Positions 1 through 64,000 are shown, numbered from the stretch's first letter. The stretch is 64,000 bases of DNA from Gammaproteobacteria bacterium (GCA_965209035.1 OZ242372.1:576001-640000), one strand, 5' to 3'. The notes: generated from the sequence alone by a model not told the origin. Numbers and translations: made by a program.

Positions 1-105
1 CTTTGGCGAACTCACTGCCATTGTCGGGGAGGGCTTTTTCGATCCGAGTGCCGAGTATGTTTTGCCTAACGGTAAAGAGCCGGGCGGAACGGGCCGCAGC
101 GGCCA
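1..105 (-). mobile_element. IS481-like transposase relic, cut by window edge
   Basis: Highly similar to 41614-41716; minus strand reads ...MLGTRIEKALPDNGSEFAK, a degenerate TDNGSEF integrase-core motif. Confidence 0.75.
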
Positions 106-154
106 AACGAGATCTCAGTCTGCTTCTTGCTTTTGCTTGCCCGCTGCTGAAAGT

Positions 155-2758
155 CTACTGCCGTCGCTGCTGCTCTTCCACGCTGACAGGAAGACAGTTC
201 AAAACGGGATACTGGTCTGCGTCGCCGAGATCCCAGACGCTTAAGAATCCGGCAGGTTGGATCGCCTCTTCTATTACTTCGCCCGTGTCCGGATCACACC
301 GGATGTTACCCCAGTCGGCATAGATGCCTGTGAAAGTGCTCGGGTTTTGCAGCAGGGCGGTGGTCTGACCCTCGCCCAAATCGCCGGCACTGGCTGACTG
401 CCGGGTGGTTTGATTATCCCAATAGGAAGCATTGACGGTGGTTACCATGTTGACATTGCCGAGCAAACCGCCGGCATTAATACCGAAACTTGAAACAAGT
501 CCGCCGGCGGCATAAGAATAACGAATATTAGAATTCTGACCATCCCCAACCAACCCGCCAACAACATTAACTCCGGTAACACTTCCGCCGGATACATACG
601 CATAGCGAATATCAAAATTGCGAGCAAATCCAATCAGTCCGCCAACATTACTAGATCCGATAGCAGATCCGCCTAAGCGTTTTACTCTCCCGGAAACATT
701 CACGCCGGACGCATAAGCATAACGAATATCAGACTCAACACTAAACACGGAATTAGACTCGGAACTAGGCCAACCGCCGACTAGTCCGCCAATATTAAAT
801 CCGATTCCGGTTCCAAAAACACTTCCGTCGGACACATACGCATAGCGAATATCAATATACCGGCCATTCCCAACCAGTCCGCCAACATCATGCTCGCCGA
901 CAACACTTCCGTCGGACACATACGCATAGCGAATATCCATATTCTGACCATTCCCAACCAGTCCGCCAATACTAAAATCCCCGCCGGAAACATCTACGCC
1001 GGTTGAATGAGCATAGCGAATAACAGCACCCCGACCATCCCCAACCAATCCGCCGACGACGTCGGCATCCGGACTCATCACACTGCTACTCGTAACCGAC
1101 AAATTCTCATAACGGGCATTCCTGCCATAGCCTACCAGTGTGCCCACAGCATTGTCACCGCCACTGACACTTGCATTCAAGAGATGCAGATTTTGGATAT
1201 CACCGGTTAATGCAGCGAATAAGCCCACTCCATTGACGGTATCATCCGCAGCAATGAACAGACCGGCAAGAGTATAGCCGCCGCCGTCAAAGATTCCCGT
1301 ATAAGAGGTGCAAACATCTGCATCAGAACAGGAGCCAATCGGCAGCCAGCCGCTGCCGGCACGATCTGTCCAGTCGTCCATATTACCGCTGCTACCGCTA
1401 CCCGTGACATAGGAAGCCACATCGCTAAAATTGAGTGAGCGGGCAAGTTCATAACCCGAGCAGCCGACAGTATCCGGGCAACCCACAGAGCCCACAGAAG
1501 TTATCTCGTCAACATTGCCGTCATCCTCACCATCGCCGTTCAGATCATCGCGCAGCCGCGCCAAGTCATCCAAAGTGCGAATTTCTATGAGGCGATTATT
1601 ATTGTCATCCACATCCTCATCGTTATCCCGACAACCGTCACCGTCATTGTCCGTCCCCGCCAAAGAAGTCCAGCCAACCATACCGGTCGGGCAAGCATCC
1701 GCAATATCATCCACACCATCATTATCATTGTCATCATCACAGACATCGCCGAGTGCATCCTGATCATTATTGGACTGCCCCGGATTATTGATAAACTGGC
1801 AGTTATCCGCCGCCGTGGTCGCGTTTGCCACATCCGGCAAACCATCATTGTCATCATCCGGATCACAGGCATCGCCTAACCCATCCGTATCATTATCATC
1901 TTGCCCCGGATTATCCGTGAATTGGCAGTTATCCGCCGCCGTCGTCGCGTCTGCCACATCCGGCAAACCATCATTGTCATCATCCGGATCACAAACATCG
2001 CCTAACCTATCCGTATCATTATCATCCTGCCCCGGATTCCTAACTAGCGGACAATTATCTTCCATATTCGACAAACCATCAATATCAATGTCCCCATCCA
2101 AGCCTATGCCTTGATCCGCCCCGGTTGTGCCGGACACAGGAGATGACATCGCGGTATCGCCGTCCTTATAGAGTACCGTAATCGTGATCCGGTAAGCGGT
2201 GTTATTGGTTAGATCCATAATGTTGTAGATGACCCGAGCAAGCGGCGCAACATCCGCCATGGTAGAATTAAGTTCCGTTGTGTCGCCTTCACTCGTATCG
2301 TCATCAACATTGTGCCGGGTAATATTAAACCCGGTGATGTTCATCTGATCCGGATTGGTCCAACCGACAAAAATATGATCCTCGCCAACCAGAGTCTGGA
2401 TATTGGAAACAGCCCGGGTGTTTTGGCCATTGTCAGTGCCGCCACTGCTACCGCCGCCGCTACCGCCGCCACAACCGGCCAGGGCCAAACCGAACATACC
2501 CGCCAGCAGCACACCATAAAAGCGAGCCGGCTTATCCGGCTGACGGCAAGCATTAGAGGCCGCTGTAGCGGCAATGTAACGGTGGTGTGTGTGGGGGGGG
2601 GTAAGCATTAGAGACCGCCGTAGCGACAATGTAACCCGCCCGCCAAACGACATCATAGTATTTGGCATATTATTAAGGCCCCGCACGAATGCCGGGCATG
2701 ACAGCCAGCCGCGTATTGCTTTCGCCGACCGAACAGGAAAAAAGTATAACTTATTCAT
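155..2758 (-). CDS. Large surface lipoprotein: FN3-like domain, thrombospondin type-3 (Ca-binding) repeats, GLUG-type repeats
   Basis: Lipobox LALAG-C followed by Gly/Ser linker; DNC..NPGQDDNDTD.LGD.CD repeats; GGLVG.G...DIRYAYVS repeats; SYWD motif near C-terminus; paralog of 47879-51271. Confidence 0.8.
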   Translation of the reverse strand: MNKLYFFPVRSAKAIRGWLSCPAFVRGLNNMPNTMMSFGGRVTLSLRRSLMLTPPHTHHRYIAATAASNACRQPDKPARFYGVLLAGMFGLALAGCGGGSGGGSSGGTDNGQNTRAVSNIQTLVGEDHIFVGWTNPDQMNITGFNITRHNVDDDTSEGDTTELNSTMADVAPLARVIYNIMDLTNNTAYRITITVLYKDGDTAMSSPVSGTTGADQGIGLDGDIDIDGLSNMEDNCPLVRNPGQDDNDTDRLGDVCDPDDDNDGLPDVADATTAADNCQFTDNPGQDDNDTDGLGDACDPDDDNDGLPDVANATTAADNCQFINNPGQSNNDQDALGDVCDDDNDNDGVDDIADACPTGMVGWTSLAGTDNDGDGCRDNDEDVDDNNNRLIEIRTLDDLARLRDDLNGDGEDDGNVDEITSVGSVGCPDTVGCSGYELARSLNFSDVASYVTGSGSSGNMDDWTDRAGSGWLPIGSCSDADVCTSYTGIFDGGGYTLAGLFIAADDTVNGVGLFAALTGDIQNLHLLNASVSGGDNAVGTLVGYGRNARYENLSVTSSSVMSPDADVVGGLVGDGRGAVIRYAHSTGVDVSGGDFSIGGLVGNGQNMDIRYAYVSDGSVVGEHDVGGLVGNGRYIDIRYAYVSDGSVFGTGIGFNIGGLVGGWPSSESNSVFSVESDIRYAYASGVNVSGRVKRLGGSAIGSSNVGGLIGFARNFDIRYAYVSGGSVTGVNVVGGLVGDGQNSNIRYSYAAGGLVSSFGINAGGLLGNVNMVTTVNASYWDNQTTRQSASAGDLGEGQTTALLQNPSTFTGIYADWGNIRCDPDTGEVIEEAIQPAGFLSVWDLGDADQYPVLNCLPVSVEEQQRRQ

Positions 2759-3285
2759 TGTGTTGTTATCGTGTTGTTATCCGTATTAATTATTCATTTA
2801 ACTTTTATGCGGATGGAATGATTCCATACCCTGCCTTAATTATAACACCTATTTCCCAAATATGTCTGTGGCGGATCACCTCGTCCGCCAGAACCTCAAA
2901 CCGCCGAGAACCGCCGGCTATTTAATGTGAGGATGCACAATGCCCAACTCAGCGTCCGGAACCTTTATGAGACTATGCACATCCACATCCCGGCAAGGTT
3001 TTAGAATCGGCGTTTGAGAGAATTCGCCCCAAGCCCCGGAAAATTCCGAAAACTAAAGTCCTGCCGGGAGACCTCTCAAGGTGCCGGGAAAGACACCGGG
3101 AAAGACACCGGGAAAAGTACCGCGCAAGAAACCGACAAGCAAGTTGCGCTACGCGGAAATAGAAATGAAACACGGAATGCGACTCCGTTCTATTGGTCAC
3201 GCCTGCGCGGGTGAAACAAAATTGCAAGAACACCCCCCCTTACCAAACAAGTAAGTATTAAAATATAAATAAAAAATATATTATT

Positions 3286-4497
3286 ATGTCTGTCCGCGTT
3301 ATTGCCCCGGTTATTCCTACTGCCTTAATTCAAATAAGAGAGATGGCCGGCTACGACAGCCCGGAAAAAATTCATCCCGGGCGGGAAAAAGAAACAGAAA
3401 AACTGCGCGCATGGGAAGCGGGAAAGACAAAGCCGACTTTAAATCAAGCCAAGCAACTTGCCAAAAAATATCGGATATCGCATCTTCTGTTTTATTCCAA
3501 GGATTTACCCGATACTTTTCAAACAAAATTACCGCCGGACTTCAGGCGATATAAAAGGCGGCAGCCCTATTCGCCCAATTTACGCTTTGCCGTCAGAGAA
3601 GTGTTCTATCGCCAAGAGTGGTTGAAAGATTATTTAAGAGACACAGAACAACAAAACTTTTCCCCGCCGCAGTCCGTCCAAATTAGCGATAACCCGCGGA
3701 CCCTTGCCACCAAAATCCGAAAATGGTTGGGTATCACAATGAACACCCAACAGCGTTGTCGCAAGACTGAAGATGCCTTTGATTTGTGGCGAAGTGCCAT
3801 TGAAAAACAAGGAGTCACAGTATTCACCAATAATACGCATCGCTACTACAAAATTAACCCCGGCGAATACGACGGACTGGCTATCTCGGACAACCTCGCC
3901 CCGCTCATATTACTTAATCCGGGGCCCAACTTAAAAAATAGCCGCTCTATTTTCACACTGATACATGAACTGGCACATTTGCTCTTAGGCGAAGGCGCAT
4001 TATCTCTTATCAATTTCCGCAGTCAAAACAATATCAATAACACGGATGCACGCGAACTGCAAATAGAATCTTGGTGCAATAAAGTGGCAGGCGAAGTCCT
4101 TGCCCCGAATGAATGGCTAACACAAAATTGGTCCGCCACCGAACCCAGCCGACAACAAATTGAGACACTCGCCGACAGCATAAAAGTCAGTCGACAAATG
4201 CTTGCCGTGCAAGTTAAAAATAATCATTTGATCGGCCAACAAAAACTGGAACAATTGCTCACCGAATACGAAGGGCAATTTCACTTGTCCCGCCAAAATA
4301 AACGCAGTTTTGGCATAACTCGTCCTGCCCCCGCAACCATCAAAAGATGCGGAAGTTACTTTTCCCGATGCGTTTTGGATGCCTATCAAAAAAACAGCAT
4401 AGCCGCCACTGATATTTATGACCTAACGGATCTTAAGTTGAAATATCTTAAAGAATTCGCTCACAAAATAGACTTTCCCTTGCATCGTTGGCGATGA
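3286..4497 (+). CDS. XRE HTH + ImmA/IrrE (peptidase M78) metallo-endopeptidase
   Basis: N-terminal LRAWEAGKTKPTLNQAKQLA HTH signature; FTLIHELAH HExxH motif; IESWCNKVAGEVLAP. Confidence 0.85.
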   Translation: MSVRVIAPVIPTALIQIREMAGYDSPEKIHPGREKETEKLRAWEAGKTKPTLNQAKQLAKKYRISHLLFYSKDLPDTFQTKLPPDFRRYKRRQPYSPNLRFAVREVFYRQEWLKDYLRDTEQQNFSPPQSVQISDNPRTLATKIRKWLGITMNTQQRCRKTEDAFDLWRSAIEKQGVTVFTNNTHRYYKINPGEYDGLAISDNLAPLILLNPGPNLKNSRSIFTLIHELAHLLLGEGALSLINFRSQNNINNTDARELQIESWCNKVAGEVLAPNEWLTQNWSATEPSRQQIETLADSIKVSRQMLAVQVKNNHLIGQQKLEQLLTEYEGQFHLSRQNKRSFGITRPAPATIKRCGSYFSRCVLDAYQKNSIAATDIYDLTDLKLKYLKEFAHKIDFPLHRWR

Positions 4498-4870
4498 CAG
4501 TATTTTTATTTGATACAAAATAAAAAAATGCCGAGCATCCGAGAGGGAAACAAAATGAATAACAACCCGCCCAAACGCCCGGCAAAATCATTACAACACC
4601 CGGCTAACGGGATCTTAACAATTAACGCCTCTCGTTCGTTGTTATGTTATATGTTAGTTAGTTATTTAAAAGACAAGTTCCCAAACTTTGCCGACAAGCA
4701 TCAAGCCCCCGGAACGCACACTGCGAAACCGAAAAAACCGGAGATGCCAAAAAAGCTAAAAAGGCAGCCCATGCCGTGAAGACCTCAAAAACTTCGAAGA
4801 CCACGAAGACCGCGAAGATCCCAAAAACACCCCCGCCCAAAACTTCATCCAATCGCAAGCAACCGCCCAT

Positions 4871-5632
4871 TCAATCCCCCCGACAGGTCAGAGCGAGTTC
4901 CCGAATGCGTTGTTCGCGCGCACGCCAATCCGGCAGGTGGCCGGCAAGCATCCTATAAAACTCACGCCCGTGATTCCGATGACGCAAATGGCACAACTCA
5001 TGCACCAACACATATTCAATACAACTCACCGGCCCCTTAATCAGTTGCATGTTCAGCGACATATTCCCCTTCACCGACAAACTACCCCAACGGCTCGTCA
5101 TATCCTTCACACGCATCACAGGTCGCTCATAGCCCAAACCCACAAAGCGCGGCCAGACCCCATCATAAAGTTTGCCGAACACCTCCCACGCCTGTGCCAG
5201 ATACCATGCCTTCAACACAATACGCATCCCGGCGGGACTCATATCCGGCCCCCGCAAAAACAACCAATCATGCCGAAGTTCCACCCCATAGTCGGCGGCG
5301 ACTTCGGTCCGCAAACGGTATTGCCGTCCCAGGTACAAATGCGTCTCACCCTCGGCATAGGCACGCGGCGGCATCGCAATCGGCAAAAGACGAAACTGTT
5401 GTTGCTTCTTAAGAATCCATCGCTCCCGCTTGGCAAGAAGTTCCCGCAACCGAGCCGCCGATGTGCCAACCGGCGCACGCATCCCAACCCGCCCATCAGG
5501 CCGCACCGAAATCTCCACAGACAGCCGGCGCAGCGAATACACAATCGCCACATCCGTTTCCTTACCGCCCAACGACACACGCACAGAATCCGTGCCTGTG
5601 TTTTTATGCGTGATGCTTGTCCCTGTCTTCAT
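4871..5632 (-). CDS. YgjP/DUF45 (M48/SprT-like) zinc metallopeptidase
   Basis: MTSRWGS, YVLVHELCHLRHRNHGREFY...PDW; family commonly found downstream of hsdR. Confidence 0.85.
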   Translation of the reverse strand: MKTGTSITHKNTGTDSVRVSLGGKETDVAIVYSLRRLSVEISVRPDGRVGMRAPVGTSAARLRELLAKRERWILKKQQQFRLLPIAMPPRAYAEGETHLYLGRQYRLRTEVAADYGVELRHDWLFLRGPDMSPAGMRIVLKAWYLAQAWEVFGKLYDGVWPRFVGLGYERPVMRVKDMTSRWGSLSVKGNMSLNMQLIKGPVSCIEYVLVHELCHLRHRNHGREFYRMLAGHLPDWRAREQRIRELALTCRGD

Positions 5633-6033
5633 TATTCAATCATTTAACTAACTGCCTAACCGCCTAATCGCCCAGCCGCCAAACCGCCCGACTTCCCTGC
5701 ACAGTCACCGCCCGGCAAACTATTGAAGCGGGGACAAAAGATCCTCGGCATCAATCGGGACTTCCCGCACAGCCATCGCCCGGCACAAAGAATTGGCAAT
5801 GACAGCACCGGTTCTCTCTTGCCGGTTCTCTTGCATCTCAACAGCCAAAGTGAGCACTTGGGTTTGATGACGAGTTCCCCGAACATCCGGCTCCGTCCCT
5901 TCAACTTGCTTTTGCATCGCTGTCTTTGTGATAGGGGCCCTCAAAAAGATAACTCAGAATTTTTATTCTGCTCATAAAAGTTAAAGTAATTTATGAGATA
6001 TCCCGGTAACCACTTTAGAAATGAACCGAATTA

Positions 6034-8331
6034 TTAATTGCCTAACTTCTTATGTGTTTCTTGAAATTTTTGTTCTATGTCGTCAACGAGTGTCTTGATA
6101 TTTGTCATAGTCTCGGCACTTAATTTGACAGAGCTACCCTCCCGGCATTTTCTTAGGAATAGTAACGCAAGTAATACTTTATTGTTCTCTTTTTTCTTTG
6201 AGGAATCGGAATCATTTTTGTTCCGGTCTTCCGGCAAAACATACTTTCTAAAATCATCCGGTGTAAACATATCTTCAATGGAACCGCTAATAGGCAAATC
6301 CATTATAAATTCTTCCATACCTTCCCAATTCTTCGTAAGATTTCTTTTCCCGCTCTGTCCACCCGGATCATTATCAAAGAGATACGCCACCCTTGCTCCC
6401 CAACCCAGGAGTATGGTCCCCACTATCGGCATGTTTCCCGCACCGCCACCGGCAATAAAATTGACAGCATCTTTCTTATTATCCTTTTTTAATAGTATTT
6501 GAAAAGCTTGTAAGTAATAAGCATCCGAGGGACCTTCCACAACAACATTGTTTTGTTTATCCACACCAGATATTCCCAAACTCATATCCAAGCCGATTGC
6601 CGTTAAGATGGGTGTCAGTGTCTCTTTGTCCGCCTTGGGGGCGGCATGCACCTGATTTGTTATTGTAGTCCCTTCGTTTTCAGTTTTATGCACTAGCCTA
6701 ATGCGATCTAATTTATTCGCTTGCAAAAGATAGGGGGAATGCGTTGAAAATATTATCTGTCTTTTTTTACTAACACTTTCTAATTTCTTTAATATATCTT
6801 TTTGAGCCTTCGCATGCAAGAACATACCGGGTTCATCAATCAGAATGATATTTGGAACCGTATCCTCCGAGCGCTCAGTCATCTTAATATAATTCGCATG
6901 CAGGAATAAACCGGGTTCATCAAACAGAATGATATTTGGAACCGTATCCTCCGAGCGGGCAGTCACTTTAATATAAAAAGCAAGATGCCACTGCTTTCCC
7001 TTACTTCTTATACTTGGCGAGAAAAACTCTCCGTGTTCTTTTATCCAAAAATGCAACATAGGATTTTCCCAACTAACATGCAACTTAGCTTCATCTTGTT
7101 TCCAAAATTCTTGGTAGCCCTTGTTTAGAGTTAGATTTATCTCATCTCTATGTGTTTCTTTTGCCGCCGAATCACTACCCGTTATAGTCTTTATATCCAA
7201 ATCACTAATAGAAGACAAATCCTTAATCCATTCATTCTTCTCTAACTGATCAAACGGAATCTTATCCGGCAATATATCTTCAAAGGATTTAAAAAGTATG
7301 AAATTAGGGGCACGTGCATACAACTTCTTCAAAAATTTGTTCTTAAAAAAATATAAAAAGACGCCGTGAATATAATAAGTTTTTTTATACTCTTCTATTT
7401 CTTCAGGTAAGGAAGAAAATTTCTTTTTACTATCCTCCGTAAGACTTTCAATGTGAGAATGCATACTTTTAATGAACTCATCAGTTTGTGCGAGCATATC
7501 ATTATAACTATCTATACTAAACCGAGTTCTTTTCACTTCTCTTAATGAATCTATTTCCTCTTCTGTTAAGATTTCTGGTAAGTCTTCTATTTTCTCTATC
7601 GTGTAAGCTATTCCCTTTGTTATATCTTCCGACCAGACTCCCATTTCCGCTTCCATCAATTTTATTTCATCCTTTGTCAAGGATCCTATTTTCTCTTCTA
7701 TCAGTTTTATTTCCCTCTTGTTTAAAGTTCTTGTTTTCTTTTTGATTGATATTATTTTGCCCGCTGTTAAATCTTCTATGTGGTTACTGACATCTATAAG
7801 AATTTTTTCTGTATCCTTTATACTTTTTATAATTTCTCGGATCTCAGAGAACTGAGAGAGTATCCCATTCATAAGCGGACGCTCATTAGAAAATATTTTT
7901 ACAAATTCAAATTCATGTTCATCCGTTGTGCTTTCAGAATTTGTGATCTTATCTATAATGCTATTCATAAGTCTTGCTTCTTCATCCGTAACACCCCAAA
8001 GATCAATGCCATATATACCTCCATCATTTACAGCCCCCGGCTTAATGACACCCATAGAATATTTTATTTCATCTAATATATAATCCGCATCATATTCCTC
8101 CAAGATGAAAGTCACAGATATCTCAGGTTTTGCCCCCTTATTATTCCCGACTACCGGTTAAGCTTCTTTTCTTATCTCTTTCTCGTCATTAAAATCTTCC
8201 AAAGCCTCAAGAATAGAGGTTTTACCGGATTCATTCTTACCGGCAAGAATGGTAACAAAATCATCCATATAACAGTCACCGCTGTCAATAATGGACTTGT
8301 AATTTTTAATTCTAAATTTTTTTATACGCAT
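6034..8331 (-). pseudogene. ABC-ATPase + TOPRIM (OLD-like ATP-dependent nuclease) interrupted by one in-frame TAA
   Basis: ATG at 8331 gives MRIKKFRIKNYKSI...LAGKNESGKT (Walker A), TAA at 8158-8160, then the same frame continues into ORF 6034-8115 with signature SKG, Walker B IDEP, H-loop STHSP and TOPRIM VVEGPSD...DND. Confidence 0.8.
6809..6976. repeat. 84-bp tandem duplication covering the Walker B motif
   Basis: RSEDTVPNIILFDEPGLFLHA / RSEDTVPNIILIDEPGMFLHA; cagaatgatatttggaaccgtatcctccgagcg at 6841 and 6925. Confidence 0.9.
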
Positions 8332-8409
8332 TTCATTTTTTAATATATCCTTTAAATTTTAATATTGGCGGTTCTATCTAAAACAAAACAGAAACTCATC
8401 TTTGGTAAA

Positions 8410-11400
8410 TCAATTGGGGTTTTCCGCGACAAGTTCTATAACATCCAACATCAGGTCATCAATTTTCTTAAGCAACTCCTCCGATATCTGTTCTCCTTTC
8501 CAAACCTCCTTCACAAAATATTCAAGAATCTCTTTCTGCATCTTGTTTTGAATATCCCTGCTACCGGCAAAGCCAATCCGATTATGTTTACTTGCGATAG
8601 ATCTGATTCTCATCGCAACCTCGGACATTAATCCTTCATTGTTATTCAGTTTCTTGCCAACACGCTCTGCAATAATATGGTAATAGGGCATCACCTCTTT
8701 ATAGTTTCCCGCCTTCTCAAGTGCAGCCGGGACATGCAAATATTTTCTATTTTCTATATCTTTGACCATCCGGCAAGTATGGTTAAAATCTCCCGGGGTA
8801 AACAACTCACCATGTTGATACCGGTGAATCGTCTCGTCCACCATTTTCGAAAACTTGTCATACAAGATAGGATCCTCATGGCGTTTTGCCCGAATAGTAC
8901 TTACCGCTTGATTCAACAGAATCTCCGCCCGCGACTTCGGACTCCGCCCCGCATATTTACCTTCCCCCGCTATCACCTTATTGATATCTACTTCGCCACC
9001 AACAAGAACACGCGGTATTTTCGTTTCCCCGTCCCCCTCATCGACTAACTCCGACCTACCCGCTATATCGGTATTCTTGCTCTCAATATCTCTCGCAGGT
9101 TCTCCCCGGTTTACCTCTTGCAGATACATAGCATTGCCATCCGCCACCACATCGCTTGCCCGAACATAGCGATGCAAAATCCCGCGAATATTTGCCTCCA
9201 GTGCCTTATCAACCGCCGAGGTATCAAATCGTTCATGTGCAAAACGCCGCACCCTGTCATAAAACTCCAACGCTTTTTTACATTCCTTCCTGATAGCATC
9301 ATGCTTCTCATCTCCAAAATAGCCAATCGGCAAAACAATATCAACCAAGCGCGCCAACTCCGCATAGGCCTTATAAAATTCCTGTCGCCTCTCCTCATTA
9401 GCGAGGGATGTTTCATAGGCTTCTTGGTCGTCTTTCTTGATGCCACTAAACAGCGAATTCAATTTTTCCAAAGCAGCCGGAATTTTTTCTATCTGATCTT
9501 CCGCCGAATGAACGATCCCTTCCAGATCCTGCTCCTCATACCCCTTCAGTTCGTCATACATACTCAAAGACTGTTGCAAGTTACCTAACAATCCCAAATA
9601 ATCCACTATGCGACCGTTTAGTTTACGCTCATAAACTCGATTCACTCGTGCAATCGCTTGCAGTAATGCATGATCTGTCAAGTGTTTACAAAGATAAAGC
9701 ACCTTATTAAGCGGCGCATCAAAGCCGGTGAGAAGTTTATCCACAACTATTAAAAGACGCGTTTTGCCATCCTTCTGTTTGAAATCCTCAATAAACTTTT
9801 TGTCATAATTGCTCTCACCACCCTCTTGGTCCACCATTCTCGTAAAACCTGCGAACAGTTGTTTTTCCTCATCTGTGAATTCAGTATGGCTTTCATGTTC
9901 CCCCACCGTGGAAATGATCACCTTTGCATTCAATCTCTCTGTTTCAGCAACCTTCGCATCCAATGCATCCAATATTTGCTTAAACCGCAAAGCGGAAATT
10001 TTCTTTGGCAACACCAACTGCCCCTTAAACGGCGGGTCCATTGACCCCGTAAAGTCTTTAACAAGATTTTCCGCAATACAACGCTGCACATCCGGCGCAC
10101 TGATAATCTCCGTAACACTGGCGTAGCGTGCTTTAAGTCTCTCACTTTTTTCCGGTGCCATCCCTTCCGTTTCTCTGTCCACATTCGCATCCATCTGTTG
10201 CTTATCCTTATTATGAATATTTACCTTTCTGCCCTCGTAATACAAAGGAACAATCACCTCATCATTCAAAGCCTCCCGCATCCGATACACCGGTTCAATG
10301 AAGGGGCCGAAACGCACCATTGTATTCTTCTCTTTTTTCAACAAGGGCGTGCCGGTGAACGCAATATAGCAAGCATTCGGTAAGAACTCAGCCATCGATG
10401 CCGTCAATTCACTGTATTGAGTGCGATGCCCTTCATCCACAAAAACAAAAATATCTTTGGAAGGATTACGATATTGGGTTCCCTTTCTCGCTTTGTCAAA
10501 CTTATGCACCAAAGTAGTAATAACCTGCTCGCCCCCCTTTATGAGTTGCATTAAATTACGGGCACTGGTTGCTTGCACCGGCTCCAGCCCGCAAGATTTA
10601 AATGTCCCCTTAATCTGTTTATCCAAATCCTTCCTATCCGTCACCATCACAATACGCGCATTACGCATCTCCTTATCCTTTTTCAAGTGGTGTGCCAACA
10701 TCACCATCGTCAGCGATTTACCGGAACCCTGCGTATGCCAAACCACACCGCCGCGTCTCCGTCCGTATTCATCTCGTTCACTCACACGCACCAAAGCATT
10801 CCGCACCAACTCATATTGATGGGTGCGCGCCACCTTCTTTTCCAACCTACCCTGCTTTTCCTCAAACACAATAAACCGATGCACAAGTTCCAACAACCGA
10901 GCCGGCCGACACAGCTCCCACAATGTCCAATCCGCCGTCTTGTTGTTTGCATCCATCCGTTCAAAATAAGAACGCTGATTCTCAAAAGGATCTTGAAACA
11001 ACAGATCTTTTTCCTCTTTGGTTAGCCTTTTTTCCCCTATGTTGTTAAAGTCCCGGTCTTTGGCAGAGTCGCCCTTCCATTTACACCAAAATCCCTTCTC
11101 GCTTCCCACCGTTGCATACTTCACAAGATGATCCGCAATACATATCAAAATCTGCGCATAGTAAAACAATTGCGGAATCTCCTCGGGCTTTTGATAGTTT
11201 TGTAACTGTTGAATTCCGTTATCCAAATCGCCATGCTTATTCTTACATTCCAACACCACAAAAGGCATCCCATTTACAAACAACACAATATCCGGTCGGC
11301 GGGTGCCTCTGCCCGCCTCTGCTCTGTGAGTTGGCAAAGAATATTCCGCCGTAGCATGAAAAGCATTCTTTTCCCAATTCCGCCAATCAATAAAACGAAC

Positions 11401-11787
11401 ATTCTGACTCTGCGGTTGAACCCCCGCCGGTCGCGTAACGGAAGTCCCCAACAACAACAGATCCGTAACCGCCTGATTAACCGCCAACACATTCCCGCCC
11501 CGCTTCTCGGCAATGGTGCCTCGCAGTTTTTCAATCGCCCGGTTCACATCCTCTTTGGTGCATCCTTTTTTAGGATCCGTACCAACATCATTAATAAGAT
11601 ACAACTGCTCCAATAAGATATCTTCCAGCACCACCCCGCCGGCTATCTGCTCCCTCTTTTTATTCGCATCAGCCGGAGGCAGATAGGCATAACCCATTTT
11701 CATCAGTGCCCGCAGAGCCGGGATCTGGACGCGTTCTTGTTCGGTGAACTTGGGTCTGGTAATGGAGGCCGCTTGTTTATCCATCAT
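8410..11787 (-). CDS. hsdR: Type I restriction enzyme R subunit
   Basis: RRPDIVLFVNG..ECK nuclease motif, HTQGSGKS, DEGHR, FTGTP, LLTGFDAP, QAIARVNR. Confidence 0.95.
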   Translation of the reverse strand: MMDKQAASITRPKFTEQERVQIPALRALMKMGYAYLPPADANKKREQIAGGVVLEDILLEQLYLINDVGTDPKKGCTKEDVNRAIEKLRGTIAEKRGGNVLAVNQAVTDLLLLGTSVTRPAGVQPQSQNVRFIDWRNWEKNAFHATAEYSLPTHRAEAGRGTRRPDIVLFVNGMPFVVLECKNKHGDLDNGIQQLQNYQKPEEIPQLFYYAQILICIADHLVKYATVGSEKGFWCKWKGDSAKDRDFNNIGEKRLTKEEKDLLFQDPFENQRSYFERMDANNKTADWTLWELCRPARLLELVHRFIVFEEKQGRLEKKVARTHQYELVRNALVRVSERDEYGRRRGGVVWHTQGSGKSLTMVMLAHHLKKDKEMRNARIVMVTDRKDLDKQIKGTFKSCGLEPVQATSARNLMQLIKGGEQVITTLVHKFDKARKGTQYRNPSKDIFVFVDEGHRTQYSELTASMAEFLPNACYIAFTGTPLLKKEKNTMVRFGPFIEPVYRMREALNDEVIVPLYYEGRKVNIHNKDKQQMDANVDRETEGMAPEKSERLKARYASVTEIISAPDVQRCIAENLVKDFTGSMDPPFKGQLVLPKKISALRFKQILDALDAKVAETERLNAKVIISTVGEHESHTEFTDEEKQLFAGFTRMVDQEGGESNYDKKFIEDFKQKDGKTRLLIVVDKLLTGFDAPLNKVLYLCKHLTDHALLQAIARVNRVYERKLNGRIVDYLGLLGNLQQSLSMYDELKGYEEQDLEGIVHSAEDQIEKIPAALEKLNSLFSGIKKDDQEAYETSLANEERRQEFYKAYAELARLVDIVLPIGYFGDEKHDAIRKECKKALEFYDRVRRFAHERFDTSAVDKALEANIRGILHRYVRASDVVADGNAMYLQEVNRGEPARDIESKNTDIAGRSELVDEGDGETKIPRVLVGGEVDINKVIAGEGKYAGRSPKSRAEILLNQAVSTIRAKRHEDPILYDKFSKMVDETIHRYQHGELFTPGDFNHTCRMVKDIENRKYLHVPAALEKAGNYKEVMPYYHIIAERVGKKLNNNEGLMSEVAMRIRSIASKHNRIGFAGSRDIQNKMQKEILEYFVKEVWKGEQISEELLKKIDDLMLDVIELVAENPN

Positions 11788-13448
11788 TATTTTTGTACTT
11801 TGTCTTGACTATTCTCATCATCTGACTCGATAAACATTACCTTAACATCCACTCCTTTTGTCTTCAAATTTGTTAAGGTCTTTTTAATTGATATTTGAGA
11901 GAAAAACGGTAAGTCCGTCAATTTTTTTCTCTGCTTTATTCCTTTCTTAAAAATAATCAAGTAATACACCTCGCACTTACTGGGACCGATATCTATTTCC
12001 GAAGATTTCATATTTTCTTCTTTCAATAAATCTTTAATAAATTCTAACTTTAAAAACTTGTCCCTTGATTCTTTAACTTGGGATAATAAATCATACGCAT
12101 TTTCTCCCTGAAAAAATAAGTGACTTAACCCATCCGAAGCTCTATATATTTTAATATGATAAAACCTATGTCTTTTTTCATCTAACATAGAGTAAACATC
12201 GCAAGGTTCAACTTGAGAAAGGTTTTCTGGAGCAATATTCTTTTTATCTAAACATCTACTTTTGTCTAAATAATTAGTAGCTAAATCTTCATTATAGGCA
12301 TTCTCGTTTTCGTGAGAATATTTGGGTTCCTTATCTCTTGGAATGATCCAATCACCCTTATCTAAGAATTCTTGTAATTTTTTTATATAAGATTCTTCTA
12401 CTTTATACCAGTCCCCGTTATACAAATAATATCGTTCATCCTCATATCGGACATCAAAAATAAAGCATTTACGAAATTTTAATTCCTTACCTATTTCATT
12501 GTCATCATTATCTACCCAGCACATACTGCTCTTATCTAATAAAATATCGTTATCCATTTCTTCCAACTGATCTCCAAAATACGCGTAGTAATTTTCCATA
12601 CTTAAATCGTTATAAGGCGATGAATATTTTTTCTTTGACCTTTTAAATCGTGTTTTTAAGTTCCGCCAATGATTATCCCATAGATCAGGAAAGTTCAGAT
12701 CCACTTGTTCATCGCGGCTTTTAACTGCCCTCACCAACAAATCATTTAGTTTAGAAATTGTTTGCCTATCCTTCTCTTTGACGAAGTTGTGCATAAAAGG
12801 AAATTTTTTCTTATATGTTTCATCCCGGTATAGGTCCAACAATTTAGAACATAAGTCATTAAGTTCTTTGGGACTGTATTTTGTTTGCATATGTAAACTA
12901 TCGGAACCGGCAGGATGTTGAAAATACTTTTTATACTTATCTTGAACATAACCAACCAAAGAATTAAAAACTTCTTGCTCTTCTTCCAAGTCAAAAAAAG
13001 CAAGGTTATTTGATCGCAATAGTTTGGTTGTACGCTGTATTCGCTGACCGGGAGAATGAGTCGATGCCATTCTTAATTTTTGTTCATCCACCGCATTTAA
13101 AGTGACTCTCAACCCAAAATCATTTTCATAAGAATCATTATTCAACTTATGAAAAGCATGTCCATGCGAAAACACAAAATATCTGTCATTTGATTTCCAA
13201 AAGATCAAAGCACCCGACATGACTCTTCTTGATTCTTCTTTGTCCTCATTAATGTTGCCCTTGTCAATTTTCCAGTAAGCAACCCACCAAGGATCAAGAA
13301 TAGATTTATCTTGAATATATATTTCAGTTCCCTCATACGGATGAGATGTATTAACTCTTTCCATCTCATGATCTTCAATTAATGAGTTCTCCGGTTCAAA
13401 TCCCAATTTCAAAAGATAAATTGAAAAACCACTGCTTTTTTTCTCCAT
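11787..13448 (-). CDS. TIGR04141/DUF6119-like sporadically distributed protein
   Basis: FSIYLLK N-terminus, FGLRVTLN, E..YN, VEPCD...HIK...LSHLFFQG, LPFFSQI motifs; lies between hsdS and hsdR. Confidence 0.7.
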   Translation of the reverse strand: MEKKSSGFSIYLLKLGFEPENSLIEDHEMERVNTSHPYEGTEIYIQDKSILDPWWVAYWKIDKGNINEDKEESRRVMSGALIFWKSNDRYFVFSHGHAFHKLNNDSYENDFGLRVTLNAVDEQKLRMASTHSPGQRIQRTTKLLRSNNLAFFDLEEEQEVFNSLVGYVQDKYKKYFQHPAGSDSLHMQTKYSPKELNDLCSKLLDLYRDETYKKKFPFMHNFVKEKDRQTISKLNDLLVRAVKSRDEQVDLNFPDLWDNHWRNLKTRFKRSKKKYSSPYNDLSMENYYAYFGDQLEEMDNDILLDKSSMCWVDNDDNEIGKELKFRKCFIFDVRYEDERYYLYNGDWYKVEESYIKKLQEFLDKGDWIIPRDKEPKYSHENENAYNEDLATNYLDKSRCLDKKNIAPENLSQVEPCDVYSMLDEKRHRFYHIKIYRASDGLSHLFFQGENAYDLLSQVKESRDKFLKLEFIKDLLKEENMKSSEIDIGPSKCEVYYLIIFKKGIKQRKKLTDLPFFSQISIKKTLTNLKTKGVDVKVMFIESDDENSQDKVQK

Positions 13449-13460
13449 TGTTATTTCCTC

Positions 13461-14684
13461 TTAACCTTCCTTCACGACCACTTGCCATTTTCCCGTTAAT
13501 AGTTTCTCCATAAGGGATTTCTTTTGCAAGTGGTATTTATCTTTAATTTTTCTAAGTAGTTCTATTTCTTTCTTACATTTATTTAATCCTTGCACTATCT
13601 CATTTTGCTCTATTACAGAGGGTATAAACATCTCAATAGAGCCAAGATCAGAAAACCGTAATACTTGCCGAACGCTGCCTTGAGTGCTATTTCTTATCCG
13701 CATACGTGCTTCATGCGAAGATAGCCAATGCAAAAAGAAATCGGAAACTACTTTTGTTTCATCCACAGAAAAAATAACATACATAGGACTAACAATACCT
13801 CGATCCCAATTATCTAATCGAGCAATAGATCCTACATTTATTCTTGCAGGATTGTAGCTGTACTGTCCCCTGCACACCATCTTATAATTGGTCAGATTTA
13901 TGCTTGCCACCCGCCGTAAAAATTGCTCTTGTGCCAGGACAAATCCGTTTTTATTTGTTACACTTAATACTCTATCCACCTGATTGTCTTTATTACGAAT
14001 AGAAATCTCGGTCAGAGCATCTTGTAGTTTTATCTTTTTTCTCTTAGGCGAGCCAGTGCCAGTTACCAACTTTTGCACAAGGTACTTGAAATATTTTTCC
14101 TTCGCTTCTATTAACTTCTCAGTCTTTTGAATGGCTTGATCCCAGGTGGATAGGATGGCAACTATTTTCTTTTGGTCCGATAGTGGTGGAAAAATTAACA
14201 CAACTTTTTTAATGTCTTTGGCATACAAGTGAACGATGGTTATACCTTGTGCGTATATTGCAATTTCTTTCTTTTTTATGTGTGTAAGATAGAATGCCAA
14301 AAAAACAGGGTCATACTCAATTAAGTTTTTAGACCTAATAATATTTACATCTGCTCCCAATAACACATCATCTTCCAATAAGGCGGTAGCATTCGCCAAA
14401 TCTAATGCAATAGTTGTGGTTGAGCCGGGCAATAAAACATCCCCCGTTTTGGAAGAAATACCCTTTTTGAGATTGGTATGACTCTGCACTGTTGAAATAA
14501 CCTCAGAATACTTCGTATACAATTCACCGTAAAGAATACATTTATACTTACCCTCTTTATCGAGATGAGATTTTAATAATGTATTTCCGCGAAACACCTC
14601 TGCCACATCACCTACCGCTGCTTTTTTCCACTTTGATTGTAATTTAACTTTTTCCATTTTATTGGCCTTATCTTTTTTACTCAT
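13461..14684 (-). CDS. hsdS: Type I R-M specificity subunit
   Basis: Two TRDs with conserved spacers PPLSDQKKIVAILSTWD and PSVIEQ...KKSLMEKLLTGK. Confidence 0.93.
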   Translation of the reverse strand: MSKKDKANKMEKVKLQSKWKKAAVGDVAEVFRGNTLLKSHLDKEGKYKCILYGELYTKYSEVISTVQSHTNLKKGISSKTGDVLLPGSTTTIALDLANATALLEDDVLLGADVNIIRSKNLIEYDPVFLAFYLTHIKKKEIAIYAQGITIVHLYAKDIKKVVLIFPPLSDQKKIVAILSTWDQAIQKTEKLIEAKEKYFKYLVQKLVTGTGSPKRKKIKLQDALTEISIRNKDNQVDRVLSVTNKNGFVLAQEQFLRRVASINLTNYKMVCRGQYSYNPARINVGSIARLDNWDRGIVSPMYVIFSVDETKVVSDFFLHWLSSHEARMRIRNSTQGSVRQVLRFSDLGSIEMFIPSVIEQNEIVQGLNKCKKEIELLRKIKDKYHLQKKSLMEKLLTGKWQVVVKEG

Positions 14685-14719
14685 ATTTCAATTGCAATAA
14701 ACCATTTTTTCTAAATCAT

Positions 14720-14761
14720 AAAAGGATGCGGAGGAAGCGAATGCTCCCGCCGAATCCTTTT
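14720..14761 (-). terminator. Imperfect hairpin, putative intrinsic terminator after the GIY-YIG gene
   Basis: aaaaggat-gcggag...ctcccgc..atcctttt inverted repeat; T-rich tail on the minus strand. Confidence 0.5.
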
Positions 14762-14766
14762 CGGTT

Positions 14767-15072
14767 TTATCTTTCACCACAAGATGGCTTGAATACAGTC
14801 CGAGTTGATTGTTCCACAATATCTCTGTCCGCTTTGGAATCAACATAGTAGACATAGATATTATCCTCATTAGAGGACCAGCCATTTTGTTTCCAACAAT
14901 CTTCACGATCGTGATCGCTCAAACGATCTGCGAGTGTTTCAGATTGACCAACATCTACAACTTTCGTACCTGCATTGTCATAGACAACATAGACACCCGG
15001 CTGATTTCCAATAGCACCACTATCCTTTTGAAAGGGTCCCTCAAAAGAATAGCCTAATATATTTTTTGTCAT
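14767..15072 (-). CDS. Small stand-alone GIY-YIG nuclease
   Basis: PGVYVVYD...VVDVGQSETLADRLSDH...IVE; ATG at 15072 preferred over the upstream TTG. Confidence 0.7.
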   Translation of the reverse strand: MTKNILGYSFEGPFQKDSGAIGNQPGVYVVYDNAGTKVVDVGQSETLADRLSDHDREDCWKQNGWSSNEDNIYVYYVDSKADRDIVEQSTRTVFKPSCGER

Positions 15073-15196
15073 AATGATTATTATTAATGATTTGTTAATA
15101 TAGGTTCGGCATAGGTCAAAGTCAAACATTGCCCATACCTATTATTCAAAGAAGTTCCCCTCTCCAAATTCGTTTTACTTTTCCGTAAGAGTACTT

Positions 15197-16762
15197 TCAT
15201 TTCTTCGCCGAGTTTTGTTTCTCAAGTTCTACCAGATGCTCTTTCATTTCGGCACGGACGGTTGTCAGTTGCGTTTCCAATTCTTCTATCTCCAGTTGCA
15301 ACTTATGCGGATCCTGCACTTCATCTTCTTTGTATGTATCCACATAGCGCGGGATGTTTAAGTTATAGTCATTAACCTCTATATCCTTCGGGCTGGCAAG
15401 GTAAGCATAGCCGGGAACACTTTTTCTCTTTTTACGGGTTTCAAGAATCTTGCCAATATGCTCGTCTGCGATACTGTTTTGGTTCTTCCCGGCATCAAAA
15501 TCACGCGAGGCATCTATAAACAAAACATCTTTACGATCCGCATTAACACCGCCGGGTTGGCGCGACTTGTCAAATACAAGAATCGTCACAGGAATACCGG
15601 TACTTTGAAACAGGTTTGACGGCAAGCCAACGACAGTATCCAGCAGATTGTCCTCTATGACACTGCGGCGAATTCGCCCTTCCGATGCCCCGCGAAACAG
15701 AACACCATGCGGGACAATAACCGCCACTCGCCCTTTTTGCGGAGTGGCGGCCGCTATCATATGGGATAAAAACGCCCAGTCCCCTCTGCCATCTGATGGC
15801 ACTCCTCGGTGAAAGCGACCATACCTGTCATCTTCTACCTGGCCGGCACCCCAATTTTTTAACGAAAACGGCGGGTTGGCAACAATGACCTCAAACTTTA
15901 ACAAGTCGTCTCCGTCTTTTAACTGAGGGTCCGTAAGAGCATTGCATTTCTCCAGCCGGGCATCGTTTGTGTTTGGTAAGGCACTGAGCAGAAAGTTCAT
16001 GCGTGCCATAGCCCAAGTATTGTTATTGATTTCCATACCGGCAAGTCTGTAATTTTTTGTGCCGAATTGTTTGTATAACACGCGGGCCGCCTCCAGCAGC
16101 AAGGAGCCGGAACCACATGCCGGGTCGCAAATTTTGTCACCTGCAACCGGCGCGGCAAGGCGGGCTACCAGTTCTGATATCTTGTGCGGGGTGTAAAATT
16201 CGCCCGCCTTCTTACCGGCATCCGAAGCAAAACGCTCTATAAGGTAAATGTAAGAATTGCCAATAATATCATCGGAGATTTCGTCCTTGCCAAAATCGGG
16301 TAAACGGTTAAATCCTTCCAAAAGTTTTCTCAGCCGGCTGTTGCGATCGCGGGTTTCGCCCAAGTTTTCGTCGCTATTGAAATTCACATTACTAAAAATA
16401 CCTTCAAACTTGTCGCTGTTTGCCGTTTCTATCTTGCGAAGTTTTTTGTTGATTTGGTCACCGATATCGTCGTCGTTTCTGGCTTCATACAAAGAATGGA
16501 AATCACACTCTTCCGGTATGCGCCAATCTTCCAATTCCAACATCCTGGCGACAACTCCGGGTTTATCTCCGTGTTCGCTTTGAATCGTTTTTTTGTGCTT
16601 GGCGAATACATCCGAAATATATTTCCAAAACAAGGTGACCAGGATGTAGTCCTTGTATTGAGTCGGATCCATAGGACCGCGAAAAGTATCGCATGCCGAC
16701 CAAACAATGCGATTGATGTCGGCGGAGGCGATTGTTTTTTTCTCTTGATTTTTATTGTTCAT
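15197..16762 (-). CDS. hsdM: Type I R-M methyltransferase subunit
   Basis: GEFYTP, DPACGSG, ANPPF, PHGVLFRG, YNLNIPRYV. Confidence 0.96.
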   Translation of the reverse strand: MNNKNQEKKTIASADINRIVWSACDTFRGPMDPTQYKDYILVTLFWKYISDVFAKHKKTIQSEHGDKPGVVARMLELEDWRIPEECDFHSLYEARNDDDIGDQINKKLRKIETANSDKFEGIFSNVNFNSDENLGETRDRNSRLRKLLEGFNRLPDFGKDEISDDIIGNSYIYLIERFASDAGKKAGEFYTPHKISELVARLAAPVAGDKICDPACGSGSLLLEAARVLYKQFGTKNYRLAGMEINNNTWAMARMNFLLSALPNTNDARLEKCNALTDPQLKDGDDLLKFEVIVANPPFSLKNWGAGQVEDDRYGRFHRGVPSDGRGDWAFLSHMIAAATPQKGRVAVIVPHGVLFRGASEGRIRRSVIEDNLLDTVVGLPSNLFQSTGIPVTILVFDKSRQPGGVNADRKDVLFIDASRDFDAGKNQNSIADEHIGKILETRKKRKSVPGYAYLASPKDIEVNDYNLNIPRYVDTYKEDEVQDPHKLQLEIEELETQLTTVRAEMKEHLVELEKQNSAKK

Positions 16763-16774
16763 GATTTAATAGTT

Positions 16775-17713
16775 TTATTTCTGTTCCTCTAAATAATAAT
16801 CGTGTCGGACAAAGTTCATTAACTTGCCTTGAATATACTCTTCCCGCTTGGCCGTCAATTGTTTGGTCAGTTGTTTTTGTTTGATAAGCAATTTATTGAT
16901 TGCCCCGATATCGCGTTGCCTTCTAATTGAAGGAATAAGAACGCGCATCTTGCCCAATATTTTCAAAGTGACTTGTCGCAATAAAGTTCCTTCCGAATGT
17001 CTTATCAGAAATCTTTGCACCAAGGGACTGTTAATGAACCAATGAAGGTAATGCGGAATTAAAGATTCCATATCTCTAATGCGAATTCTGACAAGTGGCA
17101 GTGCAAATACGGTGTCTTCGGGAACATCGCCGCCGACCAAAACAGCCCGGTAGTTATTGCCTCTGGTTTTTAGCAGGATATCCCCCGAACGCAGTGCGTA
17201 GTTTTTTAAGATGTCTTGGCGACGCTTCCGCTTTTCTTCGGGTGTGTAAGTATCCCATTTGTGTTGAACAATGGTTCTTCTCGCCGTAGAACTATGTCGG
17301 TTGATGTTTCTGCCATATTCCAAATAATCTTTCTCACCCCCGCGATCGGACAAATAGCGGACACGATGCAGCATAATTTCCCCGATCCTTTTCATATCTA
17401 TCGTGTCGTCTGTTGTGATATCTCGCATGAGTATCGTCCGCATATAGTCACCCGGCAATGGTGAACCCTCCTGTCGAAAACCTGCTCTAACAACACCGGG
17501 ATATAACGACAACCCGCCCTTGATCTCAGCGACCTTCCCCAAAAAATCTTCCGAGAGTGCTTCTGTGCTACCAGTATCTATTTGTAACATACTCTTATTA
17601 TAGTTAAGAAAATATAAATTATAACGATTTTCTTTACTTTTATACACTTTTATAAAAATAAAGTCATTACTATTATAATCTAAAAGCATCTTCTTTGTTC
17701 GCCTCTTCTGCAA
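16775..17713 (-). CDS. HsdS-like half subunit (single TRD); start uncertain
   Basis: LRSGDILLKTRG, YLHWFINSP, IPSIRRQRDI + coiled coil; directly upstream of hsdM. Confidence 0.7.
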   Translation of the reverse strand: MQKRRTKKMLLDYNSNDFIFIKVYKSKENRYNLYFLNYNKSMLQIDTGSTEALSEDFLGKVAEIKGGLSLYPGVVRAGFRQEGSPLPGDYMRTILMRDITTDDTIDMKRIGEIMLHRVRYLSDRGGEKDYLEYGRNINRHSSTARRTIVQHKWDTYTPEEKRKRRQDILKNYALRSGDILLKTRGNNYRAVLVGGDVPEDTVFALPLVRIRIRDMESLIPHYLHWFINSPLVQRFLIRHSEGTLLRQVTLKILGKMRVLIPSIRRQRDIGAINKLLIKQKQLTKQLTAKREEYIQGKLMNFVRHDYYLEEQK

Positions 17714-17774
17714 TTAAACTGAGAACAATAATCTCTCTGCTATAAAATACACTAATTACTATCAATCACTACAA

Positions 17775-18920
17775 ATGAACGAAACTAAATCTCCCGATTG
17801 GGGGCCATTGCGGTCAAAGGCAGAAAAACTTCCCGCCTTGCCGGTATCGGAGCGGCAACCGCCCACTTTGATAGAGGTTACCGGCTATCAGGCCAAGGAG
17901 AATTTTTGTAGCAATATACTGGCATTCTTTTTTCAAACCGATGCGGAGCATGATATGGGCGACCTGGTGGTGTCTTCCCTGCTCGAGGCGGTCTCGGCAA
18001 AAGGTGACGGCACAGATATTGCAACCGATGACATCAAGGTTAACAATGTTGCAAGAGAATATCTCACAGATGACGGCAAACGCATAGACCTGTTAATTGA
18101 AACGCGCCGACATATCATCGGCATAGAAAACAAAATATACGCCTGGGCTTATAACGATTTTGAGGAATACGAAAAAACTATAAAAGATCTTGCCGCCAAT
18201 GATTTTGGCAGTGCTGCCAAACGACAGCCAGTTTGTGTTTTACTCAGCCCTTATGAGCAGAAAAAACACAAAAGTTTTATTCCGATTACCTATGATGATT
18301 TTTTTGAAAGAATTGAGAAGAAACTGGGCAAGTATGCTACGGCTGCGAATCCGGAATATCTACAATTTTTATTACACTTTATAAGAACAATACAAAATAT
18401 CACTATGAACGATAAAAAAAACAGCCAATTTAAAGAGGAAATGAAAGCGGTTCTCGAGAAAAAAGAGAACACCAAAGAAATCACAGATTTTTTTGAGAAA
18501 TGCACAAGGTATAAAGGGATGTTGGATCAAAGTCTCTTGAGCACAGAACATCTAAAACACTTCGAGGAGAAGCAGCCGAACATCATTAACACTTGGATCC
18601 ATCGAAAGCAGACTCTTGTTATAGATTGTAATTATGATAAACAGAGCCCTACTCTTGCCATAGACATATGGACTTGTTTTCCCGATCATGCGGATATGGC
18701 TATATTCTTCAGAAAGAATAATTGGGAGGAAAGGTTAAGGTCTTTTCTCAACAATTATGCGTTGGATAAAAAATTTGAGATGGATGAAAACATCGGCAGG
18801 TTTCGGATAAAGGAACCCATCCCCATCAATGAAATAACTGACGAGAACAATGCTTTGGGCGACCTGATAAAAGCCCTTTTCAAAGAACACGAAACAAAAG
18901 CGAAGCAGGCAAACGAATGA
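17775..18920 (+). CDS. PD-(D/E)XK nuclease (PDDEXK_4-like), array copy 1
   Basis: KENFCSNILAFF, REY...KRIDLLI...IGIENKIYA. Confidence 0.8.
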   Translation: MNETKSPDWGPLRSKAEKLPALPVSERQPPTLIEVTGYQAKENFCSNILAFFFQTDAEHDMGDLVVSSLLEAVSAKGDGTDIATDDIKVNNVAREYLTDDGKRIDLLIETRRHIIGIENKIYAWAYNDFEEYEKTIKDLAANDFGSAAKRQPVCVLLSPYEQKKHKSFIPITYDDFFERIEKKLGKYATAANPEYLQFLLHFIRTIQNITMNDKKNSQFKEEMKAVLEKKENTKEITDFFEKCTRYKGMLDQSLLSTEHLKHFEEKQPNIINTWIHRKQTLVIDCNYDKQSPTLAIDIWTCFPDHADMAIFFRKNNWEERLRSFLNNYALDKKFEMDENIGRFRIKEPIPINEITDENNALGDLIKALFKEHETKAKQANE

Positions 18921-18977
18921 CCTTTGGTTTGGTGCAATTCAAATATTCTGTTTCGCTATAAGTTATAAATCAAAATT

Positions 18978-20156
18978 ATGGACGAAATTCTAATTGCCAG
19001 ATGGACGGAATTGCTACGGAAGGCGGAAGCCGAAGGGATTCTTTCTTTGGGGACAGTGGAACAACCACCGACTTTTATAGAGATCACCCGCCACCAGAGA
19101 AAAGAGAATTTTTGTAGCAATATATTAGCATTCTTTTTTAAAACAGGCGCCCAACATCATCTCGGTGATCTGTTGGTATCTTCTTTGCTTGAAGTATATA
19201 AAGAAAAAAGCCCGGATGATAATTTTGCGACCGAGGGCATAGAAGTTGTCAATGTTAGCAGAGAGTACAGCACGGATGAAAGAAAACGCATAGACCTGCT
19301 GATAAAAACCAGAAGACATGTCATCGGCATAGAGAACAAAATATATGCCGATGCCTATAACAACGATTTTAAGAATTATGAGAAAACTATAAGAGAGGTT
19401 GCCTCAAACTATTTGGATGATTCTTCCAAACTAAAACCTGTTTATGTGATACTTAGCCTTAATAAGCAAGAACAACATGAAAATTTTATTCCGATTACTT
19501 ACGATGAATTTTTTAAAAAAATTGAAAAGAACTTGGGTAAGTATGTGATGGATGCAAATCCAAAATACCTACCTTTTTTATTAGACTTTATAAAGACAAT
19601 ACAAAATCTAACTATGAACAACGAACTTAATCAAGAAATACAAGAATTTCTACAAAAAGAAAAAGACAATGTGGAAAAAATAGAACAACTTACCGATGCC
19701 ATTCAAAAGTATAAGGAGCATCTCAGGGAACGACTGATAGGAGATAAAAAATTATTAGAACATTTCAATAAAAAATCTGACATCATCGGTGCAGATTGGA
19801 AGAACGGCACAGGAGGTAAGAAAAAATATATTTACATCGGTTTTAAGGAAAGGATTGATCAAGACCACACACACTTTGGGATAGATCTTTTTCATTGCTT
19901 ACCTGCTAGCGTAACTATTGATGTATTTCTCCACAAAAAAGATTGGTCTTTGGAACATTCGGAATGGACAAAGAAACTCTTGCGTGATTCTTCTCTGGAA
20001 AAAGAATTTAAAGTGTCAGAAAAGGACGAAAATAAATTCCGAATAAAAGAATCAATTCCTATGGATAAAATAACAAATGAGGACAATGTTCTCGACAGGT
20101 TGATAAAAGCTATTCTCAAAGAATACGAAACAAAAGCGAAACAGGCCGGCGAATGA
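18978..20156 (+). CDS. PD-(D/E)XK nuclease (PDDEXK_4-like), array copy 2
   Basis: Same motifs; N-terminal ~212 aa nearly identical to copy 3. Confidence 0.8.
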   Translation: MDEILIARWTELLRKAEAEGILSLGTVEQPPTFIEITRHQRKENFCSNILAFFFKTGAQHHLGDLLVSSLLEVYKEKSPDDNFATEGIEVVNVSREYSTDERKRIDLLIKTRRHVIGIENKIYADAYNNDFKNYEKTIREVASNYLDDSSKLKPVYVILSLNKQEQHENFIPITYDEFFKKIEKNLGKYVMDANPKYLPFLLDFIKTIQNLTMNNELNQEIQEFLQKEKDNVEKIEQLTDAIQKYKEHLRERLIGDKKLLEHFNKKSDIIGADWKNGTGGKKKYIYIGFKERIDQDHTHFGIDLFHCLPASVTIDVFLHKKDWSLEHSEWTKKLLRDSSLEKEFKVSEKDENKFRIKESIPMDKITNEDNVLDRLIKAILKEYETKAKQAGE

Positions 20157-20216
20157 CATTCGGTTTGGTGCAATTCAAATATTCTGTTTCGCTATAAGTT
20201 ATAGATAAAAGAAATA

Positions 20217-21380
20217 ATGAACGAAATTCTAATTGCCAGATGGGCGGAATTGCTGCGGAAGGCGGAGGCCGAAGGGATTCTTTCTTTGGAGACAGTGGAA
20301 CAGTCACCAACTTTTATAGAGATCACCCACCACCAGAGAAAAGAGAATTTTTGTAGCAATATATTAGCATTCTTTTTTAAAACAGGCGCCCAACATCATC
20401 TCGGTGATCTGTTGATATCTTCTTTGCTTGAAGTATATAAAGAAAAAAGCCCGGATGATAATTTTGCGACCGAGGGCATAGAAGTTGTCAATGTTAGCAG
20501 AGAGTACAGCACGGATGAAAGAAAACGCATAGACCTACTGATAAAAACGAGAAGACATGTCATCGGCATAGAGAACAAAATATATGCCGATGCTTATAAC
20601 AACGATTTTAAGAATTATGAGAAAACTATAAAAGAGGTTGCCTCAAACTATTTGGATGATTCTTCCAAACTAAAACCTGTTTATGTGATACTTAGCCTTA
20701 ATAAGCAAGAACAACATGAAAATTTTATTCCGATTACTTACGATGAATTTTTTAAAAAAATTGAAAAGAACTTAGGCAAGTATGTGATGGATGCAAATCC
20801 AAAATACTTTCCATTTTTATTAGACTTTATAAAGACAATACAAAATTTAACTACAGACAATAAATTTATTCAAGAAATGCAAGACTTTCTACAAAAAGAA
20901 AAAAATAATGCGAAAAAAGCACAAAATTTTATTGATGTACTTCAAGAGTATAAAGAGCACCTCAGAGAACGACTTATAAGTGATAAAAACTTAAAATACT
21001 TCAACGATAAATCTGATATCATCAATGCCTCCCTATGGGGTACTGTCCCCCGTAAACGGAATAAGAGAAAATACATTTATATAGATTTTGAGGAAAAGTT
21101 TGATCAAAGCCGCCCTACTTTTGCCATAGACCTCTTGGATTGTTTACCGGACAATGTAATTATTGATGTGTTTTTTCGCGAAGAAAAAAGAGGGCCAGGA
21201 TATCCGGAACGGACGAAAAATCTCTTGCACAAATTTTCTCTTTTGGAAGAATTTAAAATACCGGAACATGATAATAATAAATTCCGAATAAAAGAATCAA
21301 TTCCTATGGATGAAATAACAAATGAGGACAATGTTCTCGGCAAGTTAATAAACGCCCTTCTCAAAGAATACGGAGAATAA
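20217..21380 (+). CDS. PD-(D/E)XK nuclease (PDDEXK_4-like), array copy 3
   Basis: Same motifs; C-terminal half divergent from copy 2. Confidence 0.8.
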   Translation: MNEILIARWAELLRKAEAEGILSLETVEQSPTFIEITHHQRKENFCSNILAFFFKTGAQHHLGDLLISSLLEVYKEKSPDDNFATEGIEVVNVSREYSTDERKRIDLLIKTRRHVIGIENKIYADAYNNDFKNYEKTIKEVASNYLDDSSKLKPVYVILSLNKQEQHENFIPITYDEFFKKIEKNLGKYVMDANPKYFPFLLDFIKTIQNLTTDNKFIQEMQDFLQKEKNNAKKAQNFIDVLQEYKEHLRERLISDKNLKYFNDKSDIINASLWGTVPRKRNKRKYIYIDFEEKFDQSRPTFAIDLLDCLPDNVIIDVFFREEKRGPGYPERTKNLLHKFSLLEEFKIPEHDNNKFRIKESIPMDEITNEDNVLGKLINALLKEYGE

Positions 21381-21539
21381 TAATAGTCCGGATAATTAAA
21401 ATTTAGAAAGAAAAACGCGCAGATCGGTTAATTAAAAAAATTGAAAAGAACCTTGGCAAGTATGCCTCAGACGCACACCCGGAATATCTACAATTTTTAT
21501 TATGCTTTATAAAGAATAAGGACAATACAAAGCCTGACT

Positions 21540-22043
21540 ATGGACAATAAACTTAAAGAAACAATGAAGACATTCCTTCAACAAGAAGGTAATACAGAAA
21601 AATCACAACTTCTTTTTGAGAAATGCAAAAGGTATGAAGAATATCTCATTGAAAATCTTACGAAAGAAGAAAATTTAAACTACTTTCGGAATAAGTCAAA
21701 TGATATTATTAAGATTGATGTCAGTAAATGGCAGGGAAATATCGGGATACATTGCAAGCCGAACAAAGGTATTATTCTTCCCACTTTTGTAATAGATATT
21801 ATGGGCACCTTTTTTCCATATCATGCCCGGATCATCCAAATATATTCCAAGGGAAAAAATAACCCGATTGGTTGGATCCCAAATTTCTTGCATAGGCAAG
21901 AGAAAAGATTATCCAAAAAGTTTAAGTACCAGGATCATAATAAATGTTTTTGGGCAACCGAGCCAATTCCCATTAATAAAATAACACACAAAGACGAACT
22001 ACCAACCAAGTTGATTAAAGCCTTTATCGCAGAATACGAATAA
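21540..22043 (+). CDS. Orphan C-terminal domain of the PD-(D/E)XK array (no nuclease domain)
   Basis: Begins at the hinge Met (MDNKLKE..) and ends EPIPINKIT...LIKAFIAEYE like copies 1-3; preceded by hinge-homologous DNA at 21434-21540. Confidence 0.75.
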   Translation: MDNKLKETMKTFLQQEGNTEKSQLLFEKCKRYEEYLIENLTKEENLNYFRNKSNDIIKIDVSKWQGNIGIHCKPNKGIILPTFVIDIMGTFFPYHARIIQIYSKGKNNPIGWIPNFLHRQEKRLSKKFKYQDHNKCFWATEPIPINKITHKDELPTKLIKAFIAEYE

Positions 22044-22128
22044 AAGAAATAACCCGGATAATCAAACTTGGAGTGAATAGTAAACAGACTCCAACAGTCC
22101 TCCTTTTCAGACCCCACCTCGCAATAAC

Positions 22129-22152
22129 GACAAACAGCAGTTTGTCTTGCTT
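22129..22152. terminator. Short hairpin between convergent genes
   Basis: GACAAAC-agca-GTTTGTC followed by a T-rich stretch. Confidence 0.3.
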
Positions 22153-22218
22153 TGGCGTTTAACCGTTTCGTGTATTAAAGGACGAAGCGGTTCGATTTTG
22201 TTTTTGTTTGTCCGGTTC

Positions 22219-22707
22219 TTAACTCTTGCCGCCGTCTTTTAAGGACACGGTCAAGCTGGCGGCATATTCGGCAAAGCCGAGTGTGTCTATCAGGTTTAAC
22301 TGGACATCCAGCCAATCCAGGTGCTTCTCTTCGTCGGCAAGAATATGCTCCAACATACGAGCGGTGATGAAATCACTCACCTTGTGGGCGGCGGTGATGC
22401 CTTCTTTATAGGAAGCGATTGCCGCGGTTTCCATCTTGCGTTGTTCCGCCAGGATTTCTTGCGGCTGTTGCACAAAATTGACCCCGCCCGGCAGGGACAT
22501 TTCGGGTTTCCCGTCCAGGAACAGGATTCTGTCCATTAGGGTTTGGGCGTGGTGCATCTCGTCGATGGCTTGACGCTTGATTTCCTCCGCCAGGCGAACA
22601 TATCCTGTGTGGTGCAGGACACGGGCATGGAGCATATAACTGTGCGTTGCGCCCAGTTCTTCGGAGAGAAGTTTGTTAAGGGTTTTGGTGAGTAAGTTGT
22701 TTTGCAT
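22219..22707 (-). CDS. bfr: Bacterioferritin
   Basis: EL.A...Y.LH, IDEMHHAQTLMDRILFLDGKP, DEEKHLDWL ferroxidase motifs. Confidence 0.93.
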   Translation of the reverse strand: MQNNLLTKTLNKLLSEELGATHSYMLHARVLHHTGYVRLAEEIKRQAIDEMHHAQTLMDRILFLDGKPEMSLPGGVNFVQQPQEILAEQRKMETAAIASYKEGITAAHKVSDFITARMLEHILADEEKHLDWLDVQLNLIDTLGFAEYAASLTVSLKDGGKS

Positions 22708-23357
22708 GATGATTTGACCTCTATATAGTTGATATGTAATTGATATGTAACTTATGTGTAATTGATAAATGATTTTAGTAATTGCAACATCTTATAGTTA
22801 AATTATAACTCGAATCGCCCGGATGTTTGCACGGATCTGTAAGGTTTGGAAATGCCGAACAGCGGGATGTTAAACAGTCAAACAGCCCCATAGCCCGGCA
22901 GCCGCCGGATACCGGTCGCCCCTTGAGATTGAGATGCTTTATTCGCTTTGTTCGCCTTGCTTCGCCGAACCTCCCCTCCCCCGCCGATACTTTGTTCGCC
23001 TTGCTTCGCCGAGCCTCCTCCATCCGCCATCCGATTGCCCGTCCGCCACTCCCCTGCCGTGCCCCCGCCCGTCTCCTGCTGGAGTGGGCACTCGCCGGCA
23101 AAAAACCGACGCAGGACCGGTACAGAGCCGGTAAAAAAACCGGCACAGGACCTGCAAAGAGCAGCCACAGAATCGCCACAACGCAAAATCACAAAAAATA
23201 CCCGCCGCACATATTGAAAGTGGGTTTGCGAATACTTATAATAAGAAGGGTATGCTAAATCTTTTGGCGGAGGTTTCCCGTCTCTCGTTGTTTTCTTAAC
23301 CGAGGATTCGGCATATTATCTTTTTATATTTGTTTTATATTTAATTTGTGAGGACCT

Positions 23358-24401
23358 ATGGAAGTGTTATCTGAATATTTGATCTTTTTACTAAAACTTG
23401 TAACCGTGATTGGCGGTTTTATGTTTGTCGTTATTTTTATTGCGAGTGTCGCCCGATCACGCAGTCGGTTTGGCAAGTCGCGCGAACCGGAACTTGAGGT
23501 GTCTAATCTCAATGATATGTTCGATCGGGTGTCTCTGCCGATTAAGTATCAACTGCTCTCTTCGAAAGAGCGCAAAGCCGAGAGCAAGCGCAGACAAAAG
23601 GAGCATAAGAAGAAACAAAAAAAGGTGACGGAGAAAAAGAAGATTGCCTATGTCATCGGGTTCACCGGTGATATACAAGCGTCTCAGGTGGACGATTTGG
23701 CGGTGACGATTTCTTCGCTAATCAATGTGGCAAAGGCGGGACAGGAGGTGATTTTGAAACTGGAAAGTGCCGGCGGCTTTGTGCATACCTATGGCTTGGC
23801 GGCGGCGCAGTTGTTGCGGTTGAAGGAGCATAAATTGAAACTGACGGTCTGCGTGGATCGGGTGGCCGCCAGCGGCGGCTATATGATGGCCGCGATGGGG
23901 GACAAAATCTGTGCGGCTCCTTTTGCCGTGGTGGGTTCTATCGGGGTGATCGGGCAGTTGCCGAACATTCACGAGTTTCTGCGGGAGCGGAATATAGACA
24001 TAGAACAGCATACGGCCGGCGAGTATAAACGCACTTTGACGATGCTGGGAAAAAATACTCCCAAAGGACGCAAGAAGTTTGTGGATGATCTGAACAGGGT
24101 GCATGAACTCTTTAAGAATCTCATTAAGAAATATCGGCCCGATTTGCCCTTAAAAAAGGTGGCGACCGGTGAGGTTTGGTTTGGCGAGGAGGCCTTGAAG
24201 TTAAATCTCGTGGACGAGGTGCTCACCAGTGACGCCTATCTTTTGAAGCAAACCGAAAAGGCGACGCTTTATGAAGTCAAGGTGAAAAAGAAAAAGCATC
24301 TGGCGAGTCGTTTGGGAGAGATGAGCGAGAGCATCGCCGACAGAATGATTAATCTGCTATTAACCAAGGCGACCAAGTTGCGTTTGTTCCCCAACGCGTG
24401 A
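23358..24401 (+). CDS. sohB: Inner-membrane peptidase S49 SohB
   Basis: N-terminal TM, LESAGG.V..YGLAA.QL, VAASGGYMMA, TAGEYKRTLT, ATGEVW. Confidence 0.93.
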   Translation: MEVLSEYLIFLLKLVTVIGGFMFVVIFIASVARSRSRFGKSREPELEVSNLNDMFDRVSLPIKYQLLSSKERKAESKRRQKEHKKKQKKVTEKKKIAYVIGFTGDIQASQVDDLAVTISSLINVAKAGQEVILKLESAGGFVHTYGLAAAQLLRLKEHKLKLTVCVDRVAASGGYMMAAMGDKICAAPFAVVGSIGVIGQLPNIHEFLRERNIDIEQHTAGEYKRTLTMLGKNTPKGRKKFVDDLNRVHELFKNLIKKYRPDLPLKKVATGEVWFGEEALKLNLVDEVLTSDAYLLKQTEKATLYEVKVKKKKHLASRLGEMSESIADRMINLLLTKATKLRLFPNA

Positions 24402-24570
24402 TGCTGACGATAGCACATATATAACAGAAGCGAAGCATAAAAGATAAAAGCGAAGCGACACAGATCCCGCACATATATACACACTTCCATAAATGGCAAA
24501 GGCAAAGCGGCAATATAATCAATAACGGAAAGACGCCAGCGGCATTGTGCCCGGCTTGGTCGCAATACGA

Positions 24571-25506
24571 ATGAAAGCAAACCAACAAAAAATCACAGAC
24601 CTACCCGATATCACCCAGGACAGTGTGGCATCCGAACCGGGCAGACTGAACTGGGTGGGGATGGAGCATATTGTCCTTCCTTTGAAGATTGAGGACTCCG
24701 TTCTCGGCATTCAACCAACCACCGGTAAGATTAATTGCTATGTGGATCTGCAGGATCCGAAGGCGCGTGGCATTCATATGTCGCGGATATATATCCTTCT
24801 AACGGAATCGAGTGAGAAAGAGATACTGACTTACCCCACTTTGCAAGAACTGACCGAGCGGATGATCCGCAAGCAGGATAACATCAGTTCGGCAACCAAA
24901 ATCGGGATTACATTTGACTTGTTTGTTCGCAAAAAATCATTGCTAAGCGACAATTCCGGCTGGTCCTGTTATCCGATACGGATTTGGATGCTAAATCGTC
25001 GCGGGAAAGTGTCTTGCCAGTTGGATATGCAGTTTATCTATTCTTCCACTTGCCCCTGCTCGGCGGCATTGGCGCGCCAACTGATTAGTCGCAAGTTTGC
25101 CGAACGCTTTCAAGAAACATCGACGCTGTCTGTGGAGGAAGGACAACAATGGTTGCAAGAGGCGGAAAAGGAAATCGCCACCCCGCACAGCCAAAGAAGT
25201 ATCGCCAAGATTAGTTTAATGATTGAGCCGTGCGAGGCATTCCCTCTTTGGGAACTGATTCGGAAGGCGGAAGAATCTTTGAAGACAGCAGTGCAGTTAG
25301 TTGTGAAGCGGGAGGACGAGCAGCAGTTTGCCCGTCTGAACGGGGAAAATTTAATGTTTTGCGAGGATGCCGCCCGCTCTTTGCGGAATGCGTTTGCCGA
25401 TTATACGGAGCGCGGTTTTTACATCAATGTCCGTCATTTGGAAAGTTTGCATCCGCACGATGCGGCGGCAATTGTGCGAAACGGACATTTAATTTCGCAC
25501 AGTTAA
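24571..25506 (+). CDS. folE2: GTP cyclohydrolase I type 2
   Basis: LPDI, RGIHMSR, YSSTCPCS, ATPHSQRS, VKREDEQ, NLMFCEDAAR, ESLHPHDA. Confidence 0.93.
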   Translation: MKANQQKITDLPDITQDSVASEPGRLNWVGMEHIVLPLKIEDSVLGIQPTTGKINCYVDLQDPKARGIHMSRIYILLTESSEKEILTYPTLQELTERMIRKQDNISSATKIGITFDLFVRKKSLLSDNSGWSCYPIRIWMLNRRGKVSCQLDMQFIYSSTCPCSAALARQLISRKFAERFQETSTLSVEEGQQWLQEAEKEIATPHSQRSIAKISLMIEPCEAFPLWELIRKAEESLKTAVQLVVKREDEQQFARLNGENLMFCEDAARSLRNAFADYTERGFYINVRHLESLHPHDAAAIVRNGHLISHS

Positions 25507-25516
25507 GCACCGGGTT

Positions 25517-26299
25517 TTAGAACTCGTTACGCCACAGACGCAGGGCGGCAAACACCTCCACCGGATCGGATAACTTCAGATCCCGCAGTTCTTCCATCTT
25601 CTCGCGGACATCCGAGCGGTCGGCACGCAAGAAGGGATTGGTTGCCAATTCTTCCGCCAGGGTGATCGGGGCGGCGATGCCGTTATGTTCCGAGAGACGT
25701 TTTTGGGTTTCTTCCAATCGCTGTTTCAAGGCATCGTTATTCGGCTCTATCCGACTGGCAAACGCCAGGTTGGCGGTCGTGTATTCGTGTCCCCAGTATA
25801 GCAAGGTTTCCGGCGGCAACTGAGCGCACTTTTGCAAGGTTGCGTGCATTTGCTCCGCGGTCCCTTCAAACACTCTGCCGCAGCCGCAACCAAAGAGGAC
25901 ATCACCGCAAAAGAAATGTTTCTTATCGGCGATAAAACCAATATGGTCCAAAGTATGGCCGGGCAGCGAAAGCACCTCAAAATGAATACCCGCTCTGTCA
26001 AACGCATCACCTTCGGTGAAGGCCTGGGTGATGCTTTCAATCTTCTCGTTTTCGGGCCCCAGCACCGGGCAGTGATACTCGGCAATAATATCTTCAATCC
26101 CCGCCGTATGGTCGCCGTGATGATGGGTGATAAGAATGCTGTCCGGCCGCAGGTTGTTCTTTTGCAGATACTCCAATATGGGGCGACTCTTGCCGGGGTC
26201 AACCACCACCACATTCTTGTCGTCCGCCGAAGAGGCCAACAGCCAGAAGATGTTGGCGCCGCTCTCCTCTCTGTCTTTAATACCGATTACATTTGTCAT
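25517..26299 (-). CDS. gloB: Hydroxyacylglutathione hydrolase
   Basis: THHHGDHTAG, PGHTLDH, CGDVLFGCGCGR, HEYT, TNPFLR. Confidence 0.93.
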   Translation of the reverse strand: MTNVIGIKDREESGANIFWLLASSADDKNVVVVDPGKSRPILEYLQKNNLRPDSILITHHHGDHTAGIEDIIAEYHCPVLGPENEKIESITQAFTEGDAFDRAGIHFEVLSLPGHTLDHIGFIADKKHFFCGDVLFGCGCGRVFEGTAEQMHATLQKCAQLPPETLLYWGHEYTTANLAFASRIEPNNDALKQRLEETQKRLSEHNGIAAPITLAEELATNPFLRADRSDVREKMEELRDLKLSDPVEVFAALRLWRNEF

Positions 26300-26455
26300 T
26301 TCATTTGCTTTTATGTTTTTGTATATTTTTTATGTGTGTGTTTATTATACTCTATCCGTGAGTGGCATCCAAAATTTGTCGGGGTACTTCGGAAGTTTTT
26401 TCAATTCTCAGTTAAAACCTTGGCAAGATTTTGCCAAACTTGTGTCAAAGCCTTA

Positions 26456-27569
26456 TCAAACCTCCGCCCAACTTTTATCAAATTTTGTCTCATCTAAAAA
26501 GTGCAAGGATAATTTGGGGGATGCCTTGCTTTTAATCATATTCTCAATTAAGTATAGCCCTGCCGTATTCGGGTTCGGGTTTTGCCCTGCCGGGTCCGCC
26601 ATAGCGGCGAGACGCGGAAAGTCGTAACAGCGGGACACCCGATAAGTCTTGCGCAAAGGAGCAAAGTAATCCGCATCATTGGGTTTCCAGAGATTGGAAG
26701 CCACATAGATATCCGTACCGGGCGGGAATTTTTTGACAAGTTGCCGACACAGATCTTCGCCGGACAGAAAGTGCTTCAAAACAGGATAATACTTCGGGTT
26801 CCATTTTGCAATCATTCGCTCGGCATCGGCTTTGTCAAACTTTCTGTGATCGTCCCAAGGCAGCCGGCAACTCAAAAAGTGGTAGTGTCCGAGTTTGGCA
26901 ATCGTTTCACGGGCAATAGTTACGAGAGGCGCGGCTGTTTGTAAATACAATTCCGTCCGGCGATAAAAGTCGCAAAAGAGCGGTTTGGTTTTGATTTGGT
27001 ATGTTACCCGATCCGGCGGGTGCAAGTAGCGAACAATCAGAGGATGCTGTTTGTTTTGTTGGGCGGTGATCTCTTGTGTTTGAGGAACAAAATATGGCTG
27101 AAACGAGCCCGCCTTCGCCGGGAAATCTCGCATCGGGATGTAATCCAACTTTTTTCTTGCCGACTCGTTCTCGGTCAGATGGGATACCGGGAAAGAATAA
27201 TTCCACCAGTCTTCCCGAACCGGTCCGGCGGCATTCGTGACCGCATAGGATGCCGACAGATCATAATAGTCGCTAACGGAAGGATTGTCAGCCTTGCCAA
27301 AGTTGTGGACGGGGTCCGGTTCCAACGGAAAAACCACCGCAGTGCGGCCGAGATAAAGAGCCTCTTTAAGCAGGCATTCCTCCCGAGAACCGCATGTGGT
27401 CCGCCAAGATTTCGGGACTTGGGCCGCGGCTCAAACTCCCGCCGAGATCGTAACGAAGTTTCCGCAGAGTATCTTTGACAAACAGACTCGGTTTGCCGCG
27501 GCGCAGTTGGCGCAGTGCCTCTCGCCAGGGCGGGACAAAAGATGCATAACAAAGATAGCCGTTAGTCAT
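26456..27569 (-). pseudogene. Probable frameshifted O-fucosyltransferase-like (GT-B) glycosyltransferase
   Basis: MTNGYLCY...DHMRFS in one frame, then ECLLKEALYLGRTAVVFP...HN in the frame of ORF 26456-27337 (switch near 27385); later DIYVASN and LIENMIKSKA resemble O-FucT motifs. Confidence 0.45.
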
Positions 27570-27744
27570 TGATCCGATAGTTTTGATAGTTGCGATAGTT
27601 CCGATAGTTTCAATGCCTTTTCCGGCATCCGCGTACTCGCGAACAAGCCACATCCAAAACGCATCCCAAACGCATGCAAGGTGCATCCAAGCCGCATGCA
27701 AGATACCCCCAAGATGCATCCAAGGCGCCGGGAATATTAATAGA

Positions 27745-29274
27745 TTATGCCGATGCCCAATTCTTACTGCGTTCCACCGCCGCGTGCCATCGTTCCATCA
27801 GGGCGTCTCGCTCGGCGGCCGGCTGTCGCGGGCTGTAGGTCTTCTCGGTCCCGCCGAGGGCGGATAGCTCTTCGGTATCCTTCCACAGACCGCATGCCAA
27901 CCCCGCCAAATAGGCGGCACCCAGCGCGGTGGTTTCCTTGATGCGGGGGATCTGAACCGGCAAGCCGAGAAGGTCGGCCTGGATTTGCATCAATAGCGCA
28001 CTTGCCGTGGCGCCGCCGTCGGCACGCATGACAGTAATTTCCGTATCATCCGTATCGTCCGTATCGTCCGTATCGTCCGTATGATAGCCCCGCCGCATCG
28101 CGTCAACCAGATCCACGGATTGAAAGGCGATGCTCTCCAAAACGGCTCGTGCCAGATGTCCGGCGGTGGTGCCGCGGGTGATCCCGATCATCATCCCTCT
28201 TGCATTCGGATCCCAATGGGGCGCACCCAAACCGACAAAAGCCGGCACAAAATAAACGCCGCCGTTGTCTTTGGCGGCAAGTGTGTTAATTTCTTCGGCG
28301 GTTTTGATAAGACCCAGACCGTCACGCAGCCACTGAATGGCGGAGCCTGCCACAAAAACGCTCCCTTCCAGAGCATACACGGGCTTCTCGCCGGGCAACT
28401 GCCAGGCAATCGTTGTCAGCAGGTTGTGCGCGCTCAGTGCCGGCCGATGGCCCGTGTTCATCAGTGTGAAACAGCCAGTGCCGTAAGTGTTTTTGACCAT
28501 CCCCTCTTCAAAACAGGTTTGACCGAAGAGGGCCGCGTGTTGGTCGCCGGCAATACCGGCAATCGGCACGGAGGTTGCCCCAAACAGACCTGATTTTGTT
28601 TTGCCGCAAACACCGGAGGAAGCAACAACCTGCGGTAGGATGCCGGCTGGAATGTCAAACAACTCCAGCAGTTCTTCGTCCCATTTAAGCGTGTGAATAT
28701 TAAATAACAGGGTGCGCGCCGCATTGCCGATATCGGTGATATGTTCGCCGCCGGTGAGTTTGTAAATTAGCCAGGTATCTATGGTGCCGGCCGCCAGCCT
28801 GCCTTGTTTGGCAAGAGTGCGGGCATCGCGCACATTGTCAAGCAACCACTTCAATTTTGAGGCGGAGAAGTAAGGATCCGGTAACAGCCCGGTCTTTGCG
28901 GTAATCATCTCTTTTTGGCTCGCAAGACGGCGCATCAGATCCGAAGTGCGTTTGTCCTGCCAAACCAATGCCCGAGCCAAAGGTTCGCCGCTCTTTTTGT
29001 CCCAGATGGCAATGGTTTCGCGCTGATTGGTGATGCCGATGCCGGCGACATCTTGCATGCCCAATCCGGCGTCTTTTAATGCGGCCGCCACCGCGGCACA
29101 TTGGCTGTCCCATATCTCGTTGAGGTCGTGCTCCACCAGACCCGGAGCGGGGAAGTATTGGGGAAACTCCAACTGCCCCTGTCCCGCGCAGTTCGCTTTG
29201 CGGTCAAACAGCATTGCGCGGCTACTTGTTGTTCCCTGGTCCAACGCCAGGATGTGTTTGGGATTCGTTGCCAT
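27745..29274 (-). CDS. glpK: Glycerol kinase
   Basis: [40 protein letters not shown]. Confidence 0.96.
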
Positions 29275-29357
29275 AAATGAATTGTCGTTTGTGAATTGCG
29301 GGTTGGTCGTGTTGGTCCGGTTGGTTGCCCCCGTGACGACAACCGAATACCTGTGTG

Positions 29358-30638
29358 TTACAAGCCCAGAAGTTCCAGTCCGGGGTATTCCAAAAATTCT
29401 TTAATGGCTACCAGAAACTGCACCGCCGTTTTGCCGTCTATCATACGGTGGTCATACGAAAGTGCCAGATACATCATCGGCAGAATTTGCACTTCTCCGT
29501 CTTTGGCAACGGGGCGTTCCTGGATCTTGTGCATGCCGAGGATAGCTGTCTGTGGGGGATTGATAATCGGCGTGGACATCAGCGAGCCAAAAACACCGCC
29601 GTTGGAAATCGTAAAGGTCCCGCCTTGCAGTTCGTCCAGGGACAATTTTGCGTTTTTGGCTTTTTCGCCGAATTCGGCAATCTGTTTTTCCACGGCTGCC
29701 AGGTCCATCACATGGGCATCGCGTAAAACCGGCACCACTAGGCCGCGGGGGGAAGACACGGCAATGCCAATGTCGTTGTAATTGTGATAGACAATCTCTT
29801 CGCCTTCTATGTAGGCATTCACTTCCGGAAACCGCCGCAGCCCATATACGCAGGCACGCACGAAGAACGACATAAACCCGAGCCGGGCGCCGTGCTTGCT
29901 TTCAAACTCTTTTTTATGCGCGGCCCGCAGCTCCATTACGGGACGCATATTAACCTCGTTGAAAGTGGTCAGCATTGCGGCCGTCTGTTGGGATTGCACC
30001 AATCGCTTGGCGATGCTTGCGCGCAGGCGACTCATCGGCACTCGCTCTTGTTTGCGCTCGGCCGAGACTGTCTCGGCAGAGGCACCCAAACTTGCGACAA
30101 GATCCTGTTTGGTCACCGGGCGGTTGCCGACCTTGACGGAAGAGATATCCATACCGGTTTCCCGGGCAAGACGGCGCGCCGCGGGTCCGCTTTTTACCGG
30201 TGCTTTTTCCCGCCCCGCATCAGAGGCATCGGAAGTAGAAGCAGCGGCAGCGGCAGGTGCCGGTGCGGCCGGCTCGCTGTTGGTCTTTTTCTGTGTCGGT
30301 GATGTTGTTTCCTTAACTTCTCTAGCTTCTTTAGTTTCTTTAGCTTCCGAGGACTCTTTGGATTCTTTGGTTTCCCCGGCTTCTTTGCTTTCTTTTGCCC
30401 CCTTGCCGGCCTCGTAAGAGCCTATCACCTGATTAGCGGTGACCGTCTCGCCTTCTTTTATTTTGATTTCCGTAAGAACTCCGGCGGACGGGGCCGGCAC
30501 TTCCATAACAACCTTGTCCGTTTCTATTTCCACCAGAAGTTCGTCCCGGGCAAAACTTTCGCCCTTGCTCTTGCGCCAGGAAAGAACCTGCCCCTGCTCG
30601 ATGGATTCAGGGAAAGCGGGAACCTTAATATCCGGCAT
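29358..30638 (-). CDS. sucB: 2-oxoglutarate dehydrogenase E2
   Basis: Lipoyl domain [20 protein letters not shown]. Confidence 0.96.
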
Positions 30639-30640
30639 AG

Positions 30641-33532
30641 TTATTCGGTAAAAGCAGCCTCCACCAACTGCATCTGCTGTTTGTGGTGCAAACTGTTATA
30701 ACCGGTTGCCGGCGAAGAGGATGCCTCTCTGCCCGCATATTGCAGTTCGGCATTTGGCACATAATCGCGCACGGCAATTTCCAGGTGATGCTTGCTGCTA
30801 TACCATGCCCCCTGGTTTTTTGGTTCTTCCTGACACCAAACAATCTTATCCACATTCTTAAACGGTCTCAGCACCGCCTTCAATTCTTCGTGCGGGAAGG
30901 GATAAACTTGTTCAATGCGAACCACCTCGGCATCCGGGAAGTTATCTTCCCGCTTCTTTTGAATCAGTTCGTAGTAAACCTTGCCGCTACAAAGAACCAC
31001 CCGGCGAACATCCTTGCGGTTTTTTGTTCGCTCGCAACCGATGACCGGCTTAAAACCTCCCCGTGTCAATTCCTCCAAGTCGGACGCCGCTTCTTCCTTG
31101 CGCAGAAGACTCTTCGGCATCATCACCACCAACGGCTTGCGCAAGGGGCGAACCACCTGACGCCGCAACATATGAAACACCTGGGCGGCGGTGGACGGGA
31201 CACAGACCTGCATATTCATACCGGCACAGAGTTGTAAGAACCGTTCCAGCCGAGCCGAAGAATGTTCCGGTCCCTGGCCTTCGTATCCGTGTGGCAACAA
31301 AAGAACCAGACCGCAAAGTCGCATCCATTTGGACTCGCCGCTGGACAAAAACTGGTCTATCACCACCTGGGCGCCGTTGGCAAAATCGCCAAACTGTGCC
31401 TCCCAAACAACCAAGCCATCCGGTCTGGTTGTCGCATAGCCGTATTCAAACGCCATCGCCGCCTCTTCGGAAAGATAGGAGTCAAAAATCTGAAAGTTTC
31501 CCTGCTTCTTGGAAATATAACCCAGATTGCAATAGCCATCTCCGGTATCCTGCTCGTGAAGGACAGCGTGCCTGTGCGAGAAGGTCCCGCGCCGACTGTC
31601 CTGCCCGCTGATACGCACCGGAAAACCGGCATCCACCAGCGTGCCATAAGCCAGCAATTCGGCATAGCCCCAATCTATCTTTCTTTTACCCGCGCGCATT
31701 TCCTTCCGGTTTCCCAGAACCTTGCGAACCGTCCGATGCAGGTTCCAATCTTTGGGGGCAGTCTCCAACTTTTTGCCAATGCGGTTAAGCACGGCGGCAT
31801 CAACGCCCGTATCAAATTGGTTCTCCCATTTGTGTCCCAGATAAGGATCCCAATCCACGAACATATTTTTATTCGGCGCCTTGGTCAAACTCATCAACGA
31901 AATCTCGTTGTTGTCCAATTTCTCCCGGTAAGATTCTTTTTCCATTTCCGCATCCTCTTCGCTTATCACAGACTCTGCGATCAACTTGTCGGCGTAAATT
32001 TTGACGGCACCCGGATGCCGCTTAATGTGCCGATACATCCTCGGCTGTGTGATGGCCGGCTCATCGGCTTCGTTATGGCCGTATTTGCGATAACAGATCA
32101 AATCAATCACCACATCGGAATGAAACTCCGCCCGATACTCCAACGCCAGTTTTCCTGCAAAAAGAAGCGCTTCCGGGTCGTCGCCATTCACATGAAATAT
32201 CGGAGCGCCGATGAACTTGGCAATGTCGGTGGCATAAAAAGTGGAACGCGCATCACCCGCCAAACTGGTTGTGAAACCGATTTGATTATCCAGAATGATA
32301 TGCACCGTACCTCCTATGTGAAAACCGCGCAGCTGCGACATTTGCAACGATTCCATCACCACACCTTGACCGGAAAAGGCCGCATCGCCGTGAATGGCAA
32401 TCGGCAGCACCCGCTTGCCCTCGCTGTCTTTGCGTCTGTCCTGGCGTGCCCGCACCGAGCCCATCAACACCGGGATGACGATTTCCAAATGGGACGGATT
32501 AAACGCAAGAGCCATATGCACTGCGCCGCCTTCGGTGTTCAGATTGCTGGAAATCCCCTGATGATACTTGACATCACCGCCAAAATCCTCCGGAGCGCCG
32601 ACGCCAATTTTACCCTCAAACTCGTCAAAAAGAGACTTGGGACTCTTGCCGAAGATATTCACCAGCATGTTCAAGCGGCCGCGGTGTGCCATGCCGATGA
32701 CGATTTCCTTACAACCCGCCTCGCCCGCGGATTGCACCAGGTAATCCGTTAGCGGTATGAGTGCTTCGCCGCCCTCCAAACCGAAGCGCTTGGTGCCGGG
32801 ATACTTGGCGGCGAGTGCGTGTTCCAAGCCGGCGGCGGCAATCAACTTGCCAAGAATTCTGCGTTTTTGTGGTTTTGCCCAGTTGTAATGGCCGGCGGCA
32901 TTTTCCATCTTTTGTTTCAACCACTTTCTTTTCCGCCTGTCGTCAATATGTATGAACTCGGCGCCGATGGAACCGCAGTAGGTTTGTTTTAGCAGGCCGA
33001 CATATTTGTTCAAAGGGATCTTGCCTTTGACCGGCAAGAAGGTGGAAGAAACATCGCAAGCAGCCGTGGGGTCGCCGTTGAGAAGTTTCTTATAGGCATT
33101 ATCCAATTCGGCAGTATCCCGCCGTTGCCTGTATTCCAGAGGATTAATGCGGGCAGCCTTGTGCCCGTGAATGCGGTAGGCCTGTGCCAGATCGTAGGAA
33201 CTGCCATGCAACCCCCGCGTTTCGTCCGCGGTGTCCGCGATGACCCCGATTTCGGCGGGGGTTCCGTTATGATGCCGCTGTGCCGGAACCTGTTGTTCCA
33301 ATCGCCGCAGCAAAGTCGCATAGCCAACATCCGCCTCGGCAATTCCGTCGCCGTTTTTCAGTTGGCGAAAATAGTTTCTCCAGGTTTCGGGAACAGCAAG
33401 CGGATCCTTAAGATACTCGTCATACAGGATCTCCAAGTAAACCAGGTTATTGCCGGATGACTGCGAAGACGCAATGCCAAGATCCGCCGGATCGTTCTTA
33501 TATTCGGGCAAAGAGCCGTGATCACTTGCCAT
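30641..33532 (-). CDS. sucA: 2-oxoglutarate dehydrogenase E1
   Basis: [35 protein letters not shown]. Confidence 0.97.
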
Positions 33533-33543
33533 CTCAGTCCGAG

Positions 33544-33855
33544 TTATCTCTTGTTTTCGTGATAACCGCTGATTGAGGTGACCTCGTCATTTTCAATCGT
33601 AATTGCAAAGGAGGTATCCAGATCTCGGGTGGAATAAGCCCAGATCCACTTTTCGCCGCCGATATACGGTTCTACCAGATAGGGGGTCCCCAATAATTCT
33701 TCTACCATCTCCTCGCTCATACCGATTTCAACCTTGTCGGCGTTTTCTTCGTCAAAGTAAACACCGCTGGTCGGGGTCGCACATGCCGCCAAAAGAGAGA
33801 AAGCAACCGCAAAAACAAAACTACCGAAACCAACGAACGGACTTCTGTTACGCAC
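33544..33855 (-). CDS. SmpA/OmlA (BamE-like) small lipoprotein
   Basis: Lipobox LLAA-C; VEIGMSEEMVEELLGTP; W.WAY. Confidence 0.7.
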   Translation of the reverse strand: MRNRSPFVGFGSFVFAVAFSLLAACATPTSGVYFDEENADKVEIGMSEEMVEELLGTPYLVEPYIGGEKWIWAYSTRDLDTSFAITIENDEVTSISGYHENKR

Positions 33856-34558
33856 GATTGGCTGCCATCATCTTTTTGATATTACCGATTGCCTTGGTAG
33901 GATTTAATTCCTTGGGGCAAACACTGACGCAATTCATGATCCCGCGACAGCGAAACACGCTGTAAGCGTCTTCCAGTTCTTCGAGGCGTTCCGAGGTGGC
34001 TCGATCGCGACTGTCCGCAAGAAACCGATAGGATTGCAGCAAGCCGGCGGGGCCGATGAACTTGTCGGGGTTCCACCAGAAAGACGGGCATGATGTGGAA
34101 CAGCAGGCACAAAGAATGCACTCATAAAGCCCGTCCAGTTTGGCGCGCTCCTCGGGGGACTGCAGCCGCTCGATGCCGGTCGTCGGCTCGTCATTCATTA
34201 AATAAGGCTTTATTTTTTCGTATTGACGATAAAACGGTTCCATATCCACGACCAGATCGCGCACCACAGGCAATCCCGGCAAAGGGCGAAGCACCAGTTT
34301 GTTACCGCGCGCCGCCTTGGACAAGGGGGTAACACAAGCCAGTGCGTTCTTGCCGTTAATGTTCATTCCGTCGGAACCGCAAACACCTTCGCGACAAGAA
34401 CGGCGAAAGGCCAGGGACGGTATTTTCTTTTCTTTTACCAAATGAAGGATATCCAGCACCATCAAATCTTTGCCTTTCGGCAGATCGACTTCCACGGATT
34501 GCATATAGGGTTTGCGATCCTCGTCCGGATTGTATCTGTAAATGTCTACTTTTAGCAT
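33848..34558 (-). CDS. sdhB: Succinate dehydrogenase Fe-S subunit
   Basis: SCREGVCGSD, CILCACCSTSCP, CRGIMNCVSVCP. Confidence 0.97.
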   Translation of the reverse strand: MLKVDIYRYNPDEDRKPYMQSVEVDLPKGKDLMVLDILHLVKEKKIPSLAFRRSCREGVCGSDGMNINGKNALACVTPLSKAARGNKLVLRPLPGLPVVRDLVVDMEPFYRQYEKIKPYLMNDEPTTGIERLQSPEERAKLDGLYECILCACCSTSCPSFWWNPDKFIGPAGLLQSYRFLADSRDRATSERLEELEDAYSVFRCRGIMNCVSVCPKELNPTKAIGNIKKMMAANRA

Positions 34559-34559
34559 A

Positions 34560-36332
34560 TTAATAAGTTCTTATTTGAGGTTTAAATGTATCCATACTCT
34601 CCGGCTGCATATTGACGGCGCGCTTGGTGATCTTGGCGGCACCCTTGTAATACACCGAATGCACCAACCAGTTTTTGTCGTCTCGGTCGGGGCAGTCGTC
34701 GCGCGAATGTGCGCCGCGACTTTCCGTACGCTGAAAGGCGGCAACGGCTGTCGCCATCGCAACTTCCATCAGGTTATCCAACTCCAGGGCTTCTATGCGT
34801 GCCGTATTGAAAACGCGACTCTTATCGGGCAAATGGGCTTTTTCAATCCGTGCTCGGATTTCATTCAGTTTCTTGATGCCGTGTTCCATCTTCTCGCCGG
34901 TTCTAAATACGCCAAAATATTGCTGCATAATCTCTTGTAAGTTAAAACGAATGGCGTCCGGAGTTTCCCCTCCTTCGGAAGCATCCCAACGGTTAAGACG
35001 GGCGGCTGCTTTTTCCAAATCGTCGTCCGCAGGGTCCGTGCCGGCATCTCCTTCCTTAAGAGCCCTTTCCAAGAACAGACCCGTGGCACGACCAAACACA
35101 ATCAAGTCCAACAGCGAATTGCCACCGAGCCGGTTGGCACCATGCACCGAAACACAGGCACTTTCACCCACCGCATAAAGACCGTCAATCAACTCGTCCT
35201 TGCCGCCGGGTTTCGGATTCATCGCTTGGCCGTAAATGTTCGTCGGCACGCCGCCCATCATATAGTGGCATGTCGGGATGACGGGAATCGGCTCTTTCGC
35301 CGGGTCCACATGTGCGAAGGTTTTTGATAATTCCACGATACCGGGCAGTCTGCTGTTCAGGGTTTCCGCCCCCAGATGATCCAACTTAAGCAGGACATGG
35401 TCTTTTTTATCGCCGACCCCGCGCCCTTCCATAGTTTCCAGAGTCATCGAGCGTGCCACCACATCCCGTCCGGCAAGGTCCTTGGCGTTGGGTGCGTACC
35501 GCTCCATAAACCGTTCGCCTTCGCCGTTAATCAGATAACCGCCTTCGCCGCGACAGCCTTCGGTAACAAGGACGCCCGCCCCGTAAATGCCGGTGGGATG
35601 AAACTGCCACATTTCCATATCTTGCAGGGCAAAGCCCGCTCGCAATGTCATTCCCAAGCCGTCCCCCGTATTAATGTGCGCGTTGGTGGTGGATTGATAA
35701 ATCCGCCCGGCACCGCCGGTCGCCAACACAACGGCTCGCGCCCGCACAAAAACCCGCTCGCCTGTCTCAATGCAGATTGCCAGGACACCGCAAACTTGCG
35801 ACTTGTGGTTGGTCACCAAATCTATGGCAAACCACTCATTAAGGAAACTTGTGCCGTATTTGATGTTGGCTTGAAAAAGAGTATGCAACAGTGCGTGCCC
35901 CGTCCTGTCGGCGGCGGCGCATGTTCTGGCAGCCTGCCCGCCCTTGCCGAAGTCCTTGGATTGCCCGCCAAAAGGACGCTGATAGATTCGCCCGTTTTCC
36001 GTGCGCGAAAAAGGCAAACCCAGATGCTCCATCTCAAAAACGGCTTTGGGTCCCTCGCGGCACATATATTCAATTGCATTCTGATCGCCTATGTAATCCG
36101 AGCCTTTGACTGTGTCATACATATGCCAACGCCAATCGTCTTCCGGGTCGGCACTGGCAATCGCACAGGTAATTCCGCCCTGGGCGGAAACTGTGTGTGA
36201 GCGGGTTGGGAACACCTTGCTGAGAACGGCAGTGCGCAGACCGGAGCGCGCCAACTGCAAGGAAGTCCGTAGCCCGGAACCGCCGCCGCCAATGATGACG
36301 GCATCGTAAGATTCTTGATGAATTTTAGGCAT
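34560..36332 (-). CDS. sdhA: Succinate dehydrogenase flavoprotein
   Basis: [33 protein letters not shown]. Confidence 0.97.
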
Positions 36333-36395
36333 CTTCTTTATTTGTTTTTATTTTATTAAAGTGACCGAGTGATTGATGCTGTCGTCGCCGCCCGA

Positions 36396-36740
36396 TTACA
36401 GTTGCCAGAGGACAGTGACAACCCACGCCAACTGTGCGAAGACTCCCAATGCCAGTAATGCCAACAACAACAGACGCAACCCCGTAGCCCGAACATAGTC
36501 GGTCAAAATAGTCCATACGCCCACCCAGATATGACCGGTTAATGCCACCATAGCAATTAAGGTGAAAATCCGCACGGGGGTATTGCGAAATAAGCCGAAC
36601 CACTCGTCATATGTCGGTTGGCCGCCGCAGACAGCAAAAAACCATACCAAAAACAACACATATGCCAGCAAAATAACCGCCGAAAAACGCTGCACCAGAT
36701 AATCCGCCAAACCGCTGCGGGTAAGATTTGTCGCACTCAT
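36396..36740 (-). CDS. sdhD: Succinate dehydrogenase membrane anchor
   Basis: RSGLADYLVQRFSAV, HIWVGVWTILTDY; ATG at 36740 overlaps the sdhC stop. Confidence 0.92.
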   Translation of the reverse strand: MSATNLTRSGLADYLVQRFSAVILLAYVLFLVWFFAVCGGQPTYDEWFGLFRNTPVRIFTLIAMVALTGHIWVGVWTILTDYVRATGLRLLLLALLALGVFAQLAWVVTVLWQL

Positions 36741-37120
36741 AAGAATAGCAGATAAAACACTACAAGAGAAAACACCAAGCCAAAAAGAATGACCAGGCGA
36801 GAAAGCAACTTGGCACTGCGCAGTTCCTCGCCCCAACCGAGGTCCATCAACAGATGCTTAACGCCGGCAAGCAAATGATAAAACAACAGACTGGCAAACA
36901 ACCACAGGGCAACGGAAAAAGGAGGGAGTTGCAACACGGACGCCACTTGGCGATAGGCGGTTTCGCCGGTGAGCGAGTAGGACCAGCCCCATATGAGCGC
37001 CGGCAGACCGAACACCAACATCAGGCCGCTGATGCGATGCAAGATAGAAGCGATTGCCATTACGGGAAACCGAAAGGCAAACAAGTTCAAATTGACCGGT
37101 CGTGTTTGTTTACTCGTCAT
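36737..37120 (-). CDS. sdhC: Succinate dehydrogenase cytochrome b556
   Basis: RPVNLNL, SILHRISG, YHLLAGVKHLLMD. Confidence 0.94.
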   Translation of the reverse strand: MTSKQTRPVNLNLFAFRFPVMAIASILHRISGLMLVFGLPALIWGWSYSLTGETAYRQVASVLQLPPFSVALWLFASLLFYHLLAGVKHLLMDLGWGEELRSAKLLSRLVILFGLVFSLVVFYLLFL

Positions 37121-37239
37121 TTAATTAATAAATACAATATCTGTTGCTGTTAATTAGTATCAGTTAAATAGTATTGTATAACAAATCCATAGTAAAAATT
37201 ACTTTTGGTGTTTGGTGTTTGGCTTTTGGCGGAGATTTC

Positions 37240-37350
37240 TTCGGTCGGAATGGGAATGATATGGCATTTGGGGATGGGGATGAGGATGAGGATGATGCTG
37301 GCGTGGCGGCGATGGCGATGATAGCGATAGCGGCGATGTTCGTGTTGATG
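37240..37350. repeat. Degenerate 6-bp simple repeat (gatgag/gcgatg) upstream of sdhC
   Basis: gggatggggatgaggatgaggatgatg...gcgatggcgatgatagcgatagcggcgatg. Confidence 0.6.
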
Positions 37351-37621
37351 TTGCCTATTGTAGTTAACTCCGGCTAAAAATGTATGCATCGGCAAACACG
37401 CAATGCAAGTTGTGCCGGATGATCGGTCTTATCTCCATAACTCATATTATAAGTGAATAAACAAACCGAGAAATTGGAGGTTTTAGAGAATGGAAACAAC
37501 TTCCGCCGCCAGATCCCAAACTTCCCAAAATGCCCAAACTCACCTTATGTTTTTATTCTTGCGGCAGTGCGGCAGCCGAGCTCCCTTGCCCTCCTGTTTG
37601 CGGGTTCTTTAATAGCCGGGC

Positions 37622-39220
37622 TTATTTTCCGGGCGGTGACGATTCTGACGATTCTTTTGCGGGGCCCAGTTCGCGCCGGATCCCGTCCGTCAGTTCGGTG
37701 AGTGCGGCATTTGACATGATGACAATCCTGTCGCCGTTCTTTGCCCTTTTACCGAGTTGTGTGCACAGGGTTCGTATGTCCGTAAAGAAATTTGCCCGCA
37801 GGCTACCTCGCTCGTTGGCAAACAGAAGGGTCGGGTCCCAGTGCAACGGGCGCGGCGCAAACCAGAAAACCTCGTCCGCAACGGCAGTCGCAGCCGCCAG
37901 ACTCTCTTTGTGAACTCCCAAACGCATACTATTGGAAGCCGGCACAACCACGGCAAGTAACCGTCGCTGATTCGCTTCCTTTAAAGCTTCCAAACTCGCG
38001 CGAATGGCGGTGGGATGATGGGCAAAGTCGCTGATCAATTCTATGCCCGGCTCGTTTCGGCCGAAAAACCCGAGCGACTGCAACCGCCTTTCTACCCCGC
38101 GAAAACCGGCGAGCGCATCGGTGGGATCCGCCTTGGTTAAAAGACGCAGGCACGCCAAGGCGGCGAGCGTATTGTCCGCATTATGTCTGCCCGTCAAACG
38201 CGATGTAAATTGAAGTTTAAACCCACTCCGATCATCGCCCGTCTCCTCTTGCGTCCGGGCAGCTGTGACGGCATCCTGTTTTACCGGGGCGGCTGCGCTG
38301 GCATTTTCTTTTTCACCGCCGAGAATGTACTGCTCGGCGAACCAAGCATTATCGCAGCCGTTGTCCTTATCGTGGCCATTGCCGGAGCCCTTGCGGCCGA
38401 TTGTCCACAGAGTGGCGTCCTTGGCGGCTTGGGCGGCCGCAAGGGCTTCGGGTAACTCATCGGCATGGCAAAGGCGATGGCGATGGGCGCGGCATTCTTC
38501 CGCTAGTAATTTTTCCAATACCTTATTGCCGTGCCGATAAATGACATGACCGCGTTCCGGGACGGTGCGCAGCAGGTGACGGAACTCCCTGACCAATGCC
38601 TCCATATCCGGGAAGATGTCGGCATGATCGTATTCCAGATTATTAATAACAAGAATGTCCGGTCTGTAATGAATGAACTTTGCTCGTTTGTCGAAGAAGG
38701 CACTGTCGTATTCGTCCGCTTCCAGCACAAACAGATCCCCGCCGCCCGGGTCGGCCGGCAAGTTAAAGTTTTTGGAATGACCGCCGATTAGGTAGCCCGG
38801 TCGCAGGCCGCATTCGCGGCAAAGATGGGCAAGGAGCGCGGTTGTGGTTGTTTTACCGTGTGTTCCCGCAACCGCGCAGACTGTGCGCATTCCCGGTTGC
38901 CTTAGCAGATGCCGTGCCAACCATTCGGGGGCGGAAACATAGGGCAGATGTTCGTTGAGGATTTTTTCCACGGACGGCACCCCCCGCTGCATTGCATTGC
39001 CAATCACATACAGATCGGCGGACGGCAAGTTGTCCGCCGCGTAGTTTTCAATCACACGCACACCCGCTCCGGCAAGAATGTCGCTCATAGGCGGATAGAT
39101 CCGCGCATCCGTGCCGCTAATTTTGTATCCCAAAGAGCGCGCCAACAAGGCAAGCCCTGTCATGAAGGTGCCGGCAATCCCCAGAAAATGGATGTGTGTT
39201 GTTTGATGCGATGTCGTCAT
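37622..39220 (-). CDS. mpl: Murein peptide ligase
   Basis: HIHFLGIAGTFM, AGTHGKTTT, EADEYDSAFFDKRAKF, DFAHHPTAI. Confidence 0.92.
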   Translation of the reverse strand: MTTSHQTTHIHFLGIAGTFMTGLALLARSLGYKISGTDARIYPPMSDILAGAGVRVIENYAADNLPSADLYVIGNAMQRGVPSVEKILNEHLPYVSAPEWLARHLLRQPGMRTVCAVAGTHGKTTTTALLAHLCRECGLRPGYLIGGHSKNFNLPADPGGGDLFVLEADEYDSAFFDKRAKFIHYRPDILVINNLEYDHADIFPDMEALVREFRHLLRTVPERGHVIYRHGNKVLEKLLAEECRAHRHRLCHADELPEALAAAQAAKDATLWTIGRKGSGNGHDKDNGCDNAWFAEQYILGGEKENASAAAPVKQDAVTAARTQEETGDDRSGFKLQFTSRLTGRHNADNTLAALACLRLLTKADPTDALAGFRGVERRLQSLGFFGRNEPGIELISDFAHHPTAIRASLEALKEANQRRLLAVVVPASNSMRLGVHKESLAAATAVADEVFWFAPRPLHWDPTLLFANERGSLRANFFTDIRTLCTQLGKRAKNGDRIVIMSNAALTELTDGIRRELGPAKESSESSPPGK

Positions 39221-39316
39221 TTTAGTTGTGAGCCGGGACGCAAAAGCGACCGCACTTTTAATCCGGTGAGAGCGAGGGCGGAAGAAGAAACGGGCTGGCT
39301 CGGTCCCGCCCGTCTG

Positions 39317-40525
39317 TTATTGATCCGATGTCCGTGATACGAAAGGAGGCCCGCTGCGCGGACGGCAAGATAACGCACACCAATAACGCGCGCCGATTCC
39401 CAGAGCAGCGTCATTAAAGTCATACTTCGGCGTATGCAGCGGTGAGGAGTTGCCGTTGCCCAGCCAAGCATAGCAGCCGGGAACCTCTTCCAGCATATAA
39501 GCAAAATCTTCGCCGCCGGTGCTCGGCAACAGATCTCGTCTGACGCGTCGGGACGAAACGGCACGGGCGGCGGATTCGCAAAAATCCGCCGACTCCTTTT
39601 CATTAATAGTAGCCACGGTCACCGTCTTTTCGGTGAAGTTGCCTTTCAGACCATAGGCACCGCATACGGAAGACAGCAGGCGGCGCATGCCGGTAACAAG
39701 AGTGCGCCGCGTCTGTTTGCGGAAGTAACGCAGCGTTCCTTTTAAGTGCACAGTTGCCGGCAGGACATTGTAATTCTCGCCGGCATGGCAGGCGGTAAAA
39801 CTCACAACCGCGGTATCCGCAGGGTCCGTATCCCGACTAACCAATGTCTGGGCGAGGTTCATAAATTGCGCCGCCGCCAACAAGGCATCCTTGCCCTTGT
39901 GCGGTATGGCGGCATGCCCGCCCTGGCCGCGAATTTCTATGTCAAACAGATCCACCGCCGCCATCACTTCCGCATCAAAAACAGCAAACTGCCCAACAGG
40001 CAACCCCGGCCAATTATGCAAACCAAACACGCGCCGCATCGGAAACTTACGAAATAACCCGGCATTCATCATCTTGACGGCGCCGTCCCCCTCTTCTTCG
40101 GCAGGTTGAAAAATAAAGTAAACAGTGCCGGCAAGATGTTCGCGTCGTGCCGCCAAGAAGTCCGCCGCCGCGAGCAGCATCGCGGTATGCCCGTCGTGGC
40201 CGCAGGCATGCATCACGCCCGGGTTGGCGGAGCGATGCTTAAAAGTATTTTCCTCCCGGATGGGAAGCGCGTCCATATCCGCGCGCAAGCCAATCGCCGG
40301 CAGCTCCCTTTTCCCGTTCGGGTGATCCAAGCGCGCCACCACTCCGCCGGCAAGCATCTTATAAGGAACATTCGCCTCTTTCAAACGCTCACAAACAAAC
40401 GCAGCCGTCCTCGCCTCTTCGCCGGAAAGTTCCGGCGCACGGTGCAGATGTCGTCGCCATTCGGTGTACTGCTTCTCGCGCCGGGCAAGATCGGCAAAGG
40501 GATATTTTTTGGCGTTTGGTTTCAT
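39317..40525 (-). CDS. M20D amidohydrolase (hippurate hydrolase-like)
   Basis: LRADMDALP, MHACGHDGH, FQPAEE, GEDF, LHTPKYDFND. Confidence 0.9.
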   Translation of the reverse strand: MKPNAKKYPFADLARREKQYTEWRRHLHRAPELSGEEARTAAFVCERLKEANVPYKMLAGGVVARLDHPNGKRELPAIGLRADMDALPIREENTFKHRSANPGVMHACGHDGHTAMLLAAADFLAARREHLAGTVYFIFQPAEEEGDGAVKMMNAGLFRKFPMRRVFGLHNWPGLPVGQFAVFDAEVMAAVDLFDIEIRGQGGHAAIPHKGKDALLAAAQFMNLAQTLVSRDTDPADTAVVSFTACHAGENYNVLPATVHLKGTLRYFRKQTRRTLVTGMRRLLSSVCGAYGLKGNFTEKTVTVATINEKESADFCESAARAVSSRRVRRDLLPSTGGEDFAYMLEEVPGCYAWLGNGNSSPLHTPKYDFNDAALGIGARYWCALSCRPRSGPPFVSRTSDQ

Positions 40526-41256
40526 TTTGCCTCTGCCGATGCGACCGATGCGCTCGCCGGAGCCGAGGCGACCGCCCCGCCCCCGTCATACCATTTTTTT
40601 AAACTCGGCAATCCCTGCGCGCAGCGCCCCACCCAGCGGCCAATCGGCGGTAACTCTGCGGGAATATTAACGCGCCCCGTTTGCACACAATATTGAATGT
40701 GCGACAGGACGATGATGTCGGCATAGTTCGGCATGTTGCCGCCGAAGAACTTCTCCGCCTCCAAGAAATCCGCAATGGTGTCAAATGCTTTTATCAGTTT
40801 GGCCGGATCCGCCCCCTTGGCGGCATCTTCCAGTCGGCATCCCAACCGTTTTTCGCGCGTGGCGCGAAAATACTCCCTGTCCTCATCGGCAAGAGCATTA
40901 AAGATATTAAACGCGGCAAGCCTAAAAGACAACATATAAAAACTGTGCATCGTATGTTGCATGTAAACACTCTGGGCCCGCTCCGCTTCGTTACGAAACA
41001 ACTTGCCGCGGGCGGCATAGGACCGGTCCAGGTAGTTTGCAATTTCCCAAGAATCGTTCATCCCGATCATCTCATTGCAGAGAATGGGCACTGTCTTAAA
41101 TTCTTCATCGTGCGGTCCTCTCACCGTCGGGATTTTTTTGTAATTGATCGGCACAGACTCAAACTCCAGCCCGCGCAATTCCAACAGCAACCGAATGCGC
41201 CAGCAGGGCGGGCTATACAGAACACCGTCCGGTGTTGCCAGTTCGTAAAGTTTCAT
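40522..41256 (-). CDS. Glutathione S-transferase, LigE/beta-etherase-like
   Basis: YSPPCWRIR, TVPIL, DSWEIANYLD, DREYFRATREKRLG, PNYAD. Confidence 0.75.
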   Translation of the reverse strand: MKLYELATPDGVLYSPPCWRIRLLLELRGLEFESVPINYKKIPTVRGPHDEEFKTVPILCNEMIGMNDSWEIANYLDRSYAARGKLFRNEAERAQSVYMQHTMHSFYMLSFRLAAFNIFNALADEDREYFRATREKRLGCRLEDAAKGADPAKLIKAFDTIADFLEAEKFFGGNMPNYADIIVLSHIQYCVQTGRVNIPAELPPIGRWVGRCAQGLPSLKKWYDGGGAVASAPASASVASAEAK

Positions 41257-41297
41257 AAAATTATTTTATATCGAAACCCGGCAAAAAAATTGTATTG

Positions 41298-41735
41298 TGT
41301 ATGATCCCACCCGGTTTTGGACGCCGCGTGTTGTTGTCCGAAGCGAACTCAGCCGGCGAGAGTTGTTTGTGAGCATAACGGGGACGCTCGCGATGATACC
41401 AAGCCAGCCACTCGATGAGTTTGGCGTTGAATGCCGGCAGATCCTTAAACAGGAGATGCCGCATATGACAACCGAACTCTTCCCCCAAGGTATTTATTAA
41501 AGAAGTGCGATTAAACCGTTCGCAGTGTGCATTCATTTGCGGTTTCCCAAAAAACAACATAGTATAAGTATACCAGTGGGTGCTGCCGTTTGCGGTCACA
41601 ACCCGGTGGAAGTCTTTGGCGAACTCACTGCCATTGTCGGTGAGGACTTTTTCGATCCGCACGCCGAGCATGTTTTGCATGGCGGTGAACAGCCGGGCGG
41701 AACGGGCCGAAGCAGCGGAGGTGTCGACACTGACC
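41298..41735 (-). mobile_element. IS481-like transposase relic (C-terminal integrase core + TGT end)
   Basis: VLTDNGSEF, PQMNAHCERFNRT, WY..ERP; terminus TGTATGATCCCACCC at 41298. Confidence 0.75.
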
Positions 41736-41744
41736 AGTGAGATG

Positions 41745-41833
41745 TGTATGATCCCACCCGGTTTTGGACGCCGCGTGTTGTTGTCCGAAGCGAACTCAGC
41801 CGGCGAGAGTTGTTTGTGAGCATAACGGGGACG
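41745..41833 (-). mobile_element. Second copy of the IS end (~90 bp), identical to 41298-41386
   Basis: tgtatgatcccacccggttttggacgccgcgtgttgttgtccgaagcgaactcagccggcgagag... repeated. Confidence 0.8.
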
Positions 41834-41860
41834 GTTGAAATACTCTCGAGCAGTTTCTTA

Positions 41861-42403
41861 ATGCCTAACGGCTACTTTTTGTTGGTTTTGGTTTTTGTTT
41901 TGCCGCCGCCTCTGAGTGGCACAAGGATTCTGTCCGGCTTCTCGAGGTTGGAATAATTCACTGTCATCTTGCCACCGCCATCCTTCAAGTGGCTTAAAAG
42001 AAAGAATCTTAAGAATATTCCCGGCCCCCGCAAAGATGTTCGGATGTTTGAGATGTATAGACGCTTAGATGCCTAAACGGCTACTTTTTGTTGGTTTTGG
42101 TTTTTGTTTTGCCGCCGCCTCTGAGTGGCACAAGGATTCTGTCCAGTTCCTCGAGGTTGGAATAATTCACTGTCATCTTGCCACCGCCGTCCTTCAAGTG
42201 GCTTAAAAGAAAGAATCTTAAGAATATTCCCGGCCCCCGCAAAGATGTTCGGATGTTTGAGATGTATAGACGCTTAGATGCCTAAACGGCTACTTTTTGT
42301 TGGTTTTGGTTTTTGTTTTGCCGCCGCCTCTGAGTGGCACAAGGATTCTGTCCAGTTCCTCGAGGTTGGAATAATTCACTGTCATCTTGCCACCGCCATC
42401 CTT
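41861..42403. repeat. ~209-bp tandem repeat containing the parB 3' end (three copies of the parB tail, two of an ~85-bp spacer)
   Basis: atgcctaa(a)cggctactttttg... at 41861, 42069 and 42278. Confidence 0.92.
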
Positions 42404-43213
42404 GCGGTGGGCAAAAGACACCGAAACGCCCAGTTGATCGCTCAGTTCGTCTCCGAGAGCGCGGATATCCGGGTCCTGTCTGCCGCCGGGCTTCCCGCTG
42501 TCGGATCTTTTACCGGACAGACGCCTCACCAGTTGTTCCGCTTGACGGACATTTAACTTTTTGGCGGAGATAGCAGCCGCCGCCTGTTCTTGAGCCGGCG
42601 GCGGCAAACTCAAAATGACCTTGGCATGCCCCGGGTCCAAAAGACCATCGCGCAGAAGTTGCCGGGCGGCGGGTGCCAAGTTTAATAATCTTAAAAGGTT
42701 GGCGATGCTCGCCCGCGGCATCCCCAACCGCTCGCCCAGTGCCTGCTGGGTGTAAGAGTATGTTGTCATCAATTCTTTGAGCGCGACTGCCTGCTCGTAG
42801 GGACCCAGATCCTGTCGCTGGACATTTTCCATAAGCCCCAGCACCGCGGCCTGATTGTCATCCATCTTGCGGACAATACTCGGCACATTGGTTAAGCCGG
42901 CCGCCTGCGCCGCCCGCCAGCGTCTTTCGCCGGCGACCAACTCATACTCGTCCTCGCCGCCCGGTTTCGGTCGGACGATGATCGGTTGCAGCAGTCCGCT
43001 GGCGCGAATGGAATTGGCAAGTTCCGCGATCTTATCCGCATCAAACACCTGTCTGGATTGACGGGCCGCACGGGAAATTTTACGGATGTCAATGTCGGCG
43101 ATGCCTTCGCCGCTATGCTCGGGCGTATCGGCCGTATCGGCAATGCCGTCTGTTACGGCAAGGTCGCCCAGTAGGGCGGACAAATCCTTGCCGAGTGCTT
43201 TTCTCTTGTTCAT
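42290..43213 (-). CDS. parB: Chromosome partitioning protein ParB
   Basis: LGKDLSALL, GLLQPIIVR, VAGERRWRA, ENVQRQDL, HTH. Confidence 0.95.
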   Translation of the reverse strand: MNKRKALGKDLSALLGDLAVTDGIADTADTPEHSGEGIADIDIRKISRAARQSRQVFDADKIAELANSIRASGLLQPIIVRPKPGGEDEYELVAGERRWRAAQAAGLTNVPSIVRKMDDNQAAVLGLMENVQRQDLGPYEQAVALKELMTTYSYTQQALGERLGMPRASIANLLRLLNLAPAARQLLRDGLLDPGHAKVILSLPPPAQEQAAAAISAKKLNVRQAEQLVRRLSGKRSDSGKPGGRQDPDIRALGDELSDQLGVSVSFAHRKDGGGKMTVNYSNLEELDRILVPLRGGGKTKTKTNKK

Positions 43214-43980
43214 TATTGTTCGTGTCGTCTCATAAATTCGCCGGCAAGTGCCAGATAAGTGATACTGCCCGCGGAAGCCTTGTCATAACTTAGCACCGGC
43301 ACACCGTGGCTTGGAGCTTCCGCCAACCGCACATTGCGCGGGATAATGACATTATATACTTTGTCGCCGAAGTTTTTAAGAAGTTGATCCGACACCTCGC
43401 GGGTTAACCGATTCCGCTTGTCGTAAAGAGTGCGGAGCATCCCTTCTATCACCAGTTTCTTGTTGACCGTGGCGCGAATGCCTTCCACCGTGCCGATGAG
43501 ATCCGTGAGCCCCTCCAACGCAAAGTATTCGCACTGCACCGGCACCAACAGACCGTCGGCGGCACACATCGCGTTAACGGTCAAAATGTTAAGCGAAGGC
43601 GGGCAGTCTATAAAAATATAATCATAGTCATCGCGCACCCGGTCCAACGCCTTTTTGAGAACATTATGCTTATCTTTTTTGGAAAGCAACCCCACTTCCG
43701 CCGCCGTCAGATCTCGGTTGGCGGGCAGGAGGTCATAAAGGGCTTTGGTCTGTTTGATAATCGCTTTTTGTATCCGCACCTTGCCCGCAAAAACATCATA
43801 AACAGTCGGATCCGTGGCGCGCTTTTCATAGCCACTGCCGACAGTGGCGTTGCCTTGCGGGTCCATATCCACGACAAGGACACGCCGTCTGGTCACCACC
43901 AAACTCGCGCCCAAATTGATACAAGTGGTCGTTTTGGCAACGCCACCCTTTTGATTGGTTACAGCCGTAATATATGCCAT
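43213..43980 (-). CDS. parA: Chromosome partitioning ATPase ParA/Soj
   Basis: NQKGGVAKTTT, DMDPQGNAT, IDCPPSL, IPRNVRLAEAPSHG; likely start at ATG 43980. Confidence 0.95.
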   Translation of the reverse strand: MAYITAVTNQKGGVAKTTTCINLGASLVVTRRRVLVVDMDPQGNATVGSGYEKRATDPTVYDVFAGKVRIQKAIIKQTKALYDLLPANRDLTAAEVGLLSKKDKHNVLKKALDRVRDDYDYIFIDCPPSLNILTVNAMCAADGLLVPVQCEYFALEGLTDLIGTVEGIRATVNKKLVIEGMLRTLYDKRNRLTREVSDQLLKNFGDKVYNVIIPRNVRLAEAPSHGVPVLSYDKASAGSITYLALAGEFMRRHEQ

Positions 43981-43990
43981 CTTGCTTCTT

Positions 43991-45037
43991 TTATGATGCC
44001 GAACGCTTGCGCGAAGTATCCGGCTGAGCCTTGCCGGAAATACCCGGCTGAGCCTTGCGTGAAACATCCGATTGGTCCTTGCCAGAAATATTTGGTTGGT
44101 CCTTCCGTGAAATATCCGATTGGTCCTTGCCAGAAATATCCGGTTGGGCCTTGCCGGAAATATCCGGCTGAGCCTTGCGTGAAACATCCGATTGGTCCTT
44201 GCCAGAAATATTTGGTTGGTCCTTGCGCGAAGTGTCCGGCTGAGCCTTGCCGGAAATATCCCCCCGGTGCTTGCGCCAGATATCCCCCTGGCGTTTACGC
44301 CAGGTATCTAGGTGACGCTGCGCCCCCAAAAAGGGAACTTGCAACCTGTGTCTGCTCGGCGCATCCCAAAATTCGTCGCCCGCCGGCATCTCGGGTTGGC
44401 CGCGCCCGCGCATATGCAGGACAAGACCGCCCGGCTTAAGCAACGAATAAGCAATAGCGCAAAGATCTTCCGCGGTTGCCACGGAACGACCGATCACACA
44501 ATCAAATGCCTCAAGGATTTCCAAGTTGCTCGCGGCCGGATCGCTTCCCGCCACCACCCGATGATGCAAAACGGAAACATTGTTGAGTTTAAGAACTCGC
44601 CTGACCTGCAACAAAAAGCCACATTTTTTACCGGTCTTCTCAATCAAAGTCCAACGGCGATCCGGTGCGATGATCGCCAAAGGAATTCCCGGCAAACCCG
44701 CCCCGCTGCCGATATCCGCCGCCTTTTCACCGGCGATGAAGGGAGCGACACTCAGACTATCCAAAATATGTCGCACATCCCAATGCTCGCGCGGGACAGC
44801 CGTGAGGTTAAACTTGCGATTAGCATCTTCCAAAAGTTCCAGGTATTGCATGATGAGTTCCAGTGCCCGCTGATCCGGAATCATGCCGAGTTTACGCGCA
44901 CCCGCCGCGATTCTTTGCTCCGCCCTCGCCAAACCGGTTGTGCCGGCCTTGGTGTGCTCCGGCCTTAAATTAACTTCCTCCTTTTTCAACCAACCAACCT
45001 CATCGCGATCGCACTCGCGATGCCAAAAAGCGCACAT
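43991..45037 (-). CDS. rsmG: 16S rRNA m7G527 methyltransferase with a repetitive C-terminal tail (start uncertain)
   Basis: FNLTAV, RHILDSL, DIGSGAGLPGIPLAI; tail of DISGKAQP-type octapeptides. Confidence 0.9.
   Translation of the reverse strand: MCAFWHRECDRDEVGWLKKEEVNLRPEHTKAGTTGLARAEQRIAAGARKLGMIPDQRALELIMQYLELLEDANRKFNLTAVPREHWDVRHILDSLSVAPFIAGEKAADIGSGAGLPGIPLAIIAPDRRWTLIEKTGKKCGFLLQVRRVLKLNNVSVLHHRVVAGSDPAASNLEILEAFDCVIGRSVATAEDLCAIAYSLLKPGGLVLHMRGRGQPEMPAGDEFWDAPSRHRLQVPFLGAQRHLDTWRKRQGDIWRKHRGDISGKAQPDTSRKDQPNISGKDQSDVSRKAQPDISGKAQPDISGKDQSDISRKDQPNISGKDQSDVSRKAQPGISGKAQPDTSRKRSAS
44007..44294. repeat. 12 x 24-bp degenerate tandem array
   Basis: Units start every 24 bp from 44007; consensus approximately ttgcc(g/a)gaaatatccg(g/a)(c/t)tg(a/g)(g/t)cc. 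Confidence 0.92.
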
Positions 45038-45113
45038 CCGACTCCCGGCCTGCCGCCCCCTGTCCCCCTGTTAAAGCAACTTGCGTTGTGTTCGTCTCTA
45101 AAAAACTCATCCT

Positions 45114-46202
45114 TTAAAGAAGCGACTTAAGAGTATCTAAAAAGATCCGGTTTTCAGTCGGTGTGCCCATGGAAACGCGCAGGCATCCTTCCAAGGCGGG
45201 ATCCGCACCCGTCAGGTTTTTAACTAATATCTGACGCCCCAGAAGATCTTTATGCAGATCGGCAGCCGGTCGTGAAAGAACCTCAAACAGGACGAAGTTC
45301 GTCGTGCTCGGATAGGGCCGGATACCGGGCAGTTGCCGCATTTCGGCAAGCATCCGCTCGCGCTCTTGCCGAATTTCCGATGCCCTGCGGATGATCGTTT
45401 GCATCCTGTCCGTCTCTGTCACAAAATCAAGGCTTGCCTCCGTCAAAACACCAATGTTATAGGGCAAGCGAATCTTACGCAGCTGCTCCGCCACTTCGGG
45501 CTGTGCGGCCGCAAACCCAAAACGCAGCCCCGCCATTCCAATCTTTGAAAGCGTCCAAATAACGACCAAATTCGGAAACTTGTGCATATCCGGTAATCGG
45601 GGCGGCTCATCAAAAAAACGATAGGCACAGTCCACCACCGTAAGTGCGCCCGAGGCGGCGGCAATTTCCGCCAATTCCGGCGGGAACATATTGCCGGTTG
45701 GGTTATTCGGCAAAGAAAGGAAAATGACATTCGGGCGATGCTTCCGAACCGCCTCCTCAAACTTTGACGGATCCGGCACAAAGTTGTCGTTTCGGTCCAG
45801 CGGAAAACCGACAAACTCGCCGCCGAGCAGTCGCGTGATCCGCTCGTACATCACAAAACTCGGTGTCGGGCTTAACACCTTCAAATTGGCACAGCCTCTC
45901 AAAATGAGTAGCATTTGAATCAACTCATCCGAGCCGTTGCCCGGAATCAGTTCCGCCCCATCCGGCACAGAGAACGGCCGCCGCAACCGCGGCAAGATTG
46001 CCGGCAACCGAACAGGATAACGATTCACCTCCGCCCGTTTGAGTGCCACCGCCCATTCATCCGCCCAGAGTTCAAACCCATAGGGACACTCCATCGCGTT
46101 AAGCCGGGCAAGACCCTCTCCCGGCTGTGTCGCCCGGTAATGATCCAACGCCCGCAGATGCTCGGCGAAAACAGGAGGGCTGTTACTGTGAGGTATCTTC
46201 AT
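45114..46202 (-). CDS. hisC: Histidinol-phosphate aminotransferase
   Basis: GNGSDELI, PNNPTG, TLSKIGMAGLRFG, LPYN. Confidence 0.92.
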   Translation of the reverse strand: MKIPHSNSPPVFAEHLRALDHYRATQPGEGLARLNAMECPYGFELWADEWAVALKRAEVNRYPVRLPAILPRLRRPFSVPDGAELIPGNGSDELIQMLLILRGCANLKVLSPTPSFVMYERITRLLGGEFVGFPLDRNDNFVPDPSKFEEAVRKHRPNVIFLSLPNNPTGNMFPPELAEIAAASGALTVVDCAYRFFDEPPRLPDMHKFPNLVVIWTLSKIGMAGLRFGFAAAQPEVAEQLRKIRLPYNIGVLTEASLDFVTETDRMQTIIRRASEIRQERERMLAEMRQLPGIRPYPSTTNFVLFEVLSRPAADLHKDLLGRQILVKNLTGADPALEGCLRVSMGTPTENRIFLDTLKSLL

Positions 46203-47601
46203 CCGTCCGCCTTAACTTGGCGGAAAGAGCATGGGCGGTCAGACCTTCCGCCGCCGCCAACTCCTCGGTTGTCCGCACCCACTCCGGATCCGCATTCCCT
46301 CGCACACCGAGAATGCCAACGCGCTTGACAAAATCATAAACACCCAGCGGCGACATAAATGCCGCAGCCGGCGATGTCGGCAGAGTGTGGTTCGGACCCG
46401 CACCATAATCGCCGAATGTCGTCGGACAGGCATTCCCCATGAAAACGGCCGCCGTCCGATGAATTTCCTCTTCCAACGGTTCCGGATCGGCAACCATTAA
46501 TTGCAAATGCTCGGGAGCAAGGGAATCGGCGAGACGCGCCGCTTCCGCAACCGAACGGGTTTTCACCAGCAGTCCCCGGCGGCGAAGGGCTTCTTTAATG
46601 ATTTCCCATCTCGGCAAAACATCCGTCGCATCCGTCGTATCGGCGGCATCGCGGGCATCCGCCATGCCCGTTATGCCTGTTAACTTCCCCAATTCCCGCA
46701 CAGTTGCCAGCAGCAGGGGCTCGGACGGACTAAACAGAGAAACCCCCGCATCGGGATCGTGTTCCGCCTGGGCGCACAGATCCGCCGCCACCCATTCGGG
46801 CGGTGCGTTTTCGTCCGCCACTATTGCCACTTCCGAAGGGCCCGCCGTCATATCAATGCCCACCACACCGAACAGTTGCCGCTTGGCTTCGGTGACATAC
46901 GCATTCCCCGGTCCGACGATCTTGTCCGTCGCCCGCACGGATTCCGTGCCGTAAGCCAGGGCCGCAATGGCCTGCGCGCCGCCTATGGTGTGCAGGCGAT
47001 TCGCCTTGGCAATATGTGCCGCCGCCAACAAGGCGACCGCGTCTTCGTTCACAGGGCTGACAATCGTGATATCCTCAACCTCGGCAATCTGTGCCGGCAG
47101 GGCGCACATCAGCAGACTGGAAGGATAAACCGCAGTCCCGCCGGGGACATAGATGCCAACCCGCTCCAACGGAACTATTTTCTGCCCGCAAACGACAACC
47201 GAATCGCGCTTGGCACCAACTTTGGATTCCTGACGCCAACTGTATTGAATCTGGCTGCGATGATAGGCAATGATCCGGTCCTTCATAGAATGCATCGCAT
47301 CGCGCAAAGCGGGAGAAATCGCCCGGTAGGCGGCCGCAAACTGTTCGGGGCCGAAGGTCAGTTGACGAATGCTTTGGGCGTCCCGCTTGTCATAACGCTT
47401 GGTTAATTCCAGCAGAGCATCATCTCCGCGGTCACGCACCTGCTTCAAAACGGCAGCCACTTGTTCGGCAATACCGCCCGCCCCGTTACTTAGACTGCTC
47501 TTTAAGTGCTTTCTTTGTTGTCGCAGTTCTTCAAATTTTTTTGCAAAATTCTTGTCGCTGCTGTCCCAAAAGGTAAAAAAAGGATGTGGATGTGGCTTCA
47601 T
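46183..47601 (-). CDS. hisD: Histidinol dehydrogenase
   Basis: GIYVPGG, GPGNAYV, AGPSE, QAEHD, APEHL, GDY..GPNH.LPT. Confidence 0.94.
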
Positions 47602-47878
47602 AGAATTCCATTATAGGAAACACAGCCGGCGGGATTGCCTTGCCGGATCAGCCCCGCCCGATTGCGGGGTTTAAGTTGTCAAAAGATCAGTGCTTGTTAA
47701 AAATGCACTCTTGGCCGTGCACTCGTCTGCGTTTCCGGACACTTCACAACCGCTTCATCGCCGCTTCACAGCATCTTCACAGACGCTGCATCGATGCCAA
47801 AGCGATCTGTTTGGCTCGCCAAAGCAGCCAAACGAGCTCTCGGTCTGCTTTAGATTCCGCTTGTCCGCTGCTGACTGC

Positions 47879-50800
47879 CTACTGCCGTTGCTGTTGCTCT
47901 GCTACGCTGACAGGATGGCAGTTCAGAACGGGGTATTGTGTGCTGTTGCCCAGATCCCAGGCGCGGATGAAGGAGGCACCTGGCCCGTCATCGGTGGTAT
48001 CTTCCATTTCCTCGCCGGTGTTCGGATCACACCAGAAGTCACCCCAGTCGGCATAGATTCCCGTGAAGTCGGTCGGCGATTGCAAGGCTGTCGTGCTATG
48101 ACCCTCGCCCAAATTACCGGCACTCATAGACTGCATGGTGGTTTGATTGTCCCAATAGGTGGCAATGACATCGGTGTCATTATCGGTGAAGCCGATCAAT
48201 CCACCGACAGCAGCCTTATCGGAACCTGAAACAAGCCCGGGGGCGGCATAAGAATAATTAATTTGAAATCCTACCCCCTGCCCAACCAGGCCGCCAACAG
48301 AAGTACTCTCCGCGTCCCCGGAAACACTTCCGCCGAGCACATAGGCATAGCGAATATCCGTATTAATCCCACTCCCAACCAAGCCGCCAGCAACACTCCC
48401 GGAAACATCCACACCGGACACGGACGTATAGCGAATATCCTGCTCATCACCAAACCCAACCAGGCCGCCAGCAGCATTACTCCCGATAACATTTCCGCCA
48501 GACACGGACGCATAGCGAATATCCTGCTCCTCACCAAACCCAACCAGGCCGCCAACAAAACTCCCGGCAACACTTCCGCCGGACACGGACGCATTGCGAA
48601 TATCCGCATTAAGCCCCTCCCCAATCAGGCCGCCAACAAAAAAAGCCCCCGAAACATCCACACCGGACACGGACGCATTGCGAATATCCGCATACCTACC
48701 ATCCCCAACCAAGCCGCCGGCAACAAACCCGGAAACATCCACACCGGACACGAACGCATTGTAAATATCCGCATCCTCACCATACCCAACCAGGCCACCG
48801 GCAATGCTCCCGGAAACACCCTCGGAAACATTTCCGAAAACACTTCCGCCGGACACGGACGCATTGCGAATATCCGCATCCTCACCATGCCCAACCAGGC
48901 CGCCCACAGCGCTGCCCACAGCAGTGGTGGTACCGCCACTGACACGCGCATTCCCGAGATGCAGATTTTGGATGCCACCGGTTAAGGCACCAAACAACCC
49001 CACTCCATAGGCAGTATCGCTCGCAGAGATGAACAGATCGGCAATACGATAACCGCCGCCGTCAAAGATTCCGGTATAAGAGGTGCAAACATCCAAAGCG
49101 GAACAAGAGCCGATCGGCTGCCAGCCGCTGCCGGTCGTCCAGCCAGCCCGATTGCCACTGCCCGCGGCATAGGAAGCATCATCACTAAAATTGAACGAGC
49201 GAGTTAATTCATAACCCAAACAGCCGCCGTCATCGTCATCCGGATCCGGGCAGCCCATAGAGCCCACAGAGGTAATCTCGGGGATACGGCCATCATCCGT
49301 CCCATCGCCGTTCAGATCATCGCGCAGCCGCGCCAAGTCATCCAAAGTGTGGATCTCTATCAAGCCATTATTATTGTCATCCACATCCTCATCGTTATCC
49401 CGACAGCCGTCACCATCATGGTCCGCGGACGCATTGGAAGTCCAGCCGATCACACCGCGCGGACAAGTATCCGCAAGATCATCCACATCGTCATTGTCAT
49501 CGTCCAAGTCTTCTATTAAGGTGGTATTCACATCGGTCCTGCAGCCGGTAGCCAGCTCGTCCGGTTCGCCATCGCCATCCGTGTCAAGACTCGCACAGGC
49601 ATCCGTCACAAACGCATCATCCGTATCCGCCACGCCATCATTGTCATCGTCCGGATCTTCATCTCTGTCGCGACAGCCATCACCGTCATGGTCCGCGGAC
49701 GCATTGGAAGTCCAGCCGGTAGCGCCGATCGGACAAGTATCCGCAATATCCTCCACGCCATCATTGTCATCGTCATCATCACAGGCATCACCGCCGTCAT
49801 CCGCATTGTCCGTGTTGGCTTGGTCCGCATTGGCAACCAACGGACAATTATCGTCCGTATCCGCCACTTCATCATTGTCATCGTCCGAATCTTCTGTTAA
49901 GGTAGTATTCACACCGGCCGTGCAACCCGGAACAAGGCTATCCGGATTGCCATCCTCATCCGTGTCGGCACTCGCACAGGCATCTATCCGGAACGCATCG
50001 TCCGCATCCGCCACGCCATCATTGTCATCGTCCTCGTCACAGGCATCACCCTCTCCGTCGGTATCGTTGTTATGCTGTTGCGGATTGCGGACGAGCCGGC
50101 AATTGTCTAACGGGGTCACACCGTCGTCGGCAAAGTCATTCACTCCGTCATTGTCATCGTCCGGATCTTCATCTGTGTCGCGACAGCCGTCACGGTCATG
50201 GTCCGCGGACGCATTGGAAGTCCAGCCGGTAACACCGATCGGACAAGTATCGGCCGTATCCGCCACGCCATCATTGTCATCGTCCGGATCTTCTGTTAAG
50301 GTAGTATTCACACCGGTCGTGCAACCGGCAGATAATCTGTCCGGATTGCCGTCATTATCCGTGTCGGTACTCGCACAGGCATCCGTCACAAACGCATCGG
50401 CCGTATCCGCCACGTCATCATTGTCATCGTCCGGATCTTCTGTTAAGGTAGTATTCACACCGGTCGTGCAGCCGGCAGCGAGTTTGTCCGGTGCTCCGTC
50501 TCCATCCGTATCGATGCTCGCACAGGCATCTGTCCGGAACGCATCGGCCGTATCCGCCACACCGTCATTGTCATCGTCATCATCACAGGCATCACCGCCG
50601 TCATCCGCATTGTCCGTGTTGGCTTGGTCCGCATTGGCAACCAACGGACAATTATCGTTATCATCATCCTCACCGTCACCATCAATATCTGTGCCTACAC
50701 CCACTCTCGCTCCCGTTGTGATCGACACAGGATGTGAGGTCACGATAATGCCGTTCTCATAACGCACCGCAACTGTGATGTGATAAGTGATGTCATTGGT

Positions 50801-51271
50801 TAAGCCCGTAATGTTGTAGATGACCCGAACAAGCGGCGCAACATCTGCCGCGGTAGAATTAAGTTCTTCTGTTGTGCCACCATCGCTCGCATTGTCACGG
50901 CGTGTGGTAATAACGAGCCCGTCGATATTATCCGCGGCCGGATTAGTCCAACCCACGAGAATATGATCCTCACCGGCCAGAGCCCGGATATTGAAAACAG
51001 CCGGAAAATTCTGAGAAGCGGGATCGCCGACACCGCCGCTGCTGCCGCCGCTGCCGCCACAACCTGTCAGGACCAAACCGAACATACCCGCCAGCAGCAC
51101 ACCGTAAAAACGAGCCGGTATGCACATCCGTCGTGCCCTATTGGGTTCGGGAAAAGCCTTAAAGGCATTAAAAGCATTAAAAATATTAAGGAGACGCACA
51201 GATACCGTGCCTCTTTGTTCGCGGCACATTGCTTTCGCCGACCGCACAGGAAAAAAGTGGAACTGATTCAT
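47879..51271 (-). CDS. Large surface lipoprotein with FN3-like, TSP3 and GLUG repeats (paralog of 155-2758)
   Basis: Lipobox LVLTG-C; many DDDNDGV.D..D / DNCPLVANADQ repeats; GGLVG.G..ADIRNASVSG repeats; same C-terminal WDLG..QYPVLNC.PVS. Confidence 0.82.
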   Translation of the reverse strand: MNQFHFFPVRSAKAMCREQRGTVSVRLLNIFNAFNAFKAFPEPNRARRMCIPARFYGVLLAGMFGLVLTGCGGSGGSSGGVGDPASQNFPAVFNIRALAGEDHILVGWTNPAADNIDGLVITTRRDNASDGGTTEELNSTAADVAPLVRVIYNITGLTNDITYHITVAVRYENGIIVTSHPVSITTGARVGVGTDIDGDGEDDDNDNCPLVANADQANTDNADDGGDACDDDDDNDGVADTADAFRTDACASIDTDGDGAPDKLAAGCTTGVNTTLTEDPDDDNDDVADTADAFVTDACASTDTDNDGNPDRLSAGCTTGVNTTLTEDPDDDNDGVADTADTCPIGVTGWTSNASADHDRDGCRDTDEDPDDDNDGVNDFADDGVTPLDNCRLVRNPQQHNNDTDGEGDACDEDDDNDGVADADDAFRIDACASADTDEDGNPDSLVPGCTAGVNTTLTEDSDDDNDEVADTDDNCPLVANADQANTDNADDGGDACDDDDDNDGVEDIADTCPIGATGWTSNASADHDGDGCRDRDEDPDDDNDGVADTDDAFVTDACASLDTDGDGEPDELATGCRTDVNTTLIEDLDDDNDDVDDLADTCPRGVIGWTSNASADHDGDGCRDNDEDVDDNNNGLIEIHTLDDLARLRDDLNGDGTDDGRIPEITSVGSMGCPDPDDDDGGCLGYELTRSFNFSDDASYAAGSGNRAGWTTGSGWQPIGSCSALDVCTSYTGIFDGGGYRIADLFISASDTAYGVGLFGALTGGIQNLHLGNARVSGGTTTAVGSAVGGLVGHGEDADIRNASVSGGSVFGNVSEGVSGSIAGGLVGYGEDADIYNAFVSGVDVSGFVAGGLVGDGRYADIRNASVSGVDVSGAFFVGGLIGEGLNADIRNASVSGGSVAGSFVGGLVGFGEEQDIRYASVSGGNVIGSNAAGGLVGFGDEQDIRYTSVSGVDVSGSVAGGLVGSGINTDIRYAYVLGGSVSGDAESTSVGGLVGQGVGFQINYSYAAPGLVSGSDKAAVGGLIGFTDNDTDVIATYWDNQTTMQSMSAGNLGEGHSTTALQSPTDFTGIYADWGDFWCDPNTGEEMEDTTDDGPGASFIRAWDLGNSTQYPVLNCHPVSVAEQQQRQ

Positions 51272-51358
51272 TATTTTCTATTGTTTTCTATCATGATTAA
51301 TATTAATTTTTTTTGAGGCATTACTCAACTATTATTATAACTTTAATTTTCAAAATTA

Positions 51359-51992
51359 TGTATGATCCGCCCATTTTCGAACTTTTTTGTTTTTGTAAAA
51401 ACCGGATCGGCGAGAGTTGTTTGAGAGCATAATGGGGACGCTCGCGATGATGATACCAAGCCAACCACTCGATGAACTTGGCGTTGAATGCCGGCATATC
51501 CTTAACCAAGAGATGCCGCATATGACAACCGAACTCTTCCCCCAAGGTTATTTTTTAAGGAGCGCGATTGAATCGTTCACAGTGTGCATTCATTTGCGGT
51601 TTCCCAAAAAACAACATAGCATGAGCATGCCAGTGTCTGCTGCCGTTTGCTGTCACGACCCGATGGAAGTCTTCACAGACCAGCGCGATGCGGGGAAATA
51701 GGTCAATGCCGACGTGCCGGTAAATGCGCCGGCCACCGATGATGCTGCGGGCGATCGTTAACCGGCTGGGTGTCGGCAGCCGCCGGTTATATGTCACTGA
51801 CACCATTCGGGTAACAAGCAGATCGGTTTATCGGGACCGATGTTCGGCCGCGCTTGTCGCCAAGACCGGATCTTGGCAACCAATGCCGGTGACCAGGTGT
51901 TGGACCGCTTGGGCTGATGCTGTATAATCCCACCCATTTCCGGACTTTTTTTGTTTGTGTCCGAATTGAACCGGCAAGAGTTGTTTGTGAAC
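51359..51992 (-). mobile_element. IS481-like transposase relics, internally deleted, with a further end fragment at 51921
   Basis: Similar to 41298-41620 (PQMNAHCERFNR, ERPHYAL); TGTATGATCC end at 51359, TGTATAATCC at 51921. Confidence 0.75.
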
Positions 51993-52017
51993 ATGCCGGG
52001 AATAACTTGGGGCGATG

Positions 52018-52566
52018 CTATCTCTTTAAATCCTTTGTCAATTGATCAAACGCCTTTTTAACATCCGCCAAGCTTGTTATTTTTTCCATTTCGTTTAACT
52101 TGAAATCACACTTAAATCCTCTGCCCGTTTTTGCCGTGCCTCTGTCGTGTAACTTTTCCCAATCTATGTTTTTCTTTGCCCAAAACTTGATGTACAAATC
52201 ATCCGGCGAGACACCCAAGAAAAAAATCGCAGCGTAATCGCCGTCTTTTTTAAGTCCTTCGTTTTGAAACCTATGATTAACATCCAATGAAGCGGTTTTA
52301 ATTTCAAACTTACGTTCGTTTACTTTTAGATCCCAATCCCCCTGATCTCCGTCGGCATATTCAAATTTAATGCGGCGATGATATATTTGCTGCAGACACA
52401 TCGCAAAAAATCTTTCACCAAAGCTGCCTCTCTTATCTATTGGCAAGCGTTTTATCTCTATGTATTTGTTTGTATTTTTCCATACGGACTTTTGCTTAAC
52501 CTCCCGGACGATCTCTCTTAATGTCTCATCGGCTATATCGGCAACCGGTTTATTTAATCTATCCAT
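52018..52566 (-). CDS. Putative type II restriction endonuclease (PD-(D/E)XK)
   Basis: GSFGE...GDWDLKV...FEIKTA; directly downstream of an N6/N4 MTase. Confidence 0.6.
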   Translation of the reverse strand: MDRLNKPVADIADETLREIVREVKQKSVWKNTNKYIEIKRLPIDKRGSFGERFFAMCLQQIYHRRIKFEYADGDQGDWDLKVNERKFEIKTASLDVNHRFQNEGLKKDGDYAAIFFLGVSPDDLYIKFWAKKNIDWEKLHDRGTAKTGRGFKCDFKLNEMEKITSLADVKKAFDQLTKDLKR

Positions 52567-53639
52567 GTTTCGCTTTTGTATCCGCCCTTAATAACAACCC
52601 CTTCTATTAAACTTCTTCGCAAATTGAGTGCCCCGTTTGTGGATGTAAATGCAATCTTATTTCAGTTGCACTCTGTCAGTATGTTTCCGATCTCTTGTTT
52701 GTTGCGGTGAATCTTAACACCATAGCCTCTTCTGTGCGGCAATTTTTCAAAATCCGTGTACGCCCGCATACCGCTAAAACAAGTGGAAGGCAAGTAAACA
52801 TCACACGCATATAGCATGTTTTTGTTGCGGGTGCTACTCGGCGTGCCTCCGTCTGATAACGAATACACCGTAATGAACCCGGAACAGGTATGTTTAATTT
52901 CTTGTTTAATATAGTGCGTATTAATCTTTGTCCATACCTGGAAGCATACGGATACGCTAACTTCTTTGCCGTTCGGATATTGAAAAGAGTTGTCCGGTAA
53001 ATTTTCCGTGTAGGCTCGTTTGTATTTTTTGATGATTCGTTTGGCCGGAACGCCCTTGCCATCGCTGTTGAACAATGGCGGCAATATGAAAGCGACCATA
53101 TCCGCAAACACCGAAGAATGATTGATAAACTGTAAAGCGAGATGTCCTCTCAAACCAAAAGGAGGATTGCCGATGACCGCATATTTCCCCGCACGCTCGG
53201 GTCTCCAGGTGAGGTAATCCCGCACCAGAATCTCATTTGCATTTTTTACTTGCGGTTCTATGTCAATGCCTATTCGCCGGTTTTTTGGCAAGACATTGTA
53301 AAAACTGCCACAGCCGGCACCGGGCTCCACAAATGTATAAGGACTTAAAGAAACCTTGAGATTTTTTGCTACCATATGAAACTTCTTATAGCAATAGGCG
53401 GCAATCTCAGCTTTCGTATAAAACTGATCCTTGTCTCTTGCCCCGCCACGGCTATCGGTTTGTTTCCCCAGGATTCGCAAAAAATCCCCTCTGTAATGAC
53501 TCGGCACCCCTGTCTGATACCAACGGGAAACAGTATTACTGTTTAATCCTAACTTCTTGGCAATAAAATTCGGATCATACTCGACAAGTATCTTATTAAA
53601 TAATTGATGTGAATTAAAACGATCTTCCATACTACTCAT
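52554..53639 (-). pseudogene. HTH + amino-(N6/N4) DNA methyltransferase with in-frame TGA at 52662-52664
   Basis: HTH IAKKLGL..NTVSRW; DQFYT, EPGAGCG, GNPPFG; frame continues 35 codons past the TGA (NKIAFTSTNGALNLRRSLI...) to TAA at 52554, overlapping the next gene's start. Confidence 0.7.
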
Positions 53640-53798
53640 TTTTACTGTGATCTTATTATAATCGCATCGTAAAAAAATACCTCAAAAGTTTCCGAAGTAC
53701 GGCACAGCCGGCGAGATTATCTTAAAGCCATTGAACGCCCGCAAGATAATACACTCGGCGATTACGAATTCATTGGAAAAAAGTTATATAATATCAAT

Positions 53799-54317
53799 AT
53801 GAGTACTGAGGTTACAACTTATAGCGGTCGTGCAGTTGCCGGGTACTTTCTGCATAAGGCCAAACAAGAAAATAAAGCACCGGACAGGCTGCAAATGATG
53901 AAGTTAGCTTATCTGGCACATGGTTGGTGCTTGGGTATTTTTAACAAACCCTTGGTCAGTGAAGAAATCGAAGCCTGGCTCTATGGCCCCACTATCCGCG
54001 TTTTGTATAATGCGGTTCAGAATACAAAAACACACACAAACACACACACAAACACACACAATGTCCCGACGAACTTGTTTGACGATGCTTATCGGGAGAC
54101 AAGTTGGTCGCAGGAGACGAAGGAGCTGCTGGACGCAGTCTGGGTGCGTTACAAAAAATATTCCGGCTTGGAACTTTCCGGCTTATGTCATGCAAAAGGG
54201 TCTCCTTGGTTTCAAGTAAACGAAAAAAAAGCGATTATTGCGAATGAAATAATCAAGGCCTATTACAAAGATCTTTGGGTCAAGATCTCCGGGCAAAGAT
54301 CTCCCGGTATGGATTGA
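53799..54317 (+). CDS. Panacea/SocA (DUF4065) antitoxin-domain protein, copy 1
   Basis: VAGYFL, LQMMKLAYLAHGW, EAWLYGP, LSGLCH..GSPW, I.NE.IK.YY. Confidence 0.85.
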   Translation: MSTEVTTYSGRAVAGYFLHKAKQENKAPDRLQMMKLAYLAHGWCLGIFNKPLVSEEIEAWLYGPTIRVLYNAVQNTKTHTNTHTNTHNVPTNLFDDAYRETSWSQETKELLDAVWVRYKKYSGLELSGLCHAKGSPWFQVNEKKAIIANEIIKAYYKDLWVKISGQRSPGMD

Positions 54318-54459
54318 TAATCAAATCGCCCACTGCAAGCGGTTTTGGCGGATATGCTGTCAGGCGGAGCCTTCTCTATTGAGATTACTTCTTGAACGCT
54401 CGCAAGATAATACACTCGGCGATTATGGATTCATTGGAAAAAAGTTATATAATATCAAT

Positions 54460-54933
54460 ATGAGTACTGAGGTTACAACTTATAGCGGTCGTGCAGTTGC
54501 CGGGTACTTTCTGCATAAGGCCAAACAAGAAAATAAAGCACTGGACAGGCTGCAAATGATGAAGTTAGTTTATCTGGCACATGGTTGGTGCTTGGGTATT
54601 TTCAACAAACCCTTAATCGACGAAGAGATCGAAGCCTGGCTCTATGGCCCCACTATCCGCGTTTTGTATTATGCGGTTCAGAATACAAAAACACACAATG
54701 TCCCGACGAACTTGTTTGACGATGCTTATCGGGAGACAAGTTGGTCGCAGGAGACGAAGGAGCTGCTGGACGCGGTCTGGGTGCGTTACAAAAAATATTC
54801 CGGCAGGGAACTTTCCGGTTTATGTCATGCAAAAGGGTCTCCTTGGTTTCAAGTAAACGAAAAAAAAGCGATTATTGCGAATGAAATAATCAAGGCCTAT
54901 TACAAAGATCTTTGGGTCAAGATCTCCGGGTAA
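54460..54933 (+). CDS. Panacea/SocA (DUF4065) protein, copy 2
   Basis: Near-identical to copy 1; CAA>TAA removes the last 7 aa. Confidence 0.85.
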   Translation: MSTEVTTYSGRAVAGYFLHKAKQENKALDRLQMMKLVYLAHGWCLGIFNKPLIDEEIEAWLYGPTIRVLYYAVQNTKTHNVPTNLFDDAYRETSWSQETKELLDAVWVRYKKYSGRELSGLCHAKGSPWFQVNEKKAIIANEIIKAYYKDLWVKISG

Positions 54934-55097
54934 AGTTCTCCCGGTATGGATTGATAATCAAATCGCCCACTGCGAGCGGTTTTGGCGGATATGCTGTCAG
55001 GCGGAGCCTTCTCTATTGAGATTACTTCTTGAACGCTCGCAAGATAATACACTCGGCGATTATGGATTCATTGGAAAAAAAGTTATATAATATCAAT

Positions 55098-55592
55098 ATG
55101 AGTACTGAGGTTACAACTTATAGCGGTCGTGCGGTTGCCGGGTACTTTCTGCATAAGGCACAATCGGAAAATAAAGCACCGGACAGGCTGCAAATGATGA
55201 AGTTAGTTTATCTGGCACATGGTTGGTGCTTGGGTATTTTCAACAAACCCTTGGTCAGTGAAGAAATCGAAGCCTGGCTCTATGGCCCCACTATCCGCGT
55301 TTTGCATTATGCGGTTCAGAATACAAAAACACACAATGTCCCGACGAACTTGTTTGACGATTCTTATCGGGAGACAAGTTGGTCGCAGGAGACGAAGGAG
55401 CTGCTGGACGCGGTCTGGGTGCGTTACAAAAAATATTCCGGTTTGGAACTTTCCGGTTTATGTCATGCAAAAGGGTCTCCTTGGTTTCAAGTAAACGAAA
55501 AAAAAGCGATTATTGCGAATGAAATAATCAAGACCTATTACAAAGATATTTGGGTCAAGATCTCCGGGCAAAGATCTCCCGGTATGGATTGA
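55098..55592 (+). CDS. Panacea/SocA (DUF4065) protein, copy 3
   Basis: Near-identical to copies 1-2; repeat period 638-661 bp including upstream DNA. Confidence 0.85.
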   Translation: MSTEVTTYSGRAVAGYFLHKAQSENKAPDRLQMMKLVYLAHGWCLGIFNKPLVSEEIEAWLYGPTIRVLHYAVQNTKTHNVPTNLFDDSYRETSWSQETKELLDAVWVRYKKYSGLELSGLCHAKGSPWFQVNEKKAIIANEIIKTYYKDIWVKISGQRSPGMD

Positions 55593-55686
55593 TAATCAAA
55601 GAACATTCCTAATTCGCAGTTGATTCTCTTGCTGACCGCAAAATAATCATATCACCTATTCGGCATACCAATAGATAAACAGATAA

Positions 55687-56133
55687 ATGGATACAGATTC
55701 AAGTAAAAAAACGGATCTTGCGGCACTCACCAAAAACCTACCCAATAACAAGGGAGAACTAAAGCCCCCAAAAGATGAAGGCACGGATGCGGAGATTGAC
55801 TCTTATTATCAAGATCAATTAAAAAGAGACTATTCTATTCAAAAGTGGACACATAGGTTCAGACTCGTTGTTGCCGTATCGTTTCATCTCACTGTAACCG
55901 GCTTTCTTGTTTTTTATTTTTTTACCCTGGTATACTTACTGATAAAGATGGGACTTATGTTTGCGGGCCATAAAGATATTATCACCGAGGATCTTACATC
56001 CGTAGTGAGTCTTTTTATTACTCCCACACTGCCATTTATTCTTTTGGCGGCAGCCTGGATTACTTTCAGATTTAGAATAGTCGACGCACTTAAGAATACC
56101 TCCCAAAGATTCTTACCAAACAATGGCTCATGA
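55687..56133 (+). CDS. Hypothetical membrane protein, candidate partner toxin
   Basis: Two hydrophobic stretches (LVVAVSF...LMFAG; VVSLFI...WITF); follows the Panacea genes co-directionally. Confidence 0.55.
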   Translation: MDTDSSKKTDLAALTKNLPNNKGELKPPKDEGTDAEIDSYYQDQLKRDYSIQKWTHRFRLVVAVSFHLTVTGFLVFYFFTLVYLLIKMGLMFAGHKDIITEDLTSVVSLFITPTLPFILLAAAWITFRFRIVDALKNTSQRFLPNNGS

Positions 56134-56437
56134 TCATTTTTCAACACCGAAAATTTGCCAACTCCCCTACTTCTTAATGGCTTCTTATATGGCTTCTTAA
56201 CGGTTTCTTAATGGTTTTCCGGTTGTCGGGTTGTTGGGTTGTTAATTGTTTCATTCCAACTTCTTTATCCGGAAAACTCGGCTCACCATCATCAAGCATC
56301 ACTAAAAAAACCTAATTCCTTTCCGGGGTTTTTCGGGCTTCTTTATAGGCTTCTTTTCGGTTTGGGCGGAGCGAGTGCGAATGCCGAACCCGTTCTCCGC
56401 CAATATTGTGCGGGTATTCTTATAATCAAAGTAAGAG

Positions 56438-58132
56438 ATGTCAATAAAAAACAAACGTTCCATTCTGGTCACCGCCGCTCTGCCCTATGCCAACGGCCCC
56501 ATTCATCTGGGACACCTTTTGGAGCATATTCAAACGGACATCTGGGTTAGATTTCAACGCCTGTGCGGTCACGATTGCCTGTTCGTATGTGCGGACGATG
56601 CGCACGGCACCGCCACGATGCTATCCGCAGAACGCGCCAACACGGACATTCTTGTCTGGATTGAGAATATCCGCCGCGAGCACGAACGGCATCTGCGCGA
56701 CTTCGGGATCAGTTACGATAATTTTTACAGCACACATTCCGAAGAAAACAAACAACTCAGCGAAATGATTTACAACAGGTTGCAGCGGAAAGGATATATC
56801 GGCAAGCGTGTCGTTCGCCAATTTTATGACGAAGAAAAAAAGATCTTTTTGGCGGACCGCTTCATCCGGGGCAGATGCCCAAAATGCGACACACCGGACC
56901 AATACGGAGACAACTGCGAGGTATGCAGCTGCACCTATGATGCCCTTTCGCTGAAAGATCCCAGATCCCGCCTGTCCGGGAGTGTGCCGAGCATTCGCGA
57001 GTCGGAGCATCTCTTTTTTGAACTGCCGCAATTCACCGATTTTCTGCAAAAATGGATGGCGGACAGCAACCTGCAAGACGAGGTGCGCAACAAACTGAAG
57101 GAATGGTTCGCCACCGGCCTGCTGGAATGGGATATCAGTCGGGATGCCCCCTACTTTGGTTTTGAAATTCCCGGCCATCCGGACAAGTATTTTTATGTTT
57201 GGCTGGATGCGCCGATCGGCTATATGGCGAGTTTGGCAAACCTGTATCAAAAACAAGGCAAAGCATCTAATCAGCCATTTGAACTATCTGAACTCTTTGA
57301 GATCTTTAAGGACGAATGGGAGAAACGGGAAGTGTTTCATTTTATTGGCAAGGACATTATGTATTTCCACTGTCTCTTTTGGCCGGCCCTACTGAAAGGA
57401 TCCGGTTTTTCCCAGCCAAGCGGCGTATTCGCTCACGGATTCCTAACCGTCAACGGCGAAAAAATGTCAAAATCGCGCGGCACCTTTATTGCCGCCGGCG
57501 ACTATCTTACACATCTGGATCCGGAGTATATAAGATACTACTTTGCCACCAAGTTGTCGAGCGGCCTGGAAGATATGGATTTCAACACCAAAGAGTTTGG
57601 CGAGCGGGTGAACAGCGACCTGGTCGGCAAGTTGGTGAACATCGCCAGTCGCAGTGCGCGCTTCGTCAACAACAATTTTGACAACCGATTGGCGCGGGAA
57701 ACGACCGAAACCGAAAAGCAACTCTTGTGCCAACTGGCCGACGAGGGAGACGAAATAGCCAAGTTTTATGAGGGACGCCATTTTGCCAAGGCGGTCCGTC
57801 GCATTCTGGAGCATGCGGATTCGGTGAATCGTTATCTGGACCGCACCAAGCCATGGGACCTTGCCCGTGCAAACCCGACAGACGAGCGGGTTCAACAGAT
57901 CGCCACAACCGGTCTCCTTGCCTACCGCACGCTGGCGATTTACCTCAAGCCGATCCTGCCGGGCCTGGCGAGTCGTTCGGAGCAGTTGTTTTTGGAAACA
58001 GATTGGCAGTGGGATGACCGCCGCATCACACCGCCGAGCGGACGCATCGCTCCGTTCACCGCCCTGCTGCAACGAGTCAAAGCCGAAGACACGGCAAAAT
58101 TGACACAAACCCAAATTGGGTCGGAAAAATGA
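56438..58132 (+). CDS. metG: Methionyl-tRNA synthetase (no C-terminal tRNA-binding domain)
   Basis: ALPYANGPIHLGH, Zn knuckle CPKC/CEVC, KMSKS. Confidence 0.96.
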   Translation: MSIKNKRSILVTAALPYANGPIHLGHLLEHIQTDIWVRFQRLCGHDCLFVCADDAHGTATMLSAERANTDILVWIENIRREHERHLRDFGISYDNFYSTHSEENKQLSEMIYNRLQRKGYIGKRVVRQFYDEEKKIFLADRFIRGRCPKCDTPDQYGDNCEVCSCTYDALSLKDPRSRLSGSVPSIRESEHLFFELPQFTDFLQKWMADSNLQDEVRNKLKEWFATGLLEWDISRDAPYFGFEIPGHPDKYFYVWLDAPIGYMASLANLYQKQGKASNQPFELSELFEIFKDEWEKREVFHFIGKDIMYFHCLFWPALLKGSGFSQPSGVFAHGFLTVNGEKMSKSRGTFIAAGDYLTHLDPEYIRYYFATKLSSGLEDMDFNTKEFGERVNSDLVGKLVNIASRSARFVNNNFDNRLARETTETEKQLLCQLADEGDEIAKFYEGRHFAKAVRRILEHADSVNRYLDRTKPWDLARANPTDERVQQIATTGLLAYRTLAIYLKPILPGLASRSEQLFLETDWQWDDRRITPPSGRIAPFTALLQRVKAEDTAKLTQTQIGSEK

Positions 58133-59280
58133 AAGTATCGTCCACAATGCGTCTCCTGCATCTGCTGCCGCCGGAAACCGCGCACAGATTAACTTTGCGA
58201 TTATTGAATGCCCGCTGCCGTTTGCCCGGCGTTCGCAGTGATGCCCGTCCCGTTGCGCCGTGCCGCGTGATGGGGTTGGACTTTGCCAATCCGTGCGGAA
58301 TTGCCGCCGGGTTGGATAAGGACGGCGAATGCATTGCCGGTCTGCGCGCACTCGGTTTGGGCTTCACAGAACTGGGGACAGTGACGCCGCAGCCGCAACG
58401 CGGTAATCCCAAACCGCGTCTGCGGCGTTTGCCTGAGGAAACGGGGCTGCTTAACAAGATGGGATTTAACAACAAGGGGGCGGATGCCCTTGTGCAAAAA
58501 CTACGCAAAGCAAGCAAAACTAAAACCAACTGCCTGACGGGAATTAATATCGGCGTCAACCGGGACAAACTACAAGACGGGAATGAAAAAGCGGCACGAC
58601 AAGACTATGTTGCCGGGTTTCGCCGCGTCTCTGCGGTTGCCGATTATGTGTGCATTAATGTCTCCTCGCCCAACACACCCGGTCTGCGAAAAATGCAACA
58701 GCAAGGATCTCTGGCAATTCTTTTAACTCTTTTGAAAAAAGAGCAAGATCTGCTTGCCGGTGAGCAGGGCAAGTACACACCCATCACCGTCAAGTTATCG
58801 CCGGACCCGGAGAAAACAGAGATCCGTGAGATCGCCCGCATCGTCTCGGACTGCGGCATGGACGGTATCACCGCCACCAACACCTCCGTAGAACATGCAT
58901 GGCGGCAAGAATTCGGCGGCGGCATCAGCGGCAAACCCTTGGCGGCCAGATCACTGGCGGTTTTGGAAGTTCTGTCCGAACTGCGTCATCACTTGTCCCG
59001 GGGAATTGCCCTGACCTCGGTCGGTGGTATTCTCTCCGCCGAGGATATGCGTGTTCGCCTGAAAGTCGGCGCGGATCTTGTGCAGATTTACACCGGGCTG
59101 GTCTATCGGGGCATGCCGCTGATTCGAGAAATCCTGGCGGACCTTCATAATAGCCATCACAGCCATCATAACCGTCAAAACAGCCCAAGCAGCCAAAATC
59201 ACCAAAACTGCCCAAGCCATACAAAACACCCAAACACACAAAACGCAAGAAACACAATAAACGACTTGCAAAGGGTATGA
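58129..59280 (+). CDS. pyrD: Dihydroorotate dehydrogenase (quinone)
   Basis: PETAH, AAGLDK, GTVTP.PQ.GNPKPR, NVSSPNTPGLR, GGISG, VQIYTG. Confidence 0.94.
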   Translation: MKVSSTMRLLHLLPPETAHRLTLRLLNARCRLPGVRSDARPVAPCRVMGLDFANPCGIAAGLDKDGECIAGLRALGLGFTELGTVTPQPQRGNPKPRLRRLPEETGLLNKMGFNNKGADALVQKLRKASKTKTNCLTGINIGVNRDKLQDGNEKAARQDYVAGFRRVSAVADYVCINVSSPNTPGLRKMQQQGSLAILLTLLKKEQDLLAGEQGKYTPITVKLSPDPEKTEIREIARIVSDCGMDGITATNTSVEHAWRQEFGGGISGKPLAARSLAVLEVLSELRHHLSRGIALTSVGGILSAEDMRVRLKVGADLVQIYTGLVYRGMPLIREILADLHNSHHSHHNRQNSPSSQNHQNCPSHTKHPNTQNARNTINDLQRV

Positions 59281-61241
59281 GGCGCGAGGAAGAACAGAAG
59301 AACGAGCCGGGGAACGGAACGGGAGTTGCCGGTCACAGTTTGAAAGCGATCAACCTTTCCGCCTCGCCCGCGGAAGTTTACGGACACATCGCCTCCCAAC
59401 CGGGAGTTTACATCTTCTCGGCCGGCAAGAAAATCCTGTATGTCGGCAAGGCGCGTAACCTGCACAAGCGGGTTTCCTCTTATATGCGGCCGGCCGGCTT
59501 GGACAATAAATCGCGACACCTGATGGAAAGAGCGGATAACTTGCAGTTTTCACTCGCCGCCAACGAAAGCGAAGCCCTTCTCCTGGAACAAAACCTCATT
59601 AAAGAATACAAACCGCCCTACAACATTCTGCTGCGCGACGACAAATCCTATCCCTATATTTTTGTTTCCGATCATGCCGACTATCCGCTCATCACCTATC
59701 ACAGGGGACCGCGCAAGCGCAAAGGACATTATTACGGCCCCTATCCGCATGCGCGTCTGGTGCATCAAAGTTTGGAACTCCTGCACAAGACCTTCCGAGT
59801 GCGCGGCTGCACCGACAGTTTTTTTTCCAATCGCAGCCGTCCCTGTCTGCAGCATCAAATCGGCAGATGCAGTGCCCCTTGCGTGGGTGCCGTTGACAAA
59901 GAAGAATACCAAAAGAATGTTCGCTATGTCCGACAATTTTTGATTGGCAAGGACAGTGAAATACTGAACGAATTGACGGAGTCCATGCAGCGTGCGTCCG
60001 CAGAACTCAAATACGAGGCGGCGGCGGGGCTGCGCGATAGTATCGCCGGTCTGCGCAGTTTGCAACGGCAGCAGAGTGCGGAAAAAACCGCCGGGAAGTT
60101 TGGGAAGTTCGGCAACTTTGACGCGCTGGGACTGCGCAGCCATGCCAATCTGGCCTGTGTTTATGTCTTGATAGTTCGCCGCGGCAAGGTGCTGGTCGGC
60201 ACACACCACTTTTTTCGCGCGCCCGCCTTTGACGAAGAACGAAATCTCTTACCCGCGTTTGCGGAGCAGTACTACCTGAAGCATCGGCGCGAATTGCCGG
60301 ACGAAATTTTAGCCCCCTTTGACTGGCCGGAGCGGGCGGGATTGGAACAGCAGTTAACCGGCTTGGCAAAAAAGAAACTGCGTATCGCTGTCGGGGTGCG
60401 CGGGGTACGCAAAGAATGGCTGGAGATGGCGCAAAAAAATTGCACCGCCATTCTTGATAATACTCTGAATCAAAAGTATAATGAAAAGCAAGTCCTCTCC
60501 GTCCTACAAAAAATGTTAAATATCACCGAACCCATTGAGCGTATTGAATGCTTTGATATCAGCCACAGCAGCGGTGAGGCGGCGCAGGCCGCTTGCGTTG
60601 TCCGGGGACCGGAAGGCGCACAAAAACAATTTTACCGTCGTTACAACCTGGACGACATTACCCCGGGAGACGACTATGCCGCAATGGAGCAGGCGATTGC
60701 CCGCCGTTACAAAAAAGTCGCCACCGCGGATCATGCGGACCTTGCCGAAGCGGATTTGCCGCCGCAGATTCTCCTGATAGACGGAGGGCGCGGACAACTG
60801 AATCGTGTTCTCAACAAAGCCGAAGATCTCGGTCTGCGCGATATGCTCGTGATTGCCGTTGCCAAGGGCAAACAACGCAAGTTCGGCCGAGAGACCTTTT
60901 ATATTGACGACAGACTGACAGGTGGCAACCATGCGCGCGTGATTGAATATGCCAAGGAAAGTACCTCACCGGAATTAAGAGACGCGTTAAAAATTCTCTT
61001 GCGCATCCGCGATGAAGCGCACAGATTCGCTCTGCGGGGCCATACGCGCAAAAGAGACAAAAGTCGGATGGGATCCGTCTTGGACCGGGTGAAGGGGCTT
61101 GGCGAGGAACGCCAAAAAACGCTCTTGCGGCACTTCGGCGGGATAGAACAGGTGAAAAAAGCGGGAGTCGGCGATCTCGTCAAGGTGCCCGGTTTCGGTA
61201 AAACTCTGGCAACCGCAGTGTTTGAGAGGATGCACAAATGA
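59277..61241 (+). CDS. uvrC: Excinuclease ABC subunit C
   Basis: GVY..LYVGKA, LRDDKSYPY, CFDISH, IDGGRGQ, RDEAHRFA, HhH. Confidence 0.96.
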   Translation: MRREEEQKNEPGNGTGVAGHSLKAINLSASPAEVYGHIASQPGVYIFSAGKKILYVGKARNLHKRVSSYMRPAGLDNKSRHLMERADNLQFSLAANESEALLLEQNLIKEYKPPYNILLRDDKSYPYIFVSDHADYPLITYHRGPRKRKGHYYGPYPHARLVHQSLELLHKTFRVRGCTDSFFSNRSRPCLQHQIGRCSAPCVGAVDKEEYQKNVRYVRQFLIGKDSEILNELTESMQRASAELKYEAAAGLRDSIAGLRSLQRQQSAEKTAGKFGKFGNFDALGLRSHANLACVYVLIVRRGKVLVGTHHFFRAPAFDEERNLLPAFAEQYYLKHRRELPDEILAPFDWPERAGLEQQLTGLAKKKLRIAVGVRGVRKEWLEMAQKNCTAILDNTLNQKYNEKQVLSVLQKMLNITEPIERIECFDISHSSGEAAQAACVVRGPEGAQKQFYRRYNLDDITPGDDYAAMEQAIARRYKKVATADHADLAEADLPPQILLIDGGRGQLNRVLNKAEDLGLRDMLVIAVAKGKQRKFGRETFYIDDRLTGGNHARVIEYAKESTSPELRDALKILLRIRDEAHRFALRGHTRKRDKSRMGSVLDRVKGLGEERQKTLLRHFGGIEQVKKAGVGDLVKVPGFGKTLATAVFERMHK

Positions 61242-62644
61242 AAATCGTCGTTCTCGGTGCCGGGCAAGTCGGTTCCAATGTCGCGGCACTCTTGACTAAT
61301 GAAGGAATGGATGTCACTGTCATCGACAAAGCGGACGAGAAACTGCGCGCACTCCAAGAAAAACACGACATTCGCACGGTCCACGGACATGCCTCCTTGC
61401 CGAGTATTCTGACCGAGGCCGGTACGGCCGACGCCCAACTTCTGATTGCCACTACCAGCAGCGACGAGGTGAACATGATCGCCTGTCAAGTTGCCTATCA
61501 TATGTTCGGCACGCCGACGCGCATCGCCCGTATTCGCGAACTCGACTATTCCGCAAACCAGCACCTGTTTTCCAACGACAAGATTTCCGTCAATGTGTTC
61601 ATTAACCCGGAAAATCTCCTGACCGATTACATTCATTCGGCAATTTTGTTCCCTTCCGCTTTGGAGGTGATGGACTTCGCCGAAGGGAAAATTAAGTTGG
61701 TCGGCACCAAAGTAACCGCAGGCGGCCATCTGGCGCATCAAAAAATTTCATCCTTGAAAGAAATTATCCCGCACACGGATACCCGGGTGGCAGCCATTTA
61801 CCGCCAAAAAGGGCCCGTGGTGCCCACCGGGGATACGACGCTGGAACCGGAAGATGAGGTATTCTTTCTTGCCGAAGCGAATGATATAACCCGCGTGATG
61901 CGAGAATTCGGCAGTGTCGAGAAAGACAACCGCAAGATTATCATTGCCGGCGGCGGCAATATCGGACAAAAATTGGCAACAAAACTGCAGAAAAAGCACC
62001 GGGTAAAATTGATCGAAACAAACCGGGACAGATGCGAACTTCTTTCCGCCGAATTGCAGTCTGTGGTGGTTCTGTTCGGATCCGCAACCGACAGGAGTCT
62101 GATGGTGGAAGAAGATGTTGGCAGCTGTCATGTTTTTTGTGCCTTAACCAATAACGACGAAGTGAACATCCTGTCTTGTCTGATGGCAAAAAATTGCGGG
62201 GCGGCAAGAACAATTTCTCTGGTTAACAATAACGACTATCGCCGTCTGCTGGAAGAAGACAATATCCAAATAGACAAACTGGTCACTCCGCAGCAGATTA
62301 CGATCAGTCGGTTGTTATCCTATGTGCGCGGCGACGATGTGGTTCGGGTGCATTCTCTGCGCAGCGGTGCGGCCGAGGCATTGGAAGCCGTCGCCCATGG
62401 CGACGAGAGCACTTCCGGTCTGATCGGCAAAAAATTGGCAAACATTCCCCTGCCGCACGGCGTCACCCTGGGGGCTTTGGTGCGCGCAGACAAAGTGATG
62501 ATGGCACACAGTTATTTGACAGTGGAACCGGAAGATCATCTGATTTTTTTCGTGGTGGACAAAAATAGCCTGGACTCCGTGGCAAAACTGGTGGAAAGCG
62601 AAGAAGCTTCCGATAACCCGGAAGCCGGGCACACCCGGCAATGA
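61238..62644 (+). CDS. trkA: Trk K+ uptake regulatory subunit
   Basis: MKIVVLGAGQVG, second GGGNIG, SLRSGAAEALEAVAHGD. Confidence 0.95.
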   Translation: MKIVVLGAGQVGSNVAALLTNEGMDVTVIDKADEKLRALQEKHDIRTVHGHASLPSILTEAGTADAQLLIATTSSDEVNMIACQVAYHMFGTPTRIARIRELDYSANQHLFSNDKISVNVFINPENLLTDYIHSAILFPSALEVMDFAEGKIKLVGTKVTAGGHLAHQKISSLKEIIPHTDTRVAAIYRQKGPVVPTGDTTLEPEDEVFFLAEANDITRVMREFGSVEKDNRKIIIAGGGNIGQKLATKLQKKHRVKLIETNRDRCELLSAELQSVVVLFGSATDRSLMVEEDVGSCHVFCALTNNDEVNILSCLMAKNCGAARTISLVNNNDYRRLLEEDNIQIDKLVTPQQITISRLLSYVRGDDVVRVHSLRSGAAEALEAVAHGDESTSGLIGKKLANIPLPHGVTLGALVRADKVMMAHSYLTVEPEDHLIFFVVDKNSLDSVAKLVESEEASDNPEAGHTRQ

Positions 62645-62714
62645 ACCCTGTCCAAGTAAATCCGGTCCGATGAACCCCGTCCAAAGAATCCTGTCAAAAA
62701 TGAATCGATAAAAA

Positions 62715-63800
62715 ATGCAAGAGGCTATTAATAACAATAACAACGGGAGGAACTCGCACCCCCTGCAACTCATTCTGCCCAGGCCCGACGACTGGCATGT
62801 GCATCTGCGCGAAGGTGACTTCTTGCCGCTGACACTTGCTTGCGCTGCGGCAAAGAAGTTTGGCAGATGTGTCGCCATGCCCAACTTAAAAAAACCGCTG
62901 ACTTCCGCCGAGCGTATCACCGAATATGCGGCCGCCGTCACAAGTAACATACCCAAAGACGCCGATATTCGGGTTCTATTGACTCTGTTTCTGACGGACG
63001 AAACAACCGCCGACCAAATAGATTCCGCAAAAAAGATCAACAATTTTTTTGCGGTTAAGTGGTACCCGGCAAACGCCACCACCAATTCGGCAAACGGCGT
63101 GCGAGATATCAAAAACGCCTACCCCGCACTGGCAAGAATGGAAGAGTTGGACATCCCGTTGTTGGTGCACGGCGAAACGGCGGGTGCCGGAGAGGATGTG
63201 TTTGATCGCGAATCTCTCTTCATAGAAAATACTTTGCCGCCGGTCAGATCCAAGTTTCCCGGATTGCGCATCACCATGGAACACATCAGCACCGCGGCCG
63301 CTGTTTCCTACATTCGGGATGCGGGGGCGAGAACCGCCGCCACCGTGACTCCCCAGCATTTAATGTTCAACCGAAACGATCTGCTGGGAGACGCAATTAA
63401 CCCGCATCTTTACTGTAAGCCCATCCTAAAAAGAGAAGCGGATCGCACGGCACTGCGCGAACTCATTGCCGACGGATTGGAACGTGTTTTTCTTGGCAGC
63501 GACTCCGCCCCTCATCCGAGTGCAAAAAAAGAGTCCGCCTGCGGCTGTGCCGGTGTGTTTAGCGCGCCCTGTCTGTTGGAAGCATACGCACAGGTGTTTG
63601 ACGAACTCGGCTGTTTGAATCGGTTGGAGAACTTTGCCTGTCGCAACGGCGCCGCTTTTTACGGTTATCCGATCTCCCGGGAGACCGTCCGTATGATAAA
63701 AGAAAGATGGCGGGTGCCCGAAGTTGTTCGGCACGGCAACATTGAATTGATCCCGATGGCGGCGGGACAGTATTTGGATTGGAAATTGGATCAGCATTAA
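62715..63800 (+). CDS. pyrC: Dihydroorotase
   Basis: PDDWHVHLR, MPNL, YPANATTNS, YCKPILK, LGSDSAPH. Confidence 0.95.
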   Translation: MQEAINNNNNGRNSHPLQLILPRPDDWHVHLREGDFLPLTLACAAAKKFGRCVAMPNLKKPLTSAERITEYAAAVTSNIPKDADIRVLLTLFLTDETTADQIDSAKKINNFFAVKWYPANATTNSANGVRDIKNAYPALARMEELDIPLLVHGETAGAGEDVFDRESLFIENTLPPVRSKFPGLRITMEHISTAAAVSYIRDAGARTAATVTPQHLMFNRNDLLGDAINPHLYCKPILKREADRTALRELIADGLERVFLGSDSAPHPSAKKESACGCAGVFSAPCLLEAYAQVFDELGCLNRLENFACRNGAAFYGYPISRETVRMIKERWRVPEVVRHGNIELIPMAAGQYLDWKLDQH

Positions 63801-63853
63801 TTTGTTTTAAGGAATTATTTTTTTAATGAAGCATTTAAGGAGGTATCATCATA

Positions 63854-64000
63854 ATGCGATATAAAAAAGCCCACCCGATATTTGGCAGGTTTCGCGGTTT
63901 TTTGCCGGTAGTCATTGATTTGGAAACCGGCGGCGTAGACGCGGAAAAGCATCCGATTTTGGAGATGGCCGCCGTTTTTTTAACGATGAATGAAAACGGC
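63854..64000 (+). CDS. rnt: Ribonuclease T, 5' part (cut by window edge)
   Basis: [27 protein letters not shown]...ILEMAAV; pyrC-rnt synteny. Confidence 0.85.

Follow-up and report, generated by a model that had tools for sequence, protein, structure and literature searches.

Do the tandem nuclease genes beside a type I restriction-modification (R-M) operon in a gammaproteobacterial genome carry interchangeable C-terminal domains, and are they defense genes? In the window, the whole 64,000-nt stretch that was analyzed (GCA_965209035.1 OZ242372.1:576001-640000), the features that bear on this question are as follows.

8410-11787, - strand: hsdR (Pfam, NCBIfam, and PADLOC matches)
11787-13448, - strand: DUF6119/TIGR04141 gene within the type I R-M operon
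13461-14684, - strand: hsdS, the true specificity subunit of the type I R-M operon
14767-15129, - strand: 120-aa ORF within the operon
15197-16762, - strand: hsdM of the operon
16775-17713, - strand: HsdS-like ORF, the operon ORF nearest to c1
17714-17774, no strand: divergent spacer of 61 nt from the HsdS-like ORF to c1 (ORF map), presumed promoter region of the array
17775-18920, + strand: c1, intact paralogue of 381 aa; N domain and hinge 17775-18404, variable middle 18405-18800, tail 18801-18917
18921-19613, + strand: homogenized tract, copy A (c1-c2 spacer with the c2 N domain and hinge)
18978-20156, + strand: c2, intact paralogue of 392 aa; N domain and hinge 18978-19613, variable middle 19614-20036, tail 20037-20153
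20157-20852, + strand: homogenized tract, copy B (c2-c3 spacer with the c3 N domain and hinge)
20217-21380, + strand: c3, intact paralogue of 387 aa; N domain and hinge 20217-20852, variable middle 20853-21281, tail 21282-21377
21432-21512, + strand: hinge remnant of a former full-length gene (from the sequence, direct-repeat family D5 with four copies, and an alignment of the four hinge ends)
21540-22043, + strand: c4, 167-aa ORF, C domain only
22129-22146, + strand: terminator-like hairpin after c4 (consensus scan)

The earlier note had described three full genes and a C-terminal-only ORF in tandem, divergently oriented from a type I R-M operon. All four ORFs lie exactly where it placed them on the + strand, and the operon (8410-17713) is on the - strand, separated from c1 by the 61-nt gap and transcribed away from the array. 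The intergenic gaps c1-c2, c2-c3, and c3-c4 measure 57, 60, and 159 nt. A promoter-like match falls in the divergent spacer (17719-17748), and such sites show no excess over shuffled sequence in the region (15 found, 17.5 expected). The hairpin after c4 is the sole + strand terminator-like hairpin that the consensus scan found in the array or just downstream, which is compatible with a single transcription unit; terminator-like sites in the region are not enriched over shuffles. The array is located in a low-GC island (∼6000 to 22100), which also carries the type I R-M operon and an OLD-family protein.

The three full copies had been called PD-(D/E)XK nucleases of a candidate defense family, and the profile searches agree. 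All three match Pfam PF14281 (PDDEXK_4; E = 2e-19 to 4e-19, 69.7-70.8 bits against a gathering cut-off of 22.3 bits) and the PADLOC model PDLC04975 of the defense candidate PDC-S26, with E-values on the order of 1e-61 to 1e-67 (9.5e-67, 4e-65, and 1.2e-61). The latter match covers positions 14-344 or 14-346 of 351 in c1 and c2 and 13-306 in c3, the near end-to-end match of c1 and c2 taking in the C domain. c4 matches neither PF14281 (Pfam scan, E up to 0.01) nor PDC-S26 (PADLOC profile search). Residues E43, D106, E119, and K121 (c2 numbering), together with Y134, are invariant among 150 aligned sequences including c1-c3. Each of c1-c3 also carries the motifs KEN, RIDLL, and GIENK, none of which occurs in c4. 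By profile and residue pattern, c1-c3 are PD-(D/E)XK nucleases with the catalytic E/D/ExK residues intact. PF14281 is given as function unknown in one report (PMC3424549); our literature search found no experimental work on the PF14281/PDC-S26 family and the name PDC-S26 in only two papers, one mention being in passing. A defense function is something we infer for this array.

An AlphaFold2 model of c2 (pLDDT 92.5, pTM 0.83) has an N part that resembles a 200-aa phage PD-(D/E)XK protein (structure match, E = 3.6e-11, TM 0.73 on the target), and the weak PDB matches of the model are nearly all PD-(D/E)XK nucleases. Each intact protein has a PD-(D/E)XK nuclease at its N terminus, then the hinge, which is a long helical hairpin, and at its C terminus the head, an alpha/beta domain of ∼180 aa. 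The C-domain model (pLDDT 78.8) matches no known fold (best PDB match, E = 0.27), and no modified-base reader domain was recognizable in it by that comparison or in a Pfam scan of 62 C domains, which have no Pfam family in common. Structural look-alikes of the head in the atlas are unnamed clusters. Across the family, conservation is lowest in the C part. The idea of different, exchangeable C-terminal domains has to be revised in one respect: Family profiles match the C parts over their full length, and at the level of sequence the C domains are diverged variants of one homologous domain, not unrelated modules. We infer for the head a role in recognition, sensing, or specificity.

c2 and c3 form a mosaic. 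As had been noticed, the two genes and their upstream DNA are nearly identical as far as the hinge: The tracts 18921-19613 and 20157-20852 are 96.0% identical (over 693 and 696 nt, respectively, with 25 mismatches and three gap columns). Past the hinge, identity falls to 62%-80% per 50-nt window, returns to 98% between c2 20042-20091 and c3 21287-21336, and then drops again, in line with the sharp divergence and reconvergence reported before. With 228 differences over 1375 alignment columns, a maximum chi-square analysis of c2 against c3 locates the break at c2 19665/c3 20904, the observed value being reached in none of 1000 permutations. Protein identity between c2 and c3 drops from 0.96 in the N part to 0.51 in the middle and recovers to 0.83 in the tail. 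The corresponding dS values are 0.10 (upstream-plus-nuclease part, 212 codons), 1.00, and 0.17, with the reservation that the alignment of the middle contains gaps and that values of ∼1 or more approach saturation. Sliding windows give a dS of 0-0.16 as far as residue 180, against 1.1-2.0 for residues 241-337. Uniform divergence along the genes, which the earlier note had named among the observations that would speak against it, is not what we see. These data show recent copying, between c2 and c3, of a ∼700-nt tract (spacer, nuclease domain, and hinge) and of a short block in the tail. The ten-fold step in dS, together with incongruent domain trees (see below), upholds the view that the conserved-variable-conserved layout results from recombination at the hinge and tail.

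The variable middle itself is old divergence and not fast recent change. Between c2 and c3, dN/dS is 0.16 in the N part, 0.31 in the middle, and 0.38 in the tail, and it reaches at most 0.76 in any 40-codon window. Since it stays below 1 in all regions and windows, the copies give no direct sign that selection has diversified them, and the proposal of a diversifying C domain finds no backing in these ratios.

The mosaic pattern is far weaker when c1 is compared with c2 or c3: The N part of c1 is itself old (dS ∼1.07), and in this comparison c1 and c2 have in common only the extreme 3′ end and the downstream spacer. The 3′ ends and flanks of the array are of two types, c1 and c2 versus c3 and c4; c1 and c2 carry an ETKAKQA extension that c3 lacks, and in its 3′ end and flank c3 is similar to c4. 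The claim that all four copies share hinge and tail around different middles thus stands for c2 and c3 but not for c4, whose ORF has no hinge, and the pattern in c1 is much weaker.

In the tree of N domains, c2 and c3 are sisters (support 100/99). In the C-domain tree, c2 groups instead with P0003 (100/99) within a clade of c2, c3, P0003, and P0004 (99/98), and the C domain of c1 clusters with the P0006 group (84/84). P0003, P0004, and P0013 form a three-copy set on another contig and are 43%-56% identical to the array (BLASTP to c2); sequence comparison shows that the c2 and c3 heads have their nearest relatives in this set and not in each other. The contig very probably comes from a close relative with a GlpK homologue 96% identical to that of the window (487/509), the three proteins being tied to this homologue solely by the same reported longest contig of 18,864 nt, into which the array-to-glpK span of the window (17775-29274) would fit. 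We also compared the divergence of the middle with that of the N part as the ratio (1 - middle identity)/(1 - N identity). This ratio is 1.4-1.9 in old pairs, 13.0 for c2-c3, and 2.2-10.2 in the 21 pairs within P0006-P0012 (N identity 0.87-0.98, middle 0.49-0.89). For c2-P0003 and c3-P0004 it is only 1.0 and 0.9, so that these pairs are no less similar in the head than in the nuclease domain.

Among 80 related loci in species-representative genomes, none has a second copy within the examined flanks. Arrays are rare and not typical of the PDC-S26/PF14281 family: The proteins here resemble their family in both profile matches and in the catalytic residues, but three intact copies with a remnant, arranged as a domain-level mosaic, set this locus apart from its single-copy relatives.

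On balance, though by a modest measure, we favor reading the locus as a tandem array of a single-gene candidate anti-phage nuclease, with three intact copies and one decayed, in which recombination has produced a mosaic and the head sets specificity. The array would have originated by tandem duplication and later evolved by gene conversion or unequal crossing-over, the breakpoints falling in the hinge and tail, which are conserved; the head would determine what each nuclease responds to or cuts, be it a DNA feature, a modification, or a phage trigger. If this is correct, several heads on one catalytic scaffold would give a wider range of defense.

Parts of this scheme are familiar from other systems. 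In HsdS, a variable target-recognition block lies between conserved blocks where recombination breaks, giving new combinations. The array is similar in having a variable block between conserved blocks that recombine, but here the block is within the nuclease protein itself, and the Pfam scan found no Methylase_S domain in c1-c4. Shufflon-type phase-variable loci have inverted repeats and a site-specific recombinase next to them; here, 17600-22300 holds no inverted-repeat pair of 25 nt or more, and the ORF map and Pfam matches show no recombinase-like ORF beside the array. All copies are direct, so exchange would be possible only by conversion or unequal crossover. END nucleases are single-gene defense systems combining a PLD nuclease with an inactivated EndoIII reader, and their C-terminal domain sets substrate specificity, as located by C-domain swaps between homologues (PMC12191111). 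The array proteins have the same single-gene layout with a C-terminal domain, to which we would assign a similar role, but their nuclease is of the PD-(D/E)XK type and no known reader fold resembles their head (best PDB match, E = 0.27).

An unlikely but still serious alternative is neutral concerted evolution, in which the genes are ordinary tandem duplicates, the diversity of heads has no adaptive meaning, and c4 is junk. Sequence identity in the well-conserved 5′ part would permit conversion to homogenize it, while the less constrained C-terminal part drifts. The dN/dS values (0.16-0.38 by region, at most 0.76 by window), the low conservation of the C part across the family, the absence of arrays from the related loci examined (0/80), and the two lesions in c4 are all as this would predict, and the 1.4- to 1.9-fold excess of middle divergence in old pairs is expected of a less constrained domain. 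However, the head types are maintained as intact ORFs, the catalytic residues are intact in all three full copies, the c2 and c3 heads are closest to copies on another contig and not to each other, and all 21 P0006-P0012 pairs show greater excess divergence in the middle than the old pairs do (2.2-10.2 vs. 1.4-1.9).

It is also conceivable, if rather improbable, that the family has no part in defense but serves a mobile element, DNA repair, or recombination, the R-M neighborhood being incidental. About 11 of 36 examined loci lie among housekeeping genes; in four Elusimicrobia loci, the gene is inside an apparent mobile element (N6_N4 methylase, DUF5681, WYL, DUF2924); distant relatives occur in 47 plasmid records, in a single place each among the 25 matches listed; and experimental evidence of defense was not found in the literature. 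Against this, the family is a PADLOC defense candidate whose profile is matched over its full length, the array shares its low-GC island with the type I R-M and OLD-family genes, and neither 50,697 phage records nor PHROGs yielded a match. Clear R-M or defense genes, judged by Pfam names and stated without a background rate, are among the four nearest ORFs in nine of 36 fully flanked loci, four of them with type I R-M parts.

The fourth copy is most likely the remains of a gene whose nuclease domain was deleted and whose hinge was frameshifted. Upstream of the c4 ATG lies an 81-nt hinge remnant (21432-21512) that is 78%-81% identical to the c1-c3 hinges and reads IKKIEKNLGKY..FLLCFIK. It is preceded by the junction of the deletion that removed the nuclease domain (about 21425-21431) and followed by a 7-nt insertion (about 21513-21519), because of which it is out of frame with c4. 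The c4 head is a distinct type, 32%-38% identical to every other C domain seen, c1-c3 included, and was not found on any full-length protein. A search for stand-alone relatives of 91-293 aa gave one match among 71 candidates, c4 itself. c4 is a gene copy in decay and not a purpose-built cassette.

These features bear on a further doubtful proposal, that of an Rpn-like toxin inhibited by its own C domain, perhaps made alone from an internal start or from c4, with head divergence keeping the pairing. According to PMC10400941, RpnL/RpnS proteins join an N-terminal PD-(D/E)XK nuclease to a highly variable C-terminal domain, rpn arrays are made by tandem direct duplication, some rpn genes have separate small C-terminal-domain genes downstream, and rpn genes are enriched in defense islands. 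The array parallels this layout in its domain order, tandem copies, downstream C-domain-only ORF, and defense island, and the c4 ORF has as its start the Met that c1 and c2 carry after the hinge. In c3, however, Thr replaces this Met, and no Shine-Dalgarno-like motif precedes the in-frame internal starts, the annotated starts being equally without one; we see no sign of internal initiation. c4, with its deletion scar and frameshifted hinge remnant, looks decayed and is only 32%-38% identical to the c1-c3 heads, and the search for stand-alone relatives found c4 alone. The Pfam family is a different one, with no match to Rpn families or DUF4351 at E up to 0.01; the head is a much larger alpha/beta domain of ∼180 aa and not a small three-helix bundle; and its variation is of old divergent lineages, whereas Rpn variation is by four-residue repeats.

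Silent cassettes are known from pilin antigenic variation and orphan toxin tips. In polymorphic toxin loci (Rhs, CdiA), a constant delivery device bears a variable toxin tip, and an immunity gene goes with each tip. The array is like Rhs/CdiA orphan tips in that full genes are followed by a 5′-truncated C-terminal piece keeping junction homology, but its constant part is a nuclease; no + strand ORF of at least 60 aa lies between the copies (gaps of 57, 60, and 159 nt), the 57- to 60-nt gaps between genes leaving no space for immunity genes. That c4 is a promoterless donor, its head copied into an expressed copy through hinge and tail homology, seems to us quite improbable. It retains the upstream hinge remnant and a recognizable tail, its head is a distinct fourth type, and hinge recombination has demonstrably occurred between c2 and c3. 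Yet c4 has exact matches of at most 20-24 nt with c1-c3, these all in the hinge and upstream of the 7-nt insertion, so a hinge crossover would import the frameshift; none of at least 14 nt lies in the tail, no inverted repeats in 17600-22300 or recombinase gene beside the array were found, and no full-length protein carries the c4-type head. Finally, a mis-assembled repeat is scarcely credible as the source of the c2/c3 near-identity, for the tracts do form two direct repeats of ∼700 nt, 1239 nt apart, but differ at 25 positions and three gap columns, each runs on into an intact head ORF and a 3′ end that are unlike those of the other, and the protein database gives a contig of 2,178,278 nt for the array proteins.

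The three intact, paralogous nuclease genes (c1-c3) and the C-terminal-only ORF downstream of them (c4) lie in tandem on the ORF map, with intergenic gaps of 57, 60, and 159 nt in the order c1 to c4:

17775-18920, + strand: c1, intact nuclease gene, 381 aa
18978-20156, + strand: c2, intact nuclease gene, 392 aa
20217-21380, + strand: c3, intact nuclease gene, 387 aa
21540-22043, + strand: c4, C-terminal-only ORF, 167 aa

Between c2 and c3, we find 96.0% identity over 693/696 nt, a stretch that runs from the upstream spacer through the nuclease domain and hinge. Beyond the hinge, identity falls to 62%-80%, recovers to 98% over 50 nt of the tail, and then goes down again, which bears out the conserved-variable-conserved layout, upstream DNA included, that the earlier note had described. 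The break is far from random: The observed value was reached in 0 of 1000 permutations. Synonymous divergence (dS) between the two genes is 0.10 for the N part (nuclease domain plus hinge), 1.00 for the middle, and 0.17 for the tail; this ten-fold step means that the segments differ in age, and it points to recombination, as the earlier note had also proposed, rather than to fast protein evolution after a single duplication. The dN/dS comparison that the note had suggested yields no signature of diversifying selection: The ratio is 0.16 in the N part, 0.31 in the middle, and 0.38 in the tail, and it exceeds 1 in no region or window of the c2-c3 alignment (maximum 0.76). By Nei-Gojobori counting, the nuclease parts of c2 and c3 carry an estimated 8.0 nonsynonymous differences over 212 codons; the middle parts of their heads (C-terminal halves) are 51% identical.

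Along its whole length, c1 diverged from c2 and c3 long ago (N-part dS ~1.07). What it has in common with c2 is limited to the very 3′ end (ETKAKQA..E) and the spacer that follows, and c3 has a short 3′ end and flank in common with c4. These shared ends, taken together with the c2/c3 mosaic, make the array a patchwork whose junctions fall in its conserved parts, the hinge and the tail.

Trees of the N and C domains are in conflict. In the N-domain tree, from which the truncated database homologue P0014 was excluded, c2 and c3 are sisters (support 100/99). In the C-domain tree, c2 pairs with the homologue P0003 (100/99) within a clade of c2, c3, P0003, and P0004 (99/98), the c1 head groups with P0006-P0014 (84/84), and c4 groups weakly with P0013 on long branches (82/80). 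Values of the identity ratio (1-mid)/(1-N) for the protein pairs agree with the domain trees. Old pairs have ratios of 1.4-1.9, c2-P0003 and c3-P0004 have 1.0 and 0.9, respectively, the 21 pairs within P0006-P0012 range from 2.2 to 10.2, and c2-c3 reaches 13.0. The closest full-length relatives of the array proteins have 43%-56% identity. P0003, P0004, P0013, and a homologue that is 96% identical to the GlpK of the window (glycerol kinase, 27745-29274, - strand) each have a reported longest contig of 18,864 nt. From this common contig figure, we infer that a close relative has a three-gene array near glpK, the members of which would be only about half identical to c1-c3. The GlpK of the window also carries a run of 13 residues, and the 96%-identical homologue, P0218, is nine residues shorter exactly at this run, which is thus a variable triplet-codon repeat within a housekeeping enzyme. 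Named relatives of this GlpK reach no more than ~62% identity and are environmental.

The c4 ORF itself consists of head and tail only. Its ATG is preceded by a hinge remnant of 81 nt (21432-21512) that has 78%-81% identity to the other hinges and is set out of frame by a 7-nt insertion; nuclease-domain homology ends at ~21425-21431. The out-of-frame remnant and the end of homology indicate that c4 is what is left of a fourth, once full-length gene. The statement that all four copies share hinge and tail thus holds for the tail, but the hinge of c4 survives as a remnant outside the ORF and out of frame. The head of c4 is a separate type, with 32%-38% identity to every other head. A word-based search, which distant relatives can escape, for relatives of 91-293 aa that stand alone returned only c4 itself. 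Exact matches of c4 to c1-c3 are 20-24 nt long, all of them within the hinge and before the frameshift, and the tail has none of at least 14 nt; c4 is therefore poorly placed as a donor cassette.

The reading of c1-c3 as PD-(D/E)XK nucleases is supported by two lines of evidence. All three match PF14281 (PDDEXK_4) with scores of ~70 bits (cut-off, 22.3), and the residues E43, D106, E119, K121, and Y134 (c2 numbering), which form the predicted PD-(D/E)XK core, are invariant across 150 aligned relatives. The three proteins also match model PDLC04975 of the PADLOC candidate defence system PDC-S26 (E = 1e-61 to 1e-67). This profile is covered almost wholly by c1 and c2, so the C-terminal half is also part of the family, and several single-sequence alignments to family members reach the protein end. 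For c1-c4, neither NCBIfam nor PHROGs has a matching family. A library clustered at 50% identity contains 1753 representatives of this large family (E up to 0.001). PF14281 is listed as of unknown function in PMC3424549, and our literature search found no experimental work on PDC-S26/PDDEXK_4; one paper that names PDC-S26 mentions it only in passing.

For c2, AlphaFold2 gave a confident model (pLDDT 92.5, pTM 0.83) that comprises a nuclease core (residues ~30-175), two long helices (198-227, the hinge, and 231-255), and a four-stranded sheet with helices (270-337); after the sheet come a short strand region and the C-terminal helix that forms the tail (371-389). In a fold search, the N part of the model resembles a 200-aa phage PD-(D/E)XK protein (E = 3.6e-11); against solved structures, the c2 model has only weak matches, many of them to PD-(D/E)XK nucleases (best E = 2.6e-3). 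Structure prediction of the variable domain had been called for in the earlier note; the C domain, modelled alone (pLDDT 78.8), has no match among solved structures (best E = 0.27). PDB sequences, searched with the profile of alignment A3, gave chance-level coiled-coil matches only (best E = 0.018), the C domain matched unnamed clusters in an atlas search, and no Pfam family is common to the 62 C domains scanned. Since neither solved structures nor a common Pfam family match it, the head is one homologous domain without known fold or function. Weak, recurrent similarities to DR_1245 and type III secretion chaperone-like folds (TM 0.34-0.41) are not significant and were not used, and the nearest named atlas clusters (bilin reductase, DUF3841, and DUF4268) have scores of 0.84-0.91, which chance could produce.

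The array forms the right end of a low-GC stretch (~6000-22100) with 31%-47% GC vs. 50%-57% in most of the surrounding window. It is transcribed divergently from a complete type I restriction-modification (R-M) operon, as had been claimed from the sequence, with a 61-nt spacer between them. To the left of the array we find, from left to right:

3286-4497: IrrE/M78 peptidase-like protein with PADLOC capP/RmrA-like matches
4871-5632: YgjP-like metallopeptidase
6034-8115: OLD-family ATPase-TOPRIM gene, further left of the R-M system
8410-11787, - strand: hsdR, type I R-M
11787-13448, - strand: DUF6119/TIGR04141 gene, 553 aa (E = 4e-108), a "sporadically distributed" protein
13461-14684, - strand: hsdS, type I R-M
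14767-15129, - strand: 120-aa ORF between hsdS and hsdM, weak matches only
15197-16762, - strand: hsdM, type I R-M
16775-17713, - strand: HsdS-like extra ORF upstream of hsdM, 312 aa (PADLOC Specificity_I, E = 3e-12)

The DUF6119/TIGR04141 gene, whose product has no PADLOC match, is wedged between hsdR and hsdS, its stop abutting the hsdR start. The weak matches of the 120-aa ORF are to the N-terminal (GIY-YIG-like) region of UvrC (E = 0.01) and to PADLOC PDC-S14 (E = 3e-4). Only the C-terminal half of the HsdS-like ORF resembles a single HsdS recognition domain and its conserved helix; the first ~150 residues are without any match. The genes at 3286-8115 are further defence-island content and accessory genes. 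Promoter and terminator scans of the array region found sites no commoner than in shuffled sequence, and the window has no Rfam match, rRNA, or tRNA gene.

A second copy or separate head ORF was found at none of 80 related loci, within the flanks covered; these come from species-representative genomes of species other than that of the window (best identity to the array, 41%). Plasmid relatives occur at a single place in each of the 25 records listed of 47, and no family member was found in phage records. We surveyed the four nearest ORFs at 36 fully flanked loci (144 ORFs), classing Pfam names by reading; the counts are descriptive only. Clear R-M or defence neighbours occur at nine of the 36 loci, four of these with type I R-M parts, and probable ones at three more; ~11 loci have housekeeping surroundings. 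The defence neighbours include BREX BrxA/B, DndB, HsdR, HsdS, HsdM, Mrr, GmrSD, AbiH, Eco57I/MmeI-type and N6_N4 methylases, and KAP and McrB-like ATPases. Four Elusimicrobia loci (L072, L074, L078, and L080; ~5200-10460 each) have one conserved gene set around the PDDEXK_4 gene, in the order N6_N4 DNA methylase, DUF5681 (two loci), nuclease, WYL/WCX/HTH regulator, and DUF2924, and this set looks like one mobile element.

Overall, the arrangement reported in the earlier note, three full genes and a C-terminal-only ORF with a mosaic structure, is confirmed, and its interpretation is supported in part. The comparisons establish a family-typical predicted nuclease with intact active site residues, in three intact copies and one decayed copy; by the same evidence, the nuclease halves were recently homogenized, the heads are old and distinct lineages, and the setting is a defence island. 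This is a known candidate family, with a candidate function, that is arranged here in an unusual way, as a tandem array that recombines. The array probably arose by tandem duplication, and its later evolution would have involved gene conversion or unequal crossing-over in hinge and tail; what each enzyme responds to or cuts would be set by the head, and several heads on a single scaffold would give a wider defence range. The fullest version of this idea, a defence array in which one PD-(D/E)XK scaffold is recombined at fixed hinge/tail junctions with a population-wide pool of old, recognition-setting heads, we regard as rather unlikely. If true, the head sets of close relatives should differ entirely at this one chromosomal site, c4 and other truncated copies would be either what exchange left behind or a reservoir for it, and a single-protein nuclease would have an HsdS-like specificity shuffle of its own.

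HsdS domain exchange, polymorphic toxin tips, and pilin cassettes offer further likenesses. The nearest described logic is that of Rpn nucleases, whose C-terminal domain is variable and whose genes form tandem arrays and have C-terminal ORFs downstream (PMC10400941), and of END proteins, nucleases whose specificity is set by a C-terminal domain (PMC12191111). Tests for membership placed the array proteins in neither family. c2 and c3, with near-equal nuclease domains and different heads, are a natural comparison that would show whether the head sets specificity; for a large family with a candidate function only, the array thus offers a ready-made experiment. If the head does set specificity, the locus would present a single-protein defence nuclease diversifying by recombination between old head lineages, and this would explain why very different copies may stand at this site in a close relative.

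Two further features of the window lie apart from the array. A second stretch of lowered GC content (52000-56000; 0.40-0.44 vs. 0.50-0.60 in its surroundings) could represent a further acquired island. An 867-aa protein (155-2758, - strand), presumably located at the cell surface, has thrombospondin type 3 repeats, an fn3 domain, and a GLUG motif.
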